Shown: one piece after another, positions 1 to 64,000 of the stretch
How the letters are laid out: each line of letters starts with the position of its first letter
Position numbering within the stretch: the stretch's first letter is position 1
Sequence record: NC_041871.1
Reading direction: 5' to 3' (one strand)
From: Escherichia phage Murica
Length of the DNA stretch: 64,000 nucleotides
Position numbers and translations under genes: made by a program
Notes under the pieces: model-generated
Told to the model about the DNA's origin: nothing
The model's database searches: none
Seen by the model: the letters and a program-made list of their open reading frames with translations, nothing else

Positions 1-1983
1 TTATTTGGTGTTATTCTTTGCGTCGATCAGTTCACGGTATTCAATCATAGCAGGAGTGTCCCAATATTTCAAGCCCACATGCTTCAAAAGTGGATATTTC
101 TTTTCCAATCTTGCAATATAGGCCTTCCCGCACTTGACTCGGTTGGCGATTAAGATTTTGGCACGATGATTTAGCTCACTGTGCTTCCACGCGGTGTTAC
201 CTTCCCACTTGTGGAAATGTGGCCGATAATTTCCAAAATCTTGCATGGGGATAATTTTCCCTAATTGTCTATACAGGCTGTCATATGAAGTTTCATTTGC
301 TGCGCGAGTCAGTAAGAATTTCCAGGCGTCCTCTTTCAACAAATGTTCCACATTTTTCTCTGTAACATACTGGCAATCAGGATCAGTCCAAAGCAGACGA
401 GATTCTGATACCAGGTACAGATCTTCCCCTTCAGGAATCTGGAGTGCCGCACGCACACGGTCATAATTTTGCTGGTAGATGTTACTTAGCTGTCCCAGCC
501 AACAACTTCCACGTTGGATATCACCCTCATAAGGAATGCAGTGCTTAATCTTCTTGAACTCTGCCTTAGTAATACGTTCACGACGGAAGTAACCATCCTT
601 CTCAAGCTTTTTAACCCAATAACCTGGCTCGTAATGAGTTTTTGTTTCACCTTTCTTCGCAGGTCGGCGAGGGAGCTCTGATAACAATTTGACAGTATCT
701 GCAAAGAACGGATGGTGTGCCGCCTCTTTAAACTCTTTCACCAGATCCGTGTTCCGGCAATAGAAAACGTTGCGTCCGGTGATTTCGCTTAAGTAGTTAC
801 ACTTATTTCGGTTATATTTACCATCTCCGTCGTTAAATACAAGGTATACACCTCGTAAGAACTCCGACTTTCCGTAACGAGCATAGCCTATGCGGCCTTT
901 ATTTAAGCCGCCAGCGAAAATTTCACAATCGCCTAAGTCGCCAAGCCCTGTTTCTTCCCAACGGTTCCACATAAAGTTTTTGCCGAAGATGTGTCCGAAC
1001 ACTCCACTATTCTTCATCATTTCACGTGCTTCTGCGGAGGTTTTTGCCGTCTCCAGTTCTGCAATAACTTCTGCCCCGCGAAGACGTATACCTTCTTTGA
1101 CAAAGGCCTCCAGGCGATCCTGGAATCCACCGTCGTCATGGCCCTCTATGGTCCATTCACGCCCAGGGTTAATATTGCAATCCCCAATAGGAATTTCCAC
1201 GCAGATTGCAGGGTAATCGGTCAATGTCTCCAGGAACTTGGAGCGGTAAGGTTGGTGACCCATCACAACACGGCTCTCATCAGAACTGGTATAACCTTTC
1301 AGGATGGTCATTTTCCAGCCATCCTTCTCGTAATGATACTGTGCCTCAACCTTGTCACCTTCTAACATCTTACTGGTCATAGGATCGGTGACGATGAACG
1401 GAAACTTCGCATAGCGTAAGCACGATGCAATAGCAGTGCGATATTTCAGGACATGCTCTTTCTTAACATGGAACTGAACTTTTACCCCGTTGTGCTCTTC
1501 AGTCTTCCGCTCACGGATCTTGGTAACGTTTGGGATACCCTGATCCAAGAACAATAGATATGTGCTTTCAACACCATTGTGCACACTGATAACATCGAAA
1601 GTGTCCACCATACTGAACGGAGCCTTTGAACCAACACCTTTATTACCTACCAGAGCGTTGCTGTTGCGCTTGGTTGACTCCCCGAGATTCATGAAAGTGT
1701 TGCGGACCATCTCTTCTGACATGCCCAATCCAACGTCCTGCACAAAGAAGTATGGTTCAAGGTCTGTAGGAGAGTGAATGATGATCGGTACATCACCCCG
1801 TCCAGACTCAACATGGGAGTCCACAGCATTGAAGATTGGTTCACGGCAGCTTGCCAGCACCTTATCTTCGTAAATCCCTTTAATGATTAGCCCAAAAGTC
1901 TCTTTGTTCAGAGAAATTGAGCCCCTGGTGACCTCCATATTTCCGGTCAGCACTGCTTTAGTTTCATTACTGTTTACAATCAT
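1..1983 (-). CDS. GHKL-superfamily (Bergerat-fold) ATPase domain protein, 660 aa, large C-terminal region unassigned
   Basis: N-terminal 150 aa carries N-box (REPIFNAVDS), G1 box (VQDVGLGM) and G2 box (GNKGVGSKAPF) in canonical order and spacing. Start overlaps stop of the adjacent SleB-like gene (ATGA). TAA stop at 1-3, so the ORF is complete. Confidence 0.55.
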   Translation of the reverse strand: MIVNSNETKAVLTGNMEVTRGSISLNKETFGLIIKGIYEDKVLASCREPIFNAVDSHVESGRGDVPIIIHSPTDLEPYFFVQDVGLGMSEEMVRNTFMNLGESTKRNSNALVGNKGVGSKAPFSMVDTFDVISVHNGVESTYLLFLDQGIPNVTKIRERKTEEHNGVKVQFHVKKEHVLKYRTAIASCLRYAKFPFIVTDPMTSKMLEGDKVEAQYHYEKDGWKMTILKGYTSSDESRVVMGHQPYRSKFLETLTDYPAICVEIPIGDCNINPGREWTIEGHDDGGFQDRLEAFVKEGIRLRGAEVIAELETAKTSAEAREMMKNSGVFGHIFGKNFMWNRWEETGLGDLGDCEIFAGGLNKGRIGYARYGKSEFLRGVYLVFNDGDGKYNRNKCNYLSEITGRNVFYCRNTDLVKEFKEAAHHPFFADTVKLLSELPRRPAKKGETKTHYEPGYWVKKLEKDGYFRRERITKAEFKKIKHCIPYEGDIQRGSCWLGQLSNIYQQNYDRVRAALQIPEGEDLYLVSESRLLWTDPDCQYVTEKNVEHLLKEDAWKFLLTRAANETSYDSLYRQLGKIIPMQDFGNYRPHFHKWEGNTAWKHSELNHRAKILIANRVKCGKAYIARLEKKYPLLKHVGLKYWDTPAMIEYRELIDAKNNTK

Positions 1984-2480
1984 TTATTGCGCTCCTTGTA
2001 GTAGATATGGCTCCCGAATTGAGCTGTCCTCTGCATCTTTTTTGCCCATTTCGGTCGTACTTTGGTTGTATGGTAGTGTGTTGCTCCACCTGTTATGTCC
2101 ATAGCCATGTATGCAACATGGTTGTTATTATAGACCTTTAGAAGCATCTTTGCAAGACTTTTAGCGTGATCCCATGAATCTTTTTCTGTCACCTTAAAAG
2201 TTTTGCCGTGGTTTGTCCACGAAAACTGGTTAGGTTGGTAGACAATCTTTCTTATAGTGTCTGGGTATTTAGGGTGGGATTTCCTGTTTAGTGTGGCAAA
2301 CCCAGATGCCAGCATACCCATCGTGCCATCTCCTCTAGCTTCCCTGTAGATATTGCATGCCAGAATGTTTTCCTTAGTATCTGATGGCTTGCAAGTATGA
2401 TATACTTTTTGTTTTGGTGCTGCAACAACAGGCAGCGATAAAAGTGCGCTCAAAATAATAGCAAAGATCTTAATTTTCAC
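1980..2480 (-). CDS. SleB-family cell-wall hydrolase with N-terminal signal peptide (candidate secreted endolysin)
   Basis: Motifs NIYREARGDG, LNR, QFSW and GGATHYH match the SleB/Hydrolase_2 pattern. N-terminus MKIKIFAIILSALLSLPVVAAP is signal-peptide-like. GTG start with GGAG 8 nt upstream. Confidence 0.7.
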   Translation of the reverse strand: MKIKIFAIILSALLSLPVVAAPKQKVYHTCKPSDTKENILACNIYREARGDGTMGMLASGFATLNRKSHPKYPDTIRKIVYQPNQFSWTNHGKTFKVTEKDSWDHAKSLAKMLLKVYNNNHVAYMAMDITGGATHYHTTKVRPKWAKKMQRTAQFGSHIYYKERNK

Positions 2481-2500
2481 AATGACTCCAAATAGAAAAT

Positions 2501-2516
2501 CCCCGCCGAAGCGGGG
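2501..2516 (-). terminator. hairpin CCCCGC-CGAA-GCGGGG, minus-strand terminator or attenuator 20 nt upstream of the SleB-like start
   Basis: Perfect 6-bp GC stem with a 4-nt loop, followed on the minus strand by ATTTTCTATTT. The same 16-mer recurs at 28932-28947. Confidence 0.5.
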
Positions 2517-2529
2517 GAGGTCTTAGAAA

Positions 2530-2910
2530 TTAATCGTAGTGTGCCAAAATCTCTCCATCGTTGCAAGTTCCCTCTACAAAGTTATGAAGATTCATGCACT
2601 CATCTTGATAGAAGAATTTACCGCTTTTCAGCCGTAGGCCAAACAACTCCGCATCTCCACGATGGCAAGCCTCTACAAGTTCATAGATTTCATACGGCAA
2701 CTCTCCGTCGTCATGGAAGAATCCAGCCTTATCGTTGACATAAATGAAGAAATAATCACTGCTATCGCAAGCGTCCAATATTTTAAACCAGACTTCATCT
2801 ACATCTTTTTCTCGGATATCGATCACGCAAGTGGAGCTGCATTCGTACTCCTTCTCCGGCTCCTCGGTCAATACCACCAGGTAGTTTCCCCGCTTACCTA
2901 CTTTAGCCAT
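2530..2910 (-). CDS. hypothetical protein (start trimmed to MAKVGKRG)
   Basis: ORF 2530-2958 in track. The ATG at 2908-2910 has a strong SD (AAGGGGGG) and lies 10 nt after the stop of the AAA+ gene; the longer start would overlap that gene. Confidence 0.45.
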   Translation of the reverse strand: MAKVGKRGNYLVVLTEEPEKEYECSSTCVIDIREKDVDEVWFKILDACDSSDYFFIYVNDKAGFFHDDGELPYEIYELVEACHRGDAELFGLRLKSGKFFYQDECMNLHNFVEGTCNDGEILAHYD

Positions 2911-2920
2911 ACAACCCCCC

Positions 2921-4105
2921 TTAAGCTTTAGCCAAAATGGCGCTAAACTCTTCACCAAACTCTTTTACAATCTTCATCAGGTTTGGGTATGCTTTGATCA
3001 GCTGAGCAACAATCTTGTCACGCCCTTTACCGATAAGCAAGGCATTTCCTAAGGCATTAGGTTTCATCATCGCCATAAAGACTGAGAATACAAAATCTCG
3101 GTTCTCGTCCTTGAAGTTTTCCCAAAGGAAATCGAGGAAGTTTGCCACGCAGCTGACAAGATCTTCGTCTGAGATACTTGCATTTTCCATCATATTGCGA
3201 ATAGCGATACAACCTTCAGATCCAAGAATCCACAAAATGTCTGGCTGCTTAGGACCTACGTATTCTTTGCAGCCACCTGCCATAATCCGACCGATTTCCG
3301 GTAAATTACGTTTCTTGGTGTGGTAAGTCCAGATCTCTACCGCTGCAGTGTGACCAATAGCACCTTGTAGAAGAACACGGGCCATAGCGTCAGAAATAAT
3401 ACCGCTGTCAAAATCGTGCAAGATGTCAGATGCAGCAACCCAAGATCGTGGTGTGGCAAAAGATGGACAATTAATCTCAGCCATAGCCTCATAATTATCA
3501 ATAGCTGATGGAACTCTTTTCAGATACCCAATTACAGAGGAGTGAACCCCGTTGAGGAATGCGTAGTCCTCAATAAACACCTCTGCATTGCTTGTAACCT
3601 CTACAATGATAAAACGGTTAGCCAGAGGGGCTTCGAGCGCCGAAAGAACCGCACCATCTGTAGAACGGTTACCCGCAGCCACAAAAACAGAACCCTTAGG
3701 GAATGCATAGGTGCCGCACTTGTGGTCAAGCATAATTTGCATTGCAACCTTTTGCAGGTAGTTATCTGCATGAGTGAGCTCATCCAGAAAGATAATTCCG
3801 CTCCAGTCAGGATCCGCAGGCCAAAATTCTGGAATTGCAAACACTGTACGTGTAGTTCCATCCGCTTCTACAGGGATAGGTAGCCCAGATAAGTCGGCAG
3901 GATCTTTATCTGACAGTCGCACGTCAACAAGGTTGTCATCTCGCTCACCGAACATATTATCAGCGATCTGCTTCATCACCTGGCTTTTACCCACACCCAT
4001 TGGTCCCAAAATTAGGACAGATCGGCTATGACGTTGGGCAAACTGAATAATAGCTGGCAACTCACGGACAGTGATTTGACCACTTTCGAATACGTTTCTT
4101 GACAT
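2921..4105 (-). CDS. AAA+ ATPase, MoxR/CbbQ/CobS-like (AAA_5-type)
   Basis: Walker A GPMGVGKS, Walker B IIFLDEL, sensor-1-like VAAGN. 394 aa. Confidence 0.7.
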   Translation of the reverse strand: MSRNVFESGQITVRELPAIIQFAQRHSRSVLILGPMGVGKSQVMKQIADNMFGERDDNLVDVRLSDKDPADLSGLPIPVEADGTTRTVFAIPEFWPADPDWSGIIFLDELTHADNYLQKVAMQIMLDHKCGTYAFPKGSVFVAAGNRSTDGAVLSALEAPLANRFIIVEVTSNAEVFIEDYAFLNGVHSSVIGYLKRVPSAIDNYEAMAEINCPSFATPRSWVAASDILHDFDSGIISDAMARVLLQGAIGHTAAVEIWTYHTKKRNLPEIGRIMAGGCKEYVGPKQPDILWILGSEGCIAIRNMMENASISDEDLVSCVANFLDFLWENFKDENRDFVFSVFMAMMKPNALGNALLIGKGRDKIVAQLIKAYPNLMKIVKEFGEEFSAILAKA

Positions 4106-4374
4106 TAGTAAAAGTCCTCTACTTGTGTGTAAGTGTTTTCAAAGTTTTCCAAAACAGATATCACATCGAATCTGTCAATATCATACGTGACTCTCCAGTT
4201 GTACGCAACCCTTTCTGCTGTTGCCTCTTCTGGCGCTAGTCGTCTGCTGGCATAAAAGAGTGTTGGAGTACACTTTCTTGCTTGCCCTCTAACTTTCCCA
4301 TAATAATATCTGTGAATATCTTTGTCAAAATTTAACTCTTTTTCTGCACGAAGTTCATATTGCTGGTATAACAT
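4105..4374 (-). CDS. hypothetical protein, 89 aa
   Basis: ORF in operon context; start overlaps the upstream stop (translational coupling). Confidence 0.4.
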   Translation of the reverse strand: MLYQQYELRAEKELNFDKDIHRYYYGKVRGQARKCTPTLFYASRRLAPEEATAERVAYNWRVTYDIDRFDVISVLENFENTYTQVEDFY

Positions 4375-4418
4375 CTCTACTACTCCTTAAGCAGCATCCT
4401 TGCCGCCATTCCTGCCCA

Positions 4419-4799
4419 CTAAAATGCAGTCCGAATCCAGACAAGGTTCTTATCTGCCCAATCATAGAGGCAAGTCATTGCACTATTGAATTGCTCACAC
4501 GGAGGATAATCTTCTTCCATCTGGCGCATAGCAGAGCCTTGTGGGTAAAGCTCCCGTGCTGCAAACCACGCGTCGTAGTCATCAACGGTGTCGAAGTAGT
4601 ATACAACATCCTCTAACTCAGGATCGAACTTTGAACTATCAGGATCCAGTTGTTCAGGGAACTTGGAGCGTAACTTGCCAGCCACAATACTTGCCAACTC
4701 GCTAACATGCTTATTGTCCCACTCCACTAGCTTCCCGTCTTCAGTGATGCGTCCTAACCACTGATCATGAAGGTCAACTGTTGTCTTCCACTGAGCCAT
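4419..4799 (-). CDS. hypothetical acidic protein, 126 aa
   Basis: ORF in a compact early operon; D/E-rich composition. Confidence 0.45.
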   Translation of the reverse strand: MAQWKTTVDLHDQWLGRITEDGKLVEWDNKHVSELASIVAGKLRSKFPEQLDPDSSKFDPELEDVVYYFDTVDDYDAWFAARELYPQGSAMRQMEEDYPPCEQFNSAMTCLYDWADKNLVWIRTAF

Positions 4800-4801
4800 T
4801 A

Positions 4802-5059
4802 TCAGTCCACCTCTTCTTCTCGTTGTAGTTCAAGATACCCGTAGGTCTGGACATCTTGAAGGGTGTGGAACTCCCCCTCTGCCGCTAAGGCACGAACAAC
4901 TTGGCACAAAACCTTATGAGGAACTTCATCCAAACCTAGATTCAGTGCAGGAAACACCTTATCTAAGTCAACAAAATAAACGAACTGTAGCTCACCAGCT
5001 TCAAAAGGTGTATCTTCAATAAACATCTTCTCGGCATTAGTCAAGATCTGCACTTTCAT
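4802..5059 (-). CDS. hypothetical acidic protein, 85 aa
   Basis: ORF, tightly packed; acidic C-terminus (QREEEVD). Confidence 0.4.
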   Translation of the reverse strand: MKVQILTNAEKMFIEDTPFEAGELQFVYFVDLDKVFPALNLGLDEVPHKVLCQVVRALAAEGEFHTLQDVQTYGYLELQREEEVD

Positions 5060-5415
5060 TATTCTACCTCCTCTTCTTTTTCTTCGGCATTAGTTTCATG
5101 GCTACCCCACTCGGGAGTTTCCACCTCGATAGTAAACTCACGCACTACACGGTAATTGCCCATGAAGCGCTCTACTTCGTCAAGGCTTATGGAGAGGCCA
5201 TTGGCAACCAGGTCTGCAGCACCCTCTTCTACCAGGTAGTCCAGATTGGCTTCCAGAGCCTCAGGTTCAAACCCTGTCAATGCAATCAGATAACCTTCCC
5301 CTTCATCAGGGAGGACAATACAGCCCAATTGATTTTCTTTAAAAAGGCAGTGACCATCATTATTGATTGGGTGTTCATTGCAGTAAATAGCTGCACGATA
5401 AGTAACTTTAGACAT
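5059..5415 (-). CDS. hypothetical highly acidic protein (start trimmed to MSKVTYRA)
   Basis: Track ORF 5059-5436. ATG at 5413-5415 has GGAG 9 nt upstream and sits inside the 29-bp repeat. Strongly E/D-rich with a poly-Glu C-terminus. Confidence 0.45.
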   Translation of the reverse strand: MSKVTYRAAIYCNEHPINNDGHCLFKENQLGCIVLPDEGEGYLIALTGFEPEALEANLDYLVEEGAADLVANGLSISLDEVERFMGNYRVVREFTIEVETPEWGSHETNAEEKEEEVE

Positions 5416-5420
5416 CGGTA
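5392..5420 (-). repeat. 29-bp exact repeat, copy A (inverted relative to copy B at 7254-7282), spans the start codon
   Basis: Reverse complement of 5392-5420 equals 7254-7282 (TACCGATGTCTAAAGTTACTTATCGTGCA). Confidence 0.9.
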
Positions 5421-5428
5421 AGGTCTCC

Positions 5429-5707
5429 TTAGGCAATTGTCATTTTACATTCTTGAAATTTTAACACAAGACGGTGATTGTGTCTAGTGTCTAAAAAGAT
5501 TTTTTCAACCATCAGGCACACGGTATAACCGTCCATCTTGTTGACAACAAAATCTCCAGGATGAGGGAGGATGTCTCCCGGATTGGGGAAACATAGTCCA
5601 CTCAGAAAGGCATCGTCAGTGGTGGACTTAATAGATTTCCACACACTGTCTGCCTGAACATGTTCACCGACGTAATATACATTACCACATGCCTTCATCA
5701 TAGTCAA
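5429..5707 (-). CDS. hypothetical protein, 92 aa
   Basis: ORF in operon context. Confidence 0.4.
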   Translation of the reverse strand: MTMMKACGNVYYVGEHVQADSVWKSIKSTTDDAFLSGLCFPNPGDILPHPGDFVVNKMDGYTVCLMVEKIFLDTRHNHRLVLKFQECKMTIA

Positions 5708-6603
5708 ACCCTCGCATAAATTAAACTTGTATCAGTATACTTCTTTAATGGGTAAATATCCTGTCCATAGATGCAATCATTAAACACCTCATCTACCCAA
5801 AGGCTACACTTATATCCCATCATTTCTAAAACACCCATCTCTTCTTCGGTAAACTTATCACCGCTCTTGCAAGATGTCAATACCTCATTCTGAACTCTTG
5901 CTACCTCGAAGCGGTTATTGGCAATATCGCTATTGGCGATCAAATACTCACCTAGAGGGTGTGCGGCATTAAAGATGCACAGTGGACGGCTGACGTAATA
6001 GTCTCCAGGTGTATAAAAATTGTTGAGGTCTTTCACTAGAACATTCTTATCAGTCACTTCATTTATAACATCATGCATATCGCACATCTTTATATGTTTG
6101 AGGATTCCATCCCCCATCACAAAATAAAAACTTGCTGAGACACTTTCGGCATAGATCTTACTAGATCCGTTGTAGTTGTATTTTACTCGGATGCTAACGG
6201 GGGTTTTTCCTGTCGCGTTAGCCATCATCCAAAGAAATGGCAGCTCATACTTCTCCTCTGAGGAAACAAAAGGTGAGGTAGCCAGAGATCGAAAACCTCC
6301 AGAGAAGTTGAAAGTTACAGAACCGCTCCGGCGGTATGATACCGCGTATTCTACTTTTATATCGACATACCCATTGGAATAGGTGTGTCCTTCATTATCT
6401 AAATATGTCCACTTATCAGACCCAGATACCAATCTACGCTCAATAACCTTCATCACTATAGGAATTAATGGGTTGGTACAAACCGCTTTTGAAGTAGCTT
6501 TATCATCTAAAGCCTCGTAAATTGCAGAAAGGATGTCCCCAGCTGAAAGATTGGTTGTTATGTCCTGTTTCCACCGCGTACTAAAACTGTTAAGATTTGC
6601 CAT
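5704..6603 (-). CDS. hypothetical protein, 299 aa (first gene of the minus-strand accessory operon)
   Basis: ATG at 6601-6603 preceded by AGGAG; sits directly downstream of the minus-strand promoter. Confidence 0.5.
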   Translation of the reverse strand: MANLNSFSTRWKQDITTNLSAGDILSAIYEALDDKATSKAVCTNPLIPIVMKVIERRLVSGSDKWTYLDNEGHTYSNGYVDIKVEYAVSYRRSGSVTFNFSGGFRSLATSPFVSSEEKYELPFLWMMANATGKTPVSIRVKYNYNGSSKIYAESVSASFYFVMGDGILKHIKMCDMHDVINEVTDKNVLVKDLNNFYTPGDYYVSRPLCIFNAAHPLGEYLIANSDIANNRFEVARVQNEVLTSCKSGDKFTEEEMGVLEMMGYKCSLWVDEVFNDCIYGQDIYPLKKYTDTSLIYARV

Positions 6604-6643
6604 AAGTAAGTGCTCCTATGTTAGTTTTCTTTCGAATGGGTGC

Positions 6644-6672
6644 ACTATATTGTGGAGTTAGAGTAAAGTCAA
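6644..6672 (-). promoter_or_regulatory. sigma70-like promoter, TTGACT-N17-TATAGT, minus strand
   Basis: -35 is reverse complement of 6667-6672, -10 is reverse complement of 6644-6649, 17-nt spacer; about 40 nt upstream of the 6603 start. Confidence 0.55.
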
Positions 6673-6685
6673 CACGTTTTTGATG

Positions 6686-6714
6686 TTGACATCTGTTGAG
6701 ACAATTGATACGAT
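6686..6714 (+). promoter_or_regulatory. sigma70-like promoter, TTGACA-N17-TACGAT with TG extended -10, plus strand
   Basis: TTGACA at 6686-6691, 17-nt spacer, TACGAT at 6709-6714 preceded by TGA; upstream of ATG 6746. Confidence 0.5.
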
Positions 6715-6745
6715 TTCTTCACTTACAGAGCACGAGAGACGACTC

Positions 6746-7723
6746 ATGAATCTTGAAAAATATTATACACCAGAAGAGTTAGAGCGCTTGCTCAAAAAAT
6801 ATAGACGCAAACAGAATAACGCACGGAAACGAGATATAGAGTTCGACCTGTCATGGGAAGAATACCTCCTATTTGGTAAAAAACTTTTAGGAGATGGAGT
6901 ATGCGACTATACCCTTATACCTTTTGACATGCACACAGATGAAAACGGGCTGGGGAATCCTTTCTACCCATCCCTGGAGCGGATAGATGATGAAGGTCCT
7001 TATGCGGTTGATAACTGTTGTGTGGTGGGATTGAGATGCAACTCTCTAAAGGACTGTCTGGTAGATAAAAAGACTGCAGTCTTGATTAAAGACGAAACTG
7101 ATCGAAAAATTGTCCAGCAGATGATGCTCCACCTGAGCGAAGAGCGTATGGAGAAATTGAAAGGTGATTATACTTTTGAAGATTTCATCTTGCAATATGG
7201 AACGGAAGAGGATAAACTAGCACTCTTTGACGAAGAAGAGGAGGAAGATATGCTACCGATGTCTAAAGTTACTTATCGTGCACCCAAGAAGCACATTTCC
7301 GACATTGTAAACGAGCCTATCACAGAAGAGATTGAAGAAATGACGCAACAGGTGCATGAAGAGGAAAAAGAGACTCAGGAGGTCGAAGAGGAGCTTACAG
7401 AAGAGGTTCCTGCACTACCTGATGATGTTGAGATTGCCAAAGCTTACACTTTCTATTGTCAAACGTTCTACGATGTAGGTATGAAAGTTGATCTGTCGTT
7501 CAGCCAATTTAAGAGTTCGTATATTCGCAAATGCTGTGCTTTAACTGGTGAACGTCTTGGAGCTGGACTTAAACCCCTGTTGGTGACCGACTGGAATAAA
7601 GGTTTCACTAAAGGAAACTTTATGGTAGTATCTCCAATTATGGAGAAAGCTATGACAGATCTTATGAAGACCACCCGCATGACAATGACCGAGTTGGCAG
7701 GTATTTTCAAACACGTTAAATAA
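6746..7723 (+). CDS. hypothetical protein with an internally duplicated Cys-containing domain and an acidic linker
   Basis: Track ORF starts at TTG 6680 inside the promoter; re-called to ATG 6746 (GAGAG upstream). Both halves share the pattern D-x-x-F/L-x-x-S ... G-x-Y ... N-x-x-V. Contains copy B of the 29-bp repeat internally (…MLPMSKVTYRAP…). Confidence 0.5.
   Translation: MNLEKYYTPEELERLLKKYRRKQNNARKRDIEFDLSWEEYLLFGKKLLGDGVCDYTLIPFDMHTDENGLGNPFYPSLERIDDEGPYAVDNCCVVGLRCNSLKDCLVDKKTAVLIKDETDRKIVQQMMLHLSEERMEKLKGDYTFEDFILQYGTEEDKLALFDEEEEEDMLPMSKVTYRAPKKHISDIVNEPITEEIEEMTQQVHEEEKETQEVEEELTEEVPALPDDVEIAKAYTFYCQTFYDVGMKVDLSFSQFKSSYIRKCCALTGERLGAGLKPLLVTDWNKGFTKGNFMVVSPIMEKAMTDLMKTTRMTMTELAGIFKHVK
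7254..7282 (+). repeat. 29-bp exact repeat, copy B
   Basis: Identical to the reverse complement of 5392-5420; encodes the same peptide MSKVTYRA. Confidence 0.9.
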
Positions 7724-7727
7724 TGAC

Positions 7728-7744
7728 AGGGGCCAATGGCCCCT
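7728..7744 (+). promoter_or_regulatory. intergenic hairpin AGGGGCC-AAT-GGCCCCT
   Basis: Perfect 7-bp stem immediately after the TAA at 7721-7723 and before the RBS (GGAG) of the next gene. Confidence 0.4.
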
Positions 7745-7756
7745 TCTGGAGTTTTA

Positions 7757-9217
7757 ATGGATAGCAGAAGTTCAGAAATCATTGCCTCTCAGAAAGATGA
7801 TGCCCTGAGAATGTTGCAGGCTGCACGTATGTATCTCCTTGAAAAGCTGCCGTTTTATGGCACACTACTGTCAGGGTTGCAGTTCGTAGAAAACCACACA
7901 TGGTGCTCCACCATGGCAACCGACCATAAACGCATCTATTACAGTCCTGAGTTCATTATGGGATTGGCTGATGAACGCAAGGCTATTCTTAAGGCTTCTC
8001 TAACTGACGAGCAGTTTGAGATGGCTGAAGTTTTCTATTCCCCAAAATCTGTGAAAGAGGTGGCCTTCCTTCTGTCACATGAGGTGGGGCATATTATCTG
8101 TGATCACCTAGTCCGTGGTAAAAGCTTTGAGCCGGAACTGTTCAATATTGCTTGTGATCACGTTATCAACACAGGCCTTGTGGTTGACTTTAGCAAACCT
8201 CCTTGTGTTTTCTTCCCGAAGGGGAAAAGCACTACGTTCATGAAAGGTAAGCCTTTTGGCTTCTTAGCCAGCTGCTACTGCGACATGAAGTTTCATGGAT
8301 GGATTGCTGAGAACGTTTATGCAGTTCTTGATAAGCAAAGAGATCAGAATAACGGTAAAAGTAAGAACGGTAAAGGTGAGAACTCTCAAAGCGATAAGCG
8401 ACAAACCGATGATCACATGAGTGGGAACGGTGGCACCAGTGATAATCTTGGAAAGGCTATGGGGTATGATCAGCCACAACCTGTAATCAGCCAATCTGAT
8501 AAAGATCAGGCCATGCAGGACTCTGGTGATATGCTGGAGGCAGCAATGCAAGCGTCCGGAGGCCGTTGCCCTGAGGCGGTGCGTGAGTTTGTCAAGAACA
8601 GAGGTAAGCCTGTAATCAACTATATAGACATCATTAAGCAACGTATGTTGTCTAAAAGAAAGGCCGAACTGACCTACAGAAAACCTGGTCGCCGATCTGG
8701 GTCTTTGACCAGCACAATGCGAAAAGTTGGGGCTATAAACAAGAACCAGCACGTTATTGTTCCTGGTCGTAATCCGGAAAACACTATAGATATTGTGGTG
8801 GCTTTAGACGTTTCTGGCTCGATCTCTCAAAGAACTTTAAAGAAAATGTTCAATGAAATCACCGGATTGTGCAATCTGTATAAAGAGTTTAAGGTTACAA
8901 TGTTCTGTTGGTCAACTGAGGTTGGAGAGGTTAAAGTATACACTCGCGGCAACATAGACGAGATGGTCAACTATGAGGTCCACTCAACATGGGGCACAAC
9001 AGCTGCTTGCGTGTTCGAGTATCTGGATGCCAACATACCTAATGCAAAAGATGTCATCGTCCTGACCGACCTATACTTTGAGCATAACTTTGAACAAAAG
9101 GTTGTTGACAACAAGTGGAAAAAGTACGATACTCTATGGGTCCTCACTAAGGGGTATAATAAAAATTATATCCCGAGCTTTGGGAAAACTGTGGAATTAA
9201 TCGAGTACGCTAAGTAA
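7757..9217 (+). CDS. vWA-domain protein with N-terminal HExxH metallopeptidase-like domain (DUF2201-like, usual partner of MoxR ATPases)
   Basis: HExxH in LLSHEVGHIICDHL; MIDAS-like DxSxS in VALDVSGSIS. Start re-called from 7736 (inside the hairpin) to ATG 7757. Confidence 0.6.
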   Translation: MDSRSSEIIASQKDDALRMLQAARMYLLEKLPFYGTLLSGLQFVENHTWCSTMATDHKRIYYSPEFIMGLADERKAILKASLTDEQFEMAEVFYSPKSVKEVAFLLSHEVGHIICDHLVRGKSFEPELFNIACDHVINTGLVVDFSKPPCVFFPKGKSTTFMKGKPFGFLASCYCDMKFHGWIAENVYAVLDKQRDQNNGKSKNGKGENSQSDKRQTDDHMSGNGGTSDNLGKAMGYDQPQPVISQSDKDQAMQDSGDMLEAAMQASGGRCPEAVREFVKNRGKPVINYIDIIKQRMLSKRKAELTYRKPGRRSGSLTSTMRKVGAINKNQHVIVPGRNPENTIDIVVALDVSGSISQRTLKKMFNEITGLCNLYKEFKVTMFCWSTEVGEVKVYTRGNIDEMVNYEVHSTWGTTAACVFEYLDANIPNAKDVIVLTDLYFEHNFEQKVVDNKWKKYDTLWVLTKGYNKNYIPSFGKTVELIEYAK

Positions 9218-9232
9218 GAGAGGAGGTTATTT

Positions 9233-9496
9233 ATGGCAACAGAGTTAAAATTTGCATCAAACCGTAAAACTAAGAAGTATCTGTCCTCAGTAGCTCCAGG
9301 CACTGTGGTGATGTTTGTTGATGAACTTGGGGATGTGAATACAGCACTTGTTGTAAAATCACATCCTGCAAACATATATGTTGGGGTATTTGACCTGTTC
9401 AGAAAGGTGTTTGTAGAACTGCCTCACAGTTTGGTTGTTACAGAAATGGATGCCTGCATAGAAATTCTTGGCGAAGTTATGGTGGAGGAACAATAA
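9233..9496 (+). CDS. small protein, tandem paralog 1 of 4 (87 aa)
   Basis: AGGAGG RBS; shares MAT…K…GTVV…V.K…FDL…LP…VTE.D..I.ILGE with paralog 2. Confidence 0.5.
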   Translation: MATELKFASNRKTKKYLSSVAPGTVVMFVDELGDVNTALVVKSHPANIYVGVFDLFRKVFVELPHSLVVTEMDACIEILGEVMVEEQ

Positions 9497-9759
9497 TGGC
9501 TACCAGCATTGTATTCAATTCTAAGGTGAAGAACAAAAAGCGTGCAGACAGTTTTCCGTGTGGGACCGTGGTAAGTTGCGACGGAGACGGCATTCAAAAC
9601 ATAGTTATGATTGTCAAAACAGGAGAACATTGTGTGTGGGGGTTCGATTTAGAAAATAATGAGTTGTACGATCTGCCGCCAAACATGAAAGTTACAGAGC
9701 TTGACACCAAAATTACCATCCTTGGAGAGACAAGCTATTCAAAAGAAGGAGGAGAATAA
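9496..9759 (+). CDS. small protein, tandem paralog 2 of 4 (87 aa)
   Basis: Start overlaps the upstream stop; alignable to paralogs 1 and 3. Confidence 0.5.
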   Translation: MATSIVFNSKVKNKKRADSFPCGTVVSCDGDGIQNIVMIVKTGEHCVWGFDLENNELYDLPPNMKVTELDTKITILGETSYSKEGGE

Positions 9760-10022
9760 TGACCACAAAAATCACTATCGCAGAACCGAAAGCTAACACT
9801 CAGCCTATCGAAAAGTTTAAGTGCGGTGAGGTGGTAACATTCACACCAGATAATGAAGATGCTAAGATTTTCGCAATGGTCACAGCTGAGTGGATGTGTG
9901 ACAACACCACACAGGTTCTGCGTTTTGACACCTATCTTACCGATGAAATCAGGAACGACAAGATTGTGACTGGTGTGGATACTGAGATTGTTTTCTACAA
10001 GAGCTTTTTAGAGGGTTTCTGA
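9759..10022 (+). CDS. small protein, tandem paralog 3 of 4 (87 aa)
   Basis: Start overlaps the upstream stop; KCGEVVTF and RFDTYL regions align with paralog 2. Confidence 0.5.
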   Translation: MTTKITIAEPKANTQPIEKFKCGEVVTFTPDNEDAKIFAMVTAEWMCDNTTQVLRFDTYLTDEIRNDKIVTGVDTEIVFYKSFLEGF

Positions 10023-10023
10023 T

Positions 10024-10257
10024 ATGGCAAAAATTAGAAAATTATCTAGCAATCAGGTTGTGAAAGACTTCGAATCTGGAGAGATTCTTTATGTTCGTGA
10101 TGCAGATGACGAAGGTGAAGATCTCGTTATGTTGGTGGGGCACGCTGAGGACGGATGCATCCAAGCTGTTTTTCTTGAAACAGCTATGGTGCACTGGATA
10201 GAGCTGGACCTGAAAGCACGAAAACCTAAAGCAGAAATCCTGATTTACGAAGATTAA
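10024..10257 (+). CDS. small protein, tandem paralog 4 of 4 (77 aa, more divergent)
   Basis: Same size class and position in the array; weaker similarity (GEILYV…LVMLVG…AVFLE). Confidence 0.4.
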   Translation: MAKIRKLSSNQVVKDFESGEILYVRDADDEGEDLVMLVGHAEDGCIQAVFLETAMVHWIELDLKARKPKAEILIYED

Positions 10258-10273
10258 CAAAAAGGAGATAGCC

Positions 10274-10723
10274 GTGTTGAGCAAACGTGAATGCGACAGC
10301 ATTAGCCTGAATTCTTATAAGAAACAATGGTTTGGGGTGGAAGTTTGCCGACTGCGGCTAGGCTCCTACCTGAACTTCGTTTATTATGAGAGTGACAGTC
10401 GTATCGTTTCTTATGAAGTGTTCTACACTAAGAACACATTCGAACTGCGCCGTAAAGTAGATGGCGGGAGAACTACCACCCAGAATAATTGGGAAACTAT
10501 TCTGCCTCCAGATGTTATAGGAAGTCCCCTGAATGTATCTGAAGATGAAAATCTTATGGTTCATGCTATGATGGGACTTGACAGCTTAGAGCTGGCAATC
10601 TATGATATGTCCATCGAAGCAGTTAAGCTGGACTACATCGAAAACACTTTAGAGGAAGGTATCAAGAAGTTTCTCAGTGAGAAATTAAAAGACCACTTTC
10701 ATAAGGAGCTATATCTGTTATGA
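10274..10723 (+). CDS. hypothetical protein, 149 aa
   Basis: GTG start with AAGGAG 8 nt upstream. Confidence 0.4.
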   Translation: MLSKRECDSISLNSYKKQWFGVEVCRLRLGSYLNFVYYESDSRIVSYEVFYTKNTFELRRKVDGGRTTTQNNWETILPPDVIGSPLNVSEDENLMVHAMMGLDSLELAIYDMSIEAVKLDYIENTLEEGIKKFLSEKLKDHFHKELYLL

Positions 10724-10965
10724 AGACCCGTAAAGAACGTAACAAAATTTTACCTGGAGCTCTCGAACACCTGATGAAGTGCAGATCTATTTGGCACTCT
10801 GCCAAGGAAGGGCAGAAGGTGGTTGTGGTTAGTGACAATACCAACCCGTTTGGAGATTATACCACCATGATGGCCCCATATGTCCGTGATGGCGTTGTAG
10901 AAGTGGTCCCTTACAACGGTTTGCATGAACGGCACTTTGAAAGCACTTTGCTAGTGGAGCTATAG
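10720..10965 (+). CDS. hypothetical protein, 81 aa
   Basis: ORF coupled to the upstream gene (ATGA overlap). Confidence 0.4.
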   Translation: MKTRKERNKILPGALEHLMKCRSIWHSAKEGQKVVVVSDNTNPFGDYTTMMAPYVRDGVVEVVPYNGLHERHFESTLLVEL

Positions 10966-10967
10966 TC

Positions 10968-11534
10968 ATGGCGGTCAATGTGGCTTACAACACAGGAAAG
11001 CTTGACAGAGACATTGGGTGTCTTGTCCTTTCAGATACAGAAGAGTATTGGGGTTATGGGTTGCTGTCAGACCCACACCCGAGCAACCTTGTATCAACAG
11101 TGCTATACCGCTACGACCCTGTGCCAACGGTACACGACAAAGACATTCACGACCTTCGGATCAAGTGTCTGGAAGATCTGCTGAACAATGGTTGCAACGA
11201 TCTGCGGGTAGCCAAGGAGAAGCTTACAAACATTCACAAAGAGGAAGTGATGAGTACCCTCAGTAAAAGATCAGTGCACAAAAAGATGATGCTGAACTTT
11301 GCAATGGGTATCTACATGGATGGGTATAAGGGAGGGGATCCGATCCTCAAGCTTCGCTGCCCGACACTGTGGGAAAGAGTGGTTGACAGTAAGGACGGTA
11401 CTGCCCTGCTCGAACTCCACACTGCAGGTTGGATTTGGCGGTATGTAGACGGATACCCTCTGTGGGCATGTGGACCTGGGGAATTTGTTGACAGACCTAG
11501 CGCGGTGGTGGACTTACTATTGCAGTTTGAATAA
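10968..11534 (+). CDS. hypothetical protein, 188 aa
   Basis: ORF in operon context. Confidence 0.45.
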   Translation: MAVNVAYNTGKLDRDIGCLVLSDTEEYWGYGLLSDPHPSNLVSTVLYRYDPVPTVHDKDIHDLRIKCLEDLLNNGCNDLRVAKEKLTNIHKEEVMSTLSKRSVHKKMMLNFAMGIYMDGYKGGDPILKLRCPTLWERVVDSKDGTALLELHTAGWIWRYVDGYPLWACGPGEFVDRPSAVVDLLLQFE

Positions 11535-11591
11535 AAAGGTGAGTTATAAGGTATTCATACACCTACCAACAATACAACAGGAGAGACTAAG

Positions 11592-11867
11592 ATGACGAAA
11601 GAAGAGGCCGACGTATTAGATTTTGCACTAGAGGCTACGCAGGAGGCTTTGGTGTTAGCTTGGAAAATGAACCAGCGTGCTGCAGAATGCAACCGCCGCA
11701 TCAATGAGATCTTGGGCATGTCTATGTATGATTTCACCATGCATGCCGGAGAGATTCCTGAATTAACTGCCGAGATGAATGATCTTGACGATAAAATTAA
11801 TATCATTCTGAAGACAGCGGAAACAACTCACCAAACCGCCCGTAAATTTATCAACGAGAAGGTGTGA
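11592..11867 (+). CDS. hypothetical protein, 91 aa
   Basis: ORF with GGAGAG RBS. Confidence 0.45.
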   Translation: MTKEEADVLDFALEATQEALVLAWKMNQRAAECNRRINEILGMSMYDFTMHAGEIPELTAEMNDLDDKINIILKTAETTHQTARKFINEKV

Positions 11868-12334
11868 ATATGGACTACAGCTACTGCGGGGAAGAAGTCC
11901 CTTTTAATTACAGCAATCTTACCACGAGCAATCCATATGAGACTCGCCACGGCACGCACATCATTGCCATCGACTTTGATGGAACGTTTAATGCGAGCCC
12001 TTTCATCTTCTCCCGCCTGATCAGGGATCTGAAGAAGGAGGGGTGGACAGTCTACCTTGTGACTTTCCGATTCATTACTCAAGACAATGTAGACATTGAG
12101 TATTGGCGCAAGGAGCTCGATGTTGGTGTGTTCTACACAGGTGGTGTTCAGAAGGCAGCCTACCTGGCGCAGTTTGATATCTACCCAGATATCTGGATTG
12201 ATGATTCTCCGGCATGTATTCCGGCTAAGAATCAGTTAGAGTTTGCAATGAAGGAGATTGAGTATAAGTCTGAGGCTAAGCGGAACGGATGGCCCTTTAT
12301 TATTGAAGATTACCCAGATCCTGAACCGGAGTAA
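11864..12334 (+). CDS. HAD-superfamily phosphatase (candidate nucleotidase)
   Basis: HAD motif I IIAIDFDGT (DxDxT) and motif IV IWIDDS. Confidence 0.55.
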   Translation: MNMDYSYCGEEVPFNYSNLTTSNPYETRHGTHIIAIDFDGTFNASPFIFSRLIRDLKKEGWTVYLVTFRFITQDNVDIEYWRKELDVGVFYTGGVQKAAYLAQFDIYPDIWIDDSPACIPAKNQLEFAMKEIEYKSEAKRNGWPFIIEDYPDPEPE

Positions 12335-12339
12335 GAGCC

Positions 12340-12510
12340 ATGAGGCGAAGATATCATTACCTGATGTGGAAGTTATATCAAAATGCTGCCAAAGCCTATC
12401 ATACCATGTTTGGCAATGACGATCACTACATCATGTTACATCTCACCGCTATTGAGCATCACAATGAGTGGATTCATGCAATCGTGGCAGGTGATAAAGA
12501 CTTTAAGTAA
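12340..12510 (+). CDS. small hypothetical protein, 56 aa, not in the supplied ORF track
   Basis: ATG 12340 with GGAG 8 nt upstream, open to TAA at 12508-12510; translated by hand as MRRRYHYLMWKLYQNAAKAYHTMFGNDDHYIMLHLTAIEHHNEWIHAIVAGDKDFK. Confidence 0.3.
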   Translation: MRRRYHYLMWKLYQNAAKAYHTMFGNDDHYIMLHLTAIEHHNEWIHAIVAGDKDFK

Positions 12511-12560
12511 AGTATACCTCAAAAACGTATAGTGCGGCTTTCTAGACGGAGACTGATTAA

Positions 12561-12941
12561 ATGTGCAAGTGTAAATCCTATAATTGGAAAGTGAAAGGTG
12601 CCAAGCATCCAAGTGTTATCGTTGATGTGCCTAAAAATCTTCGTGACGGCAAAAAACGTGTGTGCCTTGATAAGTGTATGGCTAAGCCTATCATGAGTTT
12701 GTGGGCAGCAGGTTTGAAAACGCTAAACTGCTGCTGTGGTCATAACAAAGATATTCCAAGCATCATTATCCCAGAAGATGCAGATCCTAAAGCTTATGCC
12801 AAAATACTGACCCGCTATCCCAGCACCTTCCTGATCGGAAAATGGTGTCACGATGAACTCCAATGGTGGATAGCCTATGGTAGTATAGGCACTACTTTTG
12901 GCTTCCCAGCTTTGTCAGAGCGCTATGTCAAAGTGTCATAA
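12561..12941 (+). CDS. hypothetical Cys-rich protein, 126 aa
   Basis: ORF with multiple Cys clusters (CKCK, CLDKC, CCCGH). Confidence 0.45.
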   Translation: MCKCKSYNWKVKGAKHPSVIVDVPKNLRDGKKRVCLDKCMAKPIMSLWAAGLKTLNCCCGHNKDIPSIIIPEDADPKAYAKILTRYPSTFLIGKWCHDELQWWIAYGSIGTTFGFPALSERYVKVS

Positions 12942-12950
12942 TAGAATTTA

Positions 12951-12968
12951 AGGCCTCAAACGAGGCCT
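12951..12968 (+). terminator. hairpin AGGCCTC-AAAC-GAGGCCT after the 12561-12941 gene
   Basis: Perfect 7-bp stem; the downstream T-tract is weak. Confidence 0.35.
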
Positions 12969-13045
12969 GTGCCTTCATAAATTTCTCCACCCTGTGCGAT
13001 TGCCTTCCTGAATAAAATACCCTCTCAGATCTCTTAAAATTAGGC

Positions 13046-13074
13046 TTGACACCACCACCAGATCTATATATAAT
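13046..13074 (+). promoter_or_regulatory. consensus sigma70 promoter TTGACA-N17-TATAAT
   Basis: TTGACA 13046-13051, exactly 17-nt spacer, TATAAT 13069-13074; RBS GAGGAG and ATG 13103 follow. Confidence 0.7.
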
Positions 13075-13102
13075 TCTCACCAACCAAACAGAGGAGATCG
13101 TC

Positions 13103-13510
13103 ATGGATAATCTTGCAGATGTAAATGTCGAAATTGTTAAACTAAAGTTCTTGGGCTTTCGAGACCCTTATTCTTTAACAGCCATACTAATGGATACTCA
13201 CTTCACACCAGGTAAAGAGTACACTGCCTTCCGTTATATTTGCGGAGATCACGAATCAGCTTACAGTGTGAATACAAACCTCGGCGAGGGATATTTCATC
13301 AGAGATATCACAGATCACTTGTGGGGTATGTGGGAGTTGGTGGAGGAAGAGAATAAATCCCTTCCTAAAGAGATTTGGGTGCACACCTTCCACACAGGTA
13401 AGTTTGGAGGTACGGAACATAAGTCTATCCACTATGATGAAGAAAGTGCCATCAAACAACAAGCTGTGCTTGGTGGATCTATAGAAAAATTTGTTAAATG
13501 CGAGGACTGA
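13103..13510 (+). CDS. hypothetical protein (start re-called to MDNLADVN)
   Basis: Track ORF starts at TTG 13046, which is the -35 hexamer; ATG 13103 has GAGGAG 6 nt upstream. Confidence 0.5.
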   Translation: MDNLADVNVEIVKLKFLGFRDPYSLTAILMDTHFTPGKEYTAFRYICGDHESAYSVNTNLGEGYFIRDITDHLWGMWELVEEENKSLPKEIWVHTFHTGKFGGTEHKSIHYDEESAIKQQAVLGGSIEKFVKCED

Positions 13511-13513
13511 GAA

Positions 13514-13714
13514 ATGGCTGATTTTTGTAAAGATTGCTCTGAAGAGTTGTTTGGCTTTGACTGCAAAGATTTGGAAGGTCTGATCACTGAGGATCAGTGG
13601 AAGGAAGGCTATGCAGCACCTGCTATTTGTGAAGGTTGTGGCTATACCTATGTTGACCATAAAGGTAAGCGCGTCAAGCCGTCTGAAGATGGGGCATGTT
13701 GGGAGTATTACTAA
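13514..13714 (+). CDS. small zinc-ribbon-like protein, 66 aa
   Basis: Two CxxC pairs (CKDC … CEGC). Confidence 0.45.
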   Translation: MADFCKDCSEELFGFDCKDLEGLITEDQWKEGYAAPAICEGCGYTYVDHKGKRVKPSEDGACWEYY

Positions 13715-13720
13715 CTATAA

Positions 13721-13748
13721 AAAGAAAGGGGCCGTTTGGCCCCTTTTT
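13721..13748. terminator. bidirectional rho-independent terminator where plus and minus transcription converge
   Basis: GGGGCC-GTTT-GGCCCC stem flanked by an A-tract upstream and a T-tract downstream. Confidence 0.7.
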
Positions 13749-13761
13749 ATTTACCCCCTTG

Positions 13762-16700
13762 TTAACGAGAAAAGGTTGCGTAGGCTTCTAGACGATACTG
13801 CTGGTCACCAGGGAACATAACACCTATAGAGGCTGTCCCTAGAATCCTGCCTTCCTTTCCAGACTCCATTCTGAACCCTACCCATCCTGAACTCCTTGCA
13901 GCCTCGATGTTGTCGCTATACCCGAAAGTGGCAAGATCGTCAACACCAGCCCCAAACAGCAACTGAAGCTGACTTCTCGGAAGCCCTATAATTTCAGGAA
14001 TATACGCACCAAAGTACACCATCTGCCCTACCTTAGGACCGCTGCCGTACTCCATCGGTTTGCTTGTAGAGAAAGTCTTCATACCAGAAGTACCTGCCGG
14101 ATTAGGGTATGCCCCGTTTGTTGCTGTACCTATCCACATTCTCCACTGTGGTGCCATCTGTTTGACAGTAAAAGATGTTGAAGACGTTTTGCGCCCTGCA
14201 TCATCTGTAACTACAAACTTTATGGTGACATTCCCAGTAGCTTTAAATGTTACCAGTCCTGTGGTGGCATCCACTGTTGCAATGTTGGTATTACTACTTT
14301 CCCAAGTCTTTCTAATCCCGGATACGTTGGAAGGGGTAATAGAAGGTTCCTGCATCTGCAGTTTACCACCAACAATCCCTATGCCGTTGCCCGGATTATA
14401 CAGCACACCAACCTCGTCTATAATGTTCCCTGCTTTGAGACTATACTTCCTTGAGAAGTTGTAGGTTCCGTTATAAGTGTGTGTCCCTGAGAAGGTGACA
14501 TCTGCCTTCCCGTAAGAGATGCAAACCAAAGCATACTTCCTGTCAGGCAACGTTTCTCCAGTCTCTGGGTGAGTTTTACCTACCTGGAACACACTCGGGT
14601 CAGTAGAGTCGTGACTATCACTAACGGAGCTTGGACCGCCCATCAACTGTGACAAACAATTCCTTACCCATGTCCAGTTATTATCGCTGGAGAAGTCCAC
14701 AGTCAAATCAAACACAACCCACTCATTTGGCTTCCACACAGGTGTTGTAATGGACTTGCCTACACCACCTCCTTGGAGTGTTGCCGACTGTTCGGTGATC
14801 AGGGCCGCATAGGCCAGAGTTCCTAAACTCAGAGTCTGGCTTGCTGTCCTCACTACCTTAGAATCAGCATCTGTGAAGTTGTTGATGATTTGGAATGTGC
14901 CATAAGTGTTTTTACAGGTAATTCTGGCGTTCAGCGTGTCAATCTTCCTCACATCTGCCATAGCAGTGTTAGACACAGAGAAGTCAGAAGCTTTAGCTGA
15001 GTTTGCCGCAACAGCAGGATCAACGTTAAGAGTTGCGTTGAACTGACAGGCAGGGGTAACCAGCAGCTTGTTATCACCTATTTGCTTCCATGAAATACTT
15101 TGGACAGGTAGATTCCATTTAATACCTGAGAAAACTTTAGCAACCCTTGGCCCCAAAGCTCCAGTCCTGTTGTCTTTACAGCACATAGACATGGTGATCG
15201 TTGACGGAGTTGCCTGACCAAATAATTGCTGTGCTTTTGCAGAGGACATAGTGTAGAAATTGTCCTTAACAAACTCATCAGCGGCTAAAGATCCGTCAGC
15301 CCTCCACCATTGAACCTGATACCCTGTTTTGTCCCAACCACCGACCTGCTTCAGGTCTTCCCAGGAGATTTCCAGATCCCCAGTGGCAGGGTTGATTGCA
15401 GCAGTTCCCGGTGTTCCGGGTGACCACAATGGAATATCGAACCACGCTGGTTTAACCGACTGCACTGCGCTGGGACCTATTGCGGCAGCAAGTTGCTGGC
15501 CCATCAATACGCGAGCATCTTTCACCAGACCCCACTCGATCATAGACCCAGAGTAACCTTCTTTCTTGTAGGCTGAGGATCCGTTCAAATGGATGAGTCG
15601 GCTTGTGCCAAAGTTATGTGCTCCACCACCGTTGTCGTCTGCAAAATTGGTTATGATTCTATCCCTGATATTTTTCCATGCCCTGCCCCCAATCTCATAG
15701 TCATGGTCATAACATCTTTGCAGTGTTGTCCAGCAAATGATCGCCATCCTTCTACCATCGCTGAATCCAAAGGCCTGATCGTTAAGCTCTCTCCACAAGT
15801 AGCAGTTAGTGGTCCACATGGCCCTATGAATGTTAAACCAGTTTATAGATTTGGCTGAGTTGTCCCACTGAGTCCCAGGTAATTCAGGCCATACTGCATT
15901 AACCAGCATGTCTTCTGTTCCTGCATCAACCAAGAACCCTCTTACCTTCTTACCCATGCCTACCCTATCTTTTGCAATCCAGCTGCCAAACAATCTCAGT
16001 TTTGGACCGTAGACAACATCTTCCGGATGCTCAAAAGAAACATATTTTAGGTATATTGTAGGGTCACCATAGGTGCCATCACAAACAGCTTTGTGCATGT
16101 TCTCGCCAAGGTCTAGACGAAGTCCTGTTACAACTTTAGACGTGTCGGTGAATTTGTCTGTTAAATCAAACTCATACCACCACCAACCTGCACCCAACAA
16201 TACTTTCTTACAACGCTGTGCGTCTGTATCAGATATTCTCTTATCCCCTGCAAAAGGTGAGTCAGCAAACTGATAGTGCAGAGCGATCTCAAAAGGATGT
16301 GTGGATGTCCCGTTTTCTGCAAGAACTTGTTTACCTATCAGGTCGCACTTAATGATCATCACAACACGTTTGTATCCGTTTGTTACCGGAATTTGCATGG
16401 ACATGGATGTCCCATCCATGTTTGATCTCAGTGCAGTCATGATGATATAAGGGTCAACTGCATTGCCCAAAGTCTCAGGACCAGGGATTATCTTATACTT
16501 CTTGACCTGCCCCATGATGTAGTCACTTGCGTAAGTTGCCTCATTCAAGCAAGATCCCCCACCAGGTAACTCACCAGGTCCCCAGAAAAATGCGCCGTAA
16601 CAGTTGTAGAACCACTTGTTAGGATCGTATTTATTCTTGAAGGTCTGAACCTCGTTGGCCTGTTTTGTCAAGAAAACCTGCGTGTCTGTGAAGATTGCAG

Positions 16701-19398
16701 GGTTTACTCTCGCCTGTCTTGGAGGGTAACCTGTAGTTTGGTTAAACCACAAATTACAAGAGTAATCCCTCATATAGTCATAATCAGAGTATTTGTTTAC
16801 ATCTTCGTTCCAACACATGTTTAGGTTGGTACCGCCCATGCATACAATATATTCTGCGACATACTTATCACTTCTGGTAGGAATACCTATGAACCATCTG
16901 TTAACAGGCTCATCCCAAGCTGTGCGCTCATCTTTAACGCAGATAGCAATCCAGTCATGTGTTCCTGTTTTCTTGCACACATCTCGCTTCATACCATAGT
17001 AGAACTCTTTAGTATTCGGCTCAGGTGCATTTATCAGGTAACTCCATGCCTGATTTGCATAAGTTCCATTGGTGCGTGGATCATGATCAAAGGCATACAT
17101 GATGATCCTTTCCCCACCAAGATGTTCGCCAAGAGTAACTTTGACATTCACATCGCCGTAACCATTGCGAACAACATCCATATTATCAATAGAGATACCT
17201 CTGGGCGTGTAGGCAATTTTCAGCGAGTTATCTTCACTAGTGCCGCCAAGTGTAATCCCTATGTTGTTTGTTGTCCCGTCGACATATCTTACTGTAGCTT
17301 CCCAGCGTATTCCGAAATATCCTGCATCATGGCTGACAATTTTCAGTGTACGAGCTCCCGGGTGAGGTTTTCCAGGATCAGGCCAAGGGTCTGGGTGTTC
17401 GTGAACAGTCAACGACGTTCCGTTCTGCTCATTAATCTGCAACATTTTACCACCCTTGCCATTAGGATTGAACTCCCACAAGGCTTGTGTTTTCACAATA
17501 TTGTCATACGTGGCGCGTCTTTGATCGTAGATCTCTTGGGTCACATCATAAGTGACTGATCCAGCATCCATTCTGTGGAGTCTGACCATATACGATGTAT
17601 CCCCTTCTACTGCAGGCTGGGTCCCATTCAGCCCAAAGTATACAGTATCGTTAACATGGAACTGCTTGTTTCTACCAACGGTATGCCACTTGCCGTTGGA
17701 CGGATACGCAGGAACTATGGTGTTCCAGTTCAAAGTCCTTGTCGTGTGAGTTCTGCCTGTGCCATGCTTGTCATGATAGGTTATTTTTACAGAGTACAGG
17801 CCACGTCTGTTAACATTTCTGTTATACTGGGTAACAACAACTTCGTTGGCCCCGCCGTGGTTCCAGTTGGTGGAGAATTGGTAATTTGCATCTGTAACAA
17901 CCGTACCTGCAGCATTCACCAGTTCAATCTTGTCAATGATGAACGTAGCTCCCTCTGGCTGAGGCTTCAATTTCATCTTGACCGTGTCACCAATGTAGAT
18001 ATTGCTAACACTGCTAACACCATTAACGTCGAAAATATCATCAACGCCCCAACTGTCTACTGGGACATTTTTATACCAATTCTCAGGAACCTCTGTGAAC
18101 CCCTGACTATTAAGTCTGCCGCCAAACAGGTTATTAGAGCCTGTAAAACTTCCCCTTGGGATACCTGACCACCAAAGTTTACCATTAACAACAGTAAAGG
18201 TCCCTAAGAAACCTTCTCTGTGGATGCCTTGGAAATAAACACTCTCTGTCCAGCTGACTGGCAGGCGTTGCTCAACATATTTAGCTGTAGCAAGAGCTTG
18301 ATAGTGGATAAAATCGGCCCTAGGACTATTGTTTGCAGATTGTGCACCAATATCATTACATAAGTTGCGAGAGAACCCACGATACTGCTTAGTGCCATTA
18401 TTGAAGAAAATGCCACTTGTGCCGTACCCACGAGCCATCATTACCTCATGGGTGTAGGTGATATTCAGTTCCCGCCATGTATCATCTCCCCAAATGTTTT
18501 GACCATAAAATACGTTAACAAGCTGCTGGTCATCGGGTCTATGCATCCTCTGTGTAGCAATTACTGCCCCGTTAGGACCACACATAAACCCTTTCCACTC
18601 CTCATCTGCAGGAATGCCCCTCAAATCGTTACGAGTAACCTGCACAGGAGGCCAAACAAGGTCGTTTCTACTGTTATTTCTCAGAAAGTCGTATCCAGCA
18701 ATCCAGAAACCCCTAGGACCACCGAAAATAACAGAGTTGTCATGCACCTCACAGTTGATGCTTGGATTTTTCCAAGGGCCTGTTTCAGGATTTTCCGATG
18801 TCTCACCAATCTTTACAGGGGTTGCATGCTGATTTTTATCTACATGCAAAGATCCGTAGGTGTTGTTACCAGATCCATACAGGTTAAGTATGCCAGTACC
18901 TTCTGCCTCTGCAATAACCCAGACAGTGTTGTTAATACCGCCCATCACCTCAATAAGGCGTTCTGGGTGGGTGTCAAGGTGCAATCCTTTAACAATCTGC
19001 TCTGGGAGTGGTGTCCACTCGTTTACGCAAACATCATTACCGCCTGCCGCAGTGGATCCGATAAGACCTGCAGTGCAGCCGATGTAGAAAAACTGGTTAT
19101 CAAAAGTCCGGATCACAAACGCGCGGTCTGCTCTCCACACATGATCAACATTCCAGGCTGTTTCGCTCGGATAGTTTATAGGGCTACGATCCCCAGTGCG
19201 GCACTCTCCGAACTTGTTATAGCCAGTAATATTAAGCTGACCATCATCAAAAAGTATAGCTAAGCTATTTACATAGGATACTGTGTTGCTTGTACCATCA
19301 CTGTTGTCTATTGGGTATGACAGAACAGCAAGTTCCTTAATTCCACCCCTCTTATCGAGGAAATGACGACCAAGTTTTAGCAAAGGGATTGGAAGCAT
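13762..19398 (-). CDS. giant tail fiber/adhesin-like structural protein (1878 aa) with C-terminal Ig-like (Big_2-like) segment
   Basis: Very long ORF at the distal end of the structural operon; Gly/Asn/Thr-rich beta-rich composition; Ig-like stretch SNVSGIRKTWESSNTNIATVDATTGLVTFKATGNVTIKF. Confidence 0.45.
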   Translation of the reverse strand: MLPIPLLKLGRHFLDKRGGIKELAVLSYPIDNSDGTSNTVSYVNSLAILFDDGQLNITGYNKFGECRTGDRSPINYPSETAWNVDHVWRADRAFVIRTFDNQFFYIGCTAGLIGSTAAGGNDVCVNEWTPLPEQIVKGLHLDTHPERLIEVMGGINNTVWVIAEAEGTGILNLYGSGNNTYGSLHVDKNQHATPVKIGETSENPETGPWKNPSINCEVHDNSVIFGGPRGFWIAGYDFLRNNSRNDLVWPPVQVTRNDLRGIPADEEWKGFMCGPNGAVIATQRMHRPDDQQLVNVFYGQNIWGDDTWRELNITYTHEVMMARGYGTSGIFFNNGTKQYRGFSRNLCNDIGAQSANNSPRADFIHYQALATAKYVEQRLPVSWTESVYFQGIHREGFLGTFTVVNGKLWWSGIPRGSFTGSNNLFGGRLNSQGFTEVPENWYKNVPVDSWGVDDIFDVNGVSSVSNIYIGDTVKMKLKPQPEGATFIIDKIELVNAAGTVVTDANYQFSTNWNHGGANEVVVTQYNRNVNRRGLYSVKITYHDKHGTGRTHTTRTLNWNTIVPAYPSNGKWHTVGRNKQFHVNDTVYFGLNGTQPAVEGDTSYMVRLHRMDAGSVTYDVTQEIYDQRRATYDNIVKTQALWEFNPNGKGGKMLQINEQNGTSLTVHEHPDPWPDPGKPHPGARTLKIVSHDAGYFGIRWEATVRYVDGTTNNIGITLGGTSEDNSLKIAYTPRGISIDNMDVVRNGYGDVNVKVTLGEHLGGERIIMYAFDHDPRTNGTYANQAWSYLINAPEPNTKEFYYGMKRDVCKKTGTHDWIAICVKDERTAWDEPVNRWFIGIPTRSDKYVAEYIVCMGGTNLNMCWNEDVNKYSDYDYMRDYSCNLWFNQTTGYPPRQARVNPAIFTDTQVFLTKQANEVQTFKNKYDPNKWFYNCYGAFFWGPGELPGGGSCLNEATYASDYIMGQVKKYKIIPGPETLGNAVDPYIIMTALRSNMDGTSMSMQIPVTNGYKRVVMIIKCDLIGKQVLAENGTSTHPFEIALHYQFADSPFAGDKRISDTDAQRCKKVLLGAGWWWYEFDLTDKFTDTSKVVTGLRLDLGENMHKAVCDGTYGDPTIYLKYVSFEHPEDVVYGPKLRLFGSWIAKDRVGMGKKVRGFLVDAGTEDMLVNAVWPELPGTQWDNSAKSINWFNIHRAMWTTNCYLWRELNDQAFGFSDGRRMAIICWTTLQRCYDHDYEIGGRAWKNIRDRIITNFADDNGGGAHNFGTSRLIHLNGSSAYKKEGYSGSMIEWGLVKDARVLMGQQLAAAIGPSAVQSVKPAWFDIPLWSPGTPGTAAINPATGDLEISWEDLKQVGGWDKTGYQVQWWRADGSLAADEFVKDNFYTMSSAKAQQLFGQATPSTITMSMCCKDNRTGALGPRVAKVFSGIKWNLPVQSISWKQIGDNKLLVTPACQFNATLNVDPAVAANSAKASDFSVSNTAMADVRKIDTLNARITCKNTYGTFQIINNFTDADSKVVRTASQTLSLGTLAYAALITEQSATLQGGGVGKSITTPVWKPNEWVVFDLTVDFSSDNNWTWVRNCLSQLMGGPSSVSDSHDSTDPSVFQVGKTHPETGETLPDRKYALVCISYGKADVTFSGTHTYNGTYNFSRKYSLKAGNIIDEVGVLYNPGNGIGIVGGKLQMQEPSITPSNVSGIRKTWESSNTNIATVDATTGLVTFKATGNVTIKFVVTDDAGRKTSSTSFTVKQMAPQWRMWIGTATNGAYPNPAGTSGMKTFSTSKPMEYGSGPKVGQMVYFGAYIPEIIGLPRSQLQLLFGAGVDDLATFGYSDNIEAARSSGWVGFRMESGKEGRILGTASIGVMFPGDQQYRLEAYATFSR

Positions 19399-19446
19399 TG
19401 TGTTCTCCAGATAAGAAAACCGCCCCGTCAGGAGCGGTTAGATATA

Positions 19447-21192
19447 TTAACGTTGTGCAATTACTACGTCTACGATATCACCAACACCACAATACGTTAA
19501 TTGCAGCAAGGTAACACTGTTAGCCCTGTTGTTAATAACAGGTGTTGCCGACAGGATAGCATACTTATCGTGCAAAGTCACGTTGTGACCTACAGCATCC
19601 TGAATTACATAGATAACCGCAGTGAACGGATAAGGTTTATCTTCCGCTGATGTCCCAGGCCACTGCCCTATTGTAAAATCCCCTTTAGCGTGGACAACAT
19701 ACATACTGGCCTGCCCGTTAGGTGTCCATGTCCCACTGGACGCGTCAACCTCCTCTAAATCGAAATCTACCTTCCCTGCGTGGAAAGTAGGGGCAGTGAT
19801 GGTTTTACCAGCCTCAATTTCTTGAGAGGTGGTTATCTTACCACTGGAGTTAATGCCATTACAGACAAAGTTGACATTAGAGAAGTCTGGCAGCCATCCG
19901 GTCACCGTGCCGGATATTTCAAGGTTGTGAACAGAGGTGGTGCCAGTCCCTGCTGCGTTTAAACTGACATCTCCATTTACCTGCAAGTTGCGGGTAACGT
20001 TGCAGTTTTCAGAGTTTGCAGTTGTTGCAGTTAAAGTGGTTGTTGTCAGCTCGGTAATTACACCTTTGTTGGCTGTAAGCCCTTCTCCTTCAAAAGTTGC
20101 ACGCTCATTGACTCTTAAGGTATTCAGAGCTATGTTTTGGATAGAGGCCGTACCTCGAATAACTACAGACCCGCCAACCTCCAAATCACCATTTATTAAT
20201 GCGTCACCCGTGCTTTCAATATAGCTAGGGTAGATCATGGTGCCATCTACAGAGTAGGTTATCCCTGTAACGGTGCCTGTCACCTCAAGGTTCTTAACCC
20301 TGGTGGTCCCATCGACCTGCAATGTCGGTTCGGTTGCTGACTTCATGGCATTACCACGAATGTACACGTAGTCAAAAAAGTTATTACCCAGACCATCAAA
20401 ATGCACATCGTTATTATTAGCCACTGGTTTCCCGGAAGTTATAGTGTCAGCTATAATCCTGTGGGTGGACACTTCATGAGGTTGCAGCTCTGTGCTTCTC
20501 CAGTCTGCATGCTTAGGATCGCTCCACGCAAAAGTGAGTGTAGAAGTATTTGCCGTGAGGATTAGGTTCCTGAAGCGTGCAGTAGAATCTGCTCCATTAA
20601 CAGGCCCATGTAAGGTAAGGGTGCCTCCAACTATGGTGTTGGCGAGTTCTGTAAGACCTTTTACCACCAAAGACCCTACAGTAACTTTCATCCCCTCCAT
20701 GGCTTCAAATATGCTATCAACATAGTCAACAACAAACTCTGTGTTTGCTATAGACTCTGACTTATCGTCCATTGGAGGTGTAGGTACTCGCGGGTCACCT
20801 TCGAACCTTGGGCTGTTAAGTTTTGCGTAATATTTTGCCATTACTGCAGAATCGGTGTATAATCTCCAGTTTGGAGATTGTGAAGGATCTGCTGGCATTC
20901 TAACCGGGTTAGATTTTGATGCTGCGGGAGCGTACCACCACTGAGGGCCTGTGTCCCCTTTAAACTCATACAGCTGGTTAAAAACTGTTGTGGATGCACC
21001 ATACGCCCAAGGGATCGGTGGCGTTTTAAAATAAAGGTTGTCAAGCATGGCTTTTCGTACCGTAGGGATGGTGGTCCCATCCTCTACGACAACTTCATCC
21101 ACAGCGTTACCGTTGACAACCAAGTGCAAACGTTCAGAATCAACAATTACTTGATCTACCGCCTGCTCAAAGCTTGTCATGTCTTGCGCCAT
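19447..21192 (-). CDS. tail fiber-like protein, 581 aa
   Basis: Position in the fiber cluster; Thr/Gly/Asn-rich repetitive composition. Confidence 0.4.
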   Translation of the reverse strand: MAQDMTSFEQAVDQVIVDSERLHLVVNGNAVDEVVVEDGTTIPTVRKAMLDNLYFKTPPIPWAYGASTTVFNQLYEFKGDTGPQWWYAPAASKSNPVRMPADPSQSPNWRLYTDSAVMAKYYAKLNSPRFEGDPRVPTPPMDDKSESIANTEFVVDYVDSIFEAMEGMKVTVGSLVVKGLTELANTIVGGTLTLHGPVNGADSTARFRNLILTANTSTLTFAWSDPKHADWRSTELQPHEVSTHRIIADTITSGKPVANNNDVHFDGLGNNFFDYVYIRGNAMKSATEPTLQVDGTTRVKNLEVTGTVTGITYSVDGTMIYPSYIESTGDALINGDLEVGGSVVIRGTASIQNIALNTLRVNERATFEGEGLTANKGVITELTTTTLTATTANSENCNVTRNLQVNGDVSLNAAGTGTTSVHNLEISGTVTGWLPDFSNVNFVCNGINSSGKITTSQEIEAGKTITAPTFHAGKVDFDLEEVDASSGTWTPNGQASMYVVHAKGDFTIGQWPGTSAEDKPYPFTAVIYVIQDAVGHNVTLHDKYAILSATPVINNRANSVTLLQLTYCGVGDIVDVVIAQR

Positions 21193-21201
21193 GATTTCTC
21201 C

Positions 21202-21468
21202 TTAAGCTTTTTGCTCTTCGTTTTTAACGTGGTCAGGGTGCTGGCAACCCCACCGGAGCGAGATGAATTTGCTAATAAGCTGGGGGCAAGCTACTGAAGG
21301 CGCGTATATCCACGCATACCATTCAGGTAGCGTATCATTATACCCCATATGAATAAACACCCCAGTCATCACCGCCATGCCTATGTTAGACCATAGCTTA
21401 GATTGGGACACTTTCGTAGGGTCATCAGATGCCGCAACCAGTCCCCATAAAAACTGAGTTAGTTTCAT
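21202..21468 (-). CDS. small hydrophobic protein, 88 aa
   Basis: Two hydrophobic segments (NIGMAVMTGVFIHMGY; WYAWIYAPSVA). Confidence 0.3.
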   Translation of the reverse strand: MKLTQFLWGLVAASDDPTKVSQSKLWSNIGMAVMTGVFIHMGYNDTLPEWYAWIYAPSVACPQLISKFISLRWGCQHPDHVKNEEQKA

Positions 21469-21479
21469 TTACCCTCTTT

Positions 21480-22523
21480 TTAAGCATAAGATATAGTGAT
21501 CCATTGACCATTTACAAGTTTTTGGATAGCACCTGTCCAGTAATCACCTTGATAAGGGTGTTTATAAGCGTAGTTACCAGAGCACATCACATGTCCAGGG
21601 TAGACTCTTGACTCTCTGTAGGTGGTTTTGAAACGGTTTGCTATCCTTACGTCATCAACCCCTCTGCTGGGCATAGGGATAGTAAGGTTACCACTACTGT
21701 CTGCGCCGTTACCATTTACCCTGCGGACCACGTTTCTTCCACCAACTGTTGCATATTGACCCCTGACTGTTTCATCGTTACAATCAACTCTTCCACCTAT
21801 TTGAGCGCTTCCGCAGGATTGTTGTCCGTTAACAGTGGCTCTTGGTATCGTGACCGCATTGGCATTTGCAGAGGAACTTTTTGCATCGTTGCATTCAAGA
21901 TTTCCTTGGATAGCCAGTCTTGCACGGTTGGCAGTTATAGCATTGAGCTTCATAGCCGAAAACACAGGCTGCCCACCAGAAGGTTGAAATCTCCAACGGA
22001 ACCCGTCTATTTGGTGAGAAGGATCATCAAGGTCTGTGCCGTCAGCACCACCGATGTTGTCCATAATCCAGAAATCCATCGTCGTCTTGTCTGGAGTTAT
22101 GGTGGTATATATTGCCGCATTGTCTGTTGACGCAGATGCAAACTCGATTCTTTGAAGACCTAAAGTTTGAGTCTGAGTCATTATGTCTCCAGACTTGTCA
22201 ACATACAGATCGTCCATTTCTTCAGGCGAGTATACATTGAGAACTTGACGTGCAGCAGCTTTGTCTGGAACGTCTGCTAGATTATTAGTGACCCTTAAGA
22301 ATCTATTATCCCATCCTGGGACAACATCTTCTGTTAGATGCTTTAACCACGCAGAAAGCATGTGAAGTTCAAAGTTAACAACTTCACATGCCACTCTTTG
22401 TGTCATATCCCAACCTTTCAATCTCTCTTCTTTTTTTGGTTGAGACTTATTCAACTCTCCTGTATTTTCAAGCACAACATCCTGATTGGCCCAAATATCA
22501 AGAGGGATAACTGGTTTAGTCAT
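21480..22523 (-). CDS. tail fiber protein, paralog A (347 aa)
   Basis: Homologous over N- and C-terminal regions to 23538-24578 (N-terminus …PLDIWA…; C-terminus QKLVNGQWITISYA). Confidence 0.5.
   Translation of the reverse strand: MTKPVIPLDIWANQDVVLENTGELNKSQPKKEERLKGWDMTQRVACEVVNFELHMLSAWLKHLTEDVVPGWDNRFLRVTNNLADVPDKAAARQVLNVYSPEEMDDLYVDKSGDIMTQTQTLGLQRIEFASASTDNAAIYTTITPDKTTMDFWIMDNIGGADGTDLDDPSHQIDGFRWRFQPSGGQPVFSAMKLNAITANRARLAIQGNLECNDAKSSSANANAVTIPRATVNGQQSCGSAQIGGRVDCNDETVRGQYATVGGRNVVRRVNGNGADSSGNLTIPMPSRGVDDVRIANRFKTTYRESRVYPGHVMCSGNYAYKHPYQGDYWTGAIQKLVNGQWITISYA
21495..21524 (-). repeat. 30-bp exact direct repeat at the 3' end of the fiber gene (copy 1)
   Basis: AGTGATCCATTGACCATTTACAAGTTTTTG is identical at 23553-23582. 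Confidence 0.85.
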
Positions 22524-22581
22524 CGCGTTCTCCTGAGAAAATTCCTTAGGACTATTTTAACACTTTAGAGAACAAAATGCA

Positions 22582-22603
22582 AGAACGGAGTCCTTTCCGT
22601 TCT
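22582..22603 (-). terminator. rho-independent terminator after the 22613-22927 gene
   Basis: Stem AGAACGG/CCGTTCT with an 8-nt loop, followed on the minus strand by TGCATTTTGTT. Confidence 0.5.
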
Positions 22604-22612
22604 GACCTTTGT

Positions 22613-22927
22613 TTACCTTTTACTATGCTCTACGAGCATGTGCAAAATCTTTTGTACATCGGCTCTGATGCCGGAGACATCTGTCCTGACATCCTGCTTA
22701 AGGTCGTTAATATCGGCCTCTAGCTTGCTTAACCGGGTCTCTATAACGGAATCAAGTTTATCTTTTGTAACCATACTGTTTTTCACTAAGATGAGGTCTT
22801 TCTCCAGCTCATCCAACCTCTTGGAAATGCCTTTCCATTTGGTGTGCCACTGGTTGAAAGCCCATACACAGATCGGGACAACGGTACCCATGCAGATACC
22901 GTACAATGCCGCCAAATCCAACTCCAC
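22613..22927 (-). CDS. small membrane-anchored coiled-coil protein, 104 aa
   Basis: N-terminal hydrophobic segment followed by a heptad-like charged region. Confidence 0.4.
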   Translation of the reverse strand: MELDLAALYGICMGTVVPICVWAFNQWHTKWKGISKRLDELEKDLILVKNSMVTKDKLDSVIETRLSKLEADINDLKQDVRTDVSGIRADVQKILHMLVEHSKR

Positions 22928-22938
22928 AACACCTCCTC

Positions 22939-23523
22939 TTAGAGGGTAGGTCGCTCCGGGAAGAAAATGTCAGGGGCTTTAGATGTATCTATTTCAAGAA
23001 GTTTTACCCTGTACATTTTCAAATCTCTGATGTTACGTTTCTGGTCATCAGTAAGATCATATTCAAGGTCAATCATGTCTTGATAGGCACCAATTCTAGC
23101 AGTAGCCCAAGCAAGTTCTGTCTCTATGACACCCTCTGCCTGTTGAACAAAGAATTCATTGTCTGTGACAAATTCATCACCAACTAAACGCAAAGCGTCG
23201 TGGTGAAGCATAATGTTTTCTGGTACCTCTTCTTTTTTGGCGATAACCACACGAAGACCTGGAGCAGGCCATAAGGCATCAGGTTCTTCTGTAGATGTCT
23301 TAAGAATTCCCTTCTCGTCAACAAGTAGGAAGATACAACCTGGATTTTCTTGTCGTAATGTTCGTGACTGCACATACCAATCACCATCATCATTACGTAA
23401 AAAATACCCAGTGTATGCGGTGTAATCCTCGACCTCTTGAGGGGTCAGCTCCTTGGTTTCCTTGTTGGAGTGGTATTCGCCAGATCCCGGTTGGTAAAGT
23501 TTAAACTCTTGAAGTATTTTCAT
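22939..23523 (-). CDS. tail fiber assembly chaperone (Tfa-like)
   Basis: C-terminal pattern …YRVKLLEIDTSKAPDIFFPERP resembles the conserved Tfa C-terminus (…YR..L..D.S.APDI.WP..P); sits directly downstream of a fiber gene. Confidence 0.6.
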   Translation of the reverse strand: MKILQEFKLYQPGSGEYHSNKETKELTPQEVEDYTAYTGYFLRNDDGDWYVQSRTLRQENPGCIFLLVDEKGILKTSTEEPDALWPAPGLRVVIAKKEEVPENIMLHHDALRLVGDEFVTDNEFFVQQAEGVIETELAWATARIGAYQDMIDLEYDLTDDQKRNIRDLKMYRVKLLEIDTSKAPDIFFPERPTL

Positions 23524-23537
23524 GCTAGTCCTCCGAT

Positions 23538-24578
23538 CTATGCATAATTAACAGTGATCCATTGACCATTTACAAGTTTTTGTAAAGGTCCTGCCCAGTA
23601 GGTTGAACCACGCATCTCTTTTTTGTCACCGAAATGCCAGCCTGTGACAACGTATCCGTTGCGGATTGGAGATTCAGAAACGCCGTCCACAAGTCTTGCA
23701 CCGATTCTGATGTCTTGCACACCTGTCTGCGGGATAGTGATCGTTACATCACCGTTACCGTTAGCCGTCACTCCATTCACGGAGCGCACCACATTTCTGT
23801 TGCCGACAACACAGTGCTGGCTTCTTACAACCATACTGTCACAACTTGCACCACCATTAACATATACTGACCCAGCCGTCAACTGACTGGCCACATTACA
23901 GTTGGTGAATGTTGCTGTATTGCTGATAGTAAGGTTATTGCACCTCATGTTATCAACAACTTCAACATTGCCTACCACTTTCAACAGCGCACGATTAGCC
24001 GTGATCGCGTTAAGGTACATCAAAGTGAACTCTGGATTAATATCCGGCTGAGTTGGCTGGAATCTCCAACGAAACGCATCTACTGTAGATGTACCACCAT
24101 CATCAAACGGCCCGGTATTATCACTTAACCCAAAGTCGAGGGTTGTCTTATCTGGGCCAATAGTTGTCTCTATCCAAGCCTTATCTGTCTCGGCAGCTTT
24201 AAAGTTGATACGTTGCAACCCCAAAGGGCCTGTCATTGTATCACCTGTAACTTTTACATACCTGGCGTCTGCCTCTTCCTTAGTGATAATCCCAAGGTTT
24301 CTACGGGCAACAGGAATGTTCAAAAGATCGCTCAAGTTATTATCACGTACCAGATAACGGCCTTCTTGAGCTGGGATCTGCTCGTCAGCAATGTATTTTG
24401 CCCAAGTCCCGAGCATATTGAAAATATAGTTAAGTTCTTCACATGAGGGCTTTTGACCAAGATCCCAACCTTTTCTCCACAAATCATCAATCGGGCGTAG
24501 CCTGTTCTGTCTGTGGGTGTTAGGCAGAACCTGATCCTCCTCTGCCCAAATCTCTAATGGAAAACTAGGTTTTGACAT
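23538..24578 (-). CDS. tail fiber protein, paralog B (346 aa)
   Basis: Paralog of 21480-22523; followed by the Tfa-like chaperone. Confidence 0.55.
   Translation of the reverse strand: MSKPSFPLEIWAEEDQVLPNTHRQNRLRPIDDLWRKGWDLGQKPSCEELNYIFNMLGTWAKYIADEQIPAQEGRYLVRDNNLSDLLNIPVARRNLGIITKEEADARYVKVTGDTMTGPLGLQRINFKAAETDKAWIETTIGPDKTTLDFGLSDNTGPFDDGGTSTVDAFRWRFQPTQPDINPEFTLMYLNAITANRALLKVVGNVEVVDNMRCNNLTISNTATFTNCNVASQLTAGSVYVNGGASCDSMVVRSQHCVVGNRNVVRSVNGVTANGNGDVTITIPQTGVQDIRIGARLVDGVSESPIRNGYVVTGWHFGDKKEMRGSTYWAGPLQKLVNGQWITVNYA
23553..23582 (-). repeat. 30-bp exact direct repeat (copy 2)
   Basis: Identical to 21495-21524. Confidence 0.85.
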
Positions 24579-24590
24579 TTTATCTCCTGA

Positions 24591-26663
24591 TTATGAGAAG
24601 TCTGGCGGGACAACATCTTCTACATACCCTTTCAGAGCAACCTGCCCCATATGAAGCACGGTAGAATCTCTAGCGGTAACAGTGATGCTGTCAGACATTA
24701 CTTGCGGGTATGCCCACACATACTGTTTTACCTCAGGATATCTATACTCTATAGTTGCCATGTTTCCGCAAATACATCTCCATAAAAATTCTTGGTAATT
24801 CCTGGTTGGGTCGTAACCATATACCGGAGCAAGCTCTTTACTAGGAACGAACCCTGCAAGGTATTGTATTTCAGACGGTTGCCAACCTAACTTAACGATA
24901 GGTATGTTTACAGACTCTTTTGCCTTTTCAATACCTCCCTGCATCACCCAATCGTAGCACTCGGTGCAGAAGAAATCAAGAGCACCTGCTTCCTTTTTAT
25001 ATTGGTCAGCAAGGTTAAGCTTTTGCGTAAGCTCGGTTTCCATAATGGTTGGGAAAAACAGCAGAGCTGTCATCTGAGCTGATGCAGCGTGTGCCTTTAT
25101 TGCCTTTGAAATAGCCGCAATACGAGCGCCAAGCTTACCACGACAAAATGCTACATACTTATCGTAAACACCTCCAGTTTTAGGATCGTCAATAGTCCCA
25201 ATATCTAATGCATACTCGCCTGTCTCATCATAAAACGCCTGTTTTGTAGGGTAATCATAAATACAAGGTCTACGAGTATCGGTATTGTACCACCACCACG
25301 GTTCACCAACCTGCATAATCACTGGCAGGTTGTTTCTCATAGCGGCTGATGCAAAATTCTTAAATACTGCAGTAAGGAAATTCATACCCTCTTCAATGGT
25401 TGGAGACAGGAGGTAGCTACAAGGTGTATACCCTGTTTTAGCGTAGTTATCGTTCCAGTCTCTTTGGGTCCATTCCAACGGGCAGGCATCGCTGAAAAGC
25501 TCAAAACTTACAGATTGCATAACGTCGAAGTTATGTCGTTTGGCATTGTACATAAAATCATCATGCCATTTATAAGCTGCAGCGTTTAGCGCTCCTGTTC
25601 TGTTTATAGACCATTGGGTTCCTGACCATGTGTAGTCATAATAATGACTCATACCAACATAATGGTTTATGGTTCCGGTATAGCCCAGACGCTTGATATT
25701 GTTCAACACCCTTAAAGGAGACACGTTCCACATATCGTCATATGCGGTGCAGATCCCAACATCGTGCTCTCTCACCTGGATATTGTTAAGTTGCATCATT
25801 TTCCAGCCTGTGTCTGGCTGAAGCAGATCTAGGCGCAACTCACACTCTACATTTTCCGTTCTCGGGTCTGTGCTATTACTTACCCAGTCTTTAGGCATAA
25901 GCGGTATTAAAATCCTTCTCACCTGCCGAGGATCAACACCCATCATGTTGTTGTTCTGGTCCATCCCGACGCAGTCCTCAAAATCAATATGAATTTCTGC
26001 AACATTCTTATCCTCTGAGATGCTGACAGCATATTGAGCTAAAGGAACATAGATGATTGTGCCATCAACAAGGTCTACAGTCATAATCATCTTTTCAGGA
26101 GTGGAGAAGTTGCTGGCGTTGGTTATTGACATTCTGAACCAAAGCTTGGTGTTTCTCATCTCATAGTGATCATCAAACCCAATACCGAAATGGTCATACT
26201 TGTCAACTGTTTCCCAAATGCACCCAGCCATACCTCCATATGTTCTTGACACTAAACGGTTAATACAACAGTTGTTATCTGCAACAATACAGGTACTTTC
26301 AGTCTGCTGAGTGGTTGTAACCCAATATCTTGGGTGAAACATTCTCTCCTCAATAGTATCCCAAGATATCCTGTCAAGATTCTCATCTGAAACTATTGTA
26401 CATTTCGCCCTTTGTGTTCCAATCATCACCCCTTGAGATTTTGATGAAAACTCCATAAAGAAGCTTCTTGGCAACCTGTTGGGTAATTTGTCAACAATTT
26501 CCACGGGGATCTCAATACTGGTTGCCCCAACTGGGATAGTTACATCGCCCTCAACATGATCATAATCCCTACCAGGAACGGCAGTATCCTGAACTGTTCG
26601 GTAATGAAACCGTGCAGCCATTGTAGAGTAATCACGGTAAGGTTTAAAAACAGCTGTTGCCAT
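24591..26663 (-). CDS. structural (fiber/baseplate-associated) protein with N-terminal Calx-beta-like domain, 690 aa
   Basis: N-terminal AVPGRDYDHVEGDVTIPVGATSIEIPVEIVD resembles Calx-beta; position between baseplate-like genes and fiber genes. Confidence 0.4.
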   Translation of the reverse strand: MATAVFKPYRDYSTMAARFHYRTVQDTAVPGRDYDHVEGDVTIPVGATSIEIPVEIVDKLPNRLPRSFFMEFSSKSQGVMIGTQRAKCTIVSDENLDRISWDTIEERMFHPRYWVTTTQQTESTCIVADNNCCINRLVSRTYGGMAGCIWETVDKYDHFGIGFDDHYEMRNTKLWFRMSITNASNFSTPEKMIMTVDLVDGTIIYVPLAQYAVSISEDKNVAEIHIDFEDCVGMDQNNNMMGVDPRQVRRILIPLMPKDWVSNSTDPRTENVECELRLDLLQPDTGWKMMQLNNIQVREHDVGICTAYDDMWNVSPLRVLNNIKRLGYTGTINHYVGMSHYYDYTWSGTQWSINRTGALNAAAYKWHDDFMYNAKRHNFDVMQSVSFELFSDACPLEWTQRDWNDNYAKTGYTPCSYLLSPTIEEGMNFLTAVFKNFASAAMRNNLPVIMQVGEPWWWYNTDTRRPCIYDYPTKQAFYDETGEYALDIGTIDDPKTGGVYDKYVAFCRGKLGARIAAISKAIKAHAASAQMTALLFFPTIMETELTQKLNLADQYKKEAGALDFFCTECYDWVMQGGIEKAKESVNIPIVKLGWQPSEIQYLAGFVPSKELAPVYGYDPTRNYQEFLWRCICGNMATIEYRYPEVKQYVWAYPQVMSDSITVTARDSTVLHMGQVALKGYVEDVVPPDFS

Positions 26664-27349
26664 TAACCCTCCTGTCTAGTTGCGTTTACTGTAATACTTT
26701 CACAATAAATGGTTGTGGTGTCCCAATCAGGTCTTACGTCAGGAACATATAGCAAAGTAGCCAGCCCACCAACTCCGAATTGGTTTTCTTCCCACACTGA
26801 TCCGAAGCCAAGAGCTGTAGAGTCCCCTTCAAAACCAAAAGCTTGCCCTTGCGATTCTGTAAGACGCAAATGACAAGGTAATGGTAGCATATCTAAGATC
26901 TGATCGATAGACTGCAATATGTCAAAGCAAGTTTTTCTAATATTTATGTCAAACCTGAAGTTGTCTCCTTTCCACGTATCGAAATTGTCTCTTCCGAACA
27001 ATTGTCGCAAGGTGGAGATGACATCTTCGCGAGTCCCGCCCCTTGATGCTGCGGCCTGCTGAATAATTAGTGTGGCACGAAAATCAGCATCTGAAAGTCC
27101 ATTCCTAAGAATACCAAGTTGATTACCAACTTCGTCAAGGTATCTTCCGCTGGCATTGTTAAGCAATCTTCCTTCAGCCAAACCTACCAGCATCTTATCA
27201 ACATCCTCCAACCTTTTAAGGTATACGGTTAAGAATGTGACTAAATTAACCTTCTCAGCCAGAAAATCTCCAGGCAGGTAGTCAAGACCTCCCTGAACAA
27301 AATCTGGCAGAGTGTGGATGTGATTAACATCCGACTTAATCTCTGCCAT
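26663..27349 (-). CDS. putative baseplate/tail protein, 228 aa
   Basis: Coupled to the upstream baseplate-J-like gene; assigned by gene order only. Confidence 0.3.
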   Translation of the reverse strand: MAEIKSDVNHIHTLPDFVQGGLDYLPGDFLAEKVNLVTFLTVYLKRLEDVDKMLVGLAEGRLLNNASGRYLDEVGNQLGILRNGLSDADFRATLIIQQAAASRGGTREDVISTLRQLFGRDNFDTWKGDNFRFDINIRKTCFDILQSIDQILDMLPLPCHLRLTESQGQAFGFEGDSTALGFGSVWEENQFGVGGLATLLYVPDVRPDWDTTTIYCESITVNATRQEG

Positions 27350-27360
27350 ATCTCGCCGCC

Positions 27361-28851
27361 TTAAATAGTTTGTTGGAAAGTTATATTACTTTCGTCGAGG
27401 TCAAACACCTCGGTCATGTTCGCAACAATATCGTTTGTAGTGTAAGCTTCATCAGAAGCTCCTACGGATTTAACTTGAATTACCAGCCTATTAAATCTAC
27501 CTATTGACACAGCAGCAGATGCAGCACCTACCAATTGGATATTATACAACGTATCTGCAACATCCAGTCCGTTAACAACCTGCAAAAGAGCCTCTATAAT
27601 GGCATCTTTTTCGGTTGTAGAAAGCGCAGCACCGGAGTAGGTAATTCTTACATCTAGGCGGTAGGTGTTTGCCTTGGAGTAATAAATTCTTTCAGTTTGA
27701 CCGTCAGATGTAGTGACATCGTAGAAAATATTACCATAAGTCCTGTTCGTACAGGCTATAGTTTGGTAAAGTGCTTGGCAAATGTCTTCTGTTGCACCAC
27801 CAAACACAACCACTTGGAACTTGTAAGGAGGTATACCTTTAGCATCAGTTTTATCGGTGTTGTTGGAGAACACTCTCACTTTCTCAACACCTTTCACCTC
27901 GCTTACAGCGCTAAGGATTGCAGGACGGGTAGCCTTAGATGTTAACTGTTTTGTGCTGGAAGCTCTTAAGCGATACTCTGAGTCTTTCTCAACATCCCTG
28001 CCCTCATTGAATCTTTCTCGGTTGGTAAGCTTGATAAATCCACTAGGAGTAGGTGACATTGTTGTCACGGTTTCTGCTTCTCTTGACAGCTCACCAGCCT
28101 CGTTAGCGATAACATCCAGTGTGATAGTTCTTTCCCCTACAATCGGGGATACTCTGAAATCTACCCTACTGTTAAGTCCAACTTGATCAAGATTCGAATT
28201 GTACCCTATCCACAACGTTCCTGTCAACATATCGATCTGAATCAAATCGTCGTTCAACAGGGTTGTATTATCGACAATGAATTGCTTAATCTCTCCGTAA
28301 AAGCTTGGCAAATCAGAAGAGTCCAGAGATTTATCTGTTAAAACCAGGCTTTTTGTTTTGATACTTCCATCTGTCTGGTTGGTAATTTGGAAGTTGTATT
28401 TCCCAATCCTTAGGTCTGGAGCATTTATTCTGTGAGCAATAAGATTCCCTGCTACTTGCACATCGTTGCTAAGAACAAAGTTGCCACTGTCCAGCGTATA
28501 AGTTTTGGAATCATAAATCATATTGTACGGCACAGTTGTGTTGATTGTCAACTGGCAGGTACCTGATGATTTAGAACGGCCTCTTCGGTAAATACCCTGT
28601 CTTCCAAGAAGCTCATCTAGGTAAATACCTTCTGCCCCATACAGCGTCTGTGATGCGTATACAGATGCTGCCATAAGAATAAGTTGATACTCTCGCTCGT
28701 TGAAGATAGTGGTCAGCTTATCTGCAACGGAGTTACTCTGTACGTTGAAGTTTTCGCCAAAAGCACGGATCAGGCTTTGCTTAGTTTCAACGATTAGGTC
28801 ATTTAGGGTTGGTATAACGAAACCAGCCTCTGTCAATCCATACTTAGCCAC
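27361..28851 (-). CDS. putative baseplate wedge protein (J/gp6-like), 496 aa
   Basis: Size and position in the tail module; no diagnostic motif. Confidence 0.35.
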   Translation of the reverse strand: MAKYGLTEAGFVIPTLNDLIVETKQSLIRAFGENFNVQSNSVADKLTTIFNEREYQLILMAASVYASQTLYGAEGIYLDELLGRQGIYRRGRSKSSGTCQLTINTTVPYNMIYDSKTYTLDSGNFVLSNDVQVAGNLIAHRINAPDLRIGKYNFQITNQTDGSIKTKSLVLTDKSLDSSDLPSFYGEIKQFIVDNTTLLNDDLIQIDMLTGTLWIGYNSNLDQVGLNSRVDFRVSPIVGERTITLDVIANEAGELSREAETVTTMSPTPSGFIKLTNRERFNEGRDVEKDSEYRLRASSTKQLTSKATRPAILSAVSEVKGVEKVRVFSNNTDKTDAKGIPPYKFQVVVFGGATEDICQALYQTIACTNRTYGNIFYDVTTSDGQTERIYYSKANTYRLDVRITYSGAALSTTEKDAIIEALLQVVNGLDVADTLYNIQLVGAASAAVSIGRFNRLVIQVKSVGASDEAYTTNDIVANMTEVFDLDESNITFQQTI

Positions 28852-28884
28852 GTCACTCCTCCGGTATGAAAATCTCTACAAGGT

Positions 28885-28913
28885 ATTTTACCAAATTTTG
28901 TAACAATAGTCAA
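28885..28913 (-). promoter_or_regulatory. sigma70-like promoter TTGACT-N17-TAAAAT with TGG extended -10
   Basis: -35 is reverse complement of 28908-28913, -10 is reverse complement of 28885-28890, 17-nt spacer; follows a terminator. Confidence 0.55.
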
Positions 28914-28931
28914 TCTGAGCATAAAAATAAA

Positions 28932-28947
28932 CCCCGCCGAAGCGGGG
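28932..28947 (-). terminator. rho-independent terminator, hairpin CCCCGC-CGAA-GCGGGG
   Basis: Same 16-mer as at 2501-2516; followed on the minus strand by TTTATTTTTAT. Confidence 0.65.
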
Positions 28948-28956
28948 CTTTAAAGG

Positions 28957-31900
28957 TTAGTCGTGAGACTCGTTCCAAGGTCCCTGGAAGCTTGAGTTAG
29001 AACGACTAACGATCACAGTGGGACAGGAGATTGTGACACCTGTCACGCTAGACGTTGACCACGGTGTGTAAATCTCGACAATAATGTCTATAGTTTGTTC
29101 ACCTAGACCAGTTATCCCTACCGCACACATGCCGTTGTTGTCGTTTCCGTACTTCTTACCTGCAAGGATTTGATGTCCGGCTATCCAAACGTTAAGCTGG
29201 GAGCCAGACAATGTTCCGTTTAGTTTAAAGAAGAATGTTACGTTCTTACCTTGTCCTGAAACGTTGTCCACATATCTCCACCTCCAACGGCAAACCCTCT
29301 GCTGCGAGTTGTATACTGGAGGACAGTCACCGTAGGTTCTGTGTGCAACTATTGCACCTTCGAACTGGTTAGCACGGATAACAGAAGCTTCTACCCGCCC
29401 ACGGAAGGTACCTCCAGTTGCATCTATGGTACCCCTAAAGTTACCATTATTGGCATAAACATCTCCACGGAAGGTACCACTGGTGGCGTTAACTGCCCCT
29501 GTGAAGTTACCAGAACTGGCGTTGATGTTGCCTTTCACCCACACATCCATAAATTGGGCGTGCCCGTTCTTGTTAATGTACCAACCGTATTTATGGTACC
29601 CGTTGCCATCGTAGTTGTTTGACGAAATTTCTTGTGCGATCTTGGCAGAGGAGATCGTGCCATTCTCTATAAAAGCGTCTTTCAAGAACGCTTGGTTGTT
29701 CTTGATTGCGAAAGCAAGGGTTGCTGTTCCATTTCCAGGGTTGTATACCGCAAAATTGTTTGCACTAACCATGAAGTAGGATTGAACTTGTCCTCCAGAC
29801 CCCTCCATGCCTAGCTGGATACCTGCAACATACTTATTCCCTGCAGAGTCTACCTGAATCTTAGCTCCCCACTGAGCATTTATTTTACCCTCAAGTGTTG
29901 TTACAGCTTTAGAGGTATTAGATACTGTAGCCCTGAGCTCATCAATATTACCCATTTCGTCAACAATTTCTTGTTTTGCAGAGGTAAGTTCTTGACGGAT
30001 CGCTGTGGCTGTATTATTAACAAGATCAACTGTTGTACTATTAGTTTCTTGAATAGATGCTTGCAGATTGGCAACCTCTTTCTGCACATCATCTTCCAGC
30101 TTGGTGATCTTCCCTGTAGCTGCCACCAGATCCTGCTTAATAGCTTCCGTTGTCTTATTTAGCAGATCTGTTGTTGCCTTGTTGGTTTCTTGAATAGAGG
30201 AGTTAAGTTTGCTCTCAGTGTTCTTCAACTCTTCCCGCAGAGTACCTTGAGTTGCAGTTATTTGCTCACTCAATGCTTGAGTTTTACGATTAACAAGATC
30301 AACGGTTGATCTATTTGTTGTCTCGATTAGTGACCCAAGCCTACCAGACTCTGCTGCAAGTTTATCGTCAAATGATTGCTGAGCTGCTACCAGCTTACTG
30401 TTAAGGGCAGAAATTTCTCCATTAACCCCTGTAAATTTTTCTGTCGTCTCTCTGACAACACCCTCTATTGTATCCCCAAGCTCTTCAAAAATGCTAGTAA
30501 CACGGTCATTGACTGCACCAACATTTTTATCCATTTCCTTGACTGCATTATCAAGATTGGCGGTAAGCTCTTTATAAGTCTCTGTCTTTTTGAACTCAGC
30601 ATCAATCTGTGGCATAAGGTCTTCTATGGATGTGTAACAGTGGGCTGCACACTCCACAAAAGCAGATGAACCAAAAGCATTTGTTGTCCTGATATACCAG
30701 TAATAAATCTTATCGTTCTGCAGACCTTCAGATGTCCAAGTTGAACCAACACCCATACGAGTGGCTTTTGAAGTAACGGTTGCATCACTGGTATCTGGCA
30801 ATCTTGTCATCCCAGATGTCCAAAAGTCGTACTGGGTGCTTACACTAGCCAAGTCTCTGCTGTGCGGGATCAGGGTAATAGCAAAGTATCCCTGTTTAAC
30901 CTCCACAGAAACAGGAGCTTCAGGTGCCTGAATGTTGAACTCACAATATGCTTCCGGAGATACGCCACCTTTATAAGATGTTGCAACCACGGTTGCTGTG
31001 TATGACCCTTTTGTCAAACCTTCTACTCTGACAAACTGCTCAACTGTCTGTGCTGTCCAAACAATCTCTCCGTTCTTTCTTACCTGCACAATATTTTGAG
31101 CGTAAGTCCCAACGTTGTCCCAGGCCAAAACACCGTGAGTTACTTCCCCAGCTTGGAGAACGGAGTATCTGAAGTTTTGCGGCTGAGCTACACCGGACGG
31201 GGATATCGGAATATCTACATCGCCGGAATCCGGAAGTTGCCCTGTGGCATCATTCCACTCTTTAGCATCTTGACGAAGTTTTACCTTGACACCGCCCTTT
31301 TTGGTGAACTCCCATTCAAGAACCCTCATTTCTTGGCCCACTATACCAATACTTGGGAGGTCCATTGTAACATAACGGCCAGGCTTAAATTTAAAACCTC
31401 GCATATTGCAGGTGACTTCAATAATCCTGCCAGCTCTAGCACGTCTTAAGAAGATTGCAGAAACACGCTGAGCTTGATAAGGGCTGGTAACAAAGCGATA
31501 GTCTATATCGATTATCTTTCTTTCTCCATCCTTCTCTATCCACTCTGGGACAAACACTGATGGAAAATCTGTTTCAGAATACCCTTTGGTAGGACTGGTG
31601 AATCTGCCAGTTATTGTGTTGGATCTTTTGTCAAATGAGGCTTCCGGATAGATCTTGACCTCACCACAGACACAATCCTCACTCAGTGTCATTGTTGCCG
31701 GGCCATAGTATGCACCAACCAGCAAACCATACTTACCAGCTACATAGCTGAGATCTGCACCACAAGCTTTCAGCATTTCTGCCATAATGCTTGCTGGGGC
31801 CTCATCCATGTCAAACTCACCGTTAATGGTGTAACGTCGCTCACTGGTTCCGTCAGCGTTTTTTACCGCCTCGTCGCATATGTTGGCAGCCTCCTTGAAG

Positions 31901-32556
31901 GACTCCCAGTTAATGGTTTCGTCAGGACATTTGAGGTACGTTCTTAAATAGTCTAGGATCACCAAGGCCGCGTTATTGGTATACACTTCTTTACTGATAC
32001 GAGGATCATAGCATTTTTTACCAACCTTGACAAGTGTAACGTTTGGCAACCCAAAAGGAAACTTGTTAGGGTCAAACCTGAAGCTGGCACGTAGCCAACT
32101 GATCCCTCTACCTATCATGTCGGGTGACCATGATGGGCAGTGTGTACCCATGAAAGGATCAGATGTTTTTCTGTCGTTATGTAGCTCCCACGATACCAGA
32201 TCTCCATACGAGGAAATAGGATTACCGTCGATAAGTATATCTTCTATACCTTCCAGAGGGTGATTGGCAAGAACAATAGCACAATGGAGGGTTCTGTCGC
32301 TATCCTGCTCCAAAAACGCAAGCAATCCGGATGTGCGTGTCTTCCCATACACTACAGAGCAGGGTGCAGCAGAAGATCTGAGAAGCTTTTGTCTATCTTG
32401 CTGACTTCTGTAAGATTTGTTGCCCTCAAAAATCTTATCCAGAGTTCTGGTGGTAACAGTGTTCAGGCTGTCAGCCAGAGCTGCCTTGGATGCGTTCCAG
32501 TCATAACTTGAAGATCTTGCAGAAGCAACGATGTTATCAATCATTGCAATTGGCAT
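28957..32556 (-). CDS. large tail protein (host-specificity/central fiber-like), 1199 aa, with long repetitive coiled-coil and Gly-rich C-terminal repeats
   Basis: Internal repeats (…IQETN..TTDL.N.T..AI.Q.L… several times); C-terminal SGNFTGAVNATSGTFRGDVYANNGNFRGTIDATGGTFRG repeats. Confidence 0.45.
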   Translation of the reverse strand: MPIAMIDNIVASARSSSYDWNASKAALADSLNTVTTRTLDKIFEGNKSYRSQQDRQKLLRSSAAPCSVVYGKTRTSGLLAFLEQDSDRTLHCAIVLANHPLEGIEDILIDGNPISSYGDLVSWELHNDRKTSDPFMGTHCPSWSPDMIGRGISWLRASFRFDPNKFPFGLPNVTLVKVGKKCYDPRISKEVYTNNAALVILDYLRTYLKCPDETINWESFKEAANICDEAVKNADGTSERRYTINGEFDMDEAPASIMAEMLKACGADLSYVAGKYGLLVGAYYGPATMTLSEDCVCGEVKIYPEASFDKRSNTITGRFTSPTKGYSETDFPSVFVPEWIEKDGERKIIDIDYRFVTSPYQAQRVSAIFLRRARAGRIIEVTCNMRGFKFKPGRYVTMDLPSIGIVGQEMRVLEWEFTKKGGVKVKLRQDAKEWNDATGQLPDSGDVDIPISPSGVAQPQNFRYSVLQAGEVTHGVLAWDNVGTYAQNIVQVRKNGEIVWTAQTVEQFVRVEGLTKGSYTATVVATSYKGGVSPEAYCEFNIQAPEAPVSVEVKQGYFAITLIPHSRDLASVSTQYDFWTSGMTRLPDTSDATVTSKATRMGVGSTWTSEGLQNDKIYYWYIRTTNAFGSSAFVECAAHCYTSIEDLMPQIDAEFKKTETYKELTANLDNAVKEMDKNVGAVNDRVTSIFEELGDTIEGVVRETTEKFTGVNGEISALNSKLVAAQQSFDDKLAAESGRLGSLIETTNRSTVDLVNRKTQALSEQITATQGTLREELKNTESKLNSSIQETNKATTDLLNKTTEAIKQDLVAATGKITKLEDDVQKEVANLQASIQETNSTTVDLVNNTATAIRQELTSAKQEIVDEMGNIDELRATVSNTSKAVTTLEGKINAQWGAKIQVDSAGNKYVAGIQLGMEGSGGQVQSYFMVSANNFAVYNPGNGTATLAFAIKNNQAFLKDAFIENGTISSAKIAQEISSNNYDGNGYHKYGWYINKNGHAQFMDVWVKGNINASSGNFTGAVNATSGTFRGDVYANNGNFRGTIDATGGTFRGRVEASVIRANQFEGAIVAHRTYGDCPPVYNSQQRVCRWRWRYVDNVSGQGKNVTFFFKLNGTLSGSQLNVWIAGHQILAGKKYGNDNNGMCAVGITGLGEQTIDIIVEIYTPWSTSSVTGVTISCPTVIVSRSNSSFQGPWNESHD

Positions 32557-32993
32557 TAATACCTCCAGACATCAACAACTATAGAATCTTTCATGTCGAA
32601 CATAAAGACCCCTTTATCACCTTTCGCCAAAATCTGGTTGTTCCAGAACACACCAGCGGTGAGCCCGTTCAGACCTTCGAAGATAACAATATCGCCACGC
32701 TGAACCTGTTTAGGAGTATCTAGTCGAGTCATAAAGAGATCAAAAACAGTAGGCAGGTGTGTGGTTTTGAAACGGAGCATGCACCATCTTTTGCTTTCCA
32801 ACTCTGTTTTATACGTTCCTTCGAAGTTAGAAAGAAAATCTGTTCCGTATTGGGCATCAACACACTTAGCTGCAAAGGTGCAGCAATCGTGGAATCCCCA
32901 TTCAAAAGGTATGGTGGCCTCTTCGTCAAACACTTTCCACAATCTTTCTTGCCAATCCACTAAACGAGGGTGTGTGCTCATTAAACCTCCCAA
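32556..32993 (-). CDS. tail-associated protein, 145 aa, with FHDCC motif
   Basis: Coupled to the 1199-aa gene; the conserved Cys cluster hints at a peptidase-like or assembly role. Confidence 0.3.
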   Translation of the reverse strand: MGGLMSTHPRLVDWQERLWKVFDEEATIPFEWGFHDCCTFAAKCVDAQYGTDFLSNFEGTYKTELESKRWCMLRFKTTHLPTVFDLFMTRLDTPKQVQRGDIVIFEGLNGLTAGVFWNNQILAKGDKGVFMFDMKDSIVVDVWRY

Positions 32994-33547
32994 ATGATCG
33001 GGCGGCTCGCCACCTGATCCACATATTTAAAAAATCTGTCATTATCGTTTCTTGAGCTGTGGCTTTCCTCCGTGTACCGATAAGGAAAACCTCTTAACCA
33101 ACTGTTGAAGATGGAAGAAATGGATATGGACAAAGCACTATTCTCACCCGTCTGAATAGCCATATCTGTTATAAGGCCGTCAAACAAGCCATTGGTTGTA
33201 ACAGGCAGACCATTCTCCATAGCGGTAATGTACAACGTGGCACGACACCCAGAATACTCCGTCTTCAGCAGATCACCCACATACTTAGGATCAAACCCGT
33301 TCAATGTCGCTACCACAGATCCGAAGTTGGTGGCATCTTTCTCAGACACAGCAGTTAATGTTGCTGATCCACCTATCCCTATAAAATGTTGCCCCTCAAT
33401 TACTACAACACCAGTGCCTGAGCACACCCTGACAGTTCCTGTCGGTAGCTCCAGCTTTGCAGCAATTAAGATCTCAACACCATCAAGCTCCAGCTTTTCA
33501 AGAAATAAATTATCTAATGGCGCTCTAATCATCTTAGAAATCCTCAA
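32981..33547 (-). CDS. putative tail protein, 188 aa
   Basis: Overlapping, coupled ORF in the tail module. Confidence 0.35.
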   Translation of the reverse strand: MRISKMIRAPLDNLFLEKLELDGVEILIAAKLELPTGTVRVCSGTGVVVIEGQHFIGIGGSATLTAVSEKDATNFGSVVATLNGFDPKYVGDLLKTEYSGCRATLYITAMENGLPVTTNGLFDGLITDMAIQTGENSALSISISSIFNSWLRGFPYRYTEESHSSRNDNDRFFKYVDQVASRPIIWEV

Positions 33548-34124
33548 AGAAGTTGATAACTATATTATCACCTTTTTGCATAGCATCGACTTTTTGCTTA
33601 ATTTTATAAATATCTCTGATATGAAACCTACCCTTTGGGGATTGAGTTATTATCTCCATAGTATCCCCTGCGGCAATAGGTTTTCTAAGTCTTGGAGATA
33701 TGCTTATAACAGCAGACCCAACACCATCGCTACGCACTGGAGCGGTTACCACTTTCAATTCATCATTGACAGATATTTTATCCCCAGCTCTAGCTATGTC
33801 TCTGTTTGGCTCCCACCCAACCGTCTTCAAAAAATCGTCGTTACCAGTAGGCCCAAGGGCGATTGGCTCATTAGCTGTAACTGAGTGACCGTAAGTTTTA
33901 ATAAGAAAGATGTTTCCATCTTTATACACCTGATCAACAAAGCTCTTAAGCTCTAGCAACTGTGACTCGCTGATATTGGAAACCGTCAAAGTGCCTTTCC
34001 AGTTAGGTGTGGCATAGGTTACTTTTTGCGTTTTACCTGTAAACGGACTTTTAAACGTAACAATATCTGCCAGCAGCTCCAATCTAATATCTGGAAGGTA
34101 TCTAGGCCTTTCCCATAAAAACAT
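33534..34124 (-). CDS. putative tail protein, 196 aa
   Basis: First gene downstream of the 34156-34184 promoter. Confidence 0.35.
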   Translation of the reverse strand: MFLWERPRYLPDIRLELLADIVTFKSPFTGKTQKVTYATPNWKGTLTVSNISESQLLELKSFVDQVYKDGNIFLIKTYGHSVTANEPIALGPTGNDDFLKTVGWEPNRDIARAGDKISVNDELKVVTAPVRSDGVGSAVISISPRLRKPIAAGDTMEIITQSPKGRFHIRDIYKIKQKVDAMQKGDNIVINFFEDF

Positions 34125-34155
34125 TGTGCCTCCAGGTTAAACAATCATGATAGTT

Positions 34156-34184
34156 ATTTTACCAGATTTTAAGTTAATACGCAA
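34156..34184 (-). promoter_or_regulatory. sigma70-like promoter TTGCGT-N17-TAAAAT with TGG extended -10
   Basis: Same -10 context (TGGTAAAATA) as the promoter at 28885-28913. Confidence 0.5.
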
Positions 34185-34193
34185 TACAAACAA

Positions 34194-34220
34194 AAAGCCC
34201 CCGCCGAAGCGAGGGCAAAA
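34194..34220 (-). terminator. rho-independent terminator (variant of the CCCCGCCGAAGCGGGG hairpin)
   Basis: GCCCCCGCCGAAGCGAGGGC stem-loop followed on the minus strand by TTTTTGTTTG; directly after the stop of the fiber gene. Confidence 0.55.
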
Positions 34221-34223
34221 CAG

Positions 34224-37200
34224 TTACTTCAGTTTCTCTTGCAACCCAGTAACAACCTCTGTCAATTTTTTAACCTGCTCCTCAAGGGCGGTTATTTTAT
34301 CGTCCTGTTCCCTGCAAACCTGGACAAGCAAGCCTGTTACAGCTGCGTAGTCAACGTTATAGAACCTTTCTTCTGTTATCAAAGGAGTTCCATCTTGATC
34401 AGGATTTGGGATTTCCTTCCTTTTCACGAAAGACCCTACTGCCTCTGGCAATGCTTCCATGACCTCTTGAGCAATTACCCCCGCGTGAGGCATACCATTC
34501 TCTTTTAAAGTGTAGGTATAGCCCTTCATCTTACGGATAGCTTCCAGCGCGTTAGGAATAACCTCTATATTGTCCTTCAGGTCTCTATCAGAGCTCTGGC
34601 TCACAGTGGTGCACTCTACTACACCGTTGACAGCAAAATATCTTGACTTAGCCTCGTCTGACCTAGTGCCACAGTGGAATACCCAGCTAGCAGATGCAGC
34701 GTTGTCGTTTACCTGAAACTCAAGCACGTTCTTCCTGTCTGCGTTACCCCAATAGAACATTCTACCTGTATTGGTAGGTAAGTTATCGGCGTTGCTAGAA
34801 AGACTATTAGCACCGACATGAATTTCCAGTTGATTACTGGTTTCACCAAAAGTGTAATTAGGTCTTAACTGAATGCCTTTACCAGCATCGTGTCTCCATT
34901 CTTCCCAAGTAAAGACATCGCCAACGTAGTTACCAGCACGAGTATATCTGTCACCAAAATAGGTGATATATTCCTGCACACAACCTTGAGGTCTGTTAGC
35001 TGTGTTTTTGTAAACAAGCAGTGTACCAGCGTACGGAGCAGGGTAGTGGCGATCTATTACAAGTGCGTCAGCGTTTGAACCTTGGTGATAGAAACCTTCA
35101 CGGCTACCATCGTAGGCATTAAGGTCTTCTGTCCCCAGACCTTGACCACGGTGCTGAATAACTTTGTTCCACGCCCTGTGGTTACCACCCTCAATAGATC
35201 TGGTGTATAACTGATCAAGGCGACCAGCCATTTGGAAAGCATAGTTTCCAGAAAACGCCACAGACAGTCCACCAACAACCATCGAACCTTCCGGTCCGTT
35301 GACATTGCCAGCCATTATCTTGGAGGGGTTTGTATTACCAAACTGATTGTTCCAGTCAGCACCTGTCTGGCAAACATAGCCTCCAGGAGGGAAAAATGTG
35401 CCGTCTTTGTTGAAATTGTAGAACTTATGAGCTGTACCTACAACATCGCGAACGATAACTTGACCAGCTTCCGGAGTAGATCTGAACTCTGCCTGGCCTT
35501 GCAGTCTTGCACCATTACCACATTTAGAGGTAAAGGTGTTGTTGATCAGATCCTCTGTTCCTTCCGATGCAGCTTGGAACCCTGCGTTAGAGAACAGTGC
35601 TTTTCTAGTGGTCTGACTACCAGGACAAATGTAGTCAATACCGTCTGCCCAAAGCTCGACTTTAGGCATGTTCATTTTGCTCATCACTGCATAGCGTTCA
35701 GGAGTCCCCAGGTAGTGCCACATAGTTCCACCACCAGTGTAGAAACCTGATGTTCCTTTGAACTCAACCAGAGGTCTGGTGTTTGTTACATCATCACCTT
35801 TGATTGCAAGACTCAAATCTGCAGATTCCAGAGGAGCACAGAACTTGACACCATCTTGGTTACCTGTCACGTTGCCTACCTGCCAATCAGCCTCCCTGGT
35901 TGACACTTCTATTACAGTAGCGCCAGCATATACCGTAACAGGGAATGCACGTGCCTCTACATAGAATGCAACATACTCCTGCTTACCTCTGGTTGGAGAT
36001 ACACATCCGAGGATTGCTCTCTCGTTTTGGTAGAAATTAATAACCCCTTGGAAAGAATCACCTCTGTCTGTCCAGCCACCAGTTCTGTAGTGACACTGTA
36101 GTGTAGCACAGTTCATTGGGTCGCCGCCAGAAGAAGATCTGGTGACAATGGTTAAATCTGTCCCGATAGTTGCTGCAAAGTTGGGGTCAGTTCTGACGAT
36201 AATAGGATAATACTTACCGTCCTGCATAGCTGCAGTTCTAGGCAGGTTTACATATGGTCTAGCACCTGCTGCCAGAGGGATTCTGAATTGTGCTTGAGCA
36301 TCCCCTACAGTCCTGGCACTGGTACCACCACAAGCTATCGGTAGTGGTTCCCATTTGGCTTTCCGGTTGTTATAAACACCCCACTCAAGCGTTCCTTCAC
36401 CTTGCTCGTCCATACCGCCATCCCAAATGACCATCTTGGCGGCTTTCTTAGATCCCCAGAAACCTCTTTCTGCTCCTGAACTGCGGATCCATTCTCCAAG
36501 TCCCCAGTTTGTCAGCTGACCAGTAAGATCCCCAACCTGCATATATTTAGGGCAGTCTAATACGCCGTCTTCGCGGAAACCTAAATATTTATGAGTTTCA
36601 GATCCTTTTGCACCTTTGTGCAGGTGGATTGTCAGCCAAGCCTTATTGTCGTTTCTTACCTCAGAGTAGATCCTATATCCATGCTCAAGAACACCATCGG
36701 TGTTATATTTATCTCCATGGAGAATACCTGAGGCCGATTTAACATCTCCAGAGTATTGAGCTAAGTAAAGGTGCCCAAAGGCTGGCGAGTTGTTTTTACC
36801 AAGGCCAATATGAGATCTGAAGGTATCATCGTTACGAGGTCTGACCATCGGCTGCCATGCAGTCCACTGATTTGTGTTGGCCTGATAGGTTCTCAAATAC
36901 CAAACATCTACGTTAGAGAATGGATAGTATTCCTGACGACAACCTGTACCTCCGTTAGCATTGTTCTGCCAAACAATCAAGTGACCAGCACCAGAACCTG
37001 CAGGGTAACCATTTGCCTCGGTTGCATAAGCAGTCATCGGCTGGTAGTATACACCATCCTGATTACCAGTCAAGTTATTGATATTGAAATTTGACTCAAG
37101 AGCTGCACGTTGCTTATAGAAAGCCCCTAAGTTAATGCGTGCACCTGCGGCATCTCTGGCCCCCGTACCGCCTTGCTCTATAGCAAGAGGCTGCCACGAG

Positions 37201-38036
37201 GCTGTTTGTTGGTTCCACATGCCCCAACGGCCTGTTGCGTCAAGCTGCAAGTACCCTGCCGTGTTTAAATCATCTCCAGCACGGATAACTGTTCTTGTTG
37301 GGTTGTTTGCCTCCAGGCGTTTAAATTCATCACGAAGTGCTATTCTTTTTGTTGTTGCTACACCGTTGGTTACTGCGATGGTATACATGGCTCCGGATGT
37401 AGCGCCACGGAAAATACCATCAACAGTTGTAGTATCACGACGAGATACCACACCGTTCAGAAATTTTTCACCAGCTGCTACAGAAGGGTAGTTGGTGGTT
37501 CTTCCCTCTTCAATAACTGCAGGACCCACAAAGTTATCAAGGTGAATAACATCACCTACAGTGTGCACCGTACCAAAATCTACACGCTGTGCAAGTGCTT
37601 TAGCATCGTTAGCTGTCTGAACAGTAACATCCATTACATCCTGGACAGACTGCCCTTCGGCTGTCATGATCATAGATGCGCCAATGGTAGATTCCAGCTC
37701 CTCCCTTAGGGACGGGTCAGTATATACCATCCATGCAGCGTCAGTAATCCCACCATCGGAGTACGGTGAAGATAGTGCAGGAACAGTGTGTGGAAATTCG
37801 CCTTTCCAACGCAGGTAGAGATCTTCCTCTTCGAAATAGGCAAAATCCATTGGGCCGTTTAACTTACCACCTTCCTTAAAGGAGATTACATGAGAAACAG
37901 TCCCATCCACATGGACAACATCGCCAATTTTTACACGACGGGTCAGGTCTGGTTGTTGAACAACCAGGTAATCATCCTCTGTCACTGCGGTAGTGGCAGG
38001 AAGAGATTCAATTCTGACAACTTTAATATCAGCCAT
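34224..38036 (-). CDS. tail fiber/tailspike protein (1270 aa) with C-terminal intramolecular chaperone (S74-like) domain
   Basis: C-terminal SDRDLKDNIEVIPNALEAIRKMKGYTYTLK followed by a coiled-coil, typical of the self-cleaving chaperone domain. N-terminal 100 aa homologous to the N-terminus of 40671-41339. Confidence 0.6.
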   Translation of the reverse strand: MADIKVVRIESLPATTAVTEDDYLVVQQPDLTRRVKIGDVVHVDGTVSHVISFKEGGKLNGPMDFAYFEEEDLYLRWKGEFPHTVPALSSPYSDGGITDAAWMVYTDPSLREELESTIGASMIMTAEGQSVQDVMDVTVQTANDAKALAQRVDFGTVHTVGDVIHLDNFVGPAVIEEGRTTNYPSVAAGEKFLNGVVSRRDTTTVDGIFRGATSGAMYTIAVTNGVATTKRIALRDEFKRLEANNPTRTVIRAGDDLNTAGYLQLDATGRWGMWNQQTASWQPLAIEQGGTGARDAAGARINLGAFYKQRAALESNFNINNLTGNQDGVYYQPMTAYATEANGYPAGSGAGHLIVWQNNANGGTGCRQEYYPFSNVDVWYLRTYQANTNQWTAWQPMVRPRNDDTFRSHIGLGKNNSPAFGHLYLAQYSGDVKSASGILHGDKYNTDGVLEHGYRIYSEVRNDNKAWLTIHLHKGAKGSETHKYLGFREDGVLDCPKYMQVGDLTGQLTNWGLGEWIRSSGAERGFWGSKKAAKMVIWDGGMDEQGEGTLEWGVYNNRKAKWEPLPIACGGTSARTVGDAQAQFRIPLAAGARPYVNLPRTAAMQDGKYYPIIVRTDPNFAATIGTDLTIVTRSSSGGDPMNCATLQCHYRTGGWTDRGDSFQGVINFYQNERAILGCVSPTRGKQEYVAFYVEARAFPVTVYAGATVIEVSTREADWQVGNVTGNQDGVKFCAPLESADLSLAIKGDDVTNTRPLVEFKGTSGFYTGGGTMWHYLGTPERYAVMSKMNMPKVELWADGIDYICPGSQTTRKALFSNAGFQAASEGTEDLINNTFTSKCGNGARLQGQAEFRSTPEAGQVIVRDVVGTAHKFYNFNKDGTFFPPGGYVCQTGADWNNQFGNTNPSKIMAGNVNGPEGSMVVGGLSVAFSGNYAFQMAGRLDQLYTRSIEGGNHRAWNKVIQHRGQGLGTEDLNAYDGSREGFYHQGSNADALVIDRHYPAPYAGTLLVYKNTANRPQGCVQEYITYFGDRYTRAGNYVGDVFTWEEWRHDAGKGIQLRPNYTFGETSNQLEIHVGANSLSSNADNLPTNTGRMFYWGNADRKNVLEFQVNDNAASASWVFHCGTRSDEAKSRYFAVNGVVECTTVSQSSDRDLKDNIEVIPNALEAIRKMKGYTYTLKENGMPHAGVIAQEVMEALPEAVGSFVKRKEIPNPDQDGTPLITEERFYNVDYAAVTGLLVQVCREQDDKITALEEQVKKLTEVVTGLQEKLK

Positions 38037-38071
38037 TCTTTCTCCTGAAAGGGGGCAAACAGCCCCCTATG

Positions 38072-40669
38072 TTAAAGGTACAATCCACGGTATTGAGCAT
38101 AAAGGCCCAGACCGCGAAGGATTTCGCCAGAGTGATAGCCCACCGGATCAGAAACTGCCCAGCAGCCGTTTAAAACATTATCCCCATTGATGAAGTGGTG
38201 CTTTTGCAGTAGCTTCATACAGGCTTCTACAACAATGTCTATTTGAGGTATTGTCTCTGAATACCCGCACAGACCTAGCCAGCAGCAACCTGCAAGCCAT
38301 TCACCTACCACCCACATCCTGTCCCCTCTGTCTTGATAAGAATATCCCCCAGAGGTGTTAAAGTCTGTAGGCAGATTTCCTGAATGAGATGACTGGAATC
38401 TGTTGAGGAACCATGCCCATTTCTGGCAGAACAGGAATAATCTTTCATCAACAGGTTCTTTATGTTTCTTGAGCTCATAGATTGTGCGGCACGCAGCAAC
38501 AAAAGATCTTGACTGGAGCTTAGAGTTATCTACCATCTCCCACCAACCAGTCAGCCCTTCATTACCTCTCTGCCATACATAACGCGAGGCAACTGGACCC
38601 TCTGTCTTAAATGTATTATTATACCAGACTTGAGCGTCATACAGAAAGCCTATTGTATTTGACAATCTATGGCGATCTATGTTTTCTGCACCCATGCAGT
38701 ATACTGCTGGGTATTGCATGCCAGGGTAGGGCCAATTTGGCTTTTCCTCTAAGAGATAGTTTTCCTTATCTATCACCTTTCCGGCAGGGAACACACCTGG
38801 TGTGTGCCTGTATGCACCTTGCTTGTAGTTTCTGACATAGCAATCACCAACCTTAGCGGTTGATTCTGTCTTGCTTGCCATCCATACGCTAAACCATATT
38901 AGATAAGCATCCCTATCTGCAATATAGAACTGCGGCAGCGTGTTTACGCAGTACAGATCAAACAAGCCATTACCTATCTGCCTGTCGCTTAGGCTGAAAT
39001 CTACAGAGGTGAGCCCCTTAGGATTAGCAAAGAAAGGTTTAATCTCTTCTTCGGTGTGATGAGGTTGTGTCGGATCTAGTTTGAAATCTCCTAGAGTAAG
39101 AGTTTCTGTTATCCATTGTCCATTAGTGGCATATAGATCAGCATACCATAACCACCTATCTTTGTCAAGAAATTTGACCCTTACCATCTCATCATCTGAT
39201 CGATAAGTTACTGAGTTTAAAGAAATCTCTCTACCAAAATTGAAAGTTACTTTACCTCTTGCTATATTACAACGGGTGAAGTTGTCAGAGTGGTTGTAAA
39301 TGTCGGTATCATACTGCATACTAACACTAGCGCCACCGCTTACGACAATGTTTTCCTCTTTAGGTAAGAGATACGGATTACCGTCTTTACCAACTACCTC
39401 TACGAAATCAGTAACCTTGGCAACTATTTCTGTTACCTCTGCCCCTCCAAAAGGAACCCCTATCCTGTACTGTTTTTTGTTATTGTTGCCATCATTAAGG
39501 ATGAAATGTGGCTGGAACAGAACCCCTTCTCCTCCGAAATTCATAACAATTTCAGCATCTCTGCCTATTTTGTATGTAGTCCCTTTTTGAATTATTTCGC
39601 AAGGCTGGCGTGCGTTCATTCTAAAATTGATATACCCGTCACTGTCCCTGCTCATGGCAGGAACTGTTCCTGCAACAAGGCAAGTACCATCTGTAAACGG
39701 TGCCTTAATCAACGTGGTCTTCCTAAACAGTTTGTCGTAGGCGTTTATATCACTGAAATTAAGCAATTTGTTGTAAGACTGTTTAAACGCGGTGTAATAC
39801 TTTTCCTCACCTGTCAAGGTGTAGAGTTGATAACAAGCGTCACACCACATTTCTTCCCCGTCCAACTCTGGGGCCTGATTATCTGCAACCACGTTTATAG
39901 GATTTACAATTACAGGGGATCCTGCAGGTATCACCGATCCGCCCTGCTCTTGAGGTAATCTTACACAATAGGTCACCTTGTGGCTGCCTGTAACACCCTT
40001 ATCTTGTAATTGGATTGTGCCGAACTCTACAGACGTATGACCACTGTCGGCTATGCTACCGTTAGCCCAATAGCGGTTACCATCCCATGCTATGTACCAC
40101 TCAACCCACCAACTTAATCCGGATGTTGTCCAATCTGGGTTAGCATCTGTGCCACCGTAAACATCAGAGTCTACAGTGTTTCTTCCTAACACACCGTTAT
40201 ACGCTTGGAATGCCTTGTCAAGGTATTCCCCCCATGTCGGAGATCCAGCTGGGATTTTTCCTCTACCGTTGGTAAAAGACACCACCACATCTTTAAACCC
40301 ACCATGTGATGGAACCCCATCTGTGGATAGAGGGTAGTGGGACAATCTTTGCATTTTACTTTCTACTGCATATGTACCCAGAAGATGGCTATTGTAAGCT
40401 TCCCAAGCATCTTTTGCCCTATCCAGATAGAAATCGCTTTTCGATGCCCTGTATGCTTCAATGTATCCCAGAATCAACACAGCTTGGGACTCATGCATTG
40501 CCCAATCATTATTTATCTTATTACCTGCCCACCCTGCAGCTATAAGACCATCAGGGTTTACTAGCTTATTTTGTGTAGAGGTGTTGGTAATACCTGTGTT
40601 GTTATCGAGGCACTTCCTGTGCCCCTCAATCATCTGAAATACGTTATCAATGTTATGTTGAATACGCAT
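38072..40669 (-). CDS. large tail-associated protein, 865 aa (possible enzymatic tailspike)
   Basis: Coupled to the anchor-domain protein upstream; Trp/Tyr-rich composition suggestive of a carbohydrate-active fold. Confidence 0.35.
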   Translation of the reverse strand: MRIQHNIDNVFQMIEGHRKCLDNNTGITNTSTQNKLVNPDGLIAAGWAGNKINNDWAMHESQAVLILGYIEAYRASKSDFYLDRAKDAWEAYNSHLLGTYAVESKMQRLSHYPLSTDGVPSHGGFKDVVVSFTNGRGKIPAGSPTWGEYLDKAFQAYNGVLGRNTVDSDVYGGTDANPDWTTSGLSWWVEWYIAWDGNRYWANGSIADSGHTSVEFGTIQLQDKGVTGSHKVTYCVRLPQEQGGSVIPAGSPVIVNPINVVADNQAPELDGEEMWCDACYQLYTLTGEEKYYTAFKQSYNKLLNFSDINAYDKLFRKTTLIKAPFTDGTCLVAGTVPAMSRDSDGYINFRMNARQPCEIIQKGTTYKIGRDAEIVMNFGGEGVLFQPHFILNDGNNNKKQYRIGVPFGGAEVTEIVAKVTDFVEVVGKDGNPYLLPKEENIVVSGGASVSMQYDTDIYNHSDNFTRCNIARGKVTFNFGREISLNSVTYRSDDEMVRVKFLDKDRWLWYADLYATNGQWITETLTLGDFKLDPTQPHHTEEEIKPFFANPKGLTSVDFSLSDRQIGNGLFDLYCVNTLPQFYIADRDAYLIWFSVWMASKTESTAKVGDCYVRNYKQGAYRHTPGVFPAGKVIDKENYLLEEKPNWPYPGMQYPAVYCMGAENIDRHRLSNTIGFLYDAQVWYNNTFKTEGPVASRYVWQRGNEGLTGWWEMVDNSKLQSRSFVAACRTIYELKKHKEPVDERLFLFCQKWAWFLNRFQSSHSGNLPTDFNTSGGYSYQDRGDRMWVVGEWLAGCCWLGLCGYSETIPQIDIVVEACMKLLQKHHFINGDNVLNGCWAVSDPVGYHSGEILRGLGLYAQYRGLYL

Positions 40670-40670
40670 C

Positions 40671-41339
40671 TTAGATAGCTCCTGCGATAATCAGTGCCCC
40701 GTACCAAGTTAACCCGTTGTCGTAGGTTTCCAACTTGAAAATATCTGTTGCACCAGCTGTAAATGTTAGGATAGGATCTCTTCCGTAGGACCATTTAACA
40801 TTACCAGGCCAATAGACTTTGTTGCCGCCAGAGGTCTGAGTAATGCATACGGTTATAGTTCTCGCCACCCCTTCAAGACCTTCTGTTTGATTTTCAAAAG
40901 AGATTGTGGTATTTGAAGTTAGTCGAACCTTAAAGGTATCCGCAACTTCAAGATCCATATCAAGCTGACCACCGATAGATCCGTAATCAACTATTCTGCC
41001 AGAAGAAGTTGCAGCAAGCTCACCAAAAACAGACCAGGCATTTGCAGACACGCCCCCAGCACCCTCTACGGTGGAGTCTGGGAGGATTATTTTAGGATAA
41101 TCCCCGTTCCACGTGTAGTAGCGCTTAGTCTCTGGGTCATAAGCAAAGTCCTTCTTGCTCTTAAGATAACCACCCTCTGTGAAATAGACTATCTTAGTAA
41201 TACTAAGATCGTTGACAACATCGTCAATCTTAGCCTTTCTTGTCCCATCAGTCTGGTTGACAACCAAGAAGTCATCACTCAGGACTGTTTCTGCATCTTC
41301 AAGATCTGGAATTGGTATTGTAGGATAAGCTACAGCCAT
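40671..41339 (-). CDS. tail fiber N-terminal anchor-domain protein, 222 aa
   Basis: Shares DDFLVVNQTDGTRKAKIDDVV…EGG.L…DFAY with the N-terminus of 34224-38036. Confidence 0.45.
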   Translation of the reverse strand: MAVAYPTIPIPDLEDAETVLSDDFLVVNQTDGTRKAKIDDVVNDLSITKIVYFTEGGYLKSKKDFAYDPETKRYYTWNGDYPKIILPDSTVEGAGGVSANAWSVFGELAATSSGRIVDYGSIGGQLDMDLEVADTFKVRLTSNTTISFENQTEGLEGVARTITVCITQTSGGNKVYWPGNVKWSYGRDPILTFTAGATDIFKLETYDNGLTWYGALIIAGAI

Positions 41340-41348
41340 GATTTCTCC

Positions 41349-42065
41349 TTAGTTAACATCAATAGCACGACCAGACTGGTTGGCAATAGCCTCATCATTG
41401 GAGGTAGCAATAACACCAGAGTATTCGCGCTCATCTGGAGCAAGCGTCCAGGTATTGCGGTTAATGGTTTGTTCTGCCTCAGTCATCAGCAGATCTTTAT
41501 CCTGAGTCAACAGAGAGCCTACAGGGATCGGGTTTTCCATCTCAGGGCCAGCATACTGGTTCCACCATGTGGCATCTCCTGTTCTAGGCAATCTGAAGTT
41601 GATCAGATAGTACAGTTTATTAGCCCACTTAATCCAACCCTCATCATCACAGAGAGAGGTTGTCCCAGAATCAGGCTGTGGGTAGGTGAACTGATCAAGA
41701 CCTACGAAAGCCAGCCTTACAATCTCGTTCTCTTTGGTAACAACCTCGAAGAACGCTTGGTATGTTCTCGATCTTCGGTCCATGGTAGACTGGAAGTTTA
41801 TGATGTTTAGCACATCCGGCTCTTGTCTTGCCACTTCCATGATCTTGTTATCAAGAACAGTCTTCATGACCTTCTTGCTGAGAAAGTCCATATAAGGGAA
41901 GCCAAACAGCTCGTCAAAGTACCAGCTCCCCTTCCACGTATTAAACCTCATCCACAAGCGCTGGCGCAGACTTACCTGGTTTGAATCTATCAACTCAAGA
42001 CCTTTGTCTATCGCCAAATCGCCTGTCTGCGGGTCCATCAATATATCACTATAAAGCGTAGCCAT
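41349..42065 (-). CDS. putative baseplate protein, 238 aa
   Basis: Position directly after the spike gene. Confidence 0.3.
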   Translation of the reverse strand: MATLYSDILMDPQTGDLAIDKGLELIDSNQVSLRQRLWMRFNTWKGSWYFDELFGFPYMDFLSKKVMKTVLDNKIMEVARQEPDVLNIINFQSTMDRRSRTYQAFFEVVTKENEIVRLAFVGLDQFTYPQPDSGTTSLCDDEGWIKWANKLYYLINFRLPRTGDATWWNQYAGPEMENPIPVGSLLTQDKDLLMTEAEQTINRNTWTLAPDEREYSGVIATSNDEAIANQSGRAIDVN

Positions 42066-42077
42066 GAAAGCCCTCTA

Positions 42078-42755
42078 TTAGTGCGGTCCACTTGTCTCGC
42101 CATCAGGGCAAGAGTGGGTATGACCTTTATATTCTGCATAGAATGAATCCAAATCCACGCCAGCAGCAGTTATAATTCTACCAGATGGGTCTATTGTAGC
42201 ACCATTCATTCTGATATTCCCATCCACAGCAGCTCGCAAATTGGCAGCCCCGTTAGTGAAAGAAAACTCCCCGCTGCTGTCGCACCGTAATGTCCCACCA
42301 GGTGTTTGAAGCTCAAAATCGCCAGAAGGTGTCAGTTTAAAATAAACCCTATCATTCCATAACTCTACGTTATCAGGATCGATCTGTAAGGCGTTTGAGT
42401 CTGAATGAACAGAGGTGATTGCCCACCCTGGAAACAGGCCGTGAGTTTGTTGATCGTCGTTATTGTTTTCATTTCTCTCTGAAAACTGCAATCCTACAAC
42501 ATCTCCAGCCTTAATAGGGAGTGTTAACCTTGCCTTTCCGCTGTTTGCAGACATCACCTGAATTGGAACGTCATAGATAAGAGGGTATCTCTCCACATCT
42601 CCGTCATCAAACGTAGTTTCAGCTATTGGCTGCACGGCTGCAGAAGGTATACTGTAGTCTACACTGACAACTCTGGCCCTGATACTGGTGTGGTAGTCCC
42701 TCATTATTTTTTCTATAAAAGATCTTACAGCAGCATCTTTCCTATTTATTGCCAT
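42078..42755 (-). CDS. baseplate central spike (gpV/gp5-like)
   Basis: C-terminal apex motif YKGHTHSCPDGETSGP (HxH); size and position. Confidence 0.55.
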   Translation of the reverse strand: MAINRKDAAVRSFIEKIMRDYHTSIRARVVSVDYSIPSAAVQPIAETTFDDGDVERYPLIYDVPIQVMSANSGKARLTLPIKAGDVVGLQFSERNENNNDDQQTHGLFPGWAITSVHSDSNALQIDPDNVELWNDRVYFKLTPSGDFELQTPGGTLRCDSSGEFSFTNGAANLRAAVDGNIRMNGATIDPSGRIITAAGVDLDSFYAEYKGHTHSCPDGETSGPH

Positions 42756-43759
42756 TATACCTCCTCAGTTTTGTCAACAACTCCACCCACTGTTTCCCCA
42801 AGGCCAAGCTCTGTAGTGTAATCACCACCTTCTATGGTGCCCTTATGATGCACCGTGATCACCTTATAGAAGCCTGTATATTGCTTGCTTTTAAGATAAA
42901 TAGTGGACTCTGGGAGGATAGCTCCGTTAAGGCATGTGGTTACAGTAAGGCCAACATCCTCTCTCGGGTTTTTCTTTTTCTTTTTAGATGTCGAACCACC
43001 TTTGGCAGCAGCTTTAGCTTTTCGTTTTTTAGCAGGTTCTGGGTTTTTAGGGGTAGGAGATCCGTGCATCCCAGACTCTGCACTTATTTCAAACACAGAG
43101 TCTTTGAACCTTTTTCCAACCTTGGTCCAATACAAAGCCCCATCCTGAACGCTAAATGTTGAGTTGGTCAGCCTTGCAAACCTGCGGAGGTTCTCTGCAG
43201 TGTTTCCAGAGAAAGCCATAGAGTATTGCAAAGTCTGGTTTCCAAAACCAACAACCCTACCTTTTGGCAAGTTCATATCCTTCAGTAGGTCATTAAGCAC
43301 AGAGTTCAGAGGTGTACCTTTCTGATAAGATCTTGTGCTTTGGCACTTAATGATGTTCTCAGTGCCATCCCCAAAGATGAACTTAGTTTTTCTGGTCGGA
43401 CCTTCCCACCTGTCTTCAACAAACTCCACAGTTCCGGAGAATATCAACTGGTTCTCATTATCATAGCCAGCTTCAAACATAACTGCAAGGGCATCAGCCT
43501 GATGCATATCCAGATAGTTAACTGTATCGTCAGACAGGTTGTAAACTGTCACATAACCTTTGTTTGGCTCTTTGGTATTGTCCTTTTGTATGTCAAACTC
43601 TATATTGGCAGCACCAGTGTCCGAGCTAACTTCATAAACTCCGGAATCACTCTCCCCTTTCTTTTCAACAGATTTTGGGATATTGGTTTTTGATTTACCG
43701 CCATGTTCTACAGGACGACCAAACAATAATCGCCATGTTCTACGTCTGTACTCTGCCAT
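42755..43759 (-). CDS. putative baseplate hub/tail protein, 334 aa, with Lys-rich segment
   Basis: Position before the spike; KKRKAKAAAKGGSTSKKKKK patch. Confidence 0.3.
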   Translation of the reverse strand: MAEYRRRTWRLLFGRPVEHGGKSKTNIPKSVEKKGESDSGVYEVSSDTGAANIEFDIQKDNTKEPNKGYVTVYNLSDDTVNYLDMHQADALAVMFEAGYDNENQLIFSGTVEFVEDRWEGPTRKTKFIFGDGTENIIKCQSTRSYQKGTPLNSVLNDLLKDMNLPKGRVVGFGNQTLQYSMAFSGNTAENLRRFARLTNSTFSVQDGALYWTKVGKRFKDSVFEISAESGMHGSPTPKNPEPAKKRKAKAAAKGGSTSKKKKKNPREDVGLTVTTCLNGAILPESTIYLKSKQYTGFYKVITVHHKGTIEGGDYTTELGLGETVGGVVDKTEEV

Positions 43760-44139
43760 TATTCTAACCCTTGCTGTTCCTTGTAAAGATCAACCGGGGT
43801 GCCGTATACAAGTTGTAGCTCAGATCTCGCCCCAAGGTTATATCTTCCAACTCTACCCCAATATTGATCGTCTTTAAACGACAGCACCATCAGTCTTCCT
43901 TTCGGTAAATCATCTCTGTAATGCAGTCCGTCTAAAATATCTTGACAAGCTGTTACTTTTCTGGTTACTAAAGGGCTATCACCTACTGGACCAAGAGATA
44001 ACCACCAGGACTCATCCCTCTCATTCCATTGCATACGCATTTCATACGTTTCATTGTCTAAAACAACACGCATGGTTTGGTCAGGAAAGCCGTCAATGTC
44101 CCACACAAAGGTGATTATGCACCAATCTTTAAGCTCCAT
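43759..44139 (-). CDS. putative tail protein, 126 aa
   Basis: Coupled ORF in the tail module. Confidence 0.3.
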   Translation of the reverse strand: MELKDWCIITFVWDIDGFPDQTMRVVLDNETYEMRMQWNERDESWWLSLGPVGDSPLVTRKVTACQDILDGLHYRDDLPKGRLMVLSFKDDQYWGRVGRYNLGARSELQLVYGTPVDLYKEQQGLE

Positions 44140-44151
44140 TATACGCTCCCC

Positions 44152-45063
44152 TTATTTCCCGTTAACTTTGTTGTAGTTTCCCTGCTCAGATGGGACTATG
44201 GTAGAAGGTCTTCCATATTCCTGATAATACCAATCCGCAGCCGATTGGGTAACACCGTTTTCATCTGTCCACATCATAGATTTGTATGGCTGCCACTCCT
44301 CTGCAGCGTTTGTGGATGCAGTGTCTGCGAATGCTCCTGTGTCCCTCTTGTTACCTACGTTACTACCATTCTTACAGTCGTTGACAGCGCCTTTTTGTTG
44401 GGTCTTGCCTACTTTCTTAGGATTGCTGTATACAGTTGCATTAACAACCTTATTCAAGTAGAATGTGCGGAACTCTGTAAGTTCTACATCAAACACCATT
44501 GCAGCGCCTTCACCAACAGACTTGTTGGCAGAAAGACTGGTTATGATGTAGTTCTCAAGAAGTCTCTCCTCGGTAACCAAAGAAACCAACTGTCGCTTAT
44601 TGATAATCTCAGTCAAAGCCTCCAATGCAGCGCCTGGTCGCATAGATGCTGCAGGGTTTTTAGAGTCAGTATTCCTATCAATGTAGTTTTGCTCATAGAT
44701 TATGTGTGGGGATGTATTTACCCTACCAGTAAAAGAAAATACACCATCTTTAATTACGGCGTGGTCTGACAGGGTAGATTTATCTTCCACCGCAAACCCA
44801 GTCTTATCAACAGAATGTTTGAAAGAGTAATTCTCAACCTGATCGAAGATAATGGCAAGATCGTTAGTAAAGTTTTTACCCTTCATCTCCGTATTGCGAC
44901 CGCCATAGTTAAGACCGCTGACAAACATAGTGTACTTTACATCGCTTTCAGTTTGCTGCTCTGCCTTTTCAGCCTTTGGAGATTTAACCTCTTGAGGCTT
45001 GTACAGGTCTTTTTCATCAACTATATTGCTTGGCATAACCTCTCCAGGACACTCCGATACCAT
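44152..45063 (-). CDS. putative tail protein, 303 aa
   Basis: First gene after the tape-measure terminator. Confidence 0.35.
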   Translation of the reverse strand: MVSECPGEVMPSNIVDEKDLYKPQEVKSPKAEKAEQQTESDVKYTMFVSGLNYGGRNTEMKGKNFTNDLAIIFDQVENYSFKHSVDKTGFAVEDKSTLSDHAVIKDGVFSFTGRVNTSPHIIYEQNYIDRNTDSKNPAASMRPGAALEALTEIINKRQLVSLVTEERLLENYIITSLSANKSVGEGAAMVFDVELTEFRTFYLNKVVNATVYSNPKKVGKTQQKGAVNDCKNGSNVGNKRDTGAFADTASTNAAEEWQPYKSMMWTDENGVTQSAADWYYQEYGRPSTIVPSEQGNYNKVNGK

Positions 45064-45113
45064 CTAGATATTGTATCATAAAATAGCCGTTTTTACAACA
45101 CCGATAAAATAAA

Positions 45114-45129
45114 GGGGGCCGGAGCCCCC
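45114..45129 (-). terminator. rho-independent terminator GGGGGC-CGGA-GCCCCC
   Basis: Perfect 6-bp GC stem, followed on the minus strand by TTTATTTTATC; just after the tape-measure stop. Confidence 0.55.
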
Positions 45130-45141
45130 CTGCACAGTTTA

Positions 45142-47478
45142 TTACCAAAGGTCGGTAGACATGAAGTTGATATCTTTATTGTTCTCCCACTCAAGTTTTG
45201 CATCAAATATTTTGTTAAACTCACCCTCATCTATTGAAATCGTGATTTTCCCATCACTGATCTCTAAAGGTAGCATTTCCATAGTTCTTAACTGAGAAGC
45301 AAAACCAGGGCCACCCGGCAACGGAAGAGTCCCGCCAGGCAAGGTGTCCAAAGGATTAACAAACCCGTTACCTCCCGATATGATATCTTTGCGAATCATA
45401 TCGCTGATAGTATCCAGCTGCTGATTTCTTTCACTTAGTGGGTTGTAACGGTCATTAAATAATTCCCCGGCGCTTAGTATTGTACCGATAATGCCCAGCT
45501 TACCGAGCAGACCAACTTTGCCACCAGGTGTCTTGAGGCCACCTCCACCTTTTCCTGCCGGAGCTCCACCACCAGATCCTTCTGTAGTAGCGGCACCTGC
45601 TGCTCCAGCTGCACCCCTTAGAGAGTTAAGGAATTTAAAGGTTTTTACAAGCATAGATGCCATGACAAAACCTTTTGTTAGGGCGTTGACGACCAGCATG
45701 ATGGCAGCAGCAAACCCTGCCCATTTAGCATAGCTAAAGGTGTCATGAAGCTCTTCAGAATATTCCTTCGTCTTAGCTGTTATGAACCCCCATTTAATCC
45801 CCCATTCAAGGAAAAACATGCGGATCTTGACTATAGTGTTGTTTAGTTCACCAACTACCCAGTTAAGGCCTCTCACAAACCCGCTAACAAAATCACCAGA
45901 GGCATCCCACACAAATTGCAGAGTCTCGCCCGTGCGGATCAGTGTATAATAGAACTCTGTTAGTTCGTCAGACCAACGGGTGAACAGTTTCTGACGAGTC
46001 AGTTCGATGAAGGTTTTCAGTCTGTTTTCTGCCAGCACGTTAGACTTCTGCATTCTTTCATAACCAGCTGCAGATGCCTCGTTCATGTACTTAGCCACAT
46101 ACTTCATGATCTTGGCTGTTTTAACCTCACCTTTCTTCATCATGTCCATGAACTGATCCATGGAGAGTTCAGAAAGACCAAAAGCCTCTTTGGTGGCCTT
46201 GATAAAAGGTTCGTATGCACCAGGCAATGCTTCGGCAAGTTGTTGCTTCAGTTCTTCGGACATTACTTGTCCTTTCCCAAGCATCTGTTGGATTGCCATG
46301 ATACCACGCTGGTATTTTACCTCATCGGCACCATAAGCAGCAGCATACTGGGAGTATGCAGAGAACAGCTCATGAACCTCCTGATTTGTCATCTGGTTTT
46401 TGGCGTTTACCGACATCTGGGCGTAACCTTGAAGACCAGATTTGAGATCAAAACCAAGACGCATAGCCTCTTGCTGGACAAACGCAACCTCACTGTTGGC
46501 TTTGTTTGGATCTCCAGTAACAGCAGTAAGAGCAGCACTTGCCCCCTCCATCATGTGACCGGATCTGTTAACCGCAGCAAATCCAGAAAAAGCTGTATAC
46601 GCAGCTGTTGCATTAATAACAGATCTACGTAAGTCTCTCATGGCATCGCCTAGTGTAAGCGTTTGGCTGGTGGCGCTTTTAAACCCAGACTGCAGCGCTG
46701 ACAGGTGGGCGTTAAAGGTTGACTTCTTCATCTCCCCGCGAGCAAACCTGGACTCTAACTCTGAGTATCCTGGCAAGCTTCCACGGAATCCGGCCCCATA
46801 CTTGGCAGAAAGTCTTATCGCGGAGTTGTAGAGGTGGGTTCTCCTTGCCTCACGATCCGACATAAGCCTATTATCCATACCAGCTTTACTGTCTCTTCTT
46901 AGCTGTCTATGATAACGATTCATAGCGGCTGTCTGAGCTTTCACAAGGTTAGGGTCGGAAGCCACACCACCCATATTAGGGTTACCGGGGATATATTTGA
47001 AAGATTTGGCATTAGCCAAAACTCTTGCCTTAGGTGCCTTATAACCACCGTAAGACACTGGTGCAGATTTGGCAGCCTTTTTGGCCTCTTTAGCTTGCTG
47101 CTGGTAGAACTTACGCATCCTAGCCATTTCTGGATTTTTAGCGGTAAGATTACCTACAGCTTGTTTACGTCTCGCATTCTCCCTACGTTCTATTGCAGCC
47201 CTTACTGCAGCCTCTTTCTTGGCCTGTGCTACGCTCTCTCTGTGCAGTTTAGCATTTGCCTGAGATTGCTGTCTGGCAACCCTCTGCATTGTCTGCTGGG
47301 TTTTAACAGCTACCGCCTGCCATCTACTCATGGGGTTGGCTGAGTTAAAATCCTCGCCCAGTTTCCTGAACTCCCTCCCAATACTGCGAATTTTCTCTAC
47401 AGCTTTTTTGTAGGAGGAGTTCTCTATCTCAAAGCCAATCTTGTTGACTGTTGTGGCAACTATTTTGTTTGTAGCCAT
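45142..47478 (-). CDS. tail tape measure protein, 778 aa
   Basis: Long Ala/Gln/Lys-rich helical protein with a Gly-rich segment (GAAGAAGAATTEGSGGGAPAGKGGGG); located after the tube and chaperone genes. Confidence 0.7.
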   Translation of the reverse strand: MATNKIVATTVNKIGFEIENSSYKKAVEKIRSIGREFRKLGEDFNSANPMSRWQAVAVKTQQTMQRVARQQSQANAKLHRESVAQAKKEAAVRAAIERRENARRKQAVGNLTAKNPEMARMRKFYQQQAKEAKKAAKSAPVSYGGYKAPKARVLANAKSFKYIPGNPNMGGVASDPNLVKAQTAAMNRYHRQLRRDSKAGMDNRLMSDREARRTHLYNSAIRLSAKYGAGFRGSLPGYSELESRFARGEMKKSTFNAHLSALQSGFKSATSQTLTLGDAMRDLRRSVINATAAYTAFSGFAAVNRSGHMMEGASAALTAVTGDPNKANSEVAFVQQEAMRLGFDLKSGLQGYAQMSVNAKNQMTNQEVHELFSAYSQYAAAYGADEVKYQRGIMAIQQMLGKGQVMSEELKQQLAEALPGAYEPFIKATKEAFGLSELSMDQFMDMMKKGEVKTAKIMKYVAKYMNEASAAGYERMQKSNVLAENRLKTFIELTRQKLFTRWSDELTEFYYTLIRTGETLQFVWDASGDFVSGFVRGLNWVVGELNNTIVKIRMFFLEWGIKWGFITAKTKEYSEELHDTFSYAKWAGFAAAIMLVVNALTKGFVMASMLVKTFKFLNSLRGAAGAAGAATTEGSGGGAPAGKGGGGLKTPGGKVGLLGKLGIIGTILSAGELFNDRYNPLSERNQQLDTISDMIRKDIISGGNGFVNPLDTLPGGTLPLPGGPGFASQLRTMEMLPLEISDGKITISIDEGEFNKIFDAKLEWENNKDINFMSTDLW

Positions 47479-47532
47479 GGTTTCCTCATAATAAAAAGGG
47501 CCAGATCCCAGAAAAGGAATCCGGCCCTTAGA

Positions 47533-47781
47533 TTATCCTCTCCTGCGCTTAGCTTTCGCAGCAGCTGCGGCAGCCTTCTGCTCCCGCTCCATTTCCCTGT
47601 TTTGGACGGTATCTAGGAATTCTTCGATATCAAGATACTCACAGAGCTTCAGGAAATACGCCATATCTGCAAGATTTAGCGATTCAAAATTTTCCCCTTT
47701 GAAATTCTTGAGCACCCTACACCAAAGAAAGTCGAACCAGTTGAGTGAACTGTTCTTGGCTGCCCACTCACTGGCCCTCAC
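47533..47781 (-). CDS. putative tail assembly chaperone, distal ORF, 82 aa
   Basis: GTG start; its frame is open upstream into the end of the preceding ORF. Confidence 0.3.
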   Translation of the reverse strand: MRASEWAAKNSSLNWFDFLWCRVLKNFKGENFESLNLADMAYFLKLCEYLDIEEFLDTVQNREMEREQKAAAAAAKAKRRRG

Positions 47782-47792
47782 AACAACCTTGC

Positions 47793-48266
47793 TTATTCCT
47801 GCTCTTCCGGAGTCTGATCCAGGTTGTTCACCTGCTGAATCATACCCATCTGCTGTAACATCTCCAGAAGGCTTCCTAAACCGTCTTGTGTGAAAAAACA
47901 GCCGTAGTTAACCTCCAGAACCTTACCTGCCAGCTTAATCATCTCCAGCAGATGCCCTGCAAACACAACATCTGGGTTAAGCTTATCCACACCATCTACG
48001 GTAATATCTTCGAACAAGATTTTAAATAACTCTTCAATAGAGCTATCATCAAGTTCTTGGAACAGGTAAGCCAGAGCAGTAGGAAGGACCTCTGCCATAT
48101 TCTGACCACCAGAGATAATAGATCCACCGATAGCACCTAGCGGGACAGCCACAATCTTACCGATTTTAGGCATGTTTTTCATTGCTTTCATCGGTCCCCA
48201 GTGGGTGATCACAAAGTTGTGCCCTGCTAAATCAATCTCTGTTGTAGGTCTAAAGTTTATAGCCAT
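47793..48266 (-). CDS. putative tail assembly chaperone, 157 aa
   Basis: Acidic protein between the tube and tape-measure genes. Confidence 0.35.
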   Translation of the reverse strand: MAINFRPTTEIDLAGHNFVITHWGPMKAMKNMPKIGKIVAVPLGAIGGSIISGGQNMAEVLPTALAYLFQELDDSSIEELFKILFEDITVDGVDKLNPDVVFAGHLLEMIKLAGKVLEVNYGCFFTQDGLGSLLEMLQQMGMIQQVNNLDQTPEEQE

Positions 48267-48309
48267 TTTATAGCATCCTTATTAGTCATGTTGTGCACCA
48301 TATTTGTGT

Positions 48310-48338
48310 ATTTTACCATGATTATGGTGCATTGTCAA
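48310..48338 (-). promoter_or_regulatory. sigma70-like promoter TTGACA-N17-TAAAAT with TGG extended -10
   Basis: -35 is reverse complement of 48333-48338, -10 is reverse complement of 48310-48315; about 45 nt upstream of ATG 48266. Confidence 0.5.
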
Positions 48339-48380
48339 TTTAACCTTTCAAGCAATTCAAGAACGTGTGTCAAAACCATA

Positions 48381-48410
48381 AAAGCAAAAAGCCCCACCCG
48401 AAGGTGAGGC
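48381..48410 (-). terminator. rho-independent terminator after the tail tube gene
   Basis: GCCCCACC-CGAA-GGTGAGGC stem (7 of 8 pairs), followed on the minus strand by TTTTTGCTTT. Confidence 0.5.
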
Positions 48411-48428
48411 TTATGCTAAAGTGTGCCC

Positions 48429-48902
48429 TTAGATAATACCTGCAAGACCTGCGAGGCCAGTAAGAGCACCAGTGATGTTATCACGGTTGAGCCATGCATC
48501 CAGAATACCGATATCCCAGTCCAGCTGACCTACTTCGGTTCCGTAAGTCAGGTCAGGCTGTTTCTGGATCCAACCAATTGTGGAAATACCAGGACCCTGG
48601 CTACCTTCCAGCAGAACTGGGAAGAATACCAGACCAGTAATCGATGCCTGTTTCTGCCAGTCAGAAAGGTAAGCGTTCCATACAGAAGTGTTCTGCAAAG
48701 ATACAGTCATAACACCAGATTGGTTACGAGACAGGGCCGCAGACATTTCGCCATCCACACCAACGTGAGGGTAGATGTTGTCTTCGTTTCTTGAAACAAC
48801 GATCTTGGTGTCAGCAGCGAAGCCAGTGACACGCTGCTGCATCAGGTACAGTTTGACCTTTTTAGGGTCATACGCATAAGGAGTTAAAATTTGAGTTTCC
48901 AT
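48429..48902 (-). CDS. tail tube protein, 157 aa
   Basis: Small protein immediately downstream of the sheath-like gene; high-expression context. Confidence 0.5.
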   Translation of the reverse strand: METQILTPYAYDPKKVKLYLMQQRVTGFAADTKIVVSRNEDNIYPHVGVDGEMSAALSRNQSGVMTVSLQNTSVWNAYLSDWQKQASITGLVFFPVLLEGSQGPGISTIGWIQKQPDLTYGTEVGQLDWDIGILDAWLNRDNITGALTGLAGLAGII

Positions 48903-48912
48903 CTAGTCTTCC

Positions 48913-50289
48913 TTATTCAGTCATTGCAACAGCATTGGTGGATTTAGAACCAACTTTGTCCAGAAGAACGTTGATCCGGATACGAACGAAGTGCAGGGCG
49001 TTGTTATACACCAGTTCTACTTTCACACCTTCCAGAACACGAGCAGCCAACTGATTGGTTGGGATTTCTGCACGTTTAGGAACTGTGATGATCGGGTCGT
49101 AGAATACATTATTGTCTTCGTCGAAACCTGTCAGGATCGCACCATTCTTAATGCCAGTGTTGATTGGGTTGTTCATCAGGACAGACTTGATAACCGGAAG
49201 ATCATCATCAGACATCTTCATGCTTAAACCCATGTTGGAGCGACGATGCATGTACCCAAACATAGATTCTTCAGATCTGAACTTGATCCAGTGTGCAAAA
49301 CGAATAGCGTCTGCATACTGACCTGAAGCACACTTACCTTCCCAGAAAGCGCCAACACCGTTAATCATTCTGTAGAAGTTAACGTGGTTTTCCCAAATAG
49401 CCATACGCTGAGTTAAAGTCAGAGACGGTGCAATCACACCTGGCATCTGTTTTAAGTGCAAGCTGTCGCCGTAAGACGGATCGTTGGATGCCATAGCACC
49501 TATGATACCACCCTCCGGGAAGTCCTTATCTGCACGAGGATCGTACATGCCGACACTGTCATATTGTGCAGCTTTCAGTTTGGTGGCGATGTTATTATCT
49601 TTACCAGTCACATCTTCTGCAGTAGAGTAGACATGCAGCTTGTAGTTAGCCTGAGCCCACTTAGCACATGCTTCAATGTCGGTGTGGTCTTCATGGCACA
49701 GGAAGTACCAATTGTCACGCTCAGCATTGATCTTATCAACTACTGTAGAAGGTTTTTCAGCATTGGCGATATTTTTGATTGTATAGTTACCAGTATGGTA
49801 ACCAACAGTACAGTCACCAGTGATGGTGATAACACCATCAGCAGCCTCTACAGTGATATCGTCCAAGTTATCATCTGCTTCGATTTTAGTCTTCATTGAC
49901 TCTGCAATCTGAGTTGCAGCTGTTCCACCAGAGATAGGGACTATCAAAGAGGTATTGTAGCTACCTTTTGCAATAGTCATTACGACATCGGTATCAGCTG
50001 CGGCAGCAATACCTTTAAAATCTACAGTGGTCTTTTCTTTGGCCTGTCTGCCGATCATAACGTATTGTGGAGGGAATACACCACCAAAAGCTTTTGCTGC
50101 AAACTCATACGCTGCAGAGCCTTGTGCGAAACCATCTTCCACCATCTGATCCAGCTCTGCATATACGCGAGCTCGCTCAGTAAAGTTGTTGTGGATAGCG
50201 ATGAACAGGGGAGTTTCGAAACCTACAGTGTCAATAGGCTGGGTTCCGAGGTTAACTGTAACATCTACCACTTTATCTAAATATGGCAT
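48913..50289 (-). CDS. tail sheath protein, 458 aa
   Basis: Size and position (sheath, tube, chaperones, tape measure); implies a contractile tail. Confidence 0.55.
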   Translation of the reverse strand: MPYLDKVVDVTVNLGTQPIDTVGFETPLFIAIHNNFTERARVYAELDQMVEDGFAQGSAAYEFAAKAFGGVFPPQYVMIGRQAKEKTTVDFKGIAAAADTDVVMTIAKGSYNTSLIVPISGGTAATQIAESMKTKIEADDNLDDITVEAADGVITITGDCTVGYHTGNYTIKNIANAEKPSTVVDKINAERDNWYFLCHEDHTDIEACAKWAQANYKLHVYSTAEDVTGKDNNIATKLKAAQYDSVGMYDPRADKDFPEGGIIGAMASNDPSYGDSLHLKQMPGVIAPSLTLTQRMAIWENHVNFYRMINGVGAFWEGKCASGQYADAIRFAHWIKFRSEESMFGYMHRRSNMGLSMKMSDDDLPVIKSVLMNNPINTGIKNGAILTGFDEDNNVFYDPIITVPKRAEIPTNQLAARVLEGVKVELVYNNALHFVRIRINVLLDKVGSKSTNAVAMTE

Positions 50290-50361
50290 TTGTTTCCTCT
50301 TAATATCTGTGCACGGATATCAAACACGCAGTGTAATCATTACACTACACAATTATAACGA

Positions 50362-50913
50362 TTACTGACCACTGTCTGTAACCGCTTTACCAGAATTGGG
50401 TGAAGGGAAGTGTGTGGTTATTTCAGCCTTAATTCCCTGAAGATCCTCAAAAGCCCCAATGTCTGTTTCAACAAACCTTACGTTAAATGTCAGCATCACA
50501 GTGGCTCTATTTTCATACGTCTGCTTATTCAACGGCACTCTTTGAGGTGAGATTGTTGAATTGTTAGAGTAGGCAAAGCACGATCCCAGAGGGAAATACT
50601 TGTCATAAAACATTGGAAGGTTTATTGCTTGCAATACTCTGCTAAGTGCAGCATATGCTCTGCCACGATAAGCTGTTAGCAGATAGGTAACAGTGTAGCT
50701 GTGGGTGACGTAAGCATTACCCTCCGCATCTTGAAACTCATTATCTTCCCAAGTGGTGGGATTGATCGCCAAGGTTTGTAAGAGTACAAACTCACCTTCC
50801 GGCTTCGGTATGGTAGAGCTTTCTGCCAGAACTACAGTTCTTCCTGTGGCAACCTTGACAAGCTTAGCAATGGTTGTTTCAAGATCAGAAAAAACTTTTT
50901 CGAAAGCTTCCAT
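50362..50913 (-). CDS. putative tail completion/terminator protein, 183 aa
   Basis: Position between head and sheath genes. Confidence 0.3.
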   Translation of the reverse strand: MEAFEKVFSDLETTIAKLVKVATGRTVVLAESSTIPKPEGEFVLLQTLAINPTTWEDNEFQDAEGNAYVTHSYTVTYLLTAYRGRAYAALSRVLQAINLPMFYDKYFPLGSCFAYSNNSTISPQRVPLNKQTYENRATVMLTFNVRFVETDIGAFEDLQGIKAEITTHFPSPNSGKAVTDSGQ

Positions 50914-51338
50914 CAGTTTTCTCCTTCAGGCTCTTCTACCACAAAAAATCTATATCTCCCACCACCAGAGGTAACATATGCATCGCATTTTAAAACAGTA
51001 AACCATTTCAAGTCACCACGGATGTCAGGCAGCTGAATTTGGTCAGCCATTGCATATGTTCCTTCGTCCGGACTATACAACTTGGTTGAGGAGTAAACTG
51101 TAAAAGCCTCGTACTGTCTGTCACCTTCAGGGTTTATTTGAGAGGAGTAATCTTTAGCTGCCCTTCCTGTCAACGGCTGCACAACACACTCTAAGACATC
51201 AAACTCTTCATACTCAAGTTCTAACCCCTCGTTGGCAAAAGGGCCACCAACTGTTTTGTTATACACTCTGTGGCGACCTTTGAATGTTTTACGAGGTATT
51301 AGTCTGTTCTTTCCTATCAGCTTATAACCTGCTGCCAC
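50913..51338 (-). CDS. putative head-tail joining protein, 141 aa
   Basis: Position only. Confidence 0.3.
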   Translation of the reverse strand: MAAGYKLIGKNRLIPRKTFKGRHRVYNKTVGGPFANEGLELEYEEFDVLECVVQPLTGRAAKDYSSQINPEGDRQYEAFTVYSSTKLYSPDEGTYAMADQIQLPDIRGDLKWFTVLKCDAYVTSGGGRYRFFVVEEPEGEN

Positions 51339-51354
51339 TCAACCCCCTTATTTT

Positions 51355-51825
51355 TTACTGTCCGATTTTAAAGGTTGCAGATTCAAGCAGCACATCGTAA
51401 TGCCGCATAGCCTCGTTGAAGCCTTTCTCTTGTGCCCACTGCTCGCTAACAGTAGGATTACTAAACTGCCCAGCCTCAATAACAAACTGGATAGCTTTGG
51501 CCCCTGTGTCCCCCATCTGCTTAAGAATAGCCTCTGCACTTGATCCTCTAGCCATAGCTCTCAACAATTTTTCTGTCAAGGTCTGTAGTTGAGTGCTGTG
51601 AAATGCAAAGGCTGTCTCCATGAAATTGCGAACAGGCAGCCCGTTCCAACCGAAGTTGTGAATGGCTGCCAATGTTGCCATATTTAAGCCTGACGGGTGA
51701 GGTTCATCATAAAAGCCGTAGGTTATTGTTTTACTTTCAAGTCTCACAAGTTCTTTGTAGAAGCTATCTAAACGCTTTAGGTTGAACCTTGTTTGACATT
51801 TAACCTTTAGCATTATATCCCTCAC
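51355..51825 (-). CDS. putative head-tail joining protein, 156 aa
   Basis: Position only. Confidence 0.3.
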   Translation of the reverse strand: MRDIMLKVKCQTRFNLKRLDSFYKELVRLESKTITYGFYDEPHPSGLNMATLAAIHNFGWNGLPVRNFMETAFAFHSTQLQTLTEKLLRAMARGSSAEAILKQMGDTGAKAIQFVIEAGQFSNPTVSEQWAQEKGFNEAMRHYDVLLESATFKIGQ

Positions 51826-51866
51826 TAATGTATTTTACCACAAAGATACATCAAAAGCAACAATTT

Positions 51867-52487
51867 TTAAAAACTGCGTTTGCGTCTTGGGTGGCGGGGA
51901 GGTTGGTTATTTAGACCACTGATAGGTGTAATACCCTGGACATCGAACGGCCCGTTGCTGTTTTCATTAAATTTAACCCGAATTCCTTCATCTACACGAA
52001 CACCACCAATGATAATCATTCTACTGTAAGCATCTAGCTCAGAATCTACATAGTCGGGGTGTGCCAGCAGCCAATCAAGGAAATCTTTCCATTGAGCGTA
52101 GGAAGATCCACCACGAATCTCTATAGTCTCATCACCTATTTTTTCCAGACGGGAAGTTATACTTGCATTACCGCTGGACACTTCCTGCATCATCAGCCAC
52201 CGCACAAGTTGCACAAGCACATTGTACTTAAGCAGAGGTAGCTTATCAGGATCTGCCGGATAATTTAGTTTCAACTTCTCCATGTCAAGGAATGTTTTAA
52301 TTACCTCATCAGGGAGAGTTTCCTCATCAACATTGCCGAGCAACAACCTCATAATATTAATAAGAGGTTGGTCTGGATCAGGTTCCGGAAGTACAGGATC
52401 TTCTTTTGGTGGTTCTTCTGGGGTATCGACTACACCATCATGGTTAGGCGGTGACGGGATAATCTCTTCATCTTCATACCATGCCAT
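51867..52487 (-). CDS. putative head-tail connector protein (start trimmed to MAWYEDEE)
   Basis: Track ORF extends to 52544; an imperfect hairpin lies in 52500-52546 and ATG 52487 follows it. Confidence 0.3.
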   Translation of the reverse strand: MAWYEDEEIIPSPPNHDGVVDTPEEPPKEDPVLPEPDPDQPLINIMRLLLGNVDEETLPDEVIKTFLDMEKLKLNYPADPDKLPLLKYNVLVQLVRWLMMQEVSSGNASITSRLEKIGDETIEIRGGSSYAQWKDFLDWLLAHPDYVDSELDAYSRMIIIGGVRVDEGIRVKFNENSNGPFDVQGITPISGLNNQPPRHPRRKRSF

Positions 52488-52546
52488 TTGAAAATACCTC
52501 GTAAAAATAAAGCCCCATTCCTGATTTGGAAGGGGCCTTAACAAAA

Positions 52547-53392
52547 TTATGCCAGTGCAGCCTCAAAATCTTTCATCATATTTTGGAAAGTTTTTGCCTT
52601 ACTTAAGGTAACACCGTGCTCTTTGGCGAAGGTTTGGAGTGCATCTTTTGAACCACTTTTGTCATCTTCGTTGTTAAGAGCTGCGGCCTGCTGCAGTATG
52701 GCATCAATATCACTGCGAGAAGATCTTGATTCTTGTGCCTGTTCAGGATCCTGCTCAGTGCCTCCCGGTGCAGCCGGATCTGGGGATTCTTCACCGTCAC
52801 CACCAGGTTCAGTAGGACCTACAGGCGGCTCCGGTTCTGGTTCAGGCGGTGGAGCTATTGTAGAAACCAGTCCAAGATTTACAACCTGAGAACGTTTCTT
52901 AGGCCACTCAATGGTGAAAGTTTGGGTATCTTCTTCATAAACAATGTTGCATTGCTCATCGTTTATGGTCACTTTTTTAGGCATCCCTACAGGGTCCCAT
53001 AGATGGCCCTCTGCCACGGAAACTTGGAAAGCAGCATCTACCTCTTTAAACACTGACGGGGTGAGTGTGATATTGACATCCCCGCTTTGCAGTGTTAAAG
53101 TGCTTTCATCAAGGTTCTCTGTGAAGAACAGAAGAATAACACCCATACGGATAGTTGAAATACCAGTATCAATTGGCAGGCCTGTATGTTTTGCAATCTT
53201 CTCGAAGAAGTCTACAATCGTTCTGCACGGATAGTGAACACTGCCAATAACGAATTCTGTTGGTGGCAGCAGGGCTGATAAACCAACATTGATTTCTGGG
53301 TTATATTGTGCTAAAAATTGATAAAAACTTAACTGATTGTTGAAAACTCTTAATAGAGGATCATACTCAACTGGATATACGGCTCTCTTCAC
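52547..53392 (-). CDS. virion protein with Pro/Glu-rich linker, 281 aa
   Basis: PPPEPEPEPPVGPTEPGGDGEESPDP linker; first gene after the capsid terminator. Confidence 0.35.
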   Translation of the reverse strand: MKRAVYPVEYDPLLRVFNNQLSFYQFLAQYNPEINVGLSALLPPTEFVIGSVHYPCRTIVDFFEKIAKHTGLPIDTGISTIRMGVILLFFTENLDESTLTLQSGDVNITLTPSVFKEVDAAFQVSVAEGHLWDPVGMPKKVTINDEQCNIVYEEDTQTFTIEWPKKRSQVVNLGLVSTIAPPPEPEPEPPVGPTEPGGDGEESPDPAAPGGTEQDPEQAQESRSSRSDIDAILQQAAALNNEDDKSGSKDALQTFAKEHGVTLSKAKTFQNMMKDFEAALA

Positions 53393-53425
53393 GGGGCACT
53401 CCTGTTAAACCCTAATAAATAAAAA

Positions 53426-53449
53426 GGGGAGGGGGAGAACCCCCTCCCC
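53426..53449 (-). terminator. strong rho-independent terminator directly after the major capsid gene
   Basis: Perfect 10-bp stem GGGGAGGGGG-AGAA-CCCCCTCCCC, followed on the minus strand by TTTTTATTTATT. Confidence 0.75.
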
Positions 53450-53473
53450 ATATGGGATGAATCACCTTAGTGA

Positions 53474-54481
53474 TTAGTCACCTTTCAGAGTTGCTTTAAC
53501 AACCAGCTCTGGGCGGGTGTTAACTGCCAGCATAGAAGTTTCAGATTCAATCTTCTCTTCACGCAGGTATGCAGAGTGTTTATACCACATGTACAGTTCC
53601 TGTGCTGGAGTGTTTGCTTCGTTAACATCGTCTGCCGGAGCAAAGTGCAGCTGGAACATCTGATCAATACCCATCGGCAGGATGCGGGCCTCTTTCTTAG
53701 GAATATTGCCAGAGATATCTTCGATAAAGGTGATACCTTTATGCTCAAACACACGGTATACGCTGTCTTGACCGCCAGCACCCAGACGGCGACGCAGAGG
53801 TTCCTGAGCAGAGCCGTAATAGGTGTATGCCAGTTCTACCAGCGGGTGATGGGTAATAGCACTGAAGAACTCCGGTGAGCACAGGGCTACGATGCGATAG
53901 CCAGCTGCGTTATCGCCAGCCTGCAGTGCAATGTGCAGACGAGCTTCTTCCAGAACCTCCATGGGATCCTGATCTGCTTTTGCAGGGTCAATTTCAACAG
54001 ATTTCTGAGACACACCCCACAGAGTGTAGTAATCATACTGACAGGTGGTGTCACCAGGTGCATAGGATTTACCCAGAATAGCCTGGAACAGCGCTTTCTC
54101 ACGCAGTGCTTCATGAGAAACACGGATACGGCGAACAACGCGGGTTACTACGTCCTGAACAGTTTTCGGAGCATCAGGAGTGAAGTAACGACGGAAGTTC
54201 TGAACATCTGCGGCAGTGATGCCTTTGTCCAGAGGGAAGAACGGGATGTTCAGGTTTTTAACCTGAGCACGTTCACTACCAACGTAGTTACGCTCACCAC
54301 CACGACGGCGTGCCGGAATGTCGGTTACAACTTCATCAACACGTTCGATCTGAGCAATTGTTGAGGTGCCGAGACGAGTTTCGAACAGATCCATACCAGT
54401 AATCAGGCGGAATTGACGCGGAACAAGGTCCAGAGTAGCACCTAAATCAACAATGCCAAATTCATCTTTACGAGTAATCAT
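53474..54481 (-). CDS. major capsid protein, 335 aa
   Basis: Position after scaffold; locally biased codon usage and higher GC; strong terminator downstream. Confidence 0.65.
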   Translation of the reverse strand: MITRKDEFGIVDLGATLDLVPRQFRLITGMDLFETRLGTSTIAQIERVDEVVTDIPARRRGGERNYVGSERAQVKNLNIPFFPLDKGITAADVQNFRRYFTPDAPKTVQDVVTRVVRRIRVSHEALREKALFQAILGKSYAPGDTTCQYDYYTLWGVSQKSVEIDPAKADQDPMEVLEEARLHIALQAGDNAAGYRIVALCSPEFFSAITHHPLVELAYTYYGSAQEPLRRRLGAGGQDSVYRVFEHKGITFIEDISGNIPKKEARILPMGIDQMFQLHFAPADDVNEANTPAQELYMWYKHSAYLREEKIESETSMLAVNTRPELVVKATLKGD

Positions 54482-54529
54482 TTATTTCTCCAAAATAAAA
54501 CTTAAATATTTTCCCGAACAATTTAGGGC

Positions 54530-54919
54530 TTACTCTTCACCAAGAGTCTGGACCTGAACCTTGTTGCCCAGAGCCTCAAGCTTGTCTAACACAGCCTGTT
54601 CTGCTTTAGCGCCACCAGTTGCCAGCAATTTATCCTTGGCAAAAGTAACACCACGCACAGCAACAACCAGTTTATATTTCTTTGTGCCAAGAGGTTCAGC
54701 GATATGTACTTTACCAGCAGCGTCCGGAATTAAAGCACGATCCACCAGAACGCCATAGGCGTCTGAACCGTCCTGATTGGCAATGCTACCATCTTTGGTC
54801 ACAACCGTGCCAGCATGATGGTGCTCTGTCAGTGTAATTTCCATCTCTTTAAAATTGTAGCCAGCATCGCTAGAATCAACTTTGCCGAGCACGATATCAG
54901 AATATTGAGCGGTAATCAT
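54530..54919 (-). CDS. capsid-associated small protein (possible decoration/accessory), 129 aa
   Basis: Between the scaffold and capsid genes; Gly/Ala/Val-rich. Confidence 0.35.
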   Translation of the reverse strand: MITAQYSDIVLGKVDSSDAGYNFKEMEITLTEHHHAGTVVTKDGSIANQDGSDAYGVLVDRALIPDAAGKVHIAEPLGTKKYKLVVAVRGVTFAKDKLLATGGAKAEQAVLDKLEALGNKVQVQTLGEE

Positions 54920-54939
54920 TTATTTCCCCCGTTAATGTC

Positions 54940-55917
54940 TTATTTGTTAGATTCTGCACGTGCACGAGCAAGTGCTTTTGCAACGTTTTCAGCAAGAATT
55001 TCTTCTGCGGATTTTGCAATATCATCCACAACAGGTTCGCCATCATTACCATGTTCAGTGGTGGCAAACTCTTCTTTGGTTTTATGCACCTCTGCTTCCA
55101 GCTCTTCAATTTTTGCTTGAGCTTTCTCCAGCATAGCTACGATAGGTTCGTTAGCTTTTTCCAGCATGAAGTCAACCAGGGTTGCATGATCTTCTTCACC
55201 AACAAAGCTTAAAGCTTGAGCCTTAGTCAGCATTTTAGCTTTTTCAACTTCAACCTGGGCCTTGATGATTTCTTCAGCTTTACTCTGGGTTGCTTTCAGC
55301 TCTTCTACTTGCTTCAGCAGATCCAGATACTCTTTAGTTTTGGTTACGTCCACCGGATTCTCCTCGGTATTTGCGGATTTTGCAATATCATCCACCTCGG
55401 TAGTTTTATCCACCTCAGCAGGTTCCTGTACCGCCTTGATCAGGTTCCCTTCTTTATCGAAGAGATCAGCGGTTACTTGTTCAAAAATCTGTTGTGTTTT
55501 TAACAGGCTGTACTGATCTACCACACTAAGCTGCTTGCCTTCTTTTGCAGCCTTATGAATGGTCACGTTATCACAACGCTCTTCCAGCCATGCAATACAA
55601 GACTCTGCGTCAGCTTGCGCCCATTCCCAATCAGGATGCTCTTTAGCCCAAGCCTCCTCTTCAATCTCAAAACCAAGAATGTGTGCAAGTGCTTTAGCAT
55701 CATCATACCACATATCGAAGAAACGACGCAGGTATTCTTCAAAACTAAGCTCCACAGTAACTTGGCGAAGTGCCTTAACAATATCGTCTGTTAACTGCTC
55801 CGGCTTAAGATCACTCTTCATCAAAAGAGATACAGGTCTGTTGTTAGCGCTATAGCCTTGCGCCTTATGGCACAGGGCGATCCCCTTCTCTTTAATAGTA
55901 ATCGTTTTTTCAGACAT
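54940..55917 (-). CDS. scaffolding protein, 325 aa
   Basis: Acidic, Lys/Glu/Ala-rich helical sequence; position between protease-like and capsid genes. Confidence 0.5.
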   Translation of the reverse strand: MSEKTITIKEKGIALCHKAQGYSANNRPVSLLMKSDLKPEQLTDDIVKALRQVTVELSFEEYLRRFFDMWYDDAKALAHILGFEIEEEAWAKEHPDWEWAQADAESCIAWLEERCDNVTIHKAAKEGKQLSVVDQYSLLKTQQIFEQVTADLFDKEGNLIKAVQEPAEVDKTTEVDDIAKSANTEENPVDVTKTKEYLDLLKQVEELKATQSKAEEIIKAQVEVEKAKMLTKAQALSFVGEEDHATLVDFMLEKANEPIVAMLEKAQAKIEELEAEVHKTKEEFATTEHGNDGEPVVDDIAKSAEEILAENVAKALARARAESNK

Positions 55918-56348
55918 TATTCATTGCCCTCTTCTACAACACTGATCCCGAAGTTTACGTTGGTAATTTCACCAGTTTCTTCATCAACATTACCTGTTGC
56001 CTGAATGCTTAGGCCACCAACAATGCCAGCCTTCTTAGCTTCCCATAATTCAGGATTATTGTATTTAACTTTAGCAACCCAAGAGCCAGCCTTGATGACC
56101 TGCTCAGTGCCAATTACTACAACATCAAACTCTTCTTGAATCCACGTCTTTTCAATAGTGAAAGCATCTGTAGAGGTCAAGTGGAAAAGGTTTTCAGAAA
56201 CTAGGCCTGCGGCGTATGCTGCGTCCCAGTTATCTTTAGCCTTTTTGATGGTGTCTTTACTCATCCACTCACCGTGAGCATCTTTAGTGTCAGGTTCGTA
56301 GATGATTTCGTAGGAAATCATTTCTTCCTGTGGCATCTTATTCCCCAT
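55917..56348 (-). CDS. putative prohead protease (XkdF-like), start trimmed
   Basis: Track ORF overlaps the portal gene by 89 nt; re-called to ATG 56348 (MGNKMPQEE…). Motif YEPDTKDAHGEWMSKDTIKKA resembles the XkdF-type protease N-terminus. Confidence 0.4.
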   Translation of the reverse strand: MGNKMPQEEMISYEIIYEPDTKDAHGEWMSKDTIKKAKDNWDAAYAAGLVSENLFHLTSTDAFTIEKTWIQEEFDVVVIGTEQVIKAGSWVAKVKYNNPELWEAKKAGIVGGLSIQATGNVDEETGEITNVNFGISVVEEGNE

Positions 56349-56403
56349 GTGGATTATTTTATCACGCCAAAGGAGGTTTTGCAACCCCCTGTGTTGATAA
56401 TTT

Positions 56404-57960
56404 TTAATTTTCCATGTTGGATATGGAATTATCTCTGGTTGATGACATCTTAGAAGTGCCGTTACCAGTGGATCCTGCAGCCATTCCATCACCAGCTCTA
56501 CTGATGTCCTGGCCCAAGAGCTTCATCAGCTCTTCCTGATCCATGTCCTCGTCAAATCTTTCATCAAACCCACCTACTTCAAGAATCTTATTAATTACTG
56601 CAGGAGTTTTTGGCAAGTAACCTACAGCACCGATCCTCTGGACAAACTTGGAGAAGCTCTCCATGTCCACCTCTTCAATCAGACCAGGTTTCAGTTTAGG
56701 CATATCATCATCTTCAAGGATGATACCATTCAATGCCAGAAGTTGTGGAATAAGATCTTTGTTGAAGGCTTCAGTGATAATATCTATATCACGCTGAACA
56801 AAATGACCATGGATAGACTGTTTTGACTCAGACAGAGAGAAGGATCCAACGTTATCGTTACCGAGGTTAATAAAGCCAGCACCGAAACGGTCAAGAATCG
56901 CCTTCTTACGGGCATCAATCAAATCTTTAGTGGAATACTGCTTACCCATACCGTCAACCCCCTTCAGGGTCATGGAGTAAAGCTCTTTACCAGACTTATC
57001 TCTATCAGACGGAAGTATAAAGAAACTTTGCTCACCACTATGGGCGTTTGCTGCGTCAAGCATAAGGTCTGCAACCATTCTCCCCTCCATTGAATTCGGG
57101 TCAATGCTGGCCTTGTTCAAAATATTGGAAGGAATTTTCAGCTCAAGCACACCACCAAGGTCTTTGGAACAGCCAACAACCTCAAGGTTTTCAATCAGAA
57201 CTTTCTCACGGAAAGATCTGTAGCAACCTATCATAGGTGACACACCTGCAGGGTTAGATTCTGTTCCTGACAGGGTCATGAGCATAAGCTTTTTAGCAGG
57301 GATGAAAATTTCAGGCTCATTAAAGCCTTTTGAAGGCATTGCAGCAAGAGGTCCAGCCCAGCGTGCATTCTGAGTGTTTAGAAATGCATTAGGTGACTGA
57401 TAAATACCTGTCAGTGTTCTACTGTTCTTGTCAAAGACAAACGGCTCTGATCTGGACAAACTGGCCTGAGGTCGGAATGCAATTTTATCAATAAGAAGCA
57501 TCCCGGCGTATTTACCTTCTTTCTCTCTGCGGTATACTTTCTCAAACAGTGAAAAACCATACTCGTTAAAGGTAGCTGCGCTTCTTGCAATATCTCGAAG
57601 AGTTTGTTGGTTTGCCAAATTACGCAAAGAATACTCTATAAGCTCTGCAGCTTTCTTAGAGTCTTCACTTTTAACATTATAAAGGATCTTAAAATCATTG
57701 AATGCTTTCGTGATGAAAACATATTTTGTATCTAAGGCAGTAGCAACTGTGGAATCACATTTCATAGTCTCCACTGTAGCAATCAGCTGAGGCCAACGCA
57801 ATTCCTCAACCATCATAGATTGCGATTCTGCCATAATTTGGGAAAGTGCGCCAGAACCGATCTCACTCATACGAACATTATGAGTTGGTGCGCCTGCGTT
57901 CCCAGATTTATTCACAGTTTTGGCTGTGGCGTTGTGTTTCCTGCGGTTCTTTTTGGACAC
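56404..57960 (-). CDS. portal protein, 518 aa
   Basis: Size and position immediately downstream of the large terminase; acidic C-terminus. Confidence 0.6.
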   Translation of the reverse strand: MSKKNRRKHNATAKTVNKSGNAGAPTHNVRMSEIGSGALSQIMAESQSMMVEELRWPQLIATVETMKCDSTVATALDTKYVFITKAFNDFKILYNVKSEDSKKAAELIEYSLRNLANQQTLRDIARSAATFNEYGFSLFEKVYRREKEGKYAGMLLIDKIAFRPQASLSRSEPFVFDKNSRTLTGIYQSPNAFLNTQNARWAGPLAAMPSKGFNEPEIFIPAKKLMLMTLSGTESNPAGVSPMIGCYRSFREKVLIENLEVVGCSKDLGGVLELKIPSNILNKASIDPNSMEGRMVADLMLDAANAHSGEQSFFILPSDRDKSGKELYSMTLKGVDGMGKQYSTKDLIDARKKAILDRFGAGFINLGNDNVGSFSLSESKQSIHGHFVQRDIDIITEAFNKDLIPQLLALNGIILEDDDMPKLKPGLIEEVDMESFSKFVQRIGAVGYLPKTPAVINKILEVGGFDERFDEDMDQEELMKLLGQDISRAGDGMAAGSTGNGTSKMSSTRDNSISNMEN

Positions 57961-58062
57961 AAGCTTTACCCCTCAAAACAGTATAACAAAATAGCCCTCG
58001 TGTTAGAGGGCTAGTATCTCCGATTACTCTATTCTACCACATCTAATTAAGATTGGCAACAC

Positions 58063-59610
58063 TTAGATAAAACGCTTGAACATAGAAGGTGATGAGATTG
58101 ATGGAATCACACAAGGAAGTGCTACCTCCTCTTTCTCCAGGAAATTAATCGCAGAAGCTACACAGTCTGCCCAGTCGTCTTTTCTGTTAAATGTTGATCT
58201 TTCTCCGTTGAATTTTTCAAGTTCAGTCAGAAATGCTTCCAGAGTATCAGGATGGAAACTGGATTTTACAATCCTCACCATTCCTTGTTGTGCAAGATTG
58301 GCAAAAGGTGAGAACCTTGTCAGTTTAGATTTGTTGGAAGGCATTGGGTCTTCTTCAACCCTGAACCCTTCGGCGAGCAAGGATCTGGATGAGGTTAAGA
58401 ACTCACTCTTACCTGCCTGACCAGGGTCCACAGAGAATACGATTATGCAATCATCACCATCAAACTGCGCCTGTTTCCTGATGATCACATCTCGTTCACC
58501 AGCCTTTTTACAGAACTTGCCTTCCAGACCTGTGGAATACCTCCCGTCATCCACGTTCTCAGGACAATAATCACCGGACAGGTAATAAAAGCCGTCGCTA
58601 TCTTTACTTACCTTAATACTGGCGGTAAAGTCAGGAAATTTATTACCGGAAGTTCTCTCGGTTCCTGCCTTATCCCATGCCCTGCAAGATACTGATCCAA
58701 TGGGTACTCTATCGGCATCACGAAGGAAAGATCTTTGAAAATAGTTTGCACCCTCAGGCTTTGCAAACCAGTTACCATGAAGAAGCTGAGCTTTTTCCAG
58801 TTCCGGCAGACCTTCAAGGAAAGCAAGGTATTCTGGGTTGTCTCTTAAGCAGACAGGATTATCGAATATTGTTGCGCCTATAAACGAGAATGACAACGGT
58901 CTTGGCTTGATCTCTACGCCAAGTCCGTTAACCGTGGTGTATTTCTCTATCAACTCTTCTTTAGAGTCTCCCCAGATAAATTCACCGTCGCGTCGGATAA
59001 AATATCTTTTCTTACCGCATTTCTCCGGATCTGGATACCCTTCATCGTCCAACCACCATCTAACCAGTTTGGCAAGCATGTGTTCTGAATCGGGGTTACA
59101 GCTGATAACCATTCTTGATGGATACTTTGACTGAGATCGCAGACGAGACATCAGATAGTCTATCTGCTCCCATTCGAACTGCGTGCCCTCATCGAAGCAA
59201 ACCATGGTGTACTCAAGCCCCTGATGGTTAAGCTTATCTTGTACATACTCCATATGGCAGTATTTTACAACAGCTCCCTTTTTGCTTCTATCCCACTTAC
59301 CAGTGTTCGGATCAAACCGTGGAAAAATGAACTTATGATCCTTCTCTCTGAACTTTGGCTTAATGTTTTCAGGCAGATCACTGTAAATAGCTACTGCTTT
59401 AGGCCATAGTCCACCCTCACCTTCCAACTGTGGGGTTGTTCTTCGGAACATAACCACAGAGCTGTGGGGGTCATCAATAATTTTAAGTGGCATCAACTGC
59501 AAGAGGAACGACTTGCCAGACCCTGCGGCACCGCCGATTACCAAAATATCTGCATCGTTTTCTAGGATCATCTTCTGCTTTTCAGAACACGGTCCGTAAA
59601 TCTTAGACAT
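58063..59610 (-). CDS. terminase large subunit
   Basis: Walker A GGAAGSGKS near the N-terminus, Walker B-like MVCFDEGTQF, C-terminal nuclease-like region with acidic residues; 515 aa. Confidence 0.85.
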   Translation of the reverse strand: MSKIYGPCSEKQKMILENDADILVIGGAAGSGKSFLLQLMPLKIIDDPHSSVVMFRRTTPQLEGEGGLWPKAVAIYSDLPENIKPKFREKDHKFIFPRFDPNTGKWDRSKKGAVVKYCHMEYVQDKLNHQGLEYTMVCFDEGTQFEWEQIDYLMSRLRSQSKYPSRMVISCNPDSEHMLAKLVRWWLDDEGYPDPEKCGKKRYFIRRDGEFIWGDSKEELIEKYTTVNGLGVEIKPRPLSFSFIGATIFDNPVCLRDNPEYLAFLEGLPELEKAQLLHGNWFAKPEGANYFQRSFLRDADRVPIGSVSCRAWDKAGTERTSGNKFPDFTASIKVSKDSDGFYYLSGDYCPENVDDGRYSTGLEGKFCKKAGERDVIIRKQAQFDGDDCIIVFSVDPGQAGKSEFLTSSRSLLAEGFRVEEDPMPSNKSKLTRFSPFANLAQQGMVRIVKSSFHPDTLEAFLTELEKFNGERSTFNRKDDWADCVASAINFLEKEEVALPCVIPSISSPSMFKRFI

Positions 59611-59897
59611 TAACCTCTCTCCTTTGGAAACAGTGTTCTAATATAGTCTTGCAAAATGATCAATTTAGCTCTATCATTGCTACAAGACAGATTATTATCC
59701 CTCATAATGCCAGAATTCACTGCATCTGGCGCACCTTTCTTCAAAGGCATAGCTTTAGCAGGTGGTTTCATGGCACCTTCCGGGGGTTTAACAATCAACC
59801 TTCCTACATCCGGAGGGTCAATCTTGTATTCTCTCTCAACGCTGGTTGCACACCCACATAATAACAAGCACACAATAAACAGTGTAGCAACTCTCAT
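59610..59897 (-). CDS. o-spanin (Rz1-like outer-membrane lipoprotein)
   Basis: Lipobox-like LLLCGCA after a hydrophobic N-terminus; Pro-rich mature region; coupled to the i-spanin gene. Confidence 0.55.
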   Translation of the reverse strand: MRVATLFIVCLLLCGCATSVEREYKIDPPDVGRLIVKPPEGAMKPPAKAMPLKKGAPDAVNSGIMRDNNLSCSNDRAKLIILQDYIRTLFPKERG

Positions 59898-60292
59898 CTA
59901 CCCTCCTGATTAATACTCTCATTATAAATATCTATAAGCTGATCAGGAAGTGTTGACTTCTTACCCTCAGGTGACTGGAGGTAAATAATCTGCTTTTCTT
60001 TACCTGCCTTCTCAGCCATATTTAATTTATCCTGTAGATCAGAAAGGGATTTTTCAAGGTTTTTAACCTCCTCTGCGTGGCCCATTTTAATTTTGTCGGC
60101 CTGCTTTTGTTGCTGATCAAGGATCCGTTCCCACTTTAACTCTGTTGCTGACACACCTTCTTGGTAGGCATCATTAAGCTTAGAGTTAAACCAATACACG
60201 GCCCCAAGATAAGCTGTACCTATCGCAGCTGCAAAAACTAAACCTTTTATGATCCCTCTATACCTGCTCAGCCATGTTAAAACTGAAATCAT
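59894..60292 (-). CDS. i-spanin (Rz-like)
   Basis: Single N-terminal transmembrane segment (IIKGLVFAAAIGTAYLGAVYWF) followed by a charged coiled-coil. Confidence 0.55.
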   Translation of the reverse strand: MISVLTWLSRYRGIIKGLVFAAAIGTAYLGAVYWFNSKLNDAYQEGVSATELKWERILDQQQKQADKIKMGHAEEVKNLEKSLSDLQDKLNMAEKAGKEKQIIYLQSPEGKKSTLPDQLIDIYNESINQEGR

Positions 60293-60309
60293 TTTAAGGC
60301 TCCAGAAAC

Positions 60310-60340
60310 GAAAAAACCCCGCAGCTATACAGCTAACGGG
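60310..60340 (-). terminator. rho-independent terminator after the 60398-60667 gene
   Basis: CCCCG … CGGGG stem with an inner AGCT palindrome, followed on the minus strand by TTTTTT. Confidence 0.45.
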
Positions 60341-60397
60341 GCGGGTTAAAATTGAGTAACCTAAATAGATCGAAACTAACTAAAAGGAGACTAATAC

Positions 60398-60667
60398 TTA
60401 TCGAGGCACTCGGTGGATGATTCTAACAGTAACTGCGTTTTCATTCATCAAGTATGCATCTACATCTCTGTAAATATAAAACTTCTGCTCACTATCAACA
60501 ACACAAGCTACCGCCCCTTCAGAGTTGTCTTCAAAAAAGACCACCACTGCATCGCAGCTGAGTTCATGATATGACTCTCGAAGATTTACAGCCAGAGGAT
60601 TGAAATCGTCACGAAAATCTACGGTATGGGTTGGATTTACACGCTCTACAATTTTAAGTGTATACAT
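60398..60667 (-). CDS. hypothetical protein (start trimmed to MYTLKIVE), 90 aa
   Basis: Track ORF extends to 60757, overlapping tRNA-Pro; ATG 60667 has AAGGA upstream. Confidence 0.4.
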   Translation of the reverse strand: MYTLKIVERVNPTHTVDFRDDFNPLAVNLRESYHELSCDAVVVFFEDNSEGAVACVVDSEQKFYIYRDVDAYLMNENAVTVRIIHRVPR

Positions 60668-60713
60668 TTTAAAGGTTCCTTTTGTTTGTATATGTTTAAA
60701 GTATAACTGAAAG

Positions 60714-60790
60714 TGGTCTCCACGGAGTGATTCGAACACTCGACCTCCTGATCCCAAATCAGGCGCTCTACCAAGCTGAGCTACGCGGAG
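60714..60790 (-). tRNA. tRNA-Pro (anticodon UGG)
   Basis: Hand-folded cloverleaf: 7-bp acceptor, D arm GCTC/GAGC, anticodon loop TTTGGGA, T loop TTCGAAT, encoded CCA. Confidence 0.7.
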
Positions 60791-60801
60791 TATTTATTAT
60801 T

Positions 60802-60876
60802 TGGTGGCCCTGGGTGGAATTGAACCACCGTCTGGCGATTATGAGTCGCTTGCTTGAACCTTCCAGCTACAGGGCC
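60802..60876 (-). tRNA. tRNA-Met or Ile2 (anticodon CAU)
   Basis: Perfect 7-bp acceptor GGCCCTG/CAGGGCC, anticodon loop CTCATAA, T arm GGTGG-TTCAATT-CCACC, encoded CCA; G1-C72 pair argues against an initiator. Confidence 0.65.
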
Positions 60877-60877
60877 T

Positions 60878-60953
60878 TGGTGCTGATGGCAGGACTTGAA
60901 CCTACAACCTATTGATTACAAATCAATTGCACTACCGATTGTGCTACATCAGC
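60878..60953 (-). tRNA. tRNA-Thr (anticodon UGU)
   Basis: Perfect acceptor GCTGATG/CATCAGC, anticodon stem ATTGA/TCAAT with loop TTTGTAA, T loop TTCAAGT, encoded CCA. Confidence 0.7.
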
Positions 60954-60958
60954 AAAAA

Positions 60959-61057
60959 GGTGCTAGGTGATGGAATCGAACCACCTATGTATTCAACGAC
61001 TACCTCGTCTATTTTCAGGATTAAAAATCCTCGCCCTTGCCAAAGGGCTTACCTAGC
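60959..61057 (-). tRNA. atypical tRNA-like element (99 nt): tRNA acceptor, D and T arms, but no canonical anticodon arm
   Basis: Perfect 7-bp acceptor GCTAGGT/ACCTAGC, D arm GCCC/GGGC, T arm GGTGG-TTCGATT-CCATC. The intervening 47 nt form two small hairpins (AGGAT-TTTTT-ATCCT and ACGA-GGTAG-TCGT). A Lys (UUU) reading needs a mismatched stem and a 29-nt variable region. Confidence 0.4.
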
Positions 61058-61154
61058 TCAGTATGTTGACCATGTTGCTAGTCGGCGATGACGACTGTAA
61101 CATTTGATAATCCGGTTCTGCTTCCGGCTTTCGCTTAATTACAAGGTCAACAAT

Positions 61155-61246
61155 GTGGCGGAGAGTAATGGAATCGAACCATCATCGAGTCATCCTCAAC
61201 GGGACGGTTTTCAAGACCGCTTGAGCACCATTGCTCCCTACCCTCC
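61155..61246 (-). tRNA. tRNA-Ser (anticodon UGA), type II
   Basis: 92 nt, acceptor GGAGGGT/ACTCTCC, anticodon stem GCGGT/ACCGT with loop CTTGAAA, long variable arm, T loop TTCGATT, encoded CCA. A TATAAT -10 lies 7 nt upstream. Confidence 0.65.
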
Positions 61247-61360
61247 TTTATAAATTATACTGATAATGACACTGATTTTCGAGCAGTTAGTGACTAGTAT
61301 AAACGACGATAAATATCAATGCCATTATCTGTATTATTTATGCATCTAAAAATATAAATT

Positions 61361-61447
61361 TGGTGGGGAGTGGTGGAGTCGAACCACCCGAGTCGCAATG
61401 ACAATAGATTTACAGTCTACACCGCTACCTCTACGGGATAACTCCCC
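61361..61447 (-). tRNA. tRNA-Tyr (anticodon GUA), type II
   Basis: 87 nt, acceptor GGGGAGT/ACTCCCC, anticodon loop CTGTAAA, T arm GGTGG-TTCGACT-CCACC, encoded CCA. Confidence 0.65.
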
Positions 61448-61451
61448 AATT

Positions 61452-61526
61452 TGGCACCCCGTACTGGACTCGAACCAGTGTCAACGGCTTAGAAGGCCGC
61501 TGCTTTATCCACTAAGCTAACAGGGC
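61452..61526 (-). tRNA. tRNA-Arg (anticodon UCU)
   Basis: Acceptor with two G-U pairs, D arm GCTT/AAGC, anticodon stem GCGGC/GCCGT with loop CTTCTAA, T arm ACTGG-TTCGAGT-CCAGT, encoded CCA. Confidence 0.6.
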
Positions 61527-61622
61527 ACTGGGTGGCTTTCTTTTACACCTTAGCCGCCAGAAAAGGTGGGAGACCATGTTTACAATATTACACTGTTAAG
61601 CAAAGTTTGTCAAGAAAATATT

Positions 61623-61961
61623 TTAGCTATTGCTAACAGGCTGTATTTCTGTAGTAAATGGCATAAAAGGTGCTGGTTTTTCAGCCTCTTCCACTACCAC
61701 CTCTTCCTCTTCACCAAACATCTCATCATATTCTTCCTGCATTCGGTCTGCCTTATCAAGAACATACTCTGCAATGCTTTGACGAATATTTTGTTTGGTT
61801 TTCGGGTCCAACATCAGCTCTCTTAAAACTTTGTGAGCTTCTGGAACCATCGCTATAAAAGATTCCTTCATATCAAGGATGTTCTTCTCTAGCTGAATGG
61901 CGTTGGACTCCTCTTTCAGAGGTCTGCCTCTACGGCGACGCTTTTTAGTTGTATCCGCCAT
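61623..61961 (-). CDS. small protein with basic N-terminus (KKRRRRGRP) and acidic C-terminal region (start trimmed to MADTTKK)
   Basis: ATG 61959-61961 with GGAGG RBS; the track extension upstream runs into a GC-rich noncoding island. Confidence 0.45.
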   Translation of the reverse strand: MADTTKKRRRRGRPLKEESNAIQLEKNILDMKESFIAMVPEAHKVLRELMLDPKTKQNIRQSIAEYVLDKADRMQEEYDEMFGEEEEVVVEEAEKPAPFMPFTTEIQPVSNS

Positions 61962-61989
61962 GTTTCCTCCATTATCACGTGATAGGTGG

Positions 61990-62230
61990 ATTTTATCATA
62001 GCAAATACTGATTGTCAAGTTCGCCGCAGGGTGGTATTCCCTGCGACTTGTCCAGCGTCCTGGACCAGCAAGACCCAACAAGTGGGTTACCAGAGCCCAT
62101 TACCGCACTTTGGCTCGACCTTATTACAGGTTGGCCGGGGTCACATCGTCATGTGCTGGCTGCCCCTACCATTTTAAGTGTGGTGCACTATCAAGCCCTC
62201 TAAGGGGAACTCAGCCTTCTCCGAACCCTG
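61990..62230 (-). other. GC-rich hairpin-dense noncoding island (candidate structured RNA or 5' leader)
   Basis: Perfect hairpins at 62026-62044 (GCAGGG/CCCTGC), 62050-62065 (GTCCAG-CGTC-CTGGAC), 62073-62087 (ACCCA/TGGGT), 62142-62155 (CACAT-CGTC-ATGTG); only short overlapping ORFs in all frames. Confidence 0.35.
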
Positions 62231-62305
62231 TTTCAAAGCATCCGGAGATAAAGCCATCAAATTCATCTTTAAATTGGATATTCATCATGATACACGAAAA
62301 CAACC

Positions 62306-62548
62306 TCATTGTAAAGCACAAATAAATAAAACATACTTAATTTGTTTGTTATCAGGCTCAGGGTAGAAGTAGAAGATCTTGCTATCACCGATCTGAACAC
62401 CACCATCCCAACAGCATAGCCCATAACCAGTATTCATACAAGCTAAGTCGTTGGCAAAATCTATTGCATCATCCAGTGCACGAAATTCACCTTCATCTTC
62501 TAAATAATCCTCATTCATGGAACGAAAAACGAGCTTAACCTTAAACAT
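62306..62548 (-). CDS. hypothetical protein, 80 aa
   Basis: ORF in track; weak RBS. Confidence 0.3.
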   Translation of the reverse strand: MFKVKLVFRSMNEDYLEDEGEFRALDDAIDFANDLACMNTGYGLCCWDGGVQIGDSKIFYFYPEPDNKQIKYVLFICALQ

Positions 62549-62624
62549 AGCATTACCTGTAGACCTCGTAAGTTAAAATTGCATCACATCATATTGCAGA
62601 TCTTATCAGGTAACACTATTTTTG

Positions 62625-62834
62625 TCAACAGATTCCGGCCTTATCCTTCCTGTCTGCGTATTCTTTAATCGCAACCTCATCTGCATTAGTGACCAGGTCT
62701 TCAAAGTAACTCTCAAGCTCCTCGTCAATGTCAGGAGACCAGCTCTTTTTCCTGTCAGTGTGAATTGCAGACTTGTTGAACTTATTACAGTTCTTTGCTA
62801 CCGGGTTGTTCATTAAGCGCTCCTCAGCGTTCAT
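62625..62834 (-). CDS. hypothetical protein, 69 aa
   Basis: ORF coupled to the upstream gene. Confidence 0.3.
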   Translation of the reverse strand: MNAEERLMNNPVAKNCNKFNKSAIHTDRKKSWSPDIDEELESYFEDLVTNADEVAIKEYADRKDKAGIC

Positions 62835-63402
62835 AGTAAATCTTATTTAACATTACCTCATCCTTTGCAGAAAGGATATCAAGATATGCATCACCAAATC
62901 TTCCTGCAACAACCTCTGCATGATACATCACTTCGTTAACATCGTCAAGAGTGATAACCGGATGACCATATCTTTCTGAATATTGTCTCAGGGTGCGATG
63001 TAACGAGTCGTCATCATATGCAGACTTTTTAATATCACAAACACGACGAATAGCCTTGATGTCGAAAAAACCTGTGCGATACCACCCAAGAAAAAGGTTT
63101 CGTGCAGTGTCAACATCTACATTGATACCATCAAGAACCTTATCTACAAGATAGCTGTCATCCTTTGGACCAGCGTCCTTAGTGCGAATGTAGTTGCCAT
63201 CTTTTCCAGGCGACATCTCCTTCTCATCCCCAACATGCATGCCATCATTTGGCGGTGTTAGCCACTTATCCGGATGCTTACGATCACGAGCGTTAGAATG
63301 ATTACGCTGGAAACCTGGCTTCCACTTGAAAGTTTTCTCCATCTGTTCTTCATTCTGATAACGTTTTGCAATCTTTTCACGGTCATCTTTGCGTGGACTC
63401 AT
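62824..63402 (-). CDS. hypothetical protein, 192 aa (first gene downstream of the regulatory region)
   Basis: ATG at 63400-63402 with GAGGAGG RBS; basic, Lys/Asp-rich. Confidence 0.45.
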   Translation of the reverse strand: MSPRKDDREKIAKRYQNEEQMEKTFKWKPGFQRNHSNARDRKHPDKWLTPPNDGMHVGDEKEMSPGKDGNYIRTKDAGPKDDSYLVDKVLDGINVDVDTARNLFLGWYRTGFFDIKAIRRVCDIKKSAYDDDSLHRTLRQYSERYGHPVITLDDVNEVMYHAEVVAGRFGDAYLDILSAKDEVMLNKIYYER

Positions 63403-63422
63403 AGCTGCCTCCTCTTCAAGTT

Positions 63423-63464
63423 ATAGAAAAACTCGCTGTATCGCTTTGTAACGAGCTTTTCTAT
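63423..63464 (-). promoter_or_regulatory. long hairpin in the 5' leader of the 62824-63402 gene
   Basis: ATAGAAAA-A-CTCG … CGAG-C-TTTTCTAT: 8-bp plus 4-bp stem around a 16-nt loop. Confidence 0.4.
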
Positions 63465-63509
63465 CAAACTGGTGCGATTGCCTTACTTGGTATAGTTTAT
63501 ATGGCTGTG

Positions 63510-63750
63510 GAGCGATTTAGGGGCCTCATTGTCCGTTTCCACACATAAACTTTATCCAAACTCGCGCGGGAGGCTCTCAACCGACTCCTTACGGCGCTGG
63601 CAAGCTTTCGTCGGTGGTCCACATTAGTGCTCGGCCTTTGGCCTGCGCCGCTTCGCTCCCACACATGTTAACAGACCTGCATGTGTGCACTATGGAGGCC
63701 CGGCATCTCGCCCCTCGTAGGCGAGTGCCAATGAAGGGCCGACACTACCT
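63510..63750 (-). other. second GC-rich hairpin-dense noncoding island (candidate structured RNA or regulatory region)
   Basis: No ORF of 60 aa or more; hairpins at 63643-63653 (GGCC-TTT-GGCC), 63660-63687 (CACACATG … CATGTGTG, 8 bp), 63707-63725 (CTCGCC-CCTCGTA-GGCGAG). Confidence 0.35.
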
Positions 63751-63772
63751 ATAGAAAGTAATAAATTTAAAA

Positions 63773-63842
63773 CATGGTACTTAGGATCTAGTATATTCTA
63801 CATAAGTTAAGTATATGTACTTAGTACCATAAGTACTAGATC
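63773..63842. repeat. AT-rich cluster of short inverted and direct repeats
   Basis: GATCTAGTA at 63785-63793 and its reverse complement TACTAGATC at 63834-63842; GGTAC/GTACC; TACTTAG twice. Confidence 0.6.
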
Positions 63843-63884
63843 TTTTATTTTTTATTATTTAGTTATTTTAGTTATATTCTTTAT
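63843..63884. repeat. AT-rich tract with short direct repeats (AGTTATTTT x2), candidate DNA-unwinding or UP-like element
   Basis: Near-pure A/T run TTTTATTTTTTATTATTTAGTTATTTTAGTTATATTCTTTAT immediately beside the palindrome array. Confidence 0.5.
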
Positions 63885-63967
63885 GTGTCCGTATCACGGA
63901 CAGTTAGTGTCCGTATTACGGGCAGATGTGTCCGCGTGACGGACAGTGGTGTCCGTATCACGGACAG
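63885..63967. repeat. array of four 19-bp palindromic repeats at 21-22 bp spacing (candidate operator or iteron array)
   Basis: 63885-63903 GTGTCCGTATCACGGACAG; 63907-63925 GTGTCCGTATTACGGGCAG; 63928-63946 GTGTCCGCGTGACGGACAG; 63949-63967 GTGTCCGTATCACGGACAG. Core GTCCGT-N3-ACGGAC is a perfect inverted repeat in copies 1 and 4. Confidence 0.85.
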
Positions 63968-64000
63968 TTAATAGTTTCTGTTCCATGGTGAACATAAAAC

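Follow-up and report, generated by a model that had tools for sequence, protein, structure and literature searches.

Results

Genomic setting of the array

The DNA analysed here is a window of 64,000 nucleotides, numbered from its first letter, which carries an array of four small consecutive genes designated A, B, C and D. The 3-kb stretch around the array matched 116 phage records and was 99.9% identical to several Vequintavirus genomes, including Shigella phage CM1, HdK5, nimi and CarlMeissner. In Shigella phage CM1 the array lies at the same coordinates as in the window, and the annotation lists its ORFs as hypothetical proteins (CM1_00013 to CM1_00016). Judged by this sequence identity, the source of the window is an rV5-like E. 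coli myophage of the genus Vequintavirus. Sixteen GenBank MG0656xx records carry the name 'Campylobacter phage', with C. jejuni given as host, and over window positions 8500-11500 they share at least 97% identity with E. coli Vequintavirus genomes, which makes their host and name labels look doubtful. The features of the locus are as follows.

6686-6714, plus strand: promoter-like site of sigma-70 type, TTGACA-17-TACGAT with an extended -10 (promoter scan)
7736-9217, plus strand: gene for a DUF2201_N putative metallopeptidase plus DUF2201 VWA-like protein (rV5 gp012/013; Pfam E 4e-28 and 2e-11)
9233-9496, plus strand: gene A, 87 aa, pI 5.0, phrog_10698, first half of the variable cassette
9248-9747, plus strand: exchangeable cassette, the A+B coding sequence minus its first 15 nt and last 11 nt
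9496-9759, plus strand: gene B, 87 aa, pI 4.9, phrog_10698, second half of the variable cassette
9759-10022, plus strand: gene C, 87 aa, pI 4.5, phrog_12861, remote A/B paralogue, strictly conserved in the genus
10024-10257, plus strand: gene D, 77 aa, pI 4.6, phrog_12046, probable and most divergent member, strictly conserved in the genus
10274-10723, plus strand: gp017 homologue, 149 aa, phrog_6790, downstream neighbour

The site at 6686-6714 corresponds to P11, which is annotated in rV5 at the homologous position, at the head of the gene 11-26 unit. The rightward unit that starts at this P11-like site comprises, in order, genes for a Srd-like anti-sigma protein and the DUF2201 metallopeptidase/VWA protein, then the array and more small genes; a strong terminator closes it near 13725-13746. 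A gap of 15 nt separates the stop of the DUF2201 gene from the array, which belongs to the same operon, and a scan found no internal promoter or terminator above chance within the array. In rV5, genes 11-26 form one transcription unit that is separate from the late structural unit (genes 27-81), a T4-late-like motif was reported for the late genes, and no late-transcription factors were identified (PMC3606486). The original prediction placed the array in an early region, and this is plausible given the sigma-70-driven 11-26 unit and the adjoining Srd-like anti-sigma gene; from promoter type and gene order, expression of the array is probably early.

Several side observations concern the neighbouring genes. 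A MoxR-type AAA+ ATPase is encoded at about 2922-4106 on the minus strand, in the leftward unit and divergent from the DUF2201/VWA gene (CM1 annotation); this phage-borne MoxR-VWA pair is conserved across Vequintavirinae genera. The rV5 reference carries two overlapping CDSs, gp012 and gp013 (1257-2718 in the extracted rV5 locus), where the window and most relatives have an intact 493-aa ORF, probably reflecting a frameshift or sequencing error in the rV5 reference. PHROG-derived labels call the Srd-like (6680-7723) and DUF2201 proteins 'HNH endonuclease' and the gp017 homologue 'tail protein'. Pfam supports none of these labels: it assigns DUF2201_N and a VWA-like domain to the DUF2201 protein and has no match for the gp017 homologue.

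Gene structure and translation signals

As originally predicted, the array consists of four consecutive small ORFs of 77-87 aa, all on the plus strand. The A/B and B/C junctions are TAATG overlaps, the C/D gap is a single base, and a GGAGG-like Shine-Dalgarno sequence precedes each of the four starts. For B and C, this sequence falls within the Glu/Gly-rich C-terminal codons of the preceding gene. The C-terminal tails of A (…VEEQ; window 9470-9500) and B (…EGGE; window 9735-9762), and also that of X (…MEEE; rV5 locus 2960-2995), the single gene that replaces A and B in rV5, are each encoded by the GGAGG of the next gene. Since the tails are specified by the next gene's Shine-Dalgarno sequence and the TAATG overlaps, their sequence is constrained by translational coupling and not by protein function alone.

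The proteins encoded by A-D are small (8.7-10 kDa) and acidic, with pI values of 4.5-5.0 and net charges between -4 and -8, and no hydrophobic segment was found in any of them. The array contains no meaningful direct or inverted repeats, and no repeat at the nucleotide level links the four genes, indicating that the paralogy is ancient. No Rfam family was detected within 6000-14000.

Relatedness of the four proteins

A and B are 38% identical, with a Smith-Waterman score of 103 against 23.5±3.9 for shuffles (z=20). Pairwise scores were marginal for B-C (z=4.5), C-D (z=3.7) and B-D (z=3.0), and those for A-C and A-D did not rise above shuffles (z 1.2-1.4). The A/B-family profile was enlarged with orthologues and the rV5 variant X, and the resulting HMM scored C at 20.2 bits, a value reached by 0/1000 shuffles, D at 7.4 bits (1/1000 shuffles) and a D variant at 12.9 bits (0/1000). 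Profile-profile comparison of the A/B and C families with hhalign gave a probability of 90.9% (E 1.1e-6) over 79 collinear columns. Direct hhalign comparisons of A/B with D and of C with D were weak (P 0.049 and 0.031, probabilities 1-2%). A combined A/B/C profile matched the D family with a probability of 70.3% (E 4e-5) over 67 collinear columns, covering nearly the whole protein. In column-shuffle controls, the A/B versus C score of 34.9 compared with a null of 10.0±1.9, and the A/B/C versus D score of 28.4 with a null of 9.8±2.1; in both cases 0/100 shuffles reached the observed score.

These matches were also ranked against a set of 100 ORFs, 55-130 aa in length, drawn from across the window. 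After self matches, the A/B HMM placed C and then D first, the C HMM placed B and then D first, and the D HMM placed C and then B first. The family does not extend to two neighbours, the 81-aa ORF (10720-10965) and the gp017 homologue of 149 aa; the 81-aa ORF scored nothing with the A/B HMM. The best match of the A/B and C HMMs outside the array was an 89-aa β-rich ORF at 60398-60667 on the minus strand, at about 5 bits, which is not significant; it may be another small barrel. This ORF adjoins a cluster of seven tRNA genes predicted by ARAGORN (60714-61526, minus strand), one of which, at 60959-61057, is an unusual 'tRNA-???' of 99 nt whose anticodon has four bases (atcc).

PHROGs divides the four proteins among three families: A and B belong to 10698, C to 12861 and D to 12046, and C also has a weak match to 10698. 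This division, the A-C and A-D pairwise scores within the shuffle range, and the 1-2% probabilities of the direct A/B-D and C-D comparisons would all be expected if only A and B were true paralogues, and C and D were unrelated β-rich lookalikes produced by convergent composition, size and fold class; the structural neighbours of D described below can be read in the same way. Such convergence is difficult to reconcile with the full-length match of A/B to C (E 1e-6) and the match of A/B/C to D (E 4e-5), both far above their column-shuffle nulls, with the mutual first ranks among 100 small ORFs, or with the shared size, adjacency and coupling of the genes and the similar strand order predicted in the B and D models. 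We consider it unlikely. At the level of sequence, the paralogy of A, B and C is secure, and D is a probable fourth family member, based on the transitive A/B/C profile match and an all-β D model.

The claim that the genes are paralogous, with similarity beyond composition-matched shuffles, therefore held, directly for A-B and through profiles (0/100 column shuffles) for C and D, and the picture of a local expansion of one small-protein family is supported. The proposed order of divergence, with A and B closest and D most distant, was likewise borne out. The conserved motifs that had been described apply to A, B and C, and only partly to D, which has MAK and SGEIL and lacks V-T-E-x-D; within the C-G-T/E-V-V motif, the Cys is present only in B and C.

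Predicted fold

An AlphaFold2 model of B, built from the A/B-family alignment, had a pLDDT of 79.6 and a pTM of 0.64. It is all-β with eight strands (including 25-30, 33-42, 47-51, 56-60 and 70-76) and takes the form of an SH3-like barrel with an N-terminal hairpin. The AlphaFold model of D was built from D orthologues alone and is therefore independent of A, B and C. It is all-β with six strands, one at the N-terminus and five (21-26, 32-41, 45-50, 55-60 and 70-76) whose positions match those of the final five strands of B, at a pLDDT of only 66.6.

A structure search of BFVD with the B model returned A (TM 0.86) and X, followed by uncharacterised 70-90-aa phage proteins (SU7, 172-1, LAMP, N4 gp21 and others). 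The D model retrieved its own orthologue, then several of B's neighbours (SU7, LAMP, N4 gp21). A ranked 14th and X 40th, and D's neighbours included many unrelated small phage barrels whose scores were similar to that of A. The five-stranded, strongly bent antiparallel β-barrel that characterises the SH3-like fold class is present in the models, and the features of Sm/Hfq-like ring formers, namely an N-terminal α-helix followed by five β-strands and the Sm1/Sm2 motifs, were not found. None of the four proteins matched the Pfam Tudor, KOW or SH3 models at E<=1, and a sequence search of the PDB, queried with the A/B profile, gave no match below E=0.99. On the basis of the B and D models, the array proteins are predicted to be SH3-like (Tudor/KOW-like) β-barrels with an N-terminal β-hairpin.

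SH3-like barrels are frequent in phage head and tail accessory proteins, and the gene downstream of the array bears the PHROGs label 'tail protein', so that the four proteins might serve in the virion or its assembly, for example as decoration or connector-like proteins or as chaperones. The array, however, lies outside the late structural unit (genes 27-81) and is served by sigma-70-type promoters and not by the T4-late-like motif, and gp14-16 are not listed in the main text of the virion mass-spectrometry section for rV5 (PMC3606486). We regard a structural role as extremely unlikely.

Conservation and selection

C and D are each single-copy, with 90-100% protein identity, in 116/116 GenBank Vequintavirus records. 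Their dN/dS values are 0.02 and 0.04, respectively, at a dS of about 0.63, and in phage Aya the synonymous divergence of C is saturated while protein identity is still 93%. For A and B, dN/dS is 0.15-0.24, indicating purifying selection. A diverged lineage, recovered from E. coli assemblies and sequencing runs (loci L004-L006), encodes A' with 56% identity to A, B' with 64% identity to B, C at 98% and D at 95%, and its neighbouring proteins are only 55-82% identical to those of the window. The presence of A' and B' in this lineage shows that the A/B duplication predates the split. The lower dS of C and D compared with their neighbours could partly reflect recent exchange, and not constraint alone. 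Locus L004 also contains, at 5226-5470, an intact homologue of the 81-aa ORF at window 10720-10965 (69% identity), which is uncalled in the source assemblies.

Two alternative cassettes in the first slot

The window is homologous to rV5 up to 9247, 15 nt inside A, and again from 9748 onwards, 11 nt ahead of the ATG of C. Between these exact breakpoints, a 500-bp two-gene cassette (A+B) alternates with a 230-bp one-gene cassette (X). A+B is found in 42/116 Vequintavirus records, with 93-100% nucleotide identity, and X (rV5 gp014, 85 aa) replaces it in the other 74/116, including the type phage rV5. Among the BASEL phages, CarlMeissner, EmilHeitz, EduardKellenberger, HeinrichReichert, WalterGehring, DrSchubert, MaxTheCat and RudolfGeigy have the A+B type, and JeffSchatz, JohannBauhin and MaxBurger the X type. 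At the protein level X shares about 40% identity with each of A and B, and no nucleotide similarity between X and either gene was detectable. Within one cassette type, most copies are at least 99% identical. Only three cassette forms (A+B, the diverged A'+B', and X) occur in the 116 records and the metagenomic loci.

Cassette type does not track the similarity of the flanks. Over the 3-kb downstream flank, rV5, which carries X, is 97.3% identical to the window, whereas many A+B-type phages are only 96.0-96.6% identical. This comparison, a ranking of identities and not a phylogeny, suggests that the cassette was exchanged by recombination.

Along its length X (rV5 locus 2734-2991) is nearer to A in alignment columns 23-45 (11/22 vs 7/20 identities) and nearer to B in columns 46-66 (8/21 vs 4/21 identities). 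These segment-wise identities point towards an A/B chimera, and the numbers are too small to carry that assignment. From its sequence, X could be an old A/B chimera formed by unequal crossover, or an ancestor-like single gene. An X-like gene, P0042 (83 aa, about 60% identical to X), occurs alone at 1355-1606 of the metagenomic contig ERZ15185088 NODE_15642, flanked by a gene of 217 aa and a Cys-rich one of 143 aa, and neither C nor D lies beside it; positions 2070-2307 of this contig are 84% identical to T4-like Krischvirus phages.

The array had originally been described as fast-evolving. This does not hold for C and D, with their dN/dS of 0.02-0.04 and at least 90% identity in 116/116 records, and it holds for the first slot only as cassette turnover (42/116), with no rapid point evolution. 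The proposed comparison of copy number across related phages gave one copy each of C and D in 116/116 and a first slot of two genes (42) or one (74).

The same data bear on an anti-defence role, in which each paralogue would inhibit a different immune system and the family would diversify under arms-race pressure. The dimorphic first slot in genomes otherwise 95-99% identical, with a type that does not track the flanks, fits this proposal, as does the X-like gene found alone in an unrelated neighbourhood, in the manner of accessory genes. The proteins are small, acidic and phage-restricted, and the BASEL paper does report phage-to-phage differences, only minor ones, in restriction-modification sensitivity among these phages. 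On the other hand, C and D are invariant core genes that show no arms-race signature (dN/dS 0.02-0.04), the existence of only three cassette forms does not amount to open-ended diversification, and no protein matched any described family in Pfam, PHROGs or NCBIfam. In the BASEL paper, moreover, the Vequintavirinae are described as showing exceptional susceptibility to restriction-modification systems. The cassette is where an anti-defence role is mainly conceivable; as an account of the whole array such a role is a minority prospect, which we would put at well short of likely.

Distribution outside the genus

Word-indexed searches of 5.8 billion proteins returned near-identical Vequintavirus proteins only. 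Apart from three repeat-protein artefacts, an exhaustive HMM search covering 1.84 billion representatives yielded only A, a B variant and one X-like protein. A scan of IMG/VR recovered two loci, both of the X-C-D type, and when B, C and D were compared by tblastn with 50,697 phage genomes, no match fell outside Vequintavirus. These searches indicate a family that is essentially genus-restricted at the sequence level.

The array is absent in Avunavirus, Mydovirus, Seunavirus and Certrevirus (Av-05, Seu621, SSE121 and CR3) on both sides of the DUF2201 gene, and the small neighbouring ORFs in these four sister genera score <8 bits against the family HMMs. All four keep the DUF2201 gene (33-47% identity), with the gp017 homologue directly after it, and Avunavirus, Mydovirus and Seunavirus also keep the Srd-like gene. 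The position of the gp017 homologue directly after DUF2201 indicates that the array is an insertion specific to Vequintavirus.

The sister genera also inform a possible functional link with the neighbouring gene. The array begins 15 nt after the DUF2201 gene in the same operon, and the MoxR ATPase gene lies nearby on the opposite strand, so the barrels might serve as adaptors or clients (accessory subunits or substrates) of a phage MoxR-ATPase/DUF2201-VWA system. Retention of the DUF2201 gene in four genera that lack the array makes an obligate partnership with MoxR/VWA unlikely, and we consider this link quite improbable.

Discussion

Pfam and NCBIfam gave no informative family for the array proteins, and their PHROGs matches are all of unknown function. 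There was no match to described host-takeover or anti-defence families in PHROGs, Pfam or NCBIfam, and nothing was found in the Vequintavirus literature; the rV5 genome paper (PMC3606486), the BASEL paper and the anti-defence literature make no mention of the array genes (rV5 gp14-16). We propose that the array is a Vequintavirus-specific cluster of four ancient paralogues, SH3-like barrels that are made together early in infection and act as binding proteins, a reading to which we give about an even chance. In the proposed model, host RNA polymerase would transcribe the array from the sigma-70-type promoter of the gene 11-26 unit, and translation coupled through the TAATG overlaps, with a Shine-Dalgarno sequence for each gene, would yield the four proteins together, probably early. 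Their most likely action would be stoichiometric binding to host or phage macromolecules, serving host takeover or regulation. The lack of catalytic motifs, together with a fold that is used almost everywhere for binding, argues for this mode of action in preference to an enzymatic activity. C and D would be the invariant part of the array, with a function needed by every member of the genus, and the first slot would be an exchangeable module, A+B or X, swapped between otherwise near-identical genomes. Such swapping fits a specificity or arms-race component.

These results collapse three PHROG families of 'unknown function' into one family of small, predicted SH3-like barrels, a link that is not recorded in PHROGs. 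The natural swap of A+B for X beside a conserved core of C and D occurs in near-isogenic, widely used phages (BASEL, rV5 biocontrol), so that the function can be tested directly. Should C and D turn out to be essential, they would become candidates for the regulatory or host-takeover machinery of Vequintavirus; otherwise, the array is one more uncharacterised small-gene cluster of a kind common in large lytic phages.

Comparison with known systems

The closest relatives of the array proteins are the same genes from other Vequintavirus genomes, represented by phrog_10698 (A, B), phrog_12861 (C) and phrog_12046 (D), which are matched over their full length with E 1e-41 to 1e-62. In predicted fold, the array proteins resemble SH3-like small β-barrels (Tudor, KOW, the ribosomal uL2 SH3-like domain), without membership of these families at the sequence level (Pfam). 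They differ from these domains in having an extra N-terminal β-hairpin and in being free-standing at 77-87 aa, and not parts of larger proteins.

One of these domains, the RNA-polymerase-binding, Tudor-like C-terminal domain of UvrD/PcrA, scores no better than dozens of unrelated Tudor/SH3 domains and is a lead only. CarD and the Mfd RID are further RNA-polymerase-binding Tudor-like domains. Kinship of fold with such domains, together with the neighbouring anti-sigma gene, suggests a hypothesis of a transcription switch, in which the four barrels would form a hetero-oligomer that docks on host RNA polymerase and, with the Srd-like anti-sigma protein, constitutes the early-to-late switch of rV5-like phages, with C and D as its constant core and either A+B or X as a replaceable adaptor. 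This hypothesis, drawn by analogy, is speculative and very unlikely to be correct as a whole.

Among proteins of comparable size, SU7 A0A8F3C9H7, LAMP A0A2I6PD60 and N4 gp21 A0MZB1 (70-90 aa) are neighbours of the B and D models in predicted fold (TM 0.5-0.65). They differ in sequence, with 11-20% identity, no detectable sequence homology and no known function, and none of these barrels is known as an array, unlike A-D.

As a locus, the array is of a well-known kind, the small early gene clusters of phages. Small early host-takeover gene clusters are found in large lytic phages, as in the T4 early ORFs, the SPO1 host-takeover module and the T5 pre-early genes. Like these, the array comprises small, tightly packed ORFs with host-type promoters, is phage-specific and is mosaic between relatives. 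It differs from the T4, SPO1 and T5 clusters in consisting of four paralogues of one predicted fold, two of which are as conserved as core genes.

Follow-up and report, generated by a model that had tools for sequence, protein, structure and literature searches.

Two predicted classes of sigma70-like promoter in the early and structural modules of an rV5-like Escherichia phage

A perfect consensus sigma70 promoter begins at position 13046 of the window analysed here, the leftmost 64 kb of the genome of an rV5-like Escherichia phage (genus Vequintavirus, subfamily Vequintavirinae), and it raises the question of whether the structural genes farther along the same DNA are preceded by promoters of the same style. 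It also frames a wider question, namely how early and late transcription are separated in a phage without its own polymerase or sigma factor. Phages of the rV5 type are widely used in phage therapy and in the biocontrol of E. coli O157, and they are represented in the BASEL collection.

From rV5 coordinate 1 (the rIIA gene) onward, the window and rV5 (DQ832317) are collinear, and over an 8-kb stretch the window shares 99.5% identity with phage naswa. Its plus strand carries the early genes 11-26, and its minus strand, from 13.7 to 59.6 kb, carries genes 27 to ~66, a morphogenesis block that includes the terminase, portal, capsid, sheath, tube, chaperone, tape measure, baseplate and fibre genes. 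The two units converge on a single element:

13725..13746: bidirectional terminator at which the early plus-strand unit meets the minus-strand structural block, corresponding to rV5 t026/t027

Two side observations concern the records and the annotation of this group. Several records labelled as ‘Campylobacter phage’ (C11, C12, C15, A112b and A13b) share 98-100% identity with rV5-like phages of E. coli; probably their host labels are wrong or the samples were contaminated. At 60959-61057 (minus strand), amid six ordinary tRNA genes, ARAGORN reports a ‘tRNA-???’ 99 nt long whose anticodon has four bases (atcc); the call may be false, or it may mark a pseudo-tRNA or an interrupted tRNA.

The promoter at 13046 and its immediate surroundings comprise the following features:

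13046..13074, plus strand: P25, TTGACA-N17-TATAAT (TTGACACCACCACCAGATCTATATATAAT), early-class sigma70 promoter, homologue of rV5 P025 and annotated as a promoter in phage Gotham
13103-13510 and 13514-13714, plus strand: gp25 and gp26, which close the plus-strand early unit and are predicted to be driven by P25
12951..12969, plus strand: stable hairpin (-13.1 kcal/mol) after gp24, without a U-tract and not a canonical terminator

P25 matches the sigma70 consensus at 12 of 12 bases with a 17-nt spacer, it is directly preceded by an UP-like A-tract (AAAATTAGGC) and it has no TGn element. The first-pass annotation had called an exact consensus promoter at 13046-13074, and this call holds: the site lies on the plus strand, no second exact copy of TTGACA-N17-TATAAT exists in the 64 kb, and 100 dinucleotide shuffles yielded none. 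The -10 lies 29 nt from an ATG that has GGAG ahead of it, and P25 would boost transcription of gp25 and gp26, the last two genes of the early operon. Neither protein has a match in Pfam, and the PHROGs that they match are families of unknown function.

Across rV5, magaca and Gotham the -35 of P25 is invariant and the -10 remains compatible with sigma70 (TAnnAT), its sequence being TATAAT in the window and in Gotham, TATGAT in magaca and TAGGAT in rV5. Because the -10 differs in magaca and rV5 while the -35 is invariant, the perfect TATAAT is a sub-lineage variant of a conserved promoter. A 121-nt query spanning P25 found 14 records at least 99% identical to it, most of which presumably carry the TATAAT version as well.

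Within the structural block, the first-pass annotation had placed promoters with an extended -10 at 28885-28913, 34156-34184 and 48310-48338. The three sites (P36, P40 and P51) are present, each with a spacer ending in TGG and the hexamer TAAAAT. Their strand, which that annotation did not give, is minus at all three, and genes there are coded on it. Five more members of the same class were found in the block (-35 starts at 22582, 45098, 51860, 56384 and 58059), and a ninth, related site stands beyond it:

22554..22582, minus strand: P30, TTGCAT-N17 (spacer end TGT)-TAAAAT-A, extended -10 TGTTAAAAT, rV5 P030, annotated in Gotham
28885..28913, minus strand: P36, TTGACT-N17 (spacer end TGG)-TAAAAT-A (TTGACTATTGTTACAAAATTTGGTAAAAT), extended -10 TGGTAAAAT, rV5 P036, aligned across genera
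34156..34184, minus strand: P40, TTGCGT-N17 (spacer end TGG)-TAAAAT-A (TTGCGTATTAACTTAAAATCTGGTAAAAT), extended -10 TGGTAAAAT, rV5 P040
45070..45098, minus strand: P48, TTGTAA-N17 (spacer end TGA)-TACAAT-A, extended -10 TGATACAAT, aligned across genera
48310..48338, minus strand: P51, TTGACA-N17 (spacer end TGG)-TAAAAT-A (TTGACAATGCACCATAATCATGGTAAAAT), extended -10 TGGTAAAAT, annotated in rV5 as ‘Sigma70-type promoter; P51’
51832..51860, minus strand: P56, TTGCTT-N17 (spacer end TGG)-TAAAAT-A, extended -10 TGGTAAAAT, 5' of a neck / tail-completion gene
56356..56384, minus strand: P63, TTGCAA-N17 (spacer end TGA)-TAAAAT-A, extended -10 TGATAAAAT, 5' of a prohead protease-like gene
58031..58059, minus strand: P64, TTGCCA-N17 (spacer end TGG)-TAGAAT-A, extended -10 TGGTAGAAT, rV5 P064
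61990..62018, minus strand: P74, TTGACA-N17 (spacer end TGA)-TAAAAT-C, extended -10 TGATAAAAT, 5' of gene 74 and the tRNA cluster

A TG at -15/-14 precedes the TAnnnT hexamer in all eight structural-block sites and in P74, the latter joining an early-type -35 to a late-type -10. The late -35 elements are weak (TTGCnn in five of the eight, and only three of six consensus bases in the TTGCGT of P40), as opposed to the TTGACA of the early ones. The late -10 block is an invariant 10-nt TGnTAAAATA; its hexamer never has the consensus T as third base and is followed by a constant A. Start codons lie 30-45 nt downstream of the late composite sites (32-44 nt past the -10 at P36, P40 and P51), and the genes behind these last three are gp36 (a baseplate wedge homologue), gp40 and gp51 (a tail assembly chaperone). 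By inspection, the other gaps of at least 40 nt in the block contain only terminators, hairpins or ribosome-binding sites.

The promoter prediction that the first-pass annotation had proposed as a check gave a divided answer. A general consensus scan found 37-41 promoter-like sites per 20 kb, compared with 31-35 expected from shuffles, and a scan so near the shuffle level cannot by itself validate any site. The specific composite TTG-N17-TGnTAAAAT, on the other hand, occurs seven times in the window against 0.08 expected (~90-fold), always on the minus strand. The looser TGnTAnAAT has 21 copies, also all on the minus strand, a bias partly explained by the A/T skew of a mostly minus-coded window; a TTG stands exactly 17 nt upstream of the hexamer in 9/9 intergenic copies and in 0/12 of the others (Fisher's exact p ~3e-6). 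The result of the general scan could be taken to mean that the matches are not promoters at all (chance hits in AT-rich gaps, RNA processing sites, or sites for a packaging or assembly regulator). This seems very improbable, since the composite is ~90-fold enriched, keeps to one strand and to intergenic gaps and precedes start codons by 30-45 nt, and its two blocks, set at sigma70 spacing, are footprinted across genera (see below). As a separate observation, TTGACA-N18-TACAAT (an 11/12 match) occurs twice within the gp36 coding sequence, at 28551-28522 and 28227-28198 (minus strand), 324 nt apart; the two may be either internal promoters or a coincidence, and their unrelated flanks show that they are not a repeat.

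The first-pass annotation had also put a terminator just ahead of each of its three structural sites, and the folding analysis agrees with it. The terminators concerned, together with a further one after the tape measure gene, are:

28929..28950, minus strand: terminator with cUUCGg loop and U-tract, -16.5 kcal/mol, 16 nt upstream of the P36 -35
34197..34216, minus strand: terminator t041 with cUUCGg loop and U-tract, -16.9 kcal/mol, 13 nt upstream of the P40 -35
45112..45131, minus strand: terminator t049, hairpin GGGGCTYCGGCCCC, after the tape measure gene, the hairpin being kept in four genera
48389..48412, minus strand: terminator t052 with cUUCGg loop and U-tract, -21.8 kcal/mol, after the tail tube gene

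For the terminators before P36, P40 and P51, none of 200 shuffles folds equally well (z -3.9 to -5.9) and 3 to 5 U directly follow each stem; the three promoters lie 13-51 nt downstream. Five of the eight late sites lie 0-51 nt past an intrinsic terminator or a terminator-like hairpin, and the -35 of P30 abuts a hairpin (22603-22582). This arrangement suggests that terminators placed after abundant products (capsid, tube and tape measure) would cut read-through and that the next promoter would re-initiate, so that the 46-kb morphogenesis block would be transcribed as about eight units. The terminator at 28929-28950 is missing from the published rV5 list, yet the rV5 sequence is identical there, and in four genera a terminator hairpin is found at this position. 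A different layout is seen at P64, where a terminator-like hairpin with a U-run (58013-57992, at ~+12 to +33 of the predicted transcript) follows the promoter and precedes the portal gene; the same layout is found in rV5 (P064, t064), and the hairpin could act as an attenuator or as a 5' stabiliser.

Within Vequintavirus (rV5, magaca and Gotham) hardly any difference separates the late sites or their flanks, and this comparison is therefore uninformative on selection. Structural blocks of 36 to 40 kb were compared from three other genera: PVP-SE1 (Seunavirus), KpS8 (Mydovirus) and CR9 (Certrevirus). The exact late composite occurs four times in PVP-SE1, six times in KpS8 and four times in CR9, against 0.01-0.04 expected, and these copies stand at orthologous gaps, as two conserved blocks separated by diverged spacers. 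In the P63 alignment TTGCAAAA and GTGnTAAAATAA are invariant in the four genera, and in that of P56 the invariant blocks are GTTGnTTTTG and TGTGGTAAAATA. At P48 and P36 the upstream terminator hairpin is found in 4/4 genera and the extended -10 is invariant, so that terminator-then-promoter modules before gp48 and gp36 exist in all four. The -35 TTG is kept in three of four genera at P48 (lost in CR9) and in two of four at P36 (lost in PVP-SE1 and CR9), the TGnTAAAAT being retained, and overall a TTG at 17 nt is retained at 13/16 orthologous late sites. Because the TTG has been lost at some orthologues of P36 and P48, the extended -10 is the core element of these putative promoters, the -35 being favoured but dispensable. 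A dispensable -35 is typical of TGn promoters. In phAPEC8 (Stephanstirmvirinae) the motif is absent before the structural genes, and the late class thus does not reach that far outside the subfamily. The same comparison showed that CR9_012 (12025-12486 of the CR9 block), annotated as a ‘putative RNA polymerase’, lies behind the conserved P56 and is syntenic with the neck / tail-completion gene (the rV5 gp56 homologue); because of this position, its label looks doubtful.

P51 departs from this pattern. It is a hybrid that combines a perfect -35 (TTGACA) with the late extended -10, and it is found in Vequintavirus only, where a strong terminator followed by P51 separates the tail tube gene from the chaperone gene. 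In the corresponding gap of the compared blocks (19927-20000 in PVP-SE1, 19917-19997 in KpS8 and 15619-15689 in CR9) the promoter is absent and a conserved hairpin, GCCACAnnGAnGTGGCC-TTT, stands alone. This absence from the other genera points to an acquisition at the level of the genus. P51 is also overlapped by a repeat:

48294-48302 and 48323-48331: perfect 9-bp inverted repeat TGCACCATA/TATGGTGCA, 20 nt apart, bracketing the P51 -10

No comparable inverted repeat was found at the other promoters checked, and this one may be an operator that regulates an otherwise very strong promoter.

With both sets of sites in hand, the proposal that the structural sites share the promoter style of 13046 does not survive, since they carry TGn and a weak -35, compared with an A-tract, TTGACA and no TGn at P25, and the two kinds occupy different regions. 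TTGACA-N17-TAnnnT is found 11 times in the window against 0.97 expected, and in the gaps of the structural block its only copy is P51; in the 64-138 kb part of rV5 it is found 21 times (12 and 9 in two regions) against ~1 expected (0.76 and 0.29). In the remaining 74 kb of rV5 the late composite, allowing one mismatch, has three matches, which is the chance level (3.2 expected). The sole exact copy there (TTGTAATTTACAGAAGGGGATGCTAAAAT, ~rV5 123662-123690, minus strand) is in the gap upstream of ORF215-213, which include an endonuclease VII gene, plausibly one with a late packaging function by analogy with T4 gp49. The early class (A-tract, TTGACA, variable -10, no TGn) is thus abundant in the early and middle regions, and the class of the structural block, with its invariant TGnTAAAATA and weak -35, is restricted to that module. 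The first-pass annotation had further suggested that structural genes are transcribed, at least partly, in discrete units from host sigma70-type promoters, and not solely from a phage-specific late class. The sigma70-type architecture and the units stand in silico; the implied addition to another late class does not, because the structural sites are themselves what has been published for rV5 as its ‘putative late promoter’ class.

The most probable reading of these sequences, and one we hold with reasonable though not full confidence, is that the phage lacks an RNA polymerase of its own, that its promoters fall into two sequence classes with sigma70 architecture, and that host Esigma70 would initiate at all of these sites. 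At the late sites, sigma regions 3.0 and 2 would contact TGnTAAAAT-A and region 4 would contact the TTG where it is present. The sequences themselves, with their statistics, position, conservation and confinement to the structural module, are what the analysis shows; initiation by Esigma70 at these sites, and any cause of late timing, are inferred. Against a plain sigma70 reading, TGnTAAAATA is conserved beyond what sigma70 needs, so an extra factor could read it, the -35 TTG is lost at some orthologous sites, and promoters of sigma70 type, above all P51 with its perfect -35 and TGn, would not be expected to be silent early.

One alternative is that the late class is sigma70-like but needs a phage factor, either a switch like AsiA or gp39 or an activator that reads TAAAATA; in both cases the unmodified host holoenzyme would not suffice for the structural genes. 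The sharp partition of the classes between modules would agree with it, as would the invariance of TGnTAAAATA over four genera, the contrast between weak late -35 elements and the early TTGACA, and the fact that promoters with an extended -10 are immune to T4 AsiA and to gp39 of the Thermus phage P23-45 (PMC2988021, PMC3950348). A scan of 13 early proteins of the window (gp11, gp24, gp25, gp26 and nine others) against Pfam and PHROGs gave one candidate, gp11, which matches Srd and ‘decoy of host sigma70’ PHROGs (E ~1e-10 to 1e-12), although its best PHROG match is labelled HNH endonuclease. No other candidate for a polymerase-directed factor, and no homologue of AsiA, MotA or gp39, was found among these 13 proteins, and the TTG kept at 17 nt in 13/16 orthologous sites suggests that the contact with sigma region 4 is still used late. 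A requirement for such a factor is rather unlikely on balance. A specific version of it, drawn by analogy with those phages, is a promoter-class switch in which an early phage protein would disable or outcompete the TTGACA promoters, TGnTAAAATA would stay active or be activated, and P51 would possibly also be held by a protein bound at its putative operator; it is a speculative and rather improbable scheme, which, if true, would give a phage group without such a known factor a strategy of the AsiA or gp39 kind.

T4 late promoters have neither a -35 TTG nor a TG. A second alternative to initiation by unmodified Esigma70 is that TggTAaAAtA represents a T4-type late promoter, like TATAAATA, read by a gp55-like sigma with no role for the -35. 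Both motifs are AT-rich and -10-like, the one described here is limited to late genes, and the constant A after its hexamer resembles the end of TATAAATA. The conserved TTG at 17 nt and TG at -15/-14 argue the other way, and no homologues of gp55, gp33 or gp45 have been reported for rV5 (PMC3606486). TATAAATA itself occurs in the window no more often than chance predicts (two copies, 2.1 expected), and both copies lie on the non-coding strand, away from the late sites; on this ground we reject this reading, which we regard as extremely improbable. A likeness of the late -35 of P56 (TTGCTT) to a MotA box was also considered, and dropped for a misfit in register and spacing and for the lack of any sign of MotA.

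If the structural genes do use a distinct set of extended -10 host-type promoters placed after terminators, this set would offer engineering elements for reporter phages and for late-timed expression of payloads. As a discovery the present analysis adds little: both the sites and the main inference have been in print since 2013. No transcriptomic study, mapping of 5' ends, in vitro transcription or reporter assay on a Vequintavirinae phage came up in the literature searched.

Several described systems can be set beside these promoters. T4 late promoters also have an AT-rich motif in the -10 region before morphogenesis genes, although its sequence differs and the sites described here have a -35 and TGn in addition. 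The P23-45 gp39 and T4 AsiA systems likewise have late genes on extended -10 promoters and another class that depends on the -35, but most late promoters here keep the -35 TTG, and they are known here from sequence alone. Extended -10 sigma70 promoters of E. coli share the TG at -15/-14, the TAnnnT and an optional or weak -35 at 17 nt, and differ in that the -10 here is fixed as TAAAAT-A, with a third hexamer base that is never T, and is restricted to one module.

Among relatives, Buttimer et al. (2020, PMC7344957) described for Certrevirus an early consensus of the Vequintavirinae, AAAA-N4-TGTTGAC-N17-TATAAT, and considered the phage wholly dependent on the host RNA polymerase. P25 shares with this consensus the A-tract, TTGAC(A), the 17-nt spacer, TATAAT and the location in a region of small early genes, and it has GC before the -35 where the consensus has TG; no late class was described in that work. 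In rV5, Kropinski et al. (2013, Virol J 10:76, PMC3606486) predicted 33 promoters throughout the genome that closely resemble the E. coli consensus, including 11 with an extended -10, and proposed that the host polymerase may transcribe the whole genome and that its modification ‘might not occur’. They listed eight copies of TggTAaAAtA before late genes 27-66, and their Table S4 includes homologues of all four sites of the first-pass annotation (P025, P036, P040 and P051). The window sequences are identical to rV5 P036, P040, P051, P056 and P030, and the same terminators t041, t049 and t052 are in the rV5 list; the differences are the -10 of P025 (TAGGAT, compared with TATAAT in the window) and the register of P048, which is not the one given here. 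That work compared the late motif with T4 TATAAATA and did not remark on the fixed TTG at 17 nt. The promoter sites and the main inference have thus been known as predictions since 2013, and to these the present analysis adds a TTG fixed at 17 nt, footprints shared across genera, terminator-promoter modules that are conserved and a partition of the two classes that holds genome-wide.

Follow-up and report, generated by a model that had tools for sequence, protein, structure and literature searches.

Paralogous short tail fibre genes around a single Tfa-type chaperone gene in an rV5-like phage, with probable gene conversion of their tip-coding ends

Results

Layout of the short tail fibre locus

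The window analysed here is a stretch of 64,000 nucleotides of Escherichia phage Murica (NC_041871.1). It belongs to an rV5-like phage (Vequintavirus) and is 98-99% identical to rV5-group genomes; over 7.3 kb, nucleotide identity to rV5_ev146 and CarlMeissner is 99.2%, and 117 phage records match. The locus consists of two paralogous short tail fibre genes, STF-A (rV5 gp33) and STF-B (rV5 gp30), together with one Tfa-type chaperone gene (gp32). This fibre pair and its chaperone are already known, having been described in 2013 and 2021. The rV5 virions contain gp30, gp32 and gp33, the two rV5 fibres are 42.3% identical to each other, and 'two chemotypes of LPS' were suggested for the pair (Kropinski et al. 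2013, PMC3606486). The same genes form the 'short tail fiber locus' of the Vequintavirinae sensu stricto (Maffei et al. 2021, PMC8594841, S5D Fig), and STF-A is annotated as 'short tail fiber protein' in BASEL phages. The features of the locus are as follows.

21202..21468, minus strand: rV5 gp29, 88-aa protein, phrog_1322 'membrane protein' (ORF and profile match); conserved neighbour downstream
21480..22523, minus strand: STF-B, second short tail fibre paralog, 347 aa (ORF; phrog_4465, E 4e-166)
21483..21662, minus strand: STF-B tip module, codons 288-347, with loops (about codons 293-330) strongly diverged from STF-A in this lineage
21495..21524, minus strand: 30-nt tract in STF-B, exact copy of 23553-23582
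22553..22562, minus strand: late-promoter-like motif TGTTAAAATA, about 30 nt upstream of the STF-B start codon
22582..22603, minus strand: terminator-like hairpin in the 89-nt gap upstream of STF-B (fold -17.5 kcal/mol, z = -4.5)
22613..22927, minus strand: rV5 gp31, 104-aa protein, phrog_5345, with one N-terminal hydrophobic segment followed by a coiled coil
22939..23523, minus strand: Tfa tail fibre assembly chaperone, rV5 gp32, 194 aa (PF02413; phrog_136, E 2e-36)
23538..24578, minus strand: STF-A, short tail fibre, 346 aa (ORF; phrog_4465, E 3e-171)
23541..23723, minus strand: STF-A tip module, codons 286-346, Mu-gpS-like (5yvq match, Salmonella phage homology, incongruent tip tree)
23553..23582, minus strand: 30-nt tract in STF-A, encoding QKLVNGQWIT, exact copy of 21495-21524
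24255..24578, minus strand: N-terminal baseplate-docking domain of STF-A, codons 1-108 (match to phiTE STF residues 1-111)

Both fibre ORFs of a preliminary description of this DNA were thus recovered, as were the Tfa-like chaperone and the small membrane/coiled-coil protein that it had placed between them. The chaperone scored 45.7 bits against PF02413 (Caudo_TAP; cut-off 22.1), and the match was confined to its C-terminal part (residues 121-192). Its gene starts 15 nt past the STF-A stop codon and hence adjoins a fibre gene, as expected for Tfa. Also in agreement with a variable N-terminal and a conserved C-terminal part, the 5' third of the gene is 7-14.5% diverged in the more distant genomes of the genus and the remainder 1-5%; a modular organisation of Tfa proteins has been described (PMC9608196). 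In 219 of 219 phage records with a match the chaperone occupied a single place. A sequence search of the PDB with the chaperone gave spurious matches only.

The gp31 gene comes after the chaperone gene in all relatives examined, and the rV5 supplement labels its product 'membrane protein, 1 TMD'. Its homologue in a phi92-like phage gave a weak Rz-like spanin match (E 5e-4), and the Murica genome announcement makes no mention of lysis genes. The gp29 homologue in Av-05 is 51% identical; a crude hydropathy scan of gp29 gave no segment over the threshold.

Domains of the two fibres and signals upstream of STF-B

Avunavirus, Seunavirus and phi92-like phages have a single short tail fibre, whose syntenic orthologue in the window is STF-A. 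STF-A is directly followed by the chaperone gene, and a 690-aa fibre gene lies between it and the wedge genes. Residues 1-108 of STF-A matched the solved phiTE short tail fibre (9cuy) with E 1.4e-19 (profile E 1.6e-26) and residues 1-83 of STF-B with E 1.3e-9. This homology, found for both fibres (profile E 5e-31), points to a wedge-docking N-terminus: residues 3-92 of phiTE STF are modelled on the wedge, and phi92 fibre III, which is orthologous to STF-A, docks on the wedge. N-terminal residues that are invariant across genera are present in STF-B as well as in STF-A.

At the other end, residues 286-343 of STF-A matched residues 440-501 of Mu gpS (5yvq; E 1.7e-6), and Salmonella phages are 57-59% identical to residues 287-344. 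The STF-A tip presumably needs a chaperone and binds the receptor. The STF-B tip gave no direct match to Mu gpS at E ≤1 and is connected to it only via the STF-A alignment.

STF-B lies two genes beyond the chaperone gene and is without a chaperone gene of its own. Its slot is occupied in single-fibre relatives by a gene for a 157-aa membrane protein, remnants of which were found neither in the gap upstream of STF-B nor elsewhere in the 64-kb window. The motif TGTTAAAATA in this gap has one mismatch to the rV5 late motif TggTAaAAtA and is unchanged in 10 Vequintavirus genomes; TGCTAAAATA stands at the matching position in L018 and L021, two more distant genomes introduced below. The hairpin is conserved, and in FV3-type genomes it shows a single compensatory exchange, from A-U to C-G. 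Promoter and terminator are putative and rest on these matches to consensus and covariation.

Divergence of the paralogs and the 30-nt tract

STF-A and STF-B are full-length paralogs with 43-44% identity (E 5e-94), which upholds the earlier claim of a duplicated fibre gene. Their termini had been described as conserved and their centre as divergent. In blocks of 20 residues, identity is 60% at residues 1-20, about 25-35% at 21-100, 45-65% at 101-214, about 20-25% at 215-250, 65% at 251-270, about 25-40% at 271-330 and 75% at 331-346. The centre, residues 119-210, is thus among the best conserved parts, and it is the block where the two are specifically most alike (58%, versus 39-48% to Av-05).

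The exact 30-nt tract was confirmed at its position in each gene, but it is not the last 30 bp: it covers STF-A codons 333-342, the stop codon lies 12 nt further, and the last four codons differ between the paralogs. The two copies form a direct repeat, 2,058 nt apart. Among the 143 residues identical in both proteins, 53 use the same codon, and codon usage predicts 53.9; synonymous sites between the paralogs are saturated, because codon identity at shared residues is at the random level. The tract, a run of ten identical codons, is unexpected against this saturation (P = 0.005 in a codon-usage simulation and 0.003 by shuffling, both computed for the longest run anywhere in the gene).

One explanation would be that the tract functions as a nucleic-acid element, for example an RNA structure, a signal coupling translation to the downstream gene or a recombinase site. 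Its placement matches in the two genes: the stop codon follows after 12 nt and the start codon of the next gene after about 25-30 nt. Within the genus, however, the tract is polymorphic at about the gene-wide rate, with synonymous variation close to the gene average and one non-synonymous L-to-F change in FV3-type phages, and the conserved motif Q-K/Y-x-V/I-N-G-x-W is encoded by different codons in other genera. This indicates that no extra nucleotide constraint acts on the tract. Moreover, the two paralogs of L021 are only about 64-67% identical over it, the ribosome-binding sites are located beyond the stop codons and are not alike in the two genes, and the locus contains no recombinase or invertase gene. 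We consider an element of this kind highly improbable.

Three other arrangements known from repeats or fibre loci were rejected. An invertible segment (Mu G / P1 C or shufflon-like) does not fit a direct repeat with both genes at full length; no significant inverted repeat bracketing the locus was found, and no recombinase or invertase was present among its annotated or scanned genes. A diversity-generating retroelement was rejected for lack of a reverse transcriptase and of a template/variable repeat pair. A deletion-prone direct repeat is at odds with the at least two fibre-gene places in each Vequintavirus match listed, with one chaperone gene per record.

Variation within the genus and tip swaps in relatives

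The preliminary description proposed recombinational swapping of host range, with conserved flanks around a variable receptor-binding core. According to this explanation the fibre genes would be interchangeable cassettes, and their conserved ends, including the 30-bp tract, would be homology arms for swapping the central core between phages. Recombination does act on the locus, and mosaicism exists in relatives, so that the outcome named in that description as refuting it, uniform divergence without mosaicism, was not obtained. In JES2013 the 3' third of STF-B is FV3-type, and between Av-05 and TH18 a cassette comprising the fibre tip and the chaperone gene has been cleanly swapped; in addition, modular tail fibre homology is seen in other phages. 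Within the genus of the window, in contrast, there appears to be no host-range allele swapping. Among the matches listed, Vequintavirus STF-A proteins are at least 98.6% and STF-B proteins at least 95.7% identical, no alternative alleles were found, and nearly all nucleotide differences among the fibre genes are synonymous. By identity band, 114 records fall at at least 95% for each fibre and one STF-B record at 90-95%. A lack of allelic variation at this locus was reported by Maffei et al. 2021 (PMC8594841).

The positions of the joints also differ from those expected of homology arms at the gene ends. The observed joints fall in two places, near codons 286-295 and on the downstream side of the chaperone gene, and not at the 30-bp tract; the shaft-tip junction, GV(Q/D)D(I/V)R, lies at about codons 286-293. 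Homology to Klebsiella phages ends at about residue 291, and homology to Salmonella phages and Mu gpS begins at about 287. The Av-05/TH18 swap, the incongruence of the tip-only tree (see below) and these homology limits together place the 5' joint at the shaft-tip junction. By these comparisons, what is exchangeable is the C-terminal tip, encoded by roughly the final 60 codons, either by itself or together with the chaperone gene, rather than a central core. Recombination between the direct 30-bp copies, furthermore, would remove the chaperone gene. Together with the conservation of the centre, these results make interchangeable cassettes improbable; for the genus of the window the proposal is already largely refuted.

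Gene conversion between the fibre tips

An IMG/VR scan returned five loci, and four more distant two-fibre genomes (L018, L021, L023 and L024) were compared. Trees were built by neighbour-joining on raw identity with few taxa, and support is given as split counts over codon-resampled trees. The whole-protein tree left it unresolved whether A and B are sisters; partition into shaft and tip, together with more lineages, resolved the question. For codons 1-285 the all-A, the all-B and the (A+B)-versus-outgroup splits each received 100% bootstrap support. In the trees of codons 288-346, the A and B sequences from L021, L023 and L024 formed one group in every bootstrap replicate (100%), and no replicate (0%) contained the all-B split. 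Hence the tip groups by genome in one clade and codons 1-285 group by paralog, as expected for concerted evolution. In agreement with this, the STF-B tip loops are 71-100% identical at the nucleotide level to those of STF-A in the L021/L023/L024 clade, versus 36-52% in the window.

Long exact identities between A and B were found at different places in the tip. They measure 110 nt in L023 (codons 289-325), 30 nt in the window and in rV5, 29 nt in L018, and 30 nt in L024 at a place different from that of the window tract, against a background identity of about 52%. L018, which is about 75% identical to the window at the nucleotide level, carries three synonymous changes (CTG, GTC and CAG) in the tract of both paralogs, and the amino-acid variants G/S, A/P and K/E change together in the two paralogs of L021 and likewise in those of L023. 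These identities and shared changes stand against the saturated background described above.

The incongruence of the tip and shaft trees, the long exact identities and the shared synonymous changes of L018 settle the origin of the tract as gene conversion. The pattern argues for recurrent conversion, confined to the tip-coding 3' end of both fibre genes, and the 30-nt identity is best read as a conversion footprint between the paralogs of one genome and not as a landing pad for swaps from phage to phage. Could it instead be a coincidence of protein conservation and codon preference, with no recombination? The encoded motif is conserved across genera, several of the tract codons are common ones, and the P values of the single-gene test are only about 0.003-0.005. 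Chance of this kind would leave unexplained the different codons used for the motif in other genera, the three identical substitutions in both L018 paralogs, the 110-nt and 30-nt identities at other tip positions in other genomes, and a tip tree incongruent with the remainder of the gene. We regard it as very unlikely.

Origin of STF-B

STF-B might alternatively have been acquired horizontally with its own promoter, as a moron-like insertion replacing the 157-aa gene, and not be a duplicate. It takes the place of another gene, and a hairpin and a promoter-like motif of its own precede it. When whole proteins are compared, STF-A is nearer to Av-05 (52%) than to STF-B (44%), and at residues 71-118 STF-B is 58-60% identical to Seunavirus versus 38% to STF-A. 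Against this, codons 1-285 of A and B form one clade against Av-05 and Seunavirus in 100% of bootstraps, both paralogs have in common a deletion of about 31-32 residues relative to the outgroups, and the central block is specifically A/B-like. Outside the two-fibre lineages, nothing closer to STF-B than STF-A was found in 50,697 phage records or in an indexed collection of 5.8 billion proteins, the search of which was limited to relatives sharing exact 5-residue words. Acquisition from elsewhere is unlikely in our view. The trees and the common deletion show a single duplication, later than the divergence from the single-fibre genera (Avunavirus, Seunavirus) and earlier than the radiation of all sampled two-fibre lineages.

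Discussion

The explanation that we consider probable for the locus as a whole combines an old duplication of the short tail fibre gene, a single chaperone, recurrent conversion of the tips and a second LPS-core specificity. One duplication gave rise to STF-B, placed where single-fibre relatives have the 157-aa membrane-protein gene, and both fibres retain the N-terminal domain by which fibres of this type dock onto the baseplate wedge. Since then the two have diverged to synonymous saturation except in the tip-coding 3' end, where short patches have repeatedly been copied from one paralog to the other. We infer that the single chaperone folds the tips of both fibres, and conversion patches may persist because both tips must remain compatible with it. 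The STF-B tip loops would have escaped conversion in the rV5 lineage, giving a second LPS-core specificity in irreversible adsorption. Conversion may also simply happen where residual similarity permits, without a link to chaperone compatibility.

In the L021 clade the tips of both fibres are near-identical. As these tips are nearly the same, a second receptor specificity cannot be the sole reason for the paralog. The diverged N-terminus and shaft of STF-B may matter more than its tip, and the diverged N-terminus may reflect a separate baseplate site. A more detailed proposal can be offered only tentatively: one virion-retained chaperone would serve two fibres, tip conversion would keep both foldable, and lineages would differ in how far the STF-B tip escaped, with fully diverged loops, a second LPS-core specificity and an own late promoter in rV5-like phages and nearly identical tips in the uncultured sister clade.

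The literature searched, including Kropinski 2013 and Maffei 2021, does not report the 30-nt tract, gene conversion between the paralogs, the hairpin and promoter-like motif that precede gp30, or the fact that the 157-aa gene has been replaced. The closest known system is that of rV5 itself (PMC3606486; PMC8594841), in which gp30, gp32 and gp33 are the same genes, including the chaperone between paralogous fibres. In Mu GpS/GpU (TfaMu; PDB 5YVQ), gpS resembles the STF-A tip and the chaperone is from the same Pfam family; the Mu TFA is present in the virion (PMC9608196), as is rV5 gp32. The Mu G segment (S/U versus S'/U') likewise provides two alternative fibre tips per genome. Mu differs, however, in switching by inversion, whereas the locus described here has direct repeats and no Gin-type invertase, and each of its two fibre genes is complete, with a start codon of its own. 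It also has one chaperone per tip, whereas rV5-type phages have one chaperone and both fibre products are detected in virions.

The phiTE STF (PDB 9CUY/9MJN) and phi92 fibre III (gp147) have the same wedge-docking N-terminal domain as STF-A and STF-B; both are directed downward, and a role in irreversible adsorption has been proposed for them. Unlike the fibres of the window they are single-copy, and phiTE STF (554 aa) has a much longer shaft and tip with Ig-like domains and belongs to a flagellotropic phage.

In T-even genes 37/38, recombination between conserved motifs reportedly swaps adhesin specificity, as Tetart et al. 1998 and Sandmeier 1994 are said to have described. At that distal fibre locus, short conserved motifs in the fibre genes serve as joints for recombination, and a tip moves along with the chaperone or adhesin that belongs to it, in principle as here. 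The T-even exchange is between phages, whereas the best-supported process here is conversion between paralogs in one genome, and the T-even fibre proteins are of different families.

[quoted passage not shown] The genus is without natural variation at this step, and for engineering the retargeting joint would be the shaft-tip junction, with the tip to be moved together with the chaperone. The two paralogs are not evolutionarily independent, because tip sequence appears to be exchanged between them within the genome. The role of the second fibre, a question standing since 2013, can now be framed in testable form. If the more detailed, tentative proposal above is true, the locus would offer a natural series of stages by which a phage acquires a second terminal receptor, with neither an inversion switch nor another chaperone.

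Organization of the fibre locus

Over the 7.3 kb around the fibre locus, Escherichia phage rV5_ev146 and BASEL phage CarlMeissner each share 99.2% identity with the window, and the locus was matched by 117 phage records at 90-99% identity, nearly all of them Vequintavirus. All genes of the locus lie on the minus strand.

Genes of the fibre locus in order of transcription
27361-28851, minus strand: baseplate wedge gene (Baseplate_J)
26663-27349, minus strand: baseplate wedge gene
24591-26663, minus strand: 690-aa fibre with NCTSP TIM-barrel, between the wedge genes and STF-A
23538-24578, minus strand: short tail fibre STF-A, 346 aa (rV5 ORF 33)
22939-23523, minus strand: Tfa chaperone, 194 aa (PF02413, 45.7 bits versus a cut-off of 22.1; rV5 ORF 32)
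22613-22927, minus strand: 104-aa protein carrying a single hydrophobic segment at its N-terminus, plus a coiled coil (rV5 ORF 31)
between the 104-aa gene and STF-B, minus strand: 89-nt gap
21480-22523, minus strand: short tail fibre STF-B, 347 aa (rV5 ORF 30)
21202-21468, minus strand: 88-aa protein, 3' of STF-B
beyond the 88-aa gene, minus strand: 581-aa fibre, then 1,878-aa fibre

The two-fibre cassette recognized in the preliminary description is real and was correctly placed. It has been known since 2013: gp30 (STF-B), gp32 (the chaperone) and gp33 (STF-A) were detected in rV5 virions, and gp30 and gp33, which share 42.3% identity, possibly recognise two LPS chemotypes (Kropinski et al. 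2013, PMC3606486). The terminal receptor has been assigned to the LPS outer core (Maffei et al. 2021, PMC8594841). The N-terminal 83-108 residues of both fibres resemble the N-terminus solved for the short tail fibre of phiTE (9cuy; E 1.4e-19 for STF-A and 1.3e-9 for STF-B), which wraps onto the wedge, and the tip of STF-A (about its last 60 codons) matched Mu gpS (5yvq, E 1.7e-6). Fibre III of phi92 (gp147), likened by its authors to Mu gp49 plus the phiTE fibre, hangs from the wedge and is the proposed mediator of irreversible adsorption; from synteny and the matches to the phiTE fibre and Mu, we infer that gp147 is the orthologue of STF-A.

The chaperone gene is followed by the 104-aa gene throughout the relatives examined, phi92-like phages included. 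The phi92-like homologue (L006 6555-6896) gave weak 'lipoprotein' and Rz-like spanin matches (E 1e-4 to 5e-4), and no embedded lipoprotein ORF was seen; a co-chaperone or a lysis role for the 104-aa protein would be a guess. Precomputed annotation assigns homologues of the 581-aa fibre (19447-21192) to PF26208 and PF26209 (Phage_phiTE_241_N and _C), and a scan of the window's own protein against a Pfam copy that may lack newer models gave no match. Sixteen records named 'Campylobacter phage' (including MG065635, MG065672 and MG065676) match the rV5-type locus, one being listed at 98.3%. Campylobacter jejuni is given as host in 15 of them; this host assignment looks doubtful.

A single duplication gave rise to STF-A and STF-B

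STF-A and STF-B are full-length paralogs (43% identity, E 5e-94). Their divergence, described previously as central, is patchy instead: residues 1-20, 119-210, 251-270 and 331-346 are the best conserved blocks, and residues 215-250 and 291-330 the worst. In block 119-210 the two proteins are specifically most alike when compared with orthologues from other genera. Of the 143 residues that the two proteins have in common, 53 use the same codon; the codon usage of the phage predicts 53.9, and the synonymous sites are therefore saturated.

A search of a large protein collection with STF-B yielded more distant two-fibre loci, namely L018-L020 (STF-B orthologues 78% identical; ~75% nucleotide identity to the window over 10 kb) and L021, L023 and L024 (46-49%; ~65-70%). 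All are metagenome or read-archive assemblies with the gene order of the window, and none of these lineages was represented in the phage collection searched. The L021/L023/L024 clade is uncultured; the L023 fibre genes lie at 3921-4961 and 6001-7056, and the chaperone of this lineage (205-208 aa) is only 47% identical to that of the window.

Support for groupings in codon-resampled neighbour-joining trees
Codons 1-285: all STF-A, 100%; all STF-B, 100%; STF-A plus STF-B versus Av-05/Seunavirus, 100%; L021-clade STF-A and STF-B together, 0%
Codons 288-346 (tip): all STF-A, 0%; all STF-B, 0%; STF-A plus STF-B versus Av-05/Seunavirus, 94%; L021-clade STF-A and STF-B together, 100%

STF-A and STF-B also have in common a deletion of ~31-32 residues relative to the outgroups. 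Together, the tree splits and this deletion indicate one duplication, which took place after the single-fibre genera had split off and before the two-fibre lineages diverged. The history of the tip differs from that of the rest of the fibre gene.

STF-B occupies the slot of a membrane protein gene

Av-05 (L003), TH18 (L017) and Seunavirus phages have a single fibre gene, in the order fibre, chaperone, 104-aa, 157-aa, 88-aa and 581-aa fibre genes. The 157-aa gene (L003 6949-7422; L017 7020-7493; L005 6961-7434; L022 7958-8431) encodes a polytopic membrane protein (phrog_7451; PF26221 Phage_phiTE_239 in precomputed annotation). STF-B fills its exact slot (window 21480-22612), the gene is absent from all two-fibre lineages, and no homologue of it was found within the 64-kb window. 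The 89-nt gap 5' of STF-B is unusual, other junctions of the locus measuring ~10-15 nt.

Candidate transcription signals
22603-22582, minus strand: stable, conserved terminator-like hairpin, -17.5 kcal/mol, z = -4.5
22562-22553, minus strand: late-promoter-like motif TGTTAAAATA, one mismatch to the published rV5 late motif
28884-28893, 34155-34164, 48309-48318 and 51831-51840, minus strand: exact rV5 late motif TGGTAAAATA

The hairpin upstream of STF-B shows one compensatory change (A-U to C-G) in FV3-type genomes. The motif TGTTAAAATA is invariant in ten genomes, its place being held by TGCTAAAATA in two much more distant lineages, and the rV5 late motif with at most one mismatch occurs 20 times versus 5.9 expected. 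STF-B may thus begin a late transcription unit of its own. Replacement of the 157-aa gene and the likely separate promoter of STF-B are new, modest elements.

Gene conversion between the fibre tips

The exact 30-nt identity between the fibre genes (21495-21524 in STF-B, 23553-23582 in STF-A) was confirmed. The tract had been taken for the last 30 bp of each gene, which is wrong: it ends 12 nt before the stop codon and encodes QKLVNGQWIT (STF-A codons 333-342). Simulation put the probability that a run of 10 identical codons arises at any place in the gene at 0.005, and shuffling put it at 0.003; the identity thus exceeds chance.

The tract is present in the window and in rV5, and L018 has a 29-nt exact identity between its paralogs. 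Relative to the window, the L018 tract carries the synonymous changes CTT to CTG, GTA to GTC and CAA to CAG, all three in both paralogs. In L023 the two fibre genes are identical over 110 nt (codons 289-325) against a background of ~52%, L024 has an exact identity of 30 nt (codons 325-334), and in L021 the paralogs are 78-87% identical across codons 288-332. Inside L021 and inside L023, amino-acid variants co-vary between the paralogs. Within the genus the 30-nt tract is variable at about the gene-wide level, with one change being L-to-F, and other genera write the peptide motif with different codons; hence there is no special nucleotide constraint. Recurrent short-patch gene conversion, limited to the tip-coding 3' end, accounts for all of these patterns, and neither chance nor a functional DNA or RNA element does so. 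This evidence that the tips evolve in concert is a new, modest element; searches of a literature collection with incomplete coverage found no account of gene conversion here.

Exchange of tip and chaperone at the shaft-tip boundary

Over 11 kb, Av-05 and TH18 share 96-97% identity outside a single block with sharp edges, which spans fibre codon ~295 to the ribosome-binding site ahead of the 104-aa gene (L003 ~5885-6637). In this block the fibre tip (last 60-70 codons) and the entire chaperone gene are cleanly replaced. Exchange of tip and chaperone as one unit agrees with the published view of Mu-type chaperones: their variable N-terminal domain binds the fibre tip, and their conserved C-terminal domain drives trimerisation (PMC9608196). 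The TH18 tip resembles that of phiTE.

The boundary between shaft and tip, GV(Q/D)D(I/V)R (STF-A codons 286-291), turns up again in independent comparisons: the L023 conversion tract begins there, homology to Klebsiella phages ends at STF-A residue 291, and homology to Salmonella phages and Mu gpS begins at 286-287. The position of the true recombination joint is another new, modest element. Of what was proposed previously, recombination as a force shaping the two genes and mosaicism among relatives stand; the proposed architecture and the role given to the 30-bp tract do not.

Variation within Vequintavirus

Among the Vequintavirus tblastn matches listed, identity was at least 98.6% for STF-A and at least 95.7% for STF-B; by identity band, 114 records fell at 95% or above for each fibre, plus one STF-B record at 90-95%. 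The short tail fibres are described as lacking considerable allelic variation from genome to genome (Maffei et al. 2021, PMC8594841). Each Vequintavirus record among the matches listed has two fibre-gene places, one record having three, and other genera have one. The record with three places for STF-A, MN850642.1 (Escherichia phage navn), could reflect a third copy, or else a terminal repeat in the assembly. Exactly one chaperone gene was present in 219 of 219 records with a chaperone match.

In alignments of nine genomes to the window, the two fibre genes show overwhelmingly synonymous differences, the most distant genome differing by 128 nt and 11 aa in STF-A and by 112 nt and 17 aa in STF-B. 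JES2013 (L015), in which the 3' third of STF-B is FV3-type, is a within-genus homologous-recombination mosaic. Aligned to window ~20500-21900, this third is 7-12% diverged, most of the locus being 0-2.5% diverged. Between-clade recombination in the genus shuffles near-identical alleles only. Since the alleles are near-identical and their differences mostly synonymous, the host-range swapping envisaged for this locus is not happening in the genus.

Proposed working of the two fibres

Both fibres share one type of wedge-docking N-terminus, only a single gene encodes a chaperone, and tip sequence has been exchanged between STF-A and STF-B. We propose that the single chaperone would fold both tips, and that conversion patches would be kept because each tip must go on being compatible with this chaperone. 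The STF-B tip loops of the rV5 lineage (codons ~293-330) have 36-52% nucleotide identity to STF-A; they may have escaped conversion and so provide a second LPS-core specificity. The tips of both fibres are nearly identical in the L021 clade, and therefore a second specificity cannot be the sole reason for keeping the paralog. The diverged N-terminus and shaft of STF-B may direct it to a different baseplate site.

Follow-up and report, generated by a model that had tools for sequence, protein, structure and literature searches.

Why should a long tail fibre and a much shorter protein encoded close to it begin with homologous sequence? The question is raised by a locus of Escherichia phage Murica (NC_041871.1), lying within a window of 64,000 nucleotides, which is the whole stretch of DNA that was analysed. 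The locus belongs to an rV5-like phage of E. coli, a myovirus, and carries three open reading frames (ORFs) on the minus strand: that of a 1270-aa lateral tail fibre (34224-38036), which matches phrog_6578 over its full length and is the orthologue of rV5 gp41; that of an 865-aa virion protein (38072-40669; phrog_2871), which corresponds to rV5 gp42 and belongs to the family of phi92 gp141; and that of a gp43-like protein of 222 aa (40671-41339). The ORFs lie as a preliminary description had stated, which had taken the same attachment domain on two proteins as a sign of alternative or multiple appendages docking at equivalent sites on the baseplate, a reading that is supported by the present analysis. 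In our judgement the phage probably bears two separate host-recognition appendages with homologous N-terminal plugs, one being the fibre and the other a pair of adaptor and enzyme-like protein that forms a portable cassette.

Gene order and the tail fibre

The genes for the 222-aa and 865-aa proteins meet at TAA-G-ATG with GGAG upstream, and because of this arrangement they are probably translationally coupled, as had been proposed for them. A programmed frameshift or split gene linking the two ORFs was considered and rejected, since they lie in different frames, meet at TAA-G-ATG and have a ribosome-binding site of their own, and since the 865-aa module starts at residue ~1-17 in every homologue compared. 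In other lineages, overlapping stop and start codons are the rule at the junction between the adaptor and large-protein genes. A GC-rich hairpin (GGGGGC-loop-GCCCCC; 38050-38068, minus strand) of uncertain significance (z = -1.4) separates the stop codon of the 865-aa ORF from the ribosome-binding site of the fibre gene. With its short U tract it is unconvincing as a terminator, and a better candidate is the intrinsic-terminator-like hairpin of 8 bp (7 GC) with a T-run that lies directly 3' of the fibre gene (34197-34216, minus strand). A Dit/J-like module comes after the fibre gene in the window.

The fibre has an N-terminal anchor, a long shaft bearing collar motifs (GGTGA/GGTSA) at residues 289 and 570, and a distal part that can be swapped; it ends in an S74 chaperone. 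The Peptidase_S74 intramolecular chaperone domain (PF13884) occupies residues 1149-1270 (34227-34592, minus strand); the profile matches residues 1149-1200 of 1270 over its positions 1-57 of 58 (E=1.9e-16, 60.6 bits, cut-off 22), and the signature SDRDLKDNIE, on which the domain had been recognised by eye, begins at Ser1149. The spacing of the Ser/Lys dyad in S74 chaperones is known from K1F EndoNF and T5 pb1. In Murica, Ser1149 (codon 34590-34592) is followed five residues on by Lys1154, read from the sequence as S1149-DRDL-K1154, and by analogy with the family autocleavage is predicted at Ser1149 with Lys1154 as dyad partner. After folding the fibre trimer, the chaperone would release itself as a 122-aa C-terminal piece with coiled-coil character. 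The C-terminus of rV5 gp41 was previously matched to PDB 3GW6 (PMC3606486). In an allele from a related contig (L008, 1479 aa) the last ~220 residues are exchanged for a different end, in which no S74 domain was detected. The first appendage would be a gp41-like trimeric fibre made up of plug, long shaft and exchangeable distal receptor-binding part.

The common N-terminal module

The module common to the two proteins, recognised by BLASTP, Pfam and phmmer, comprises residues 1-105 of the fibre (37722-38036, minus strand) and residues 1-105 of the 222-aa protein (41025-41339, minus strand), where it is a putative plug. The homology had been claimed from inspection, and pairwise BLASTP bears it out: residues 7-105 of the fibre align with residues 8-105 of the short protein with 38% identity, 55% positives and one gap (E=3e-18), so that an attachment module is common to different appendages of one virion. 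When the six-frame ORFs of the window were searched by phmmer, each N-terminus retrieved solely its counterpart (E about 1e-17 to 1e-18), and no further protein with this anchor was found, the next-best match having E>0.1. Both proteins match PF18668 (Tail_spike_N) above the gathering score of 25 bits, the fibre over residues 46-103 (40.7 bits) and the 222-aa protein over residues 51-105 (41.0 bits), and in a sequence search of the PDB these regions match TSP1, TSP3, TSP4, Sf11 gp13 and related tailspikes. The homology also reaches ~45 residues N-terminal to PF18668, into a peptide with the consensus MA..x.I..LP.....V...D.LV..Q.D.T.K that no Pfam family covers.

These observations bear on a different account, which we regard as unlikely, in which the module is a generic trimerisation or neck element that arose by duplication, and the fibre and the short protein sit at non-equivalent places on the baseplate. 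In many tailspikes the true anchor does precede the PF18668-type domain; Sf11 gp13 is modelled to make its contacts through residues 4-59, whereas its homology with the Murica proteins lies at 67-157. The long and short fibres of Bas63, moreover, have structurally conserved N-terminal baseplate-binding domains, yet one binds at the LTF platform and the other at wedge 2A. A generic module is, however, difficult to reconcile with a similarity that includes the first ~45 residues ahead of PF18668, or with phi92, whose gp140 and gp143 have only the short N-terminal peptide in common. This peptide is 38-54% identical in within-phage pairs, as against 18-27% in most cross-lineage comparisons of a nine-sequence alignment, although phi92 gp140 and the rV5-like fibre, at 35%, are nearly as close as the pair within phi92. 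The difference suggests co-adaptation to a lineage-specific partner. Analogous pairs that share an N-terminus occur in phi92, L037/L038, phiEa104, L064, L071 and the L013 group.

If there are two appendages with homologous plugs, the N-terminal ~105 residues of the adaptor would insert into a baseplate socket of the kind that receives the fibre, and the two plugs may occupy such sockets simultaneously or as alternatives. As to which protein would provide the socket, no T4 gp9/gp10-like domain was found by Pfam in the neighbouring tail proteins scanned, and the Dit-like gp40 is unlikely to be a general socket, since phi92 is without that module yet has the same class of N-terminal peptide.

The 222-aa protein and its putative 865-aa partner

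Residues 106-222 of the 222-aa protein (40674-41024, minus strand) form a conserved all-beta C-terminal domain, here called C-dom, with the motif Q-G/T-S/T-G-x-N-K-V..W-P..V-K-W..G..P.L...G.T-D....D.G.T-W.G. About 95 phage records contain the ORF with 99-100% conservation; this conservation, its reported presence in rV5 virions and a conserved C-dom of its own led us to reject the idea that it is what remains of a fibre gene after duplication and decay. C-dom is the part of the protein that co-occurs with the 865-aa family, and the two are conserved as a gene pair at 60 of 73 and 65 of 66 loci. The sole member of the 865-aa family without C-dom (L142) has a fused N-terminal extension in its place. 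No match to C-dom was found in the PDB by sequence, even with a profile. Long proteins, too, contain relatives of C-dom in the form of tandem repeats (4056 matches at E<=1e-3, some with 3-5 stretches), and given these repeats C-dom may be a generic Ig-like module. Proteins of 107 aa that consist of C-dom only occur in L115 and L126; they are without the plug, and C-dom can therefore function without an anchor.

The preliminary description had allowed that the 865-aa protein, which it called rich in Trp and Tyr (3.1% and 5.5%, respectively), may be enzymatic, and had asked for a fold prediction. The predicted model has the (alpha/alpha)6 barrel of glycoside hydrolases and epimerases, with beta-rich insertions at about residues 100-268 and 329-613, and the protein begins with a conserved helix (residues 2-23). 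The structure-prediction alignments held 8 usable sequences for the 865-aa protein and 4 for the 222-aa protein, and the models are consequently of moderate (64.9) and poor (46.6) confidence. In the former, 274 residues fall below pLDDT 50; in the AF2 model of the latter, C-dom reaches a pLDDT of about 68 and, because the model as a whole is poor, fold matches of the 222-aa protein are suggestive only. The 865-aa protein has no match in Pfam or NCBIfam and none to a GH family at threshold (one homologue matches GH76 at E=0.005, below threshold). A sequence search of the PDB returned nothing, and with a profile the sole match was one of 33 residues to cellobiose 2-epimerase (E=8e-4).

The acidic and polar residues E60, D270, D678/Q680 and E849/R852, which stand where barrel helices begin, vary little or not at all among lineages whose hosts span many genera. 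The protein is probably a glycan hydrolase or a glycan-binding module for a conserved envelope polysaccharide. It could instead be a non-catalytic structural or carbohydrate-binding (alpha/alpha)6 module, in which case the appendage would serve as an adhesin or a strut of the baseplate and not as a depolymerase; we think this somewhat unlikely, since the invariant residues look like a conserved active site and the high conservation fits a conserved glycan target (PMC8594841), a target that has been proposed for much of the locus. Absence of the 865-aa protein from virions, which had been named as an observation that would speak against the two-appendage reading, is contradicted by the virion proteome of rV5, which lists gp41, gp42 and gp43 (PMC3606486).

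The second appendage would consist of two proteins, the 222-aa adaptor and a globular 865-aa (alpha/alpha)6-barrel protein, with the C-terminal beta-domain of the adaptor gripping its gp42-like partner. It is very unlikely, in our view, that the small C-dom protein serves chiefly to assemble or chaperone the 865-aa protein and not as an anchor, the 865-aa protein attaching by itself and the N-terminal homology being incidental. Chaperone-client pairs are typically coupled tightly in translation, and C-dom-only versions of 107-143 aa adjoin large-protein relatives of 1612-1633 aa (L115, L126, L128). Against this, rV5 gp43 is reported from the virion (PMC3606486), and the 222-aa gene precedes that of its partner, in contrast to the tail-fibre assembly gene of the window (PF02413; 22939-23523), which lies downstream of its own fibre gene. 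Nor is it easy to see why a non-structural chaperone should carry N-terminal extensions of 50-450 aa copied from structural proteins already present in the phage, a tail-tube domain among them. The one member without C-dom, moreover, has the fused N-terminal extension.

The adaptor reading draws indirect support from the gene-pair conservation, the fused exception L142, the lineage-specific N-termini and the presence in virions. In this reading C-dom and the 865-aa module would move jointly between unrelated phages, the N-terminus of the adaptor being swapped for a copy of the attachment module already present in the recipient. In rV5-, phi92-, jumbo- and phiEa104-like myoviruses the copied module would be the fibre anchor, and in siphovirus-like prophages the tail-tube protein itself. 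We put forward tentatively that a small adaptor and a glycosidase-like (alpha/alpha)6 protein of ~900 aa form a widespread cassette, undescribed in the searchable literature, whose N-terminus has repeatedly been replaced in this way. If so, phages with unrelated tails could mount the same envelope-glycan enzyme.

The locus is a real yet fairly ordinary example of several host-recognition tools on one baseplate, and it refines a known modular principle without overturning current concepts. The proposed rule is that the small protein bears the plug, that C-dom bears the enzyme-like partner, and that the fibre encoded next to it has a matching plug. Such a rule would lead to concrete, testable assignments for maps of phi92 and would give a rational handle for engineering, in that an exchange of plugs could equip another phage with the cassette or with a new fibre. 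The rV5-like and phi92-like phages are prized for their broad host range, and gp42, should it act enzymatically on a conserved glycan of the envelope, may help them to pass surface polysaccharide barriers.

Comparison with known systems

The closest parallel is phi92, in which syntenic orthologues lie downstream of the sheath-initiator gene, as in Murica. Phi92 gp141 and the 865-aa protein are 35% identical (E=1e-176), and the C-terminus of gp140 and C-dom are 42% identical; gp143 (EndoN92), an appendage with an S74 chaperone, is similar over its first ~40 residues to gp140 and to the rV5-like fibre. Unlike the 222-aa protein, however, gp140 (157 aa) is without PF18668; gp143 is an endosialidase tailspike where Murica has a 1270-aa fibre; gp142 lies between gp141 and gp143; and the Dit/J-like module is absent. 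In the 2026 cryo-EM study of phi92, fibre II is unassigned, gp140 was not placed in density and gp141 is unmentioned (PMC13450770). If the proposed cassette is real, gp140-gp141 would be a candidate for fibre II or the proximal arm of fibre I.

The branched tailspikes of CBA120 (TSP1-4) and G7C (gp63.1-gp66) have the PF18668 TSP1/Gp66 N-terminal domain that is present in both Murica proteins, and the logic is alike, several receptor-binding proteins being mounted through modular N-terminal and adaptor domains. In CBA120 and G7C, docking reportedly takes place on T4 gp10-like domains within another tailspike. Such a domain was not detected by Pfam in the Murica tail proteins scanned, and the cargo differs, being a beta-helix tailspike in CBA120 and G7C and, in Murica, a separate, probably non-fibrous (alpha/alpha)6 protein on a dedicated small adaptor. 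As in the K1F endosialidase and T5 pb1, PF13884 lies at the extreme C-terminus of the Murica fibre with the Ser-x4-Lys arrangement and a piece of ~120 aa, the release of which is predicted in Murica.

Fibres of the Bas63/Felix O1 type likewise provide two appendages of one myovirus with a conserved N-terminal baseplate-binding module. In Bas63 these domains bind different baseplate proteins and are without apparent sequence similarity, whereas the similarity of the Murica pair is clear; phiEa104, of the same subfamily as Bas63, does have the N-terminal sharing between small protein and fibre. The Dit-tailspike adaptor of Sf11 is comparable in that the attachment point of an enzymatic appendage is provided, or copied, by a structural protein that already belongs to the tail; in the L013 prophage group the adaptor begins with a major-tail-protein domain. 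In Sf11 a helix on Dit serves as the adaptor and bundles with the N-terminal helices of the tailspike, whereas the proposed adaptor of Murica is a small protein in its own right; the rV5-like plug, unlike tail-tube display proteins, is not a tail-tube domain.

Organization of the locus

The three open reading frames, whose coordinates and lengths in the preliminary description were all correct, encode a 1270-aa fibre (34224-38036, minus strand), an 865-aa protein (38072-40669, minus strand) and a 222-aa protein (40671-41339, minus strand). In rV5 their counterparts are tail fibre gp41 (1272 aa), tail protein gp42 (865 aa) and tail fibre protein gp43 (222 aa), at nearly the same coordinates. 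Over its whole 7.1 kb the region shares 96.5% identity with Escherichia phage EduardKellenberger (Bas59); its identity to more than 100 further rV5-like Vequintavirus genomes is 88-95%. About 18-23 GenBank records of the MG0656xx series are labelled 'Campylobacter phage' (host C. jejuni); they share about 92% DNA identity with rV5-like coliphages across the locus and have locus proteins up to 99-100% identical to theirs, and the host label looks doubtful.

The trio is located on the minus strand in the baseplate cluster, which runs from tape measure, tube initiator, plug and hub through spike and sheath initiator (238 aa, the counterpart of phi92 gp139) to the 222-aa, 865-aa and 1270-aa genes, a Dit-like/J-like block and, at the end, wedge proteins. 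As proposed earlier, the 222-aa gene is probably coupled to the 865-aa gene, the junction reading TAA-G-ATG. Between the 865-aa and fibre genes is a GC-rich hairpin whose U tract is weak (38050-38068, minus strand), and 3' of the fibre gene a T-run accompanies a strong, terminator-like hairpin (34197-34216, minus strand), so that transcription of the fibre may be partly uncoupled from that of the other two genes.

The Dit-like/J-like block (28957-34124, minus strand) is of the siphovirus tail-tip type within a myovirus cluster, and comprises a Dit-like protein (phrog_1302, 196 aa), a phrog_2048 protein (188 aa), a DUF6950 protein (145 aa) and a lambda J-like protein (1199 aa; Phage_Tail_Tip and Ig_J domains, partial lambda_TipJ). 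Its likeness to siphovirus PY54 is recorded in the rV5 annotation; phi92, unlike the window, does not have it. The window also encodes a 690-aa orthologue of rV5 gp34 and phi92 gp142 (24591-26663, minus strand) with an N4 gp65-type non-contractile tail sheath N-terminal domain and a TIM-barrel (PF23844, PF23845, E=4e-80), a receptor-binding protein tied to the NGR glycan in the literature.

The N-terminus common to the fibre and the 222-aa protein

Pairwise alignment bore out the homology suggested for the two N-termini: residues 7-105 of the fibre match residues 8-105 of the 222-aa protein with 38% identity (E=3e-18). Queried against all six-frame ORFs of the 64-kb window, each N-terminus found only the other protein, and rV5-like genomes have exactly two matching places. 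Both proteins score above the Pfam threshold for PF18668 (Tail_spike_N), and the likeness extends over about 45 residues N-terminal to it; in Sf11, contact residues come before the PF18668-like region. A tailspike-like N-terminus of gp43 was pointed out in 2013 (PMC3606486). Pfam detected no gp9/gp10-like domain among nearby tail proteins. In Bas63, N-terminal binding domains are conserved on two fibres yet bound to different baseplate proteins. A second, different anchor class is present in the same apparatus: a 581-aa fibre protein (19447-21192, minus strand) shares ~110 residues at its N-terminus with the colanidase tailspike gp150 of phi92, and ~95 at its C-terminus with gp151 of that phage.

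At its other end the fibre carries the expected S74 signature (Pfam Peptidase_S74, residues 1149-1200, E=1.9e-16). SDRDLKDNIE starts at Ser1149, with Lys1154 five residues further, which is the dyad spacing of the Peptidase S74 family, and a 122-aa piece would be predicted to come off at the C-terminus. The S74-like C-terminus of gp41 was likewise noted in 2013 (PMC3606486). An allelic form of 1479 aa (contig L008, 10990-15429) matches the window's fibre at 86% identity across residues 1-1049, after which its C-terminal ~430 aa differ and no S74 domain was detected in them; the exchangeable unit is therefore the distal ~220 residues of the window's fibre, chaperone included. The fibre is itself modular, and the comparison agrees with reported allelic variation of the gene (PMC8594841).

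The 865-aa protein and its small upstream partner

The 865-aa protein has no sequence match in Pfam, NCBIfam or PDB. It belongs to phrog_2871 (523 phage records from hosts including Escherichia, Salmonella, Vibrio, Erwinia, Cronobacter and Aeromonas), as does phi92 gp141 (35% identity), and its presence in virions is upheld by rV5 proteomics, which lists gp41, gp42 and gp43 (PMC3606486). An AF2 model computed from eight diverse sequences (moderate quality, pLDDT 64.9) places helical hairpins at 59-96, 269-306 and 663-860 with beta-rich insertions between them. Among 18 non-redundant homologues (25-56% identity), E60, Q62, D270, D342, D502, D609, Q680, E849 and R852 are invariant, several of them at the starts of barrel helices. 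Because of these hairpins and the position of the invariant residues, the earlier suggestion that the protein may be enzymatic is supported as far as a predicted glycosidase-like fold, whereas a test of whether it belongs to a defined GH family was negative. The glycosidase idea is not new, since GenBank notes on BASEL phages already label this protein a lateral tail fibre and ascribe glycosidase domains to it. The module starts at the extreme N-terminus in 8/8 database homologues, and some relatives add C-terminal lectin-like domains.

Outside rV5-like phages, the conserved part of the 222-aa protein is its C-terminal ~110 residues (here C-dom), which match small proteins of phi92 (gp140), phAPEC8, phiEa104 and Rosemountvirus AV127 (E=1e-15 to 1e-28). 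The N-termini of these proteins are unrelated or only partly related; in each of the phages the small gene directly adjoins the beginning of an 865-family gene or overlaps it. We tested this pairing systematically from both sides. An 865-family gene lies directly downstream in 60 of the 73 IMG/VR loci retrieved via C-dom (two of the other 13 stop at a contig edge), and a C-dom ORF lies directly upstream in 65 of the 66 assessable loci retrieved via the 865 family. The exception, on a 237-kb jumbo-phage contig (L142, 4164-7760), lacks C-dom; there the 865 module is preceded, in the same protein, by a fused N-terminal extension of ~265 aa.

C-dom proteins are between 107 and 563 aa long; C-dom relatives are numerous and in some cases tandemly repeated. 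On three contigs (L115, L126, L128; about 4556-9875) C-dom-only proteins of 107-143 aa, with no further N-terminal part, precede a 1612-1633-aa relative of the 865-aa protein; relatives of comparable length in the databases have C-terminal Laminin_G_3 or Gly_rich_2 extensions.

A possible cassette and its relation to known apparatuses

When the region N-terminal to C-dom was searched against the remaining ORFs of each locus, N-terminus-to-N-terminus matches were found in rV5-like contigs, in phi92/phAPEC8-like contigs (phi92 gp140 9-46 with endosialidase gp143 5-42), in L064 and L071, and in the L013 group of siphovirus-like prophage contigs, about twenty in number (similar loci L014-L036). 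In two large contigs (L037, L038) the partner is the gene next after the pair, another S74 fibre (54% over 41 aa), and phiEa104 and its relatives have about 140-150 residues in common with the proximal tail fibre encoded upstream (E about 1e-12 to 1e-13). Aligned over their first ~50 residues, the myovirus pairs form a single motif class, MA..I..LP...V...D.LV..Q.D.T.K, with 38-54% identity within pairs versus 18-27% in most cross-lineage comparisons.

In the L013 group (L013, 6609-11669) the C-dom protein (561-563 aa) has an N-terminal major-tail-protein domain (phrog_158) that is also found in the true tail tube protein (155 aa in L013), and the gene order is C-dom gene, 865-family gene, true tail tube gene (155-157 aa). 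This implies a tail-tube paralogue by which the enzyme-like protein would be presented on the tail. The same Dit-like/phrog_2048 pair as in the window is also present on L013, 3' of the tape measure gene.

On the simplest account, the small protein would be an adaptor whose C-dom holds the enzyme-like 865-family protein and whose N-terminus is a putative plug, copied from an attachment module already in use by the host phage; in the window, this plug and the fibre's would be of one kind. We infer this mechanism, by which the pair could be mounted on different tails, and hold the hypothesis of a cassette with a lineage-specific plug tentatively, as possible rather than probable.

In the phi92 cryo-EM study, fibre I sits on wedge gp145 and its base carries fibre II; gp140 and gp141 receive no assignment, and gp141 is never mentioned (PMC13450770). 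The literature searched did not yield an explicit statement of the N-terminal homology between gp41 and gp43, of a strict pairing between C-dom and the (alpha/alpha)6 family, or of lineage-specific plug replacement, that by a tail-tube domain included. The three genes already carry tail-fibre annotations, and homology, pairing and plug replacement refine a known principle and do not establish a new one. The locus falls into a known class, the multivalent or branched receptor-binding apparatuses, with phi92, CBA120, G7C and K1-5-type adaptors.
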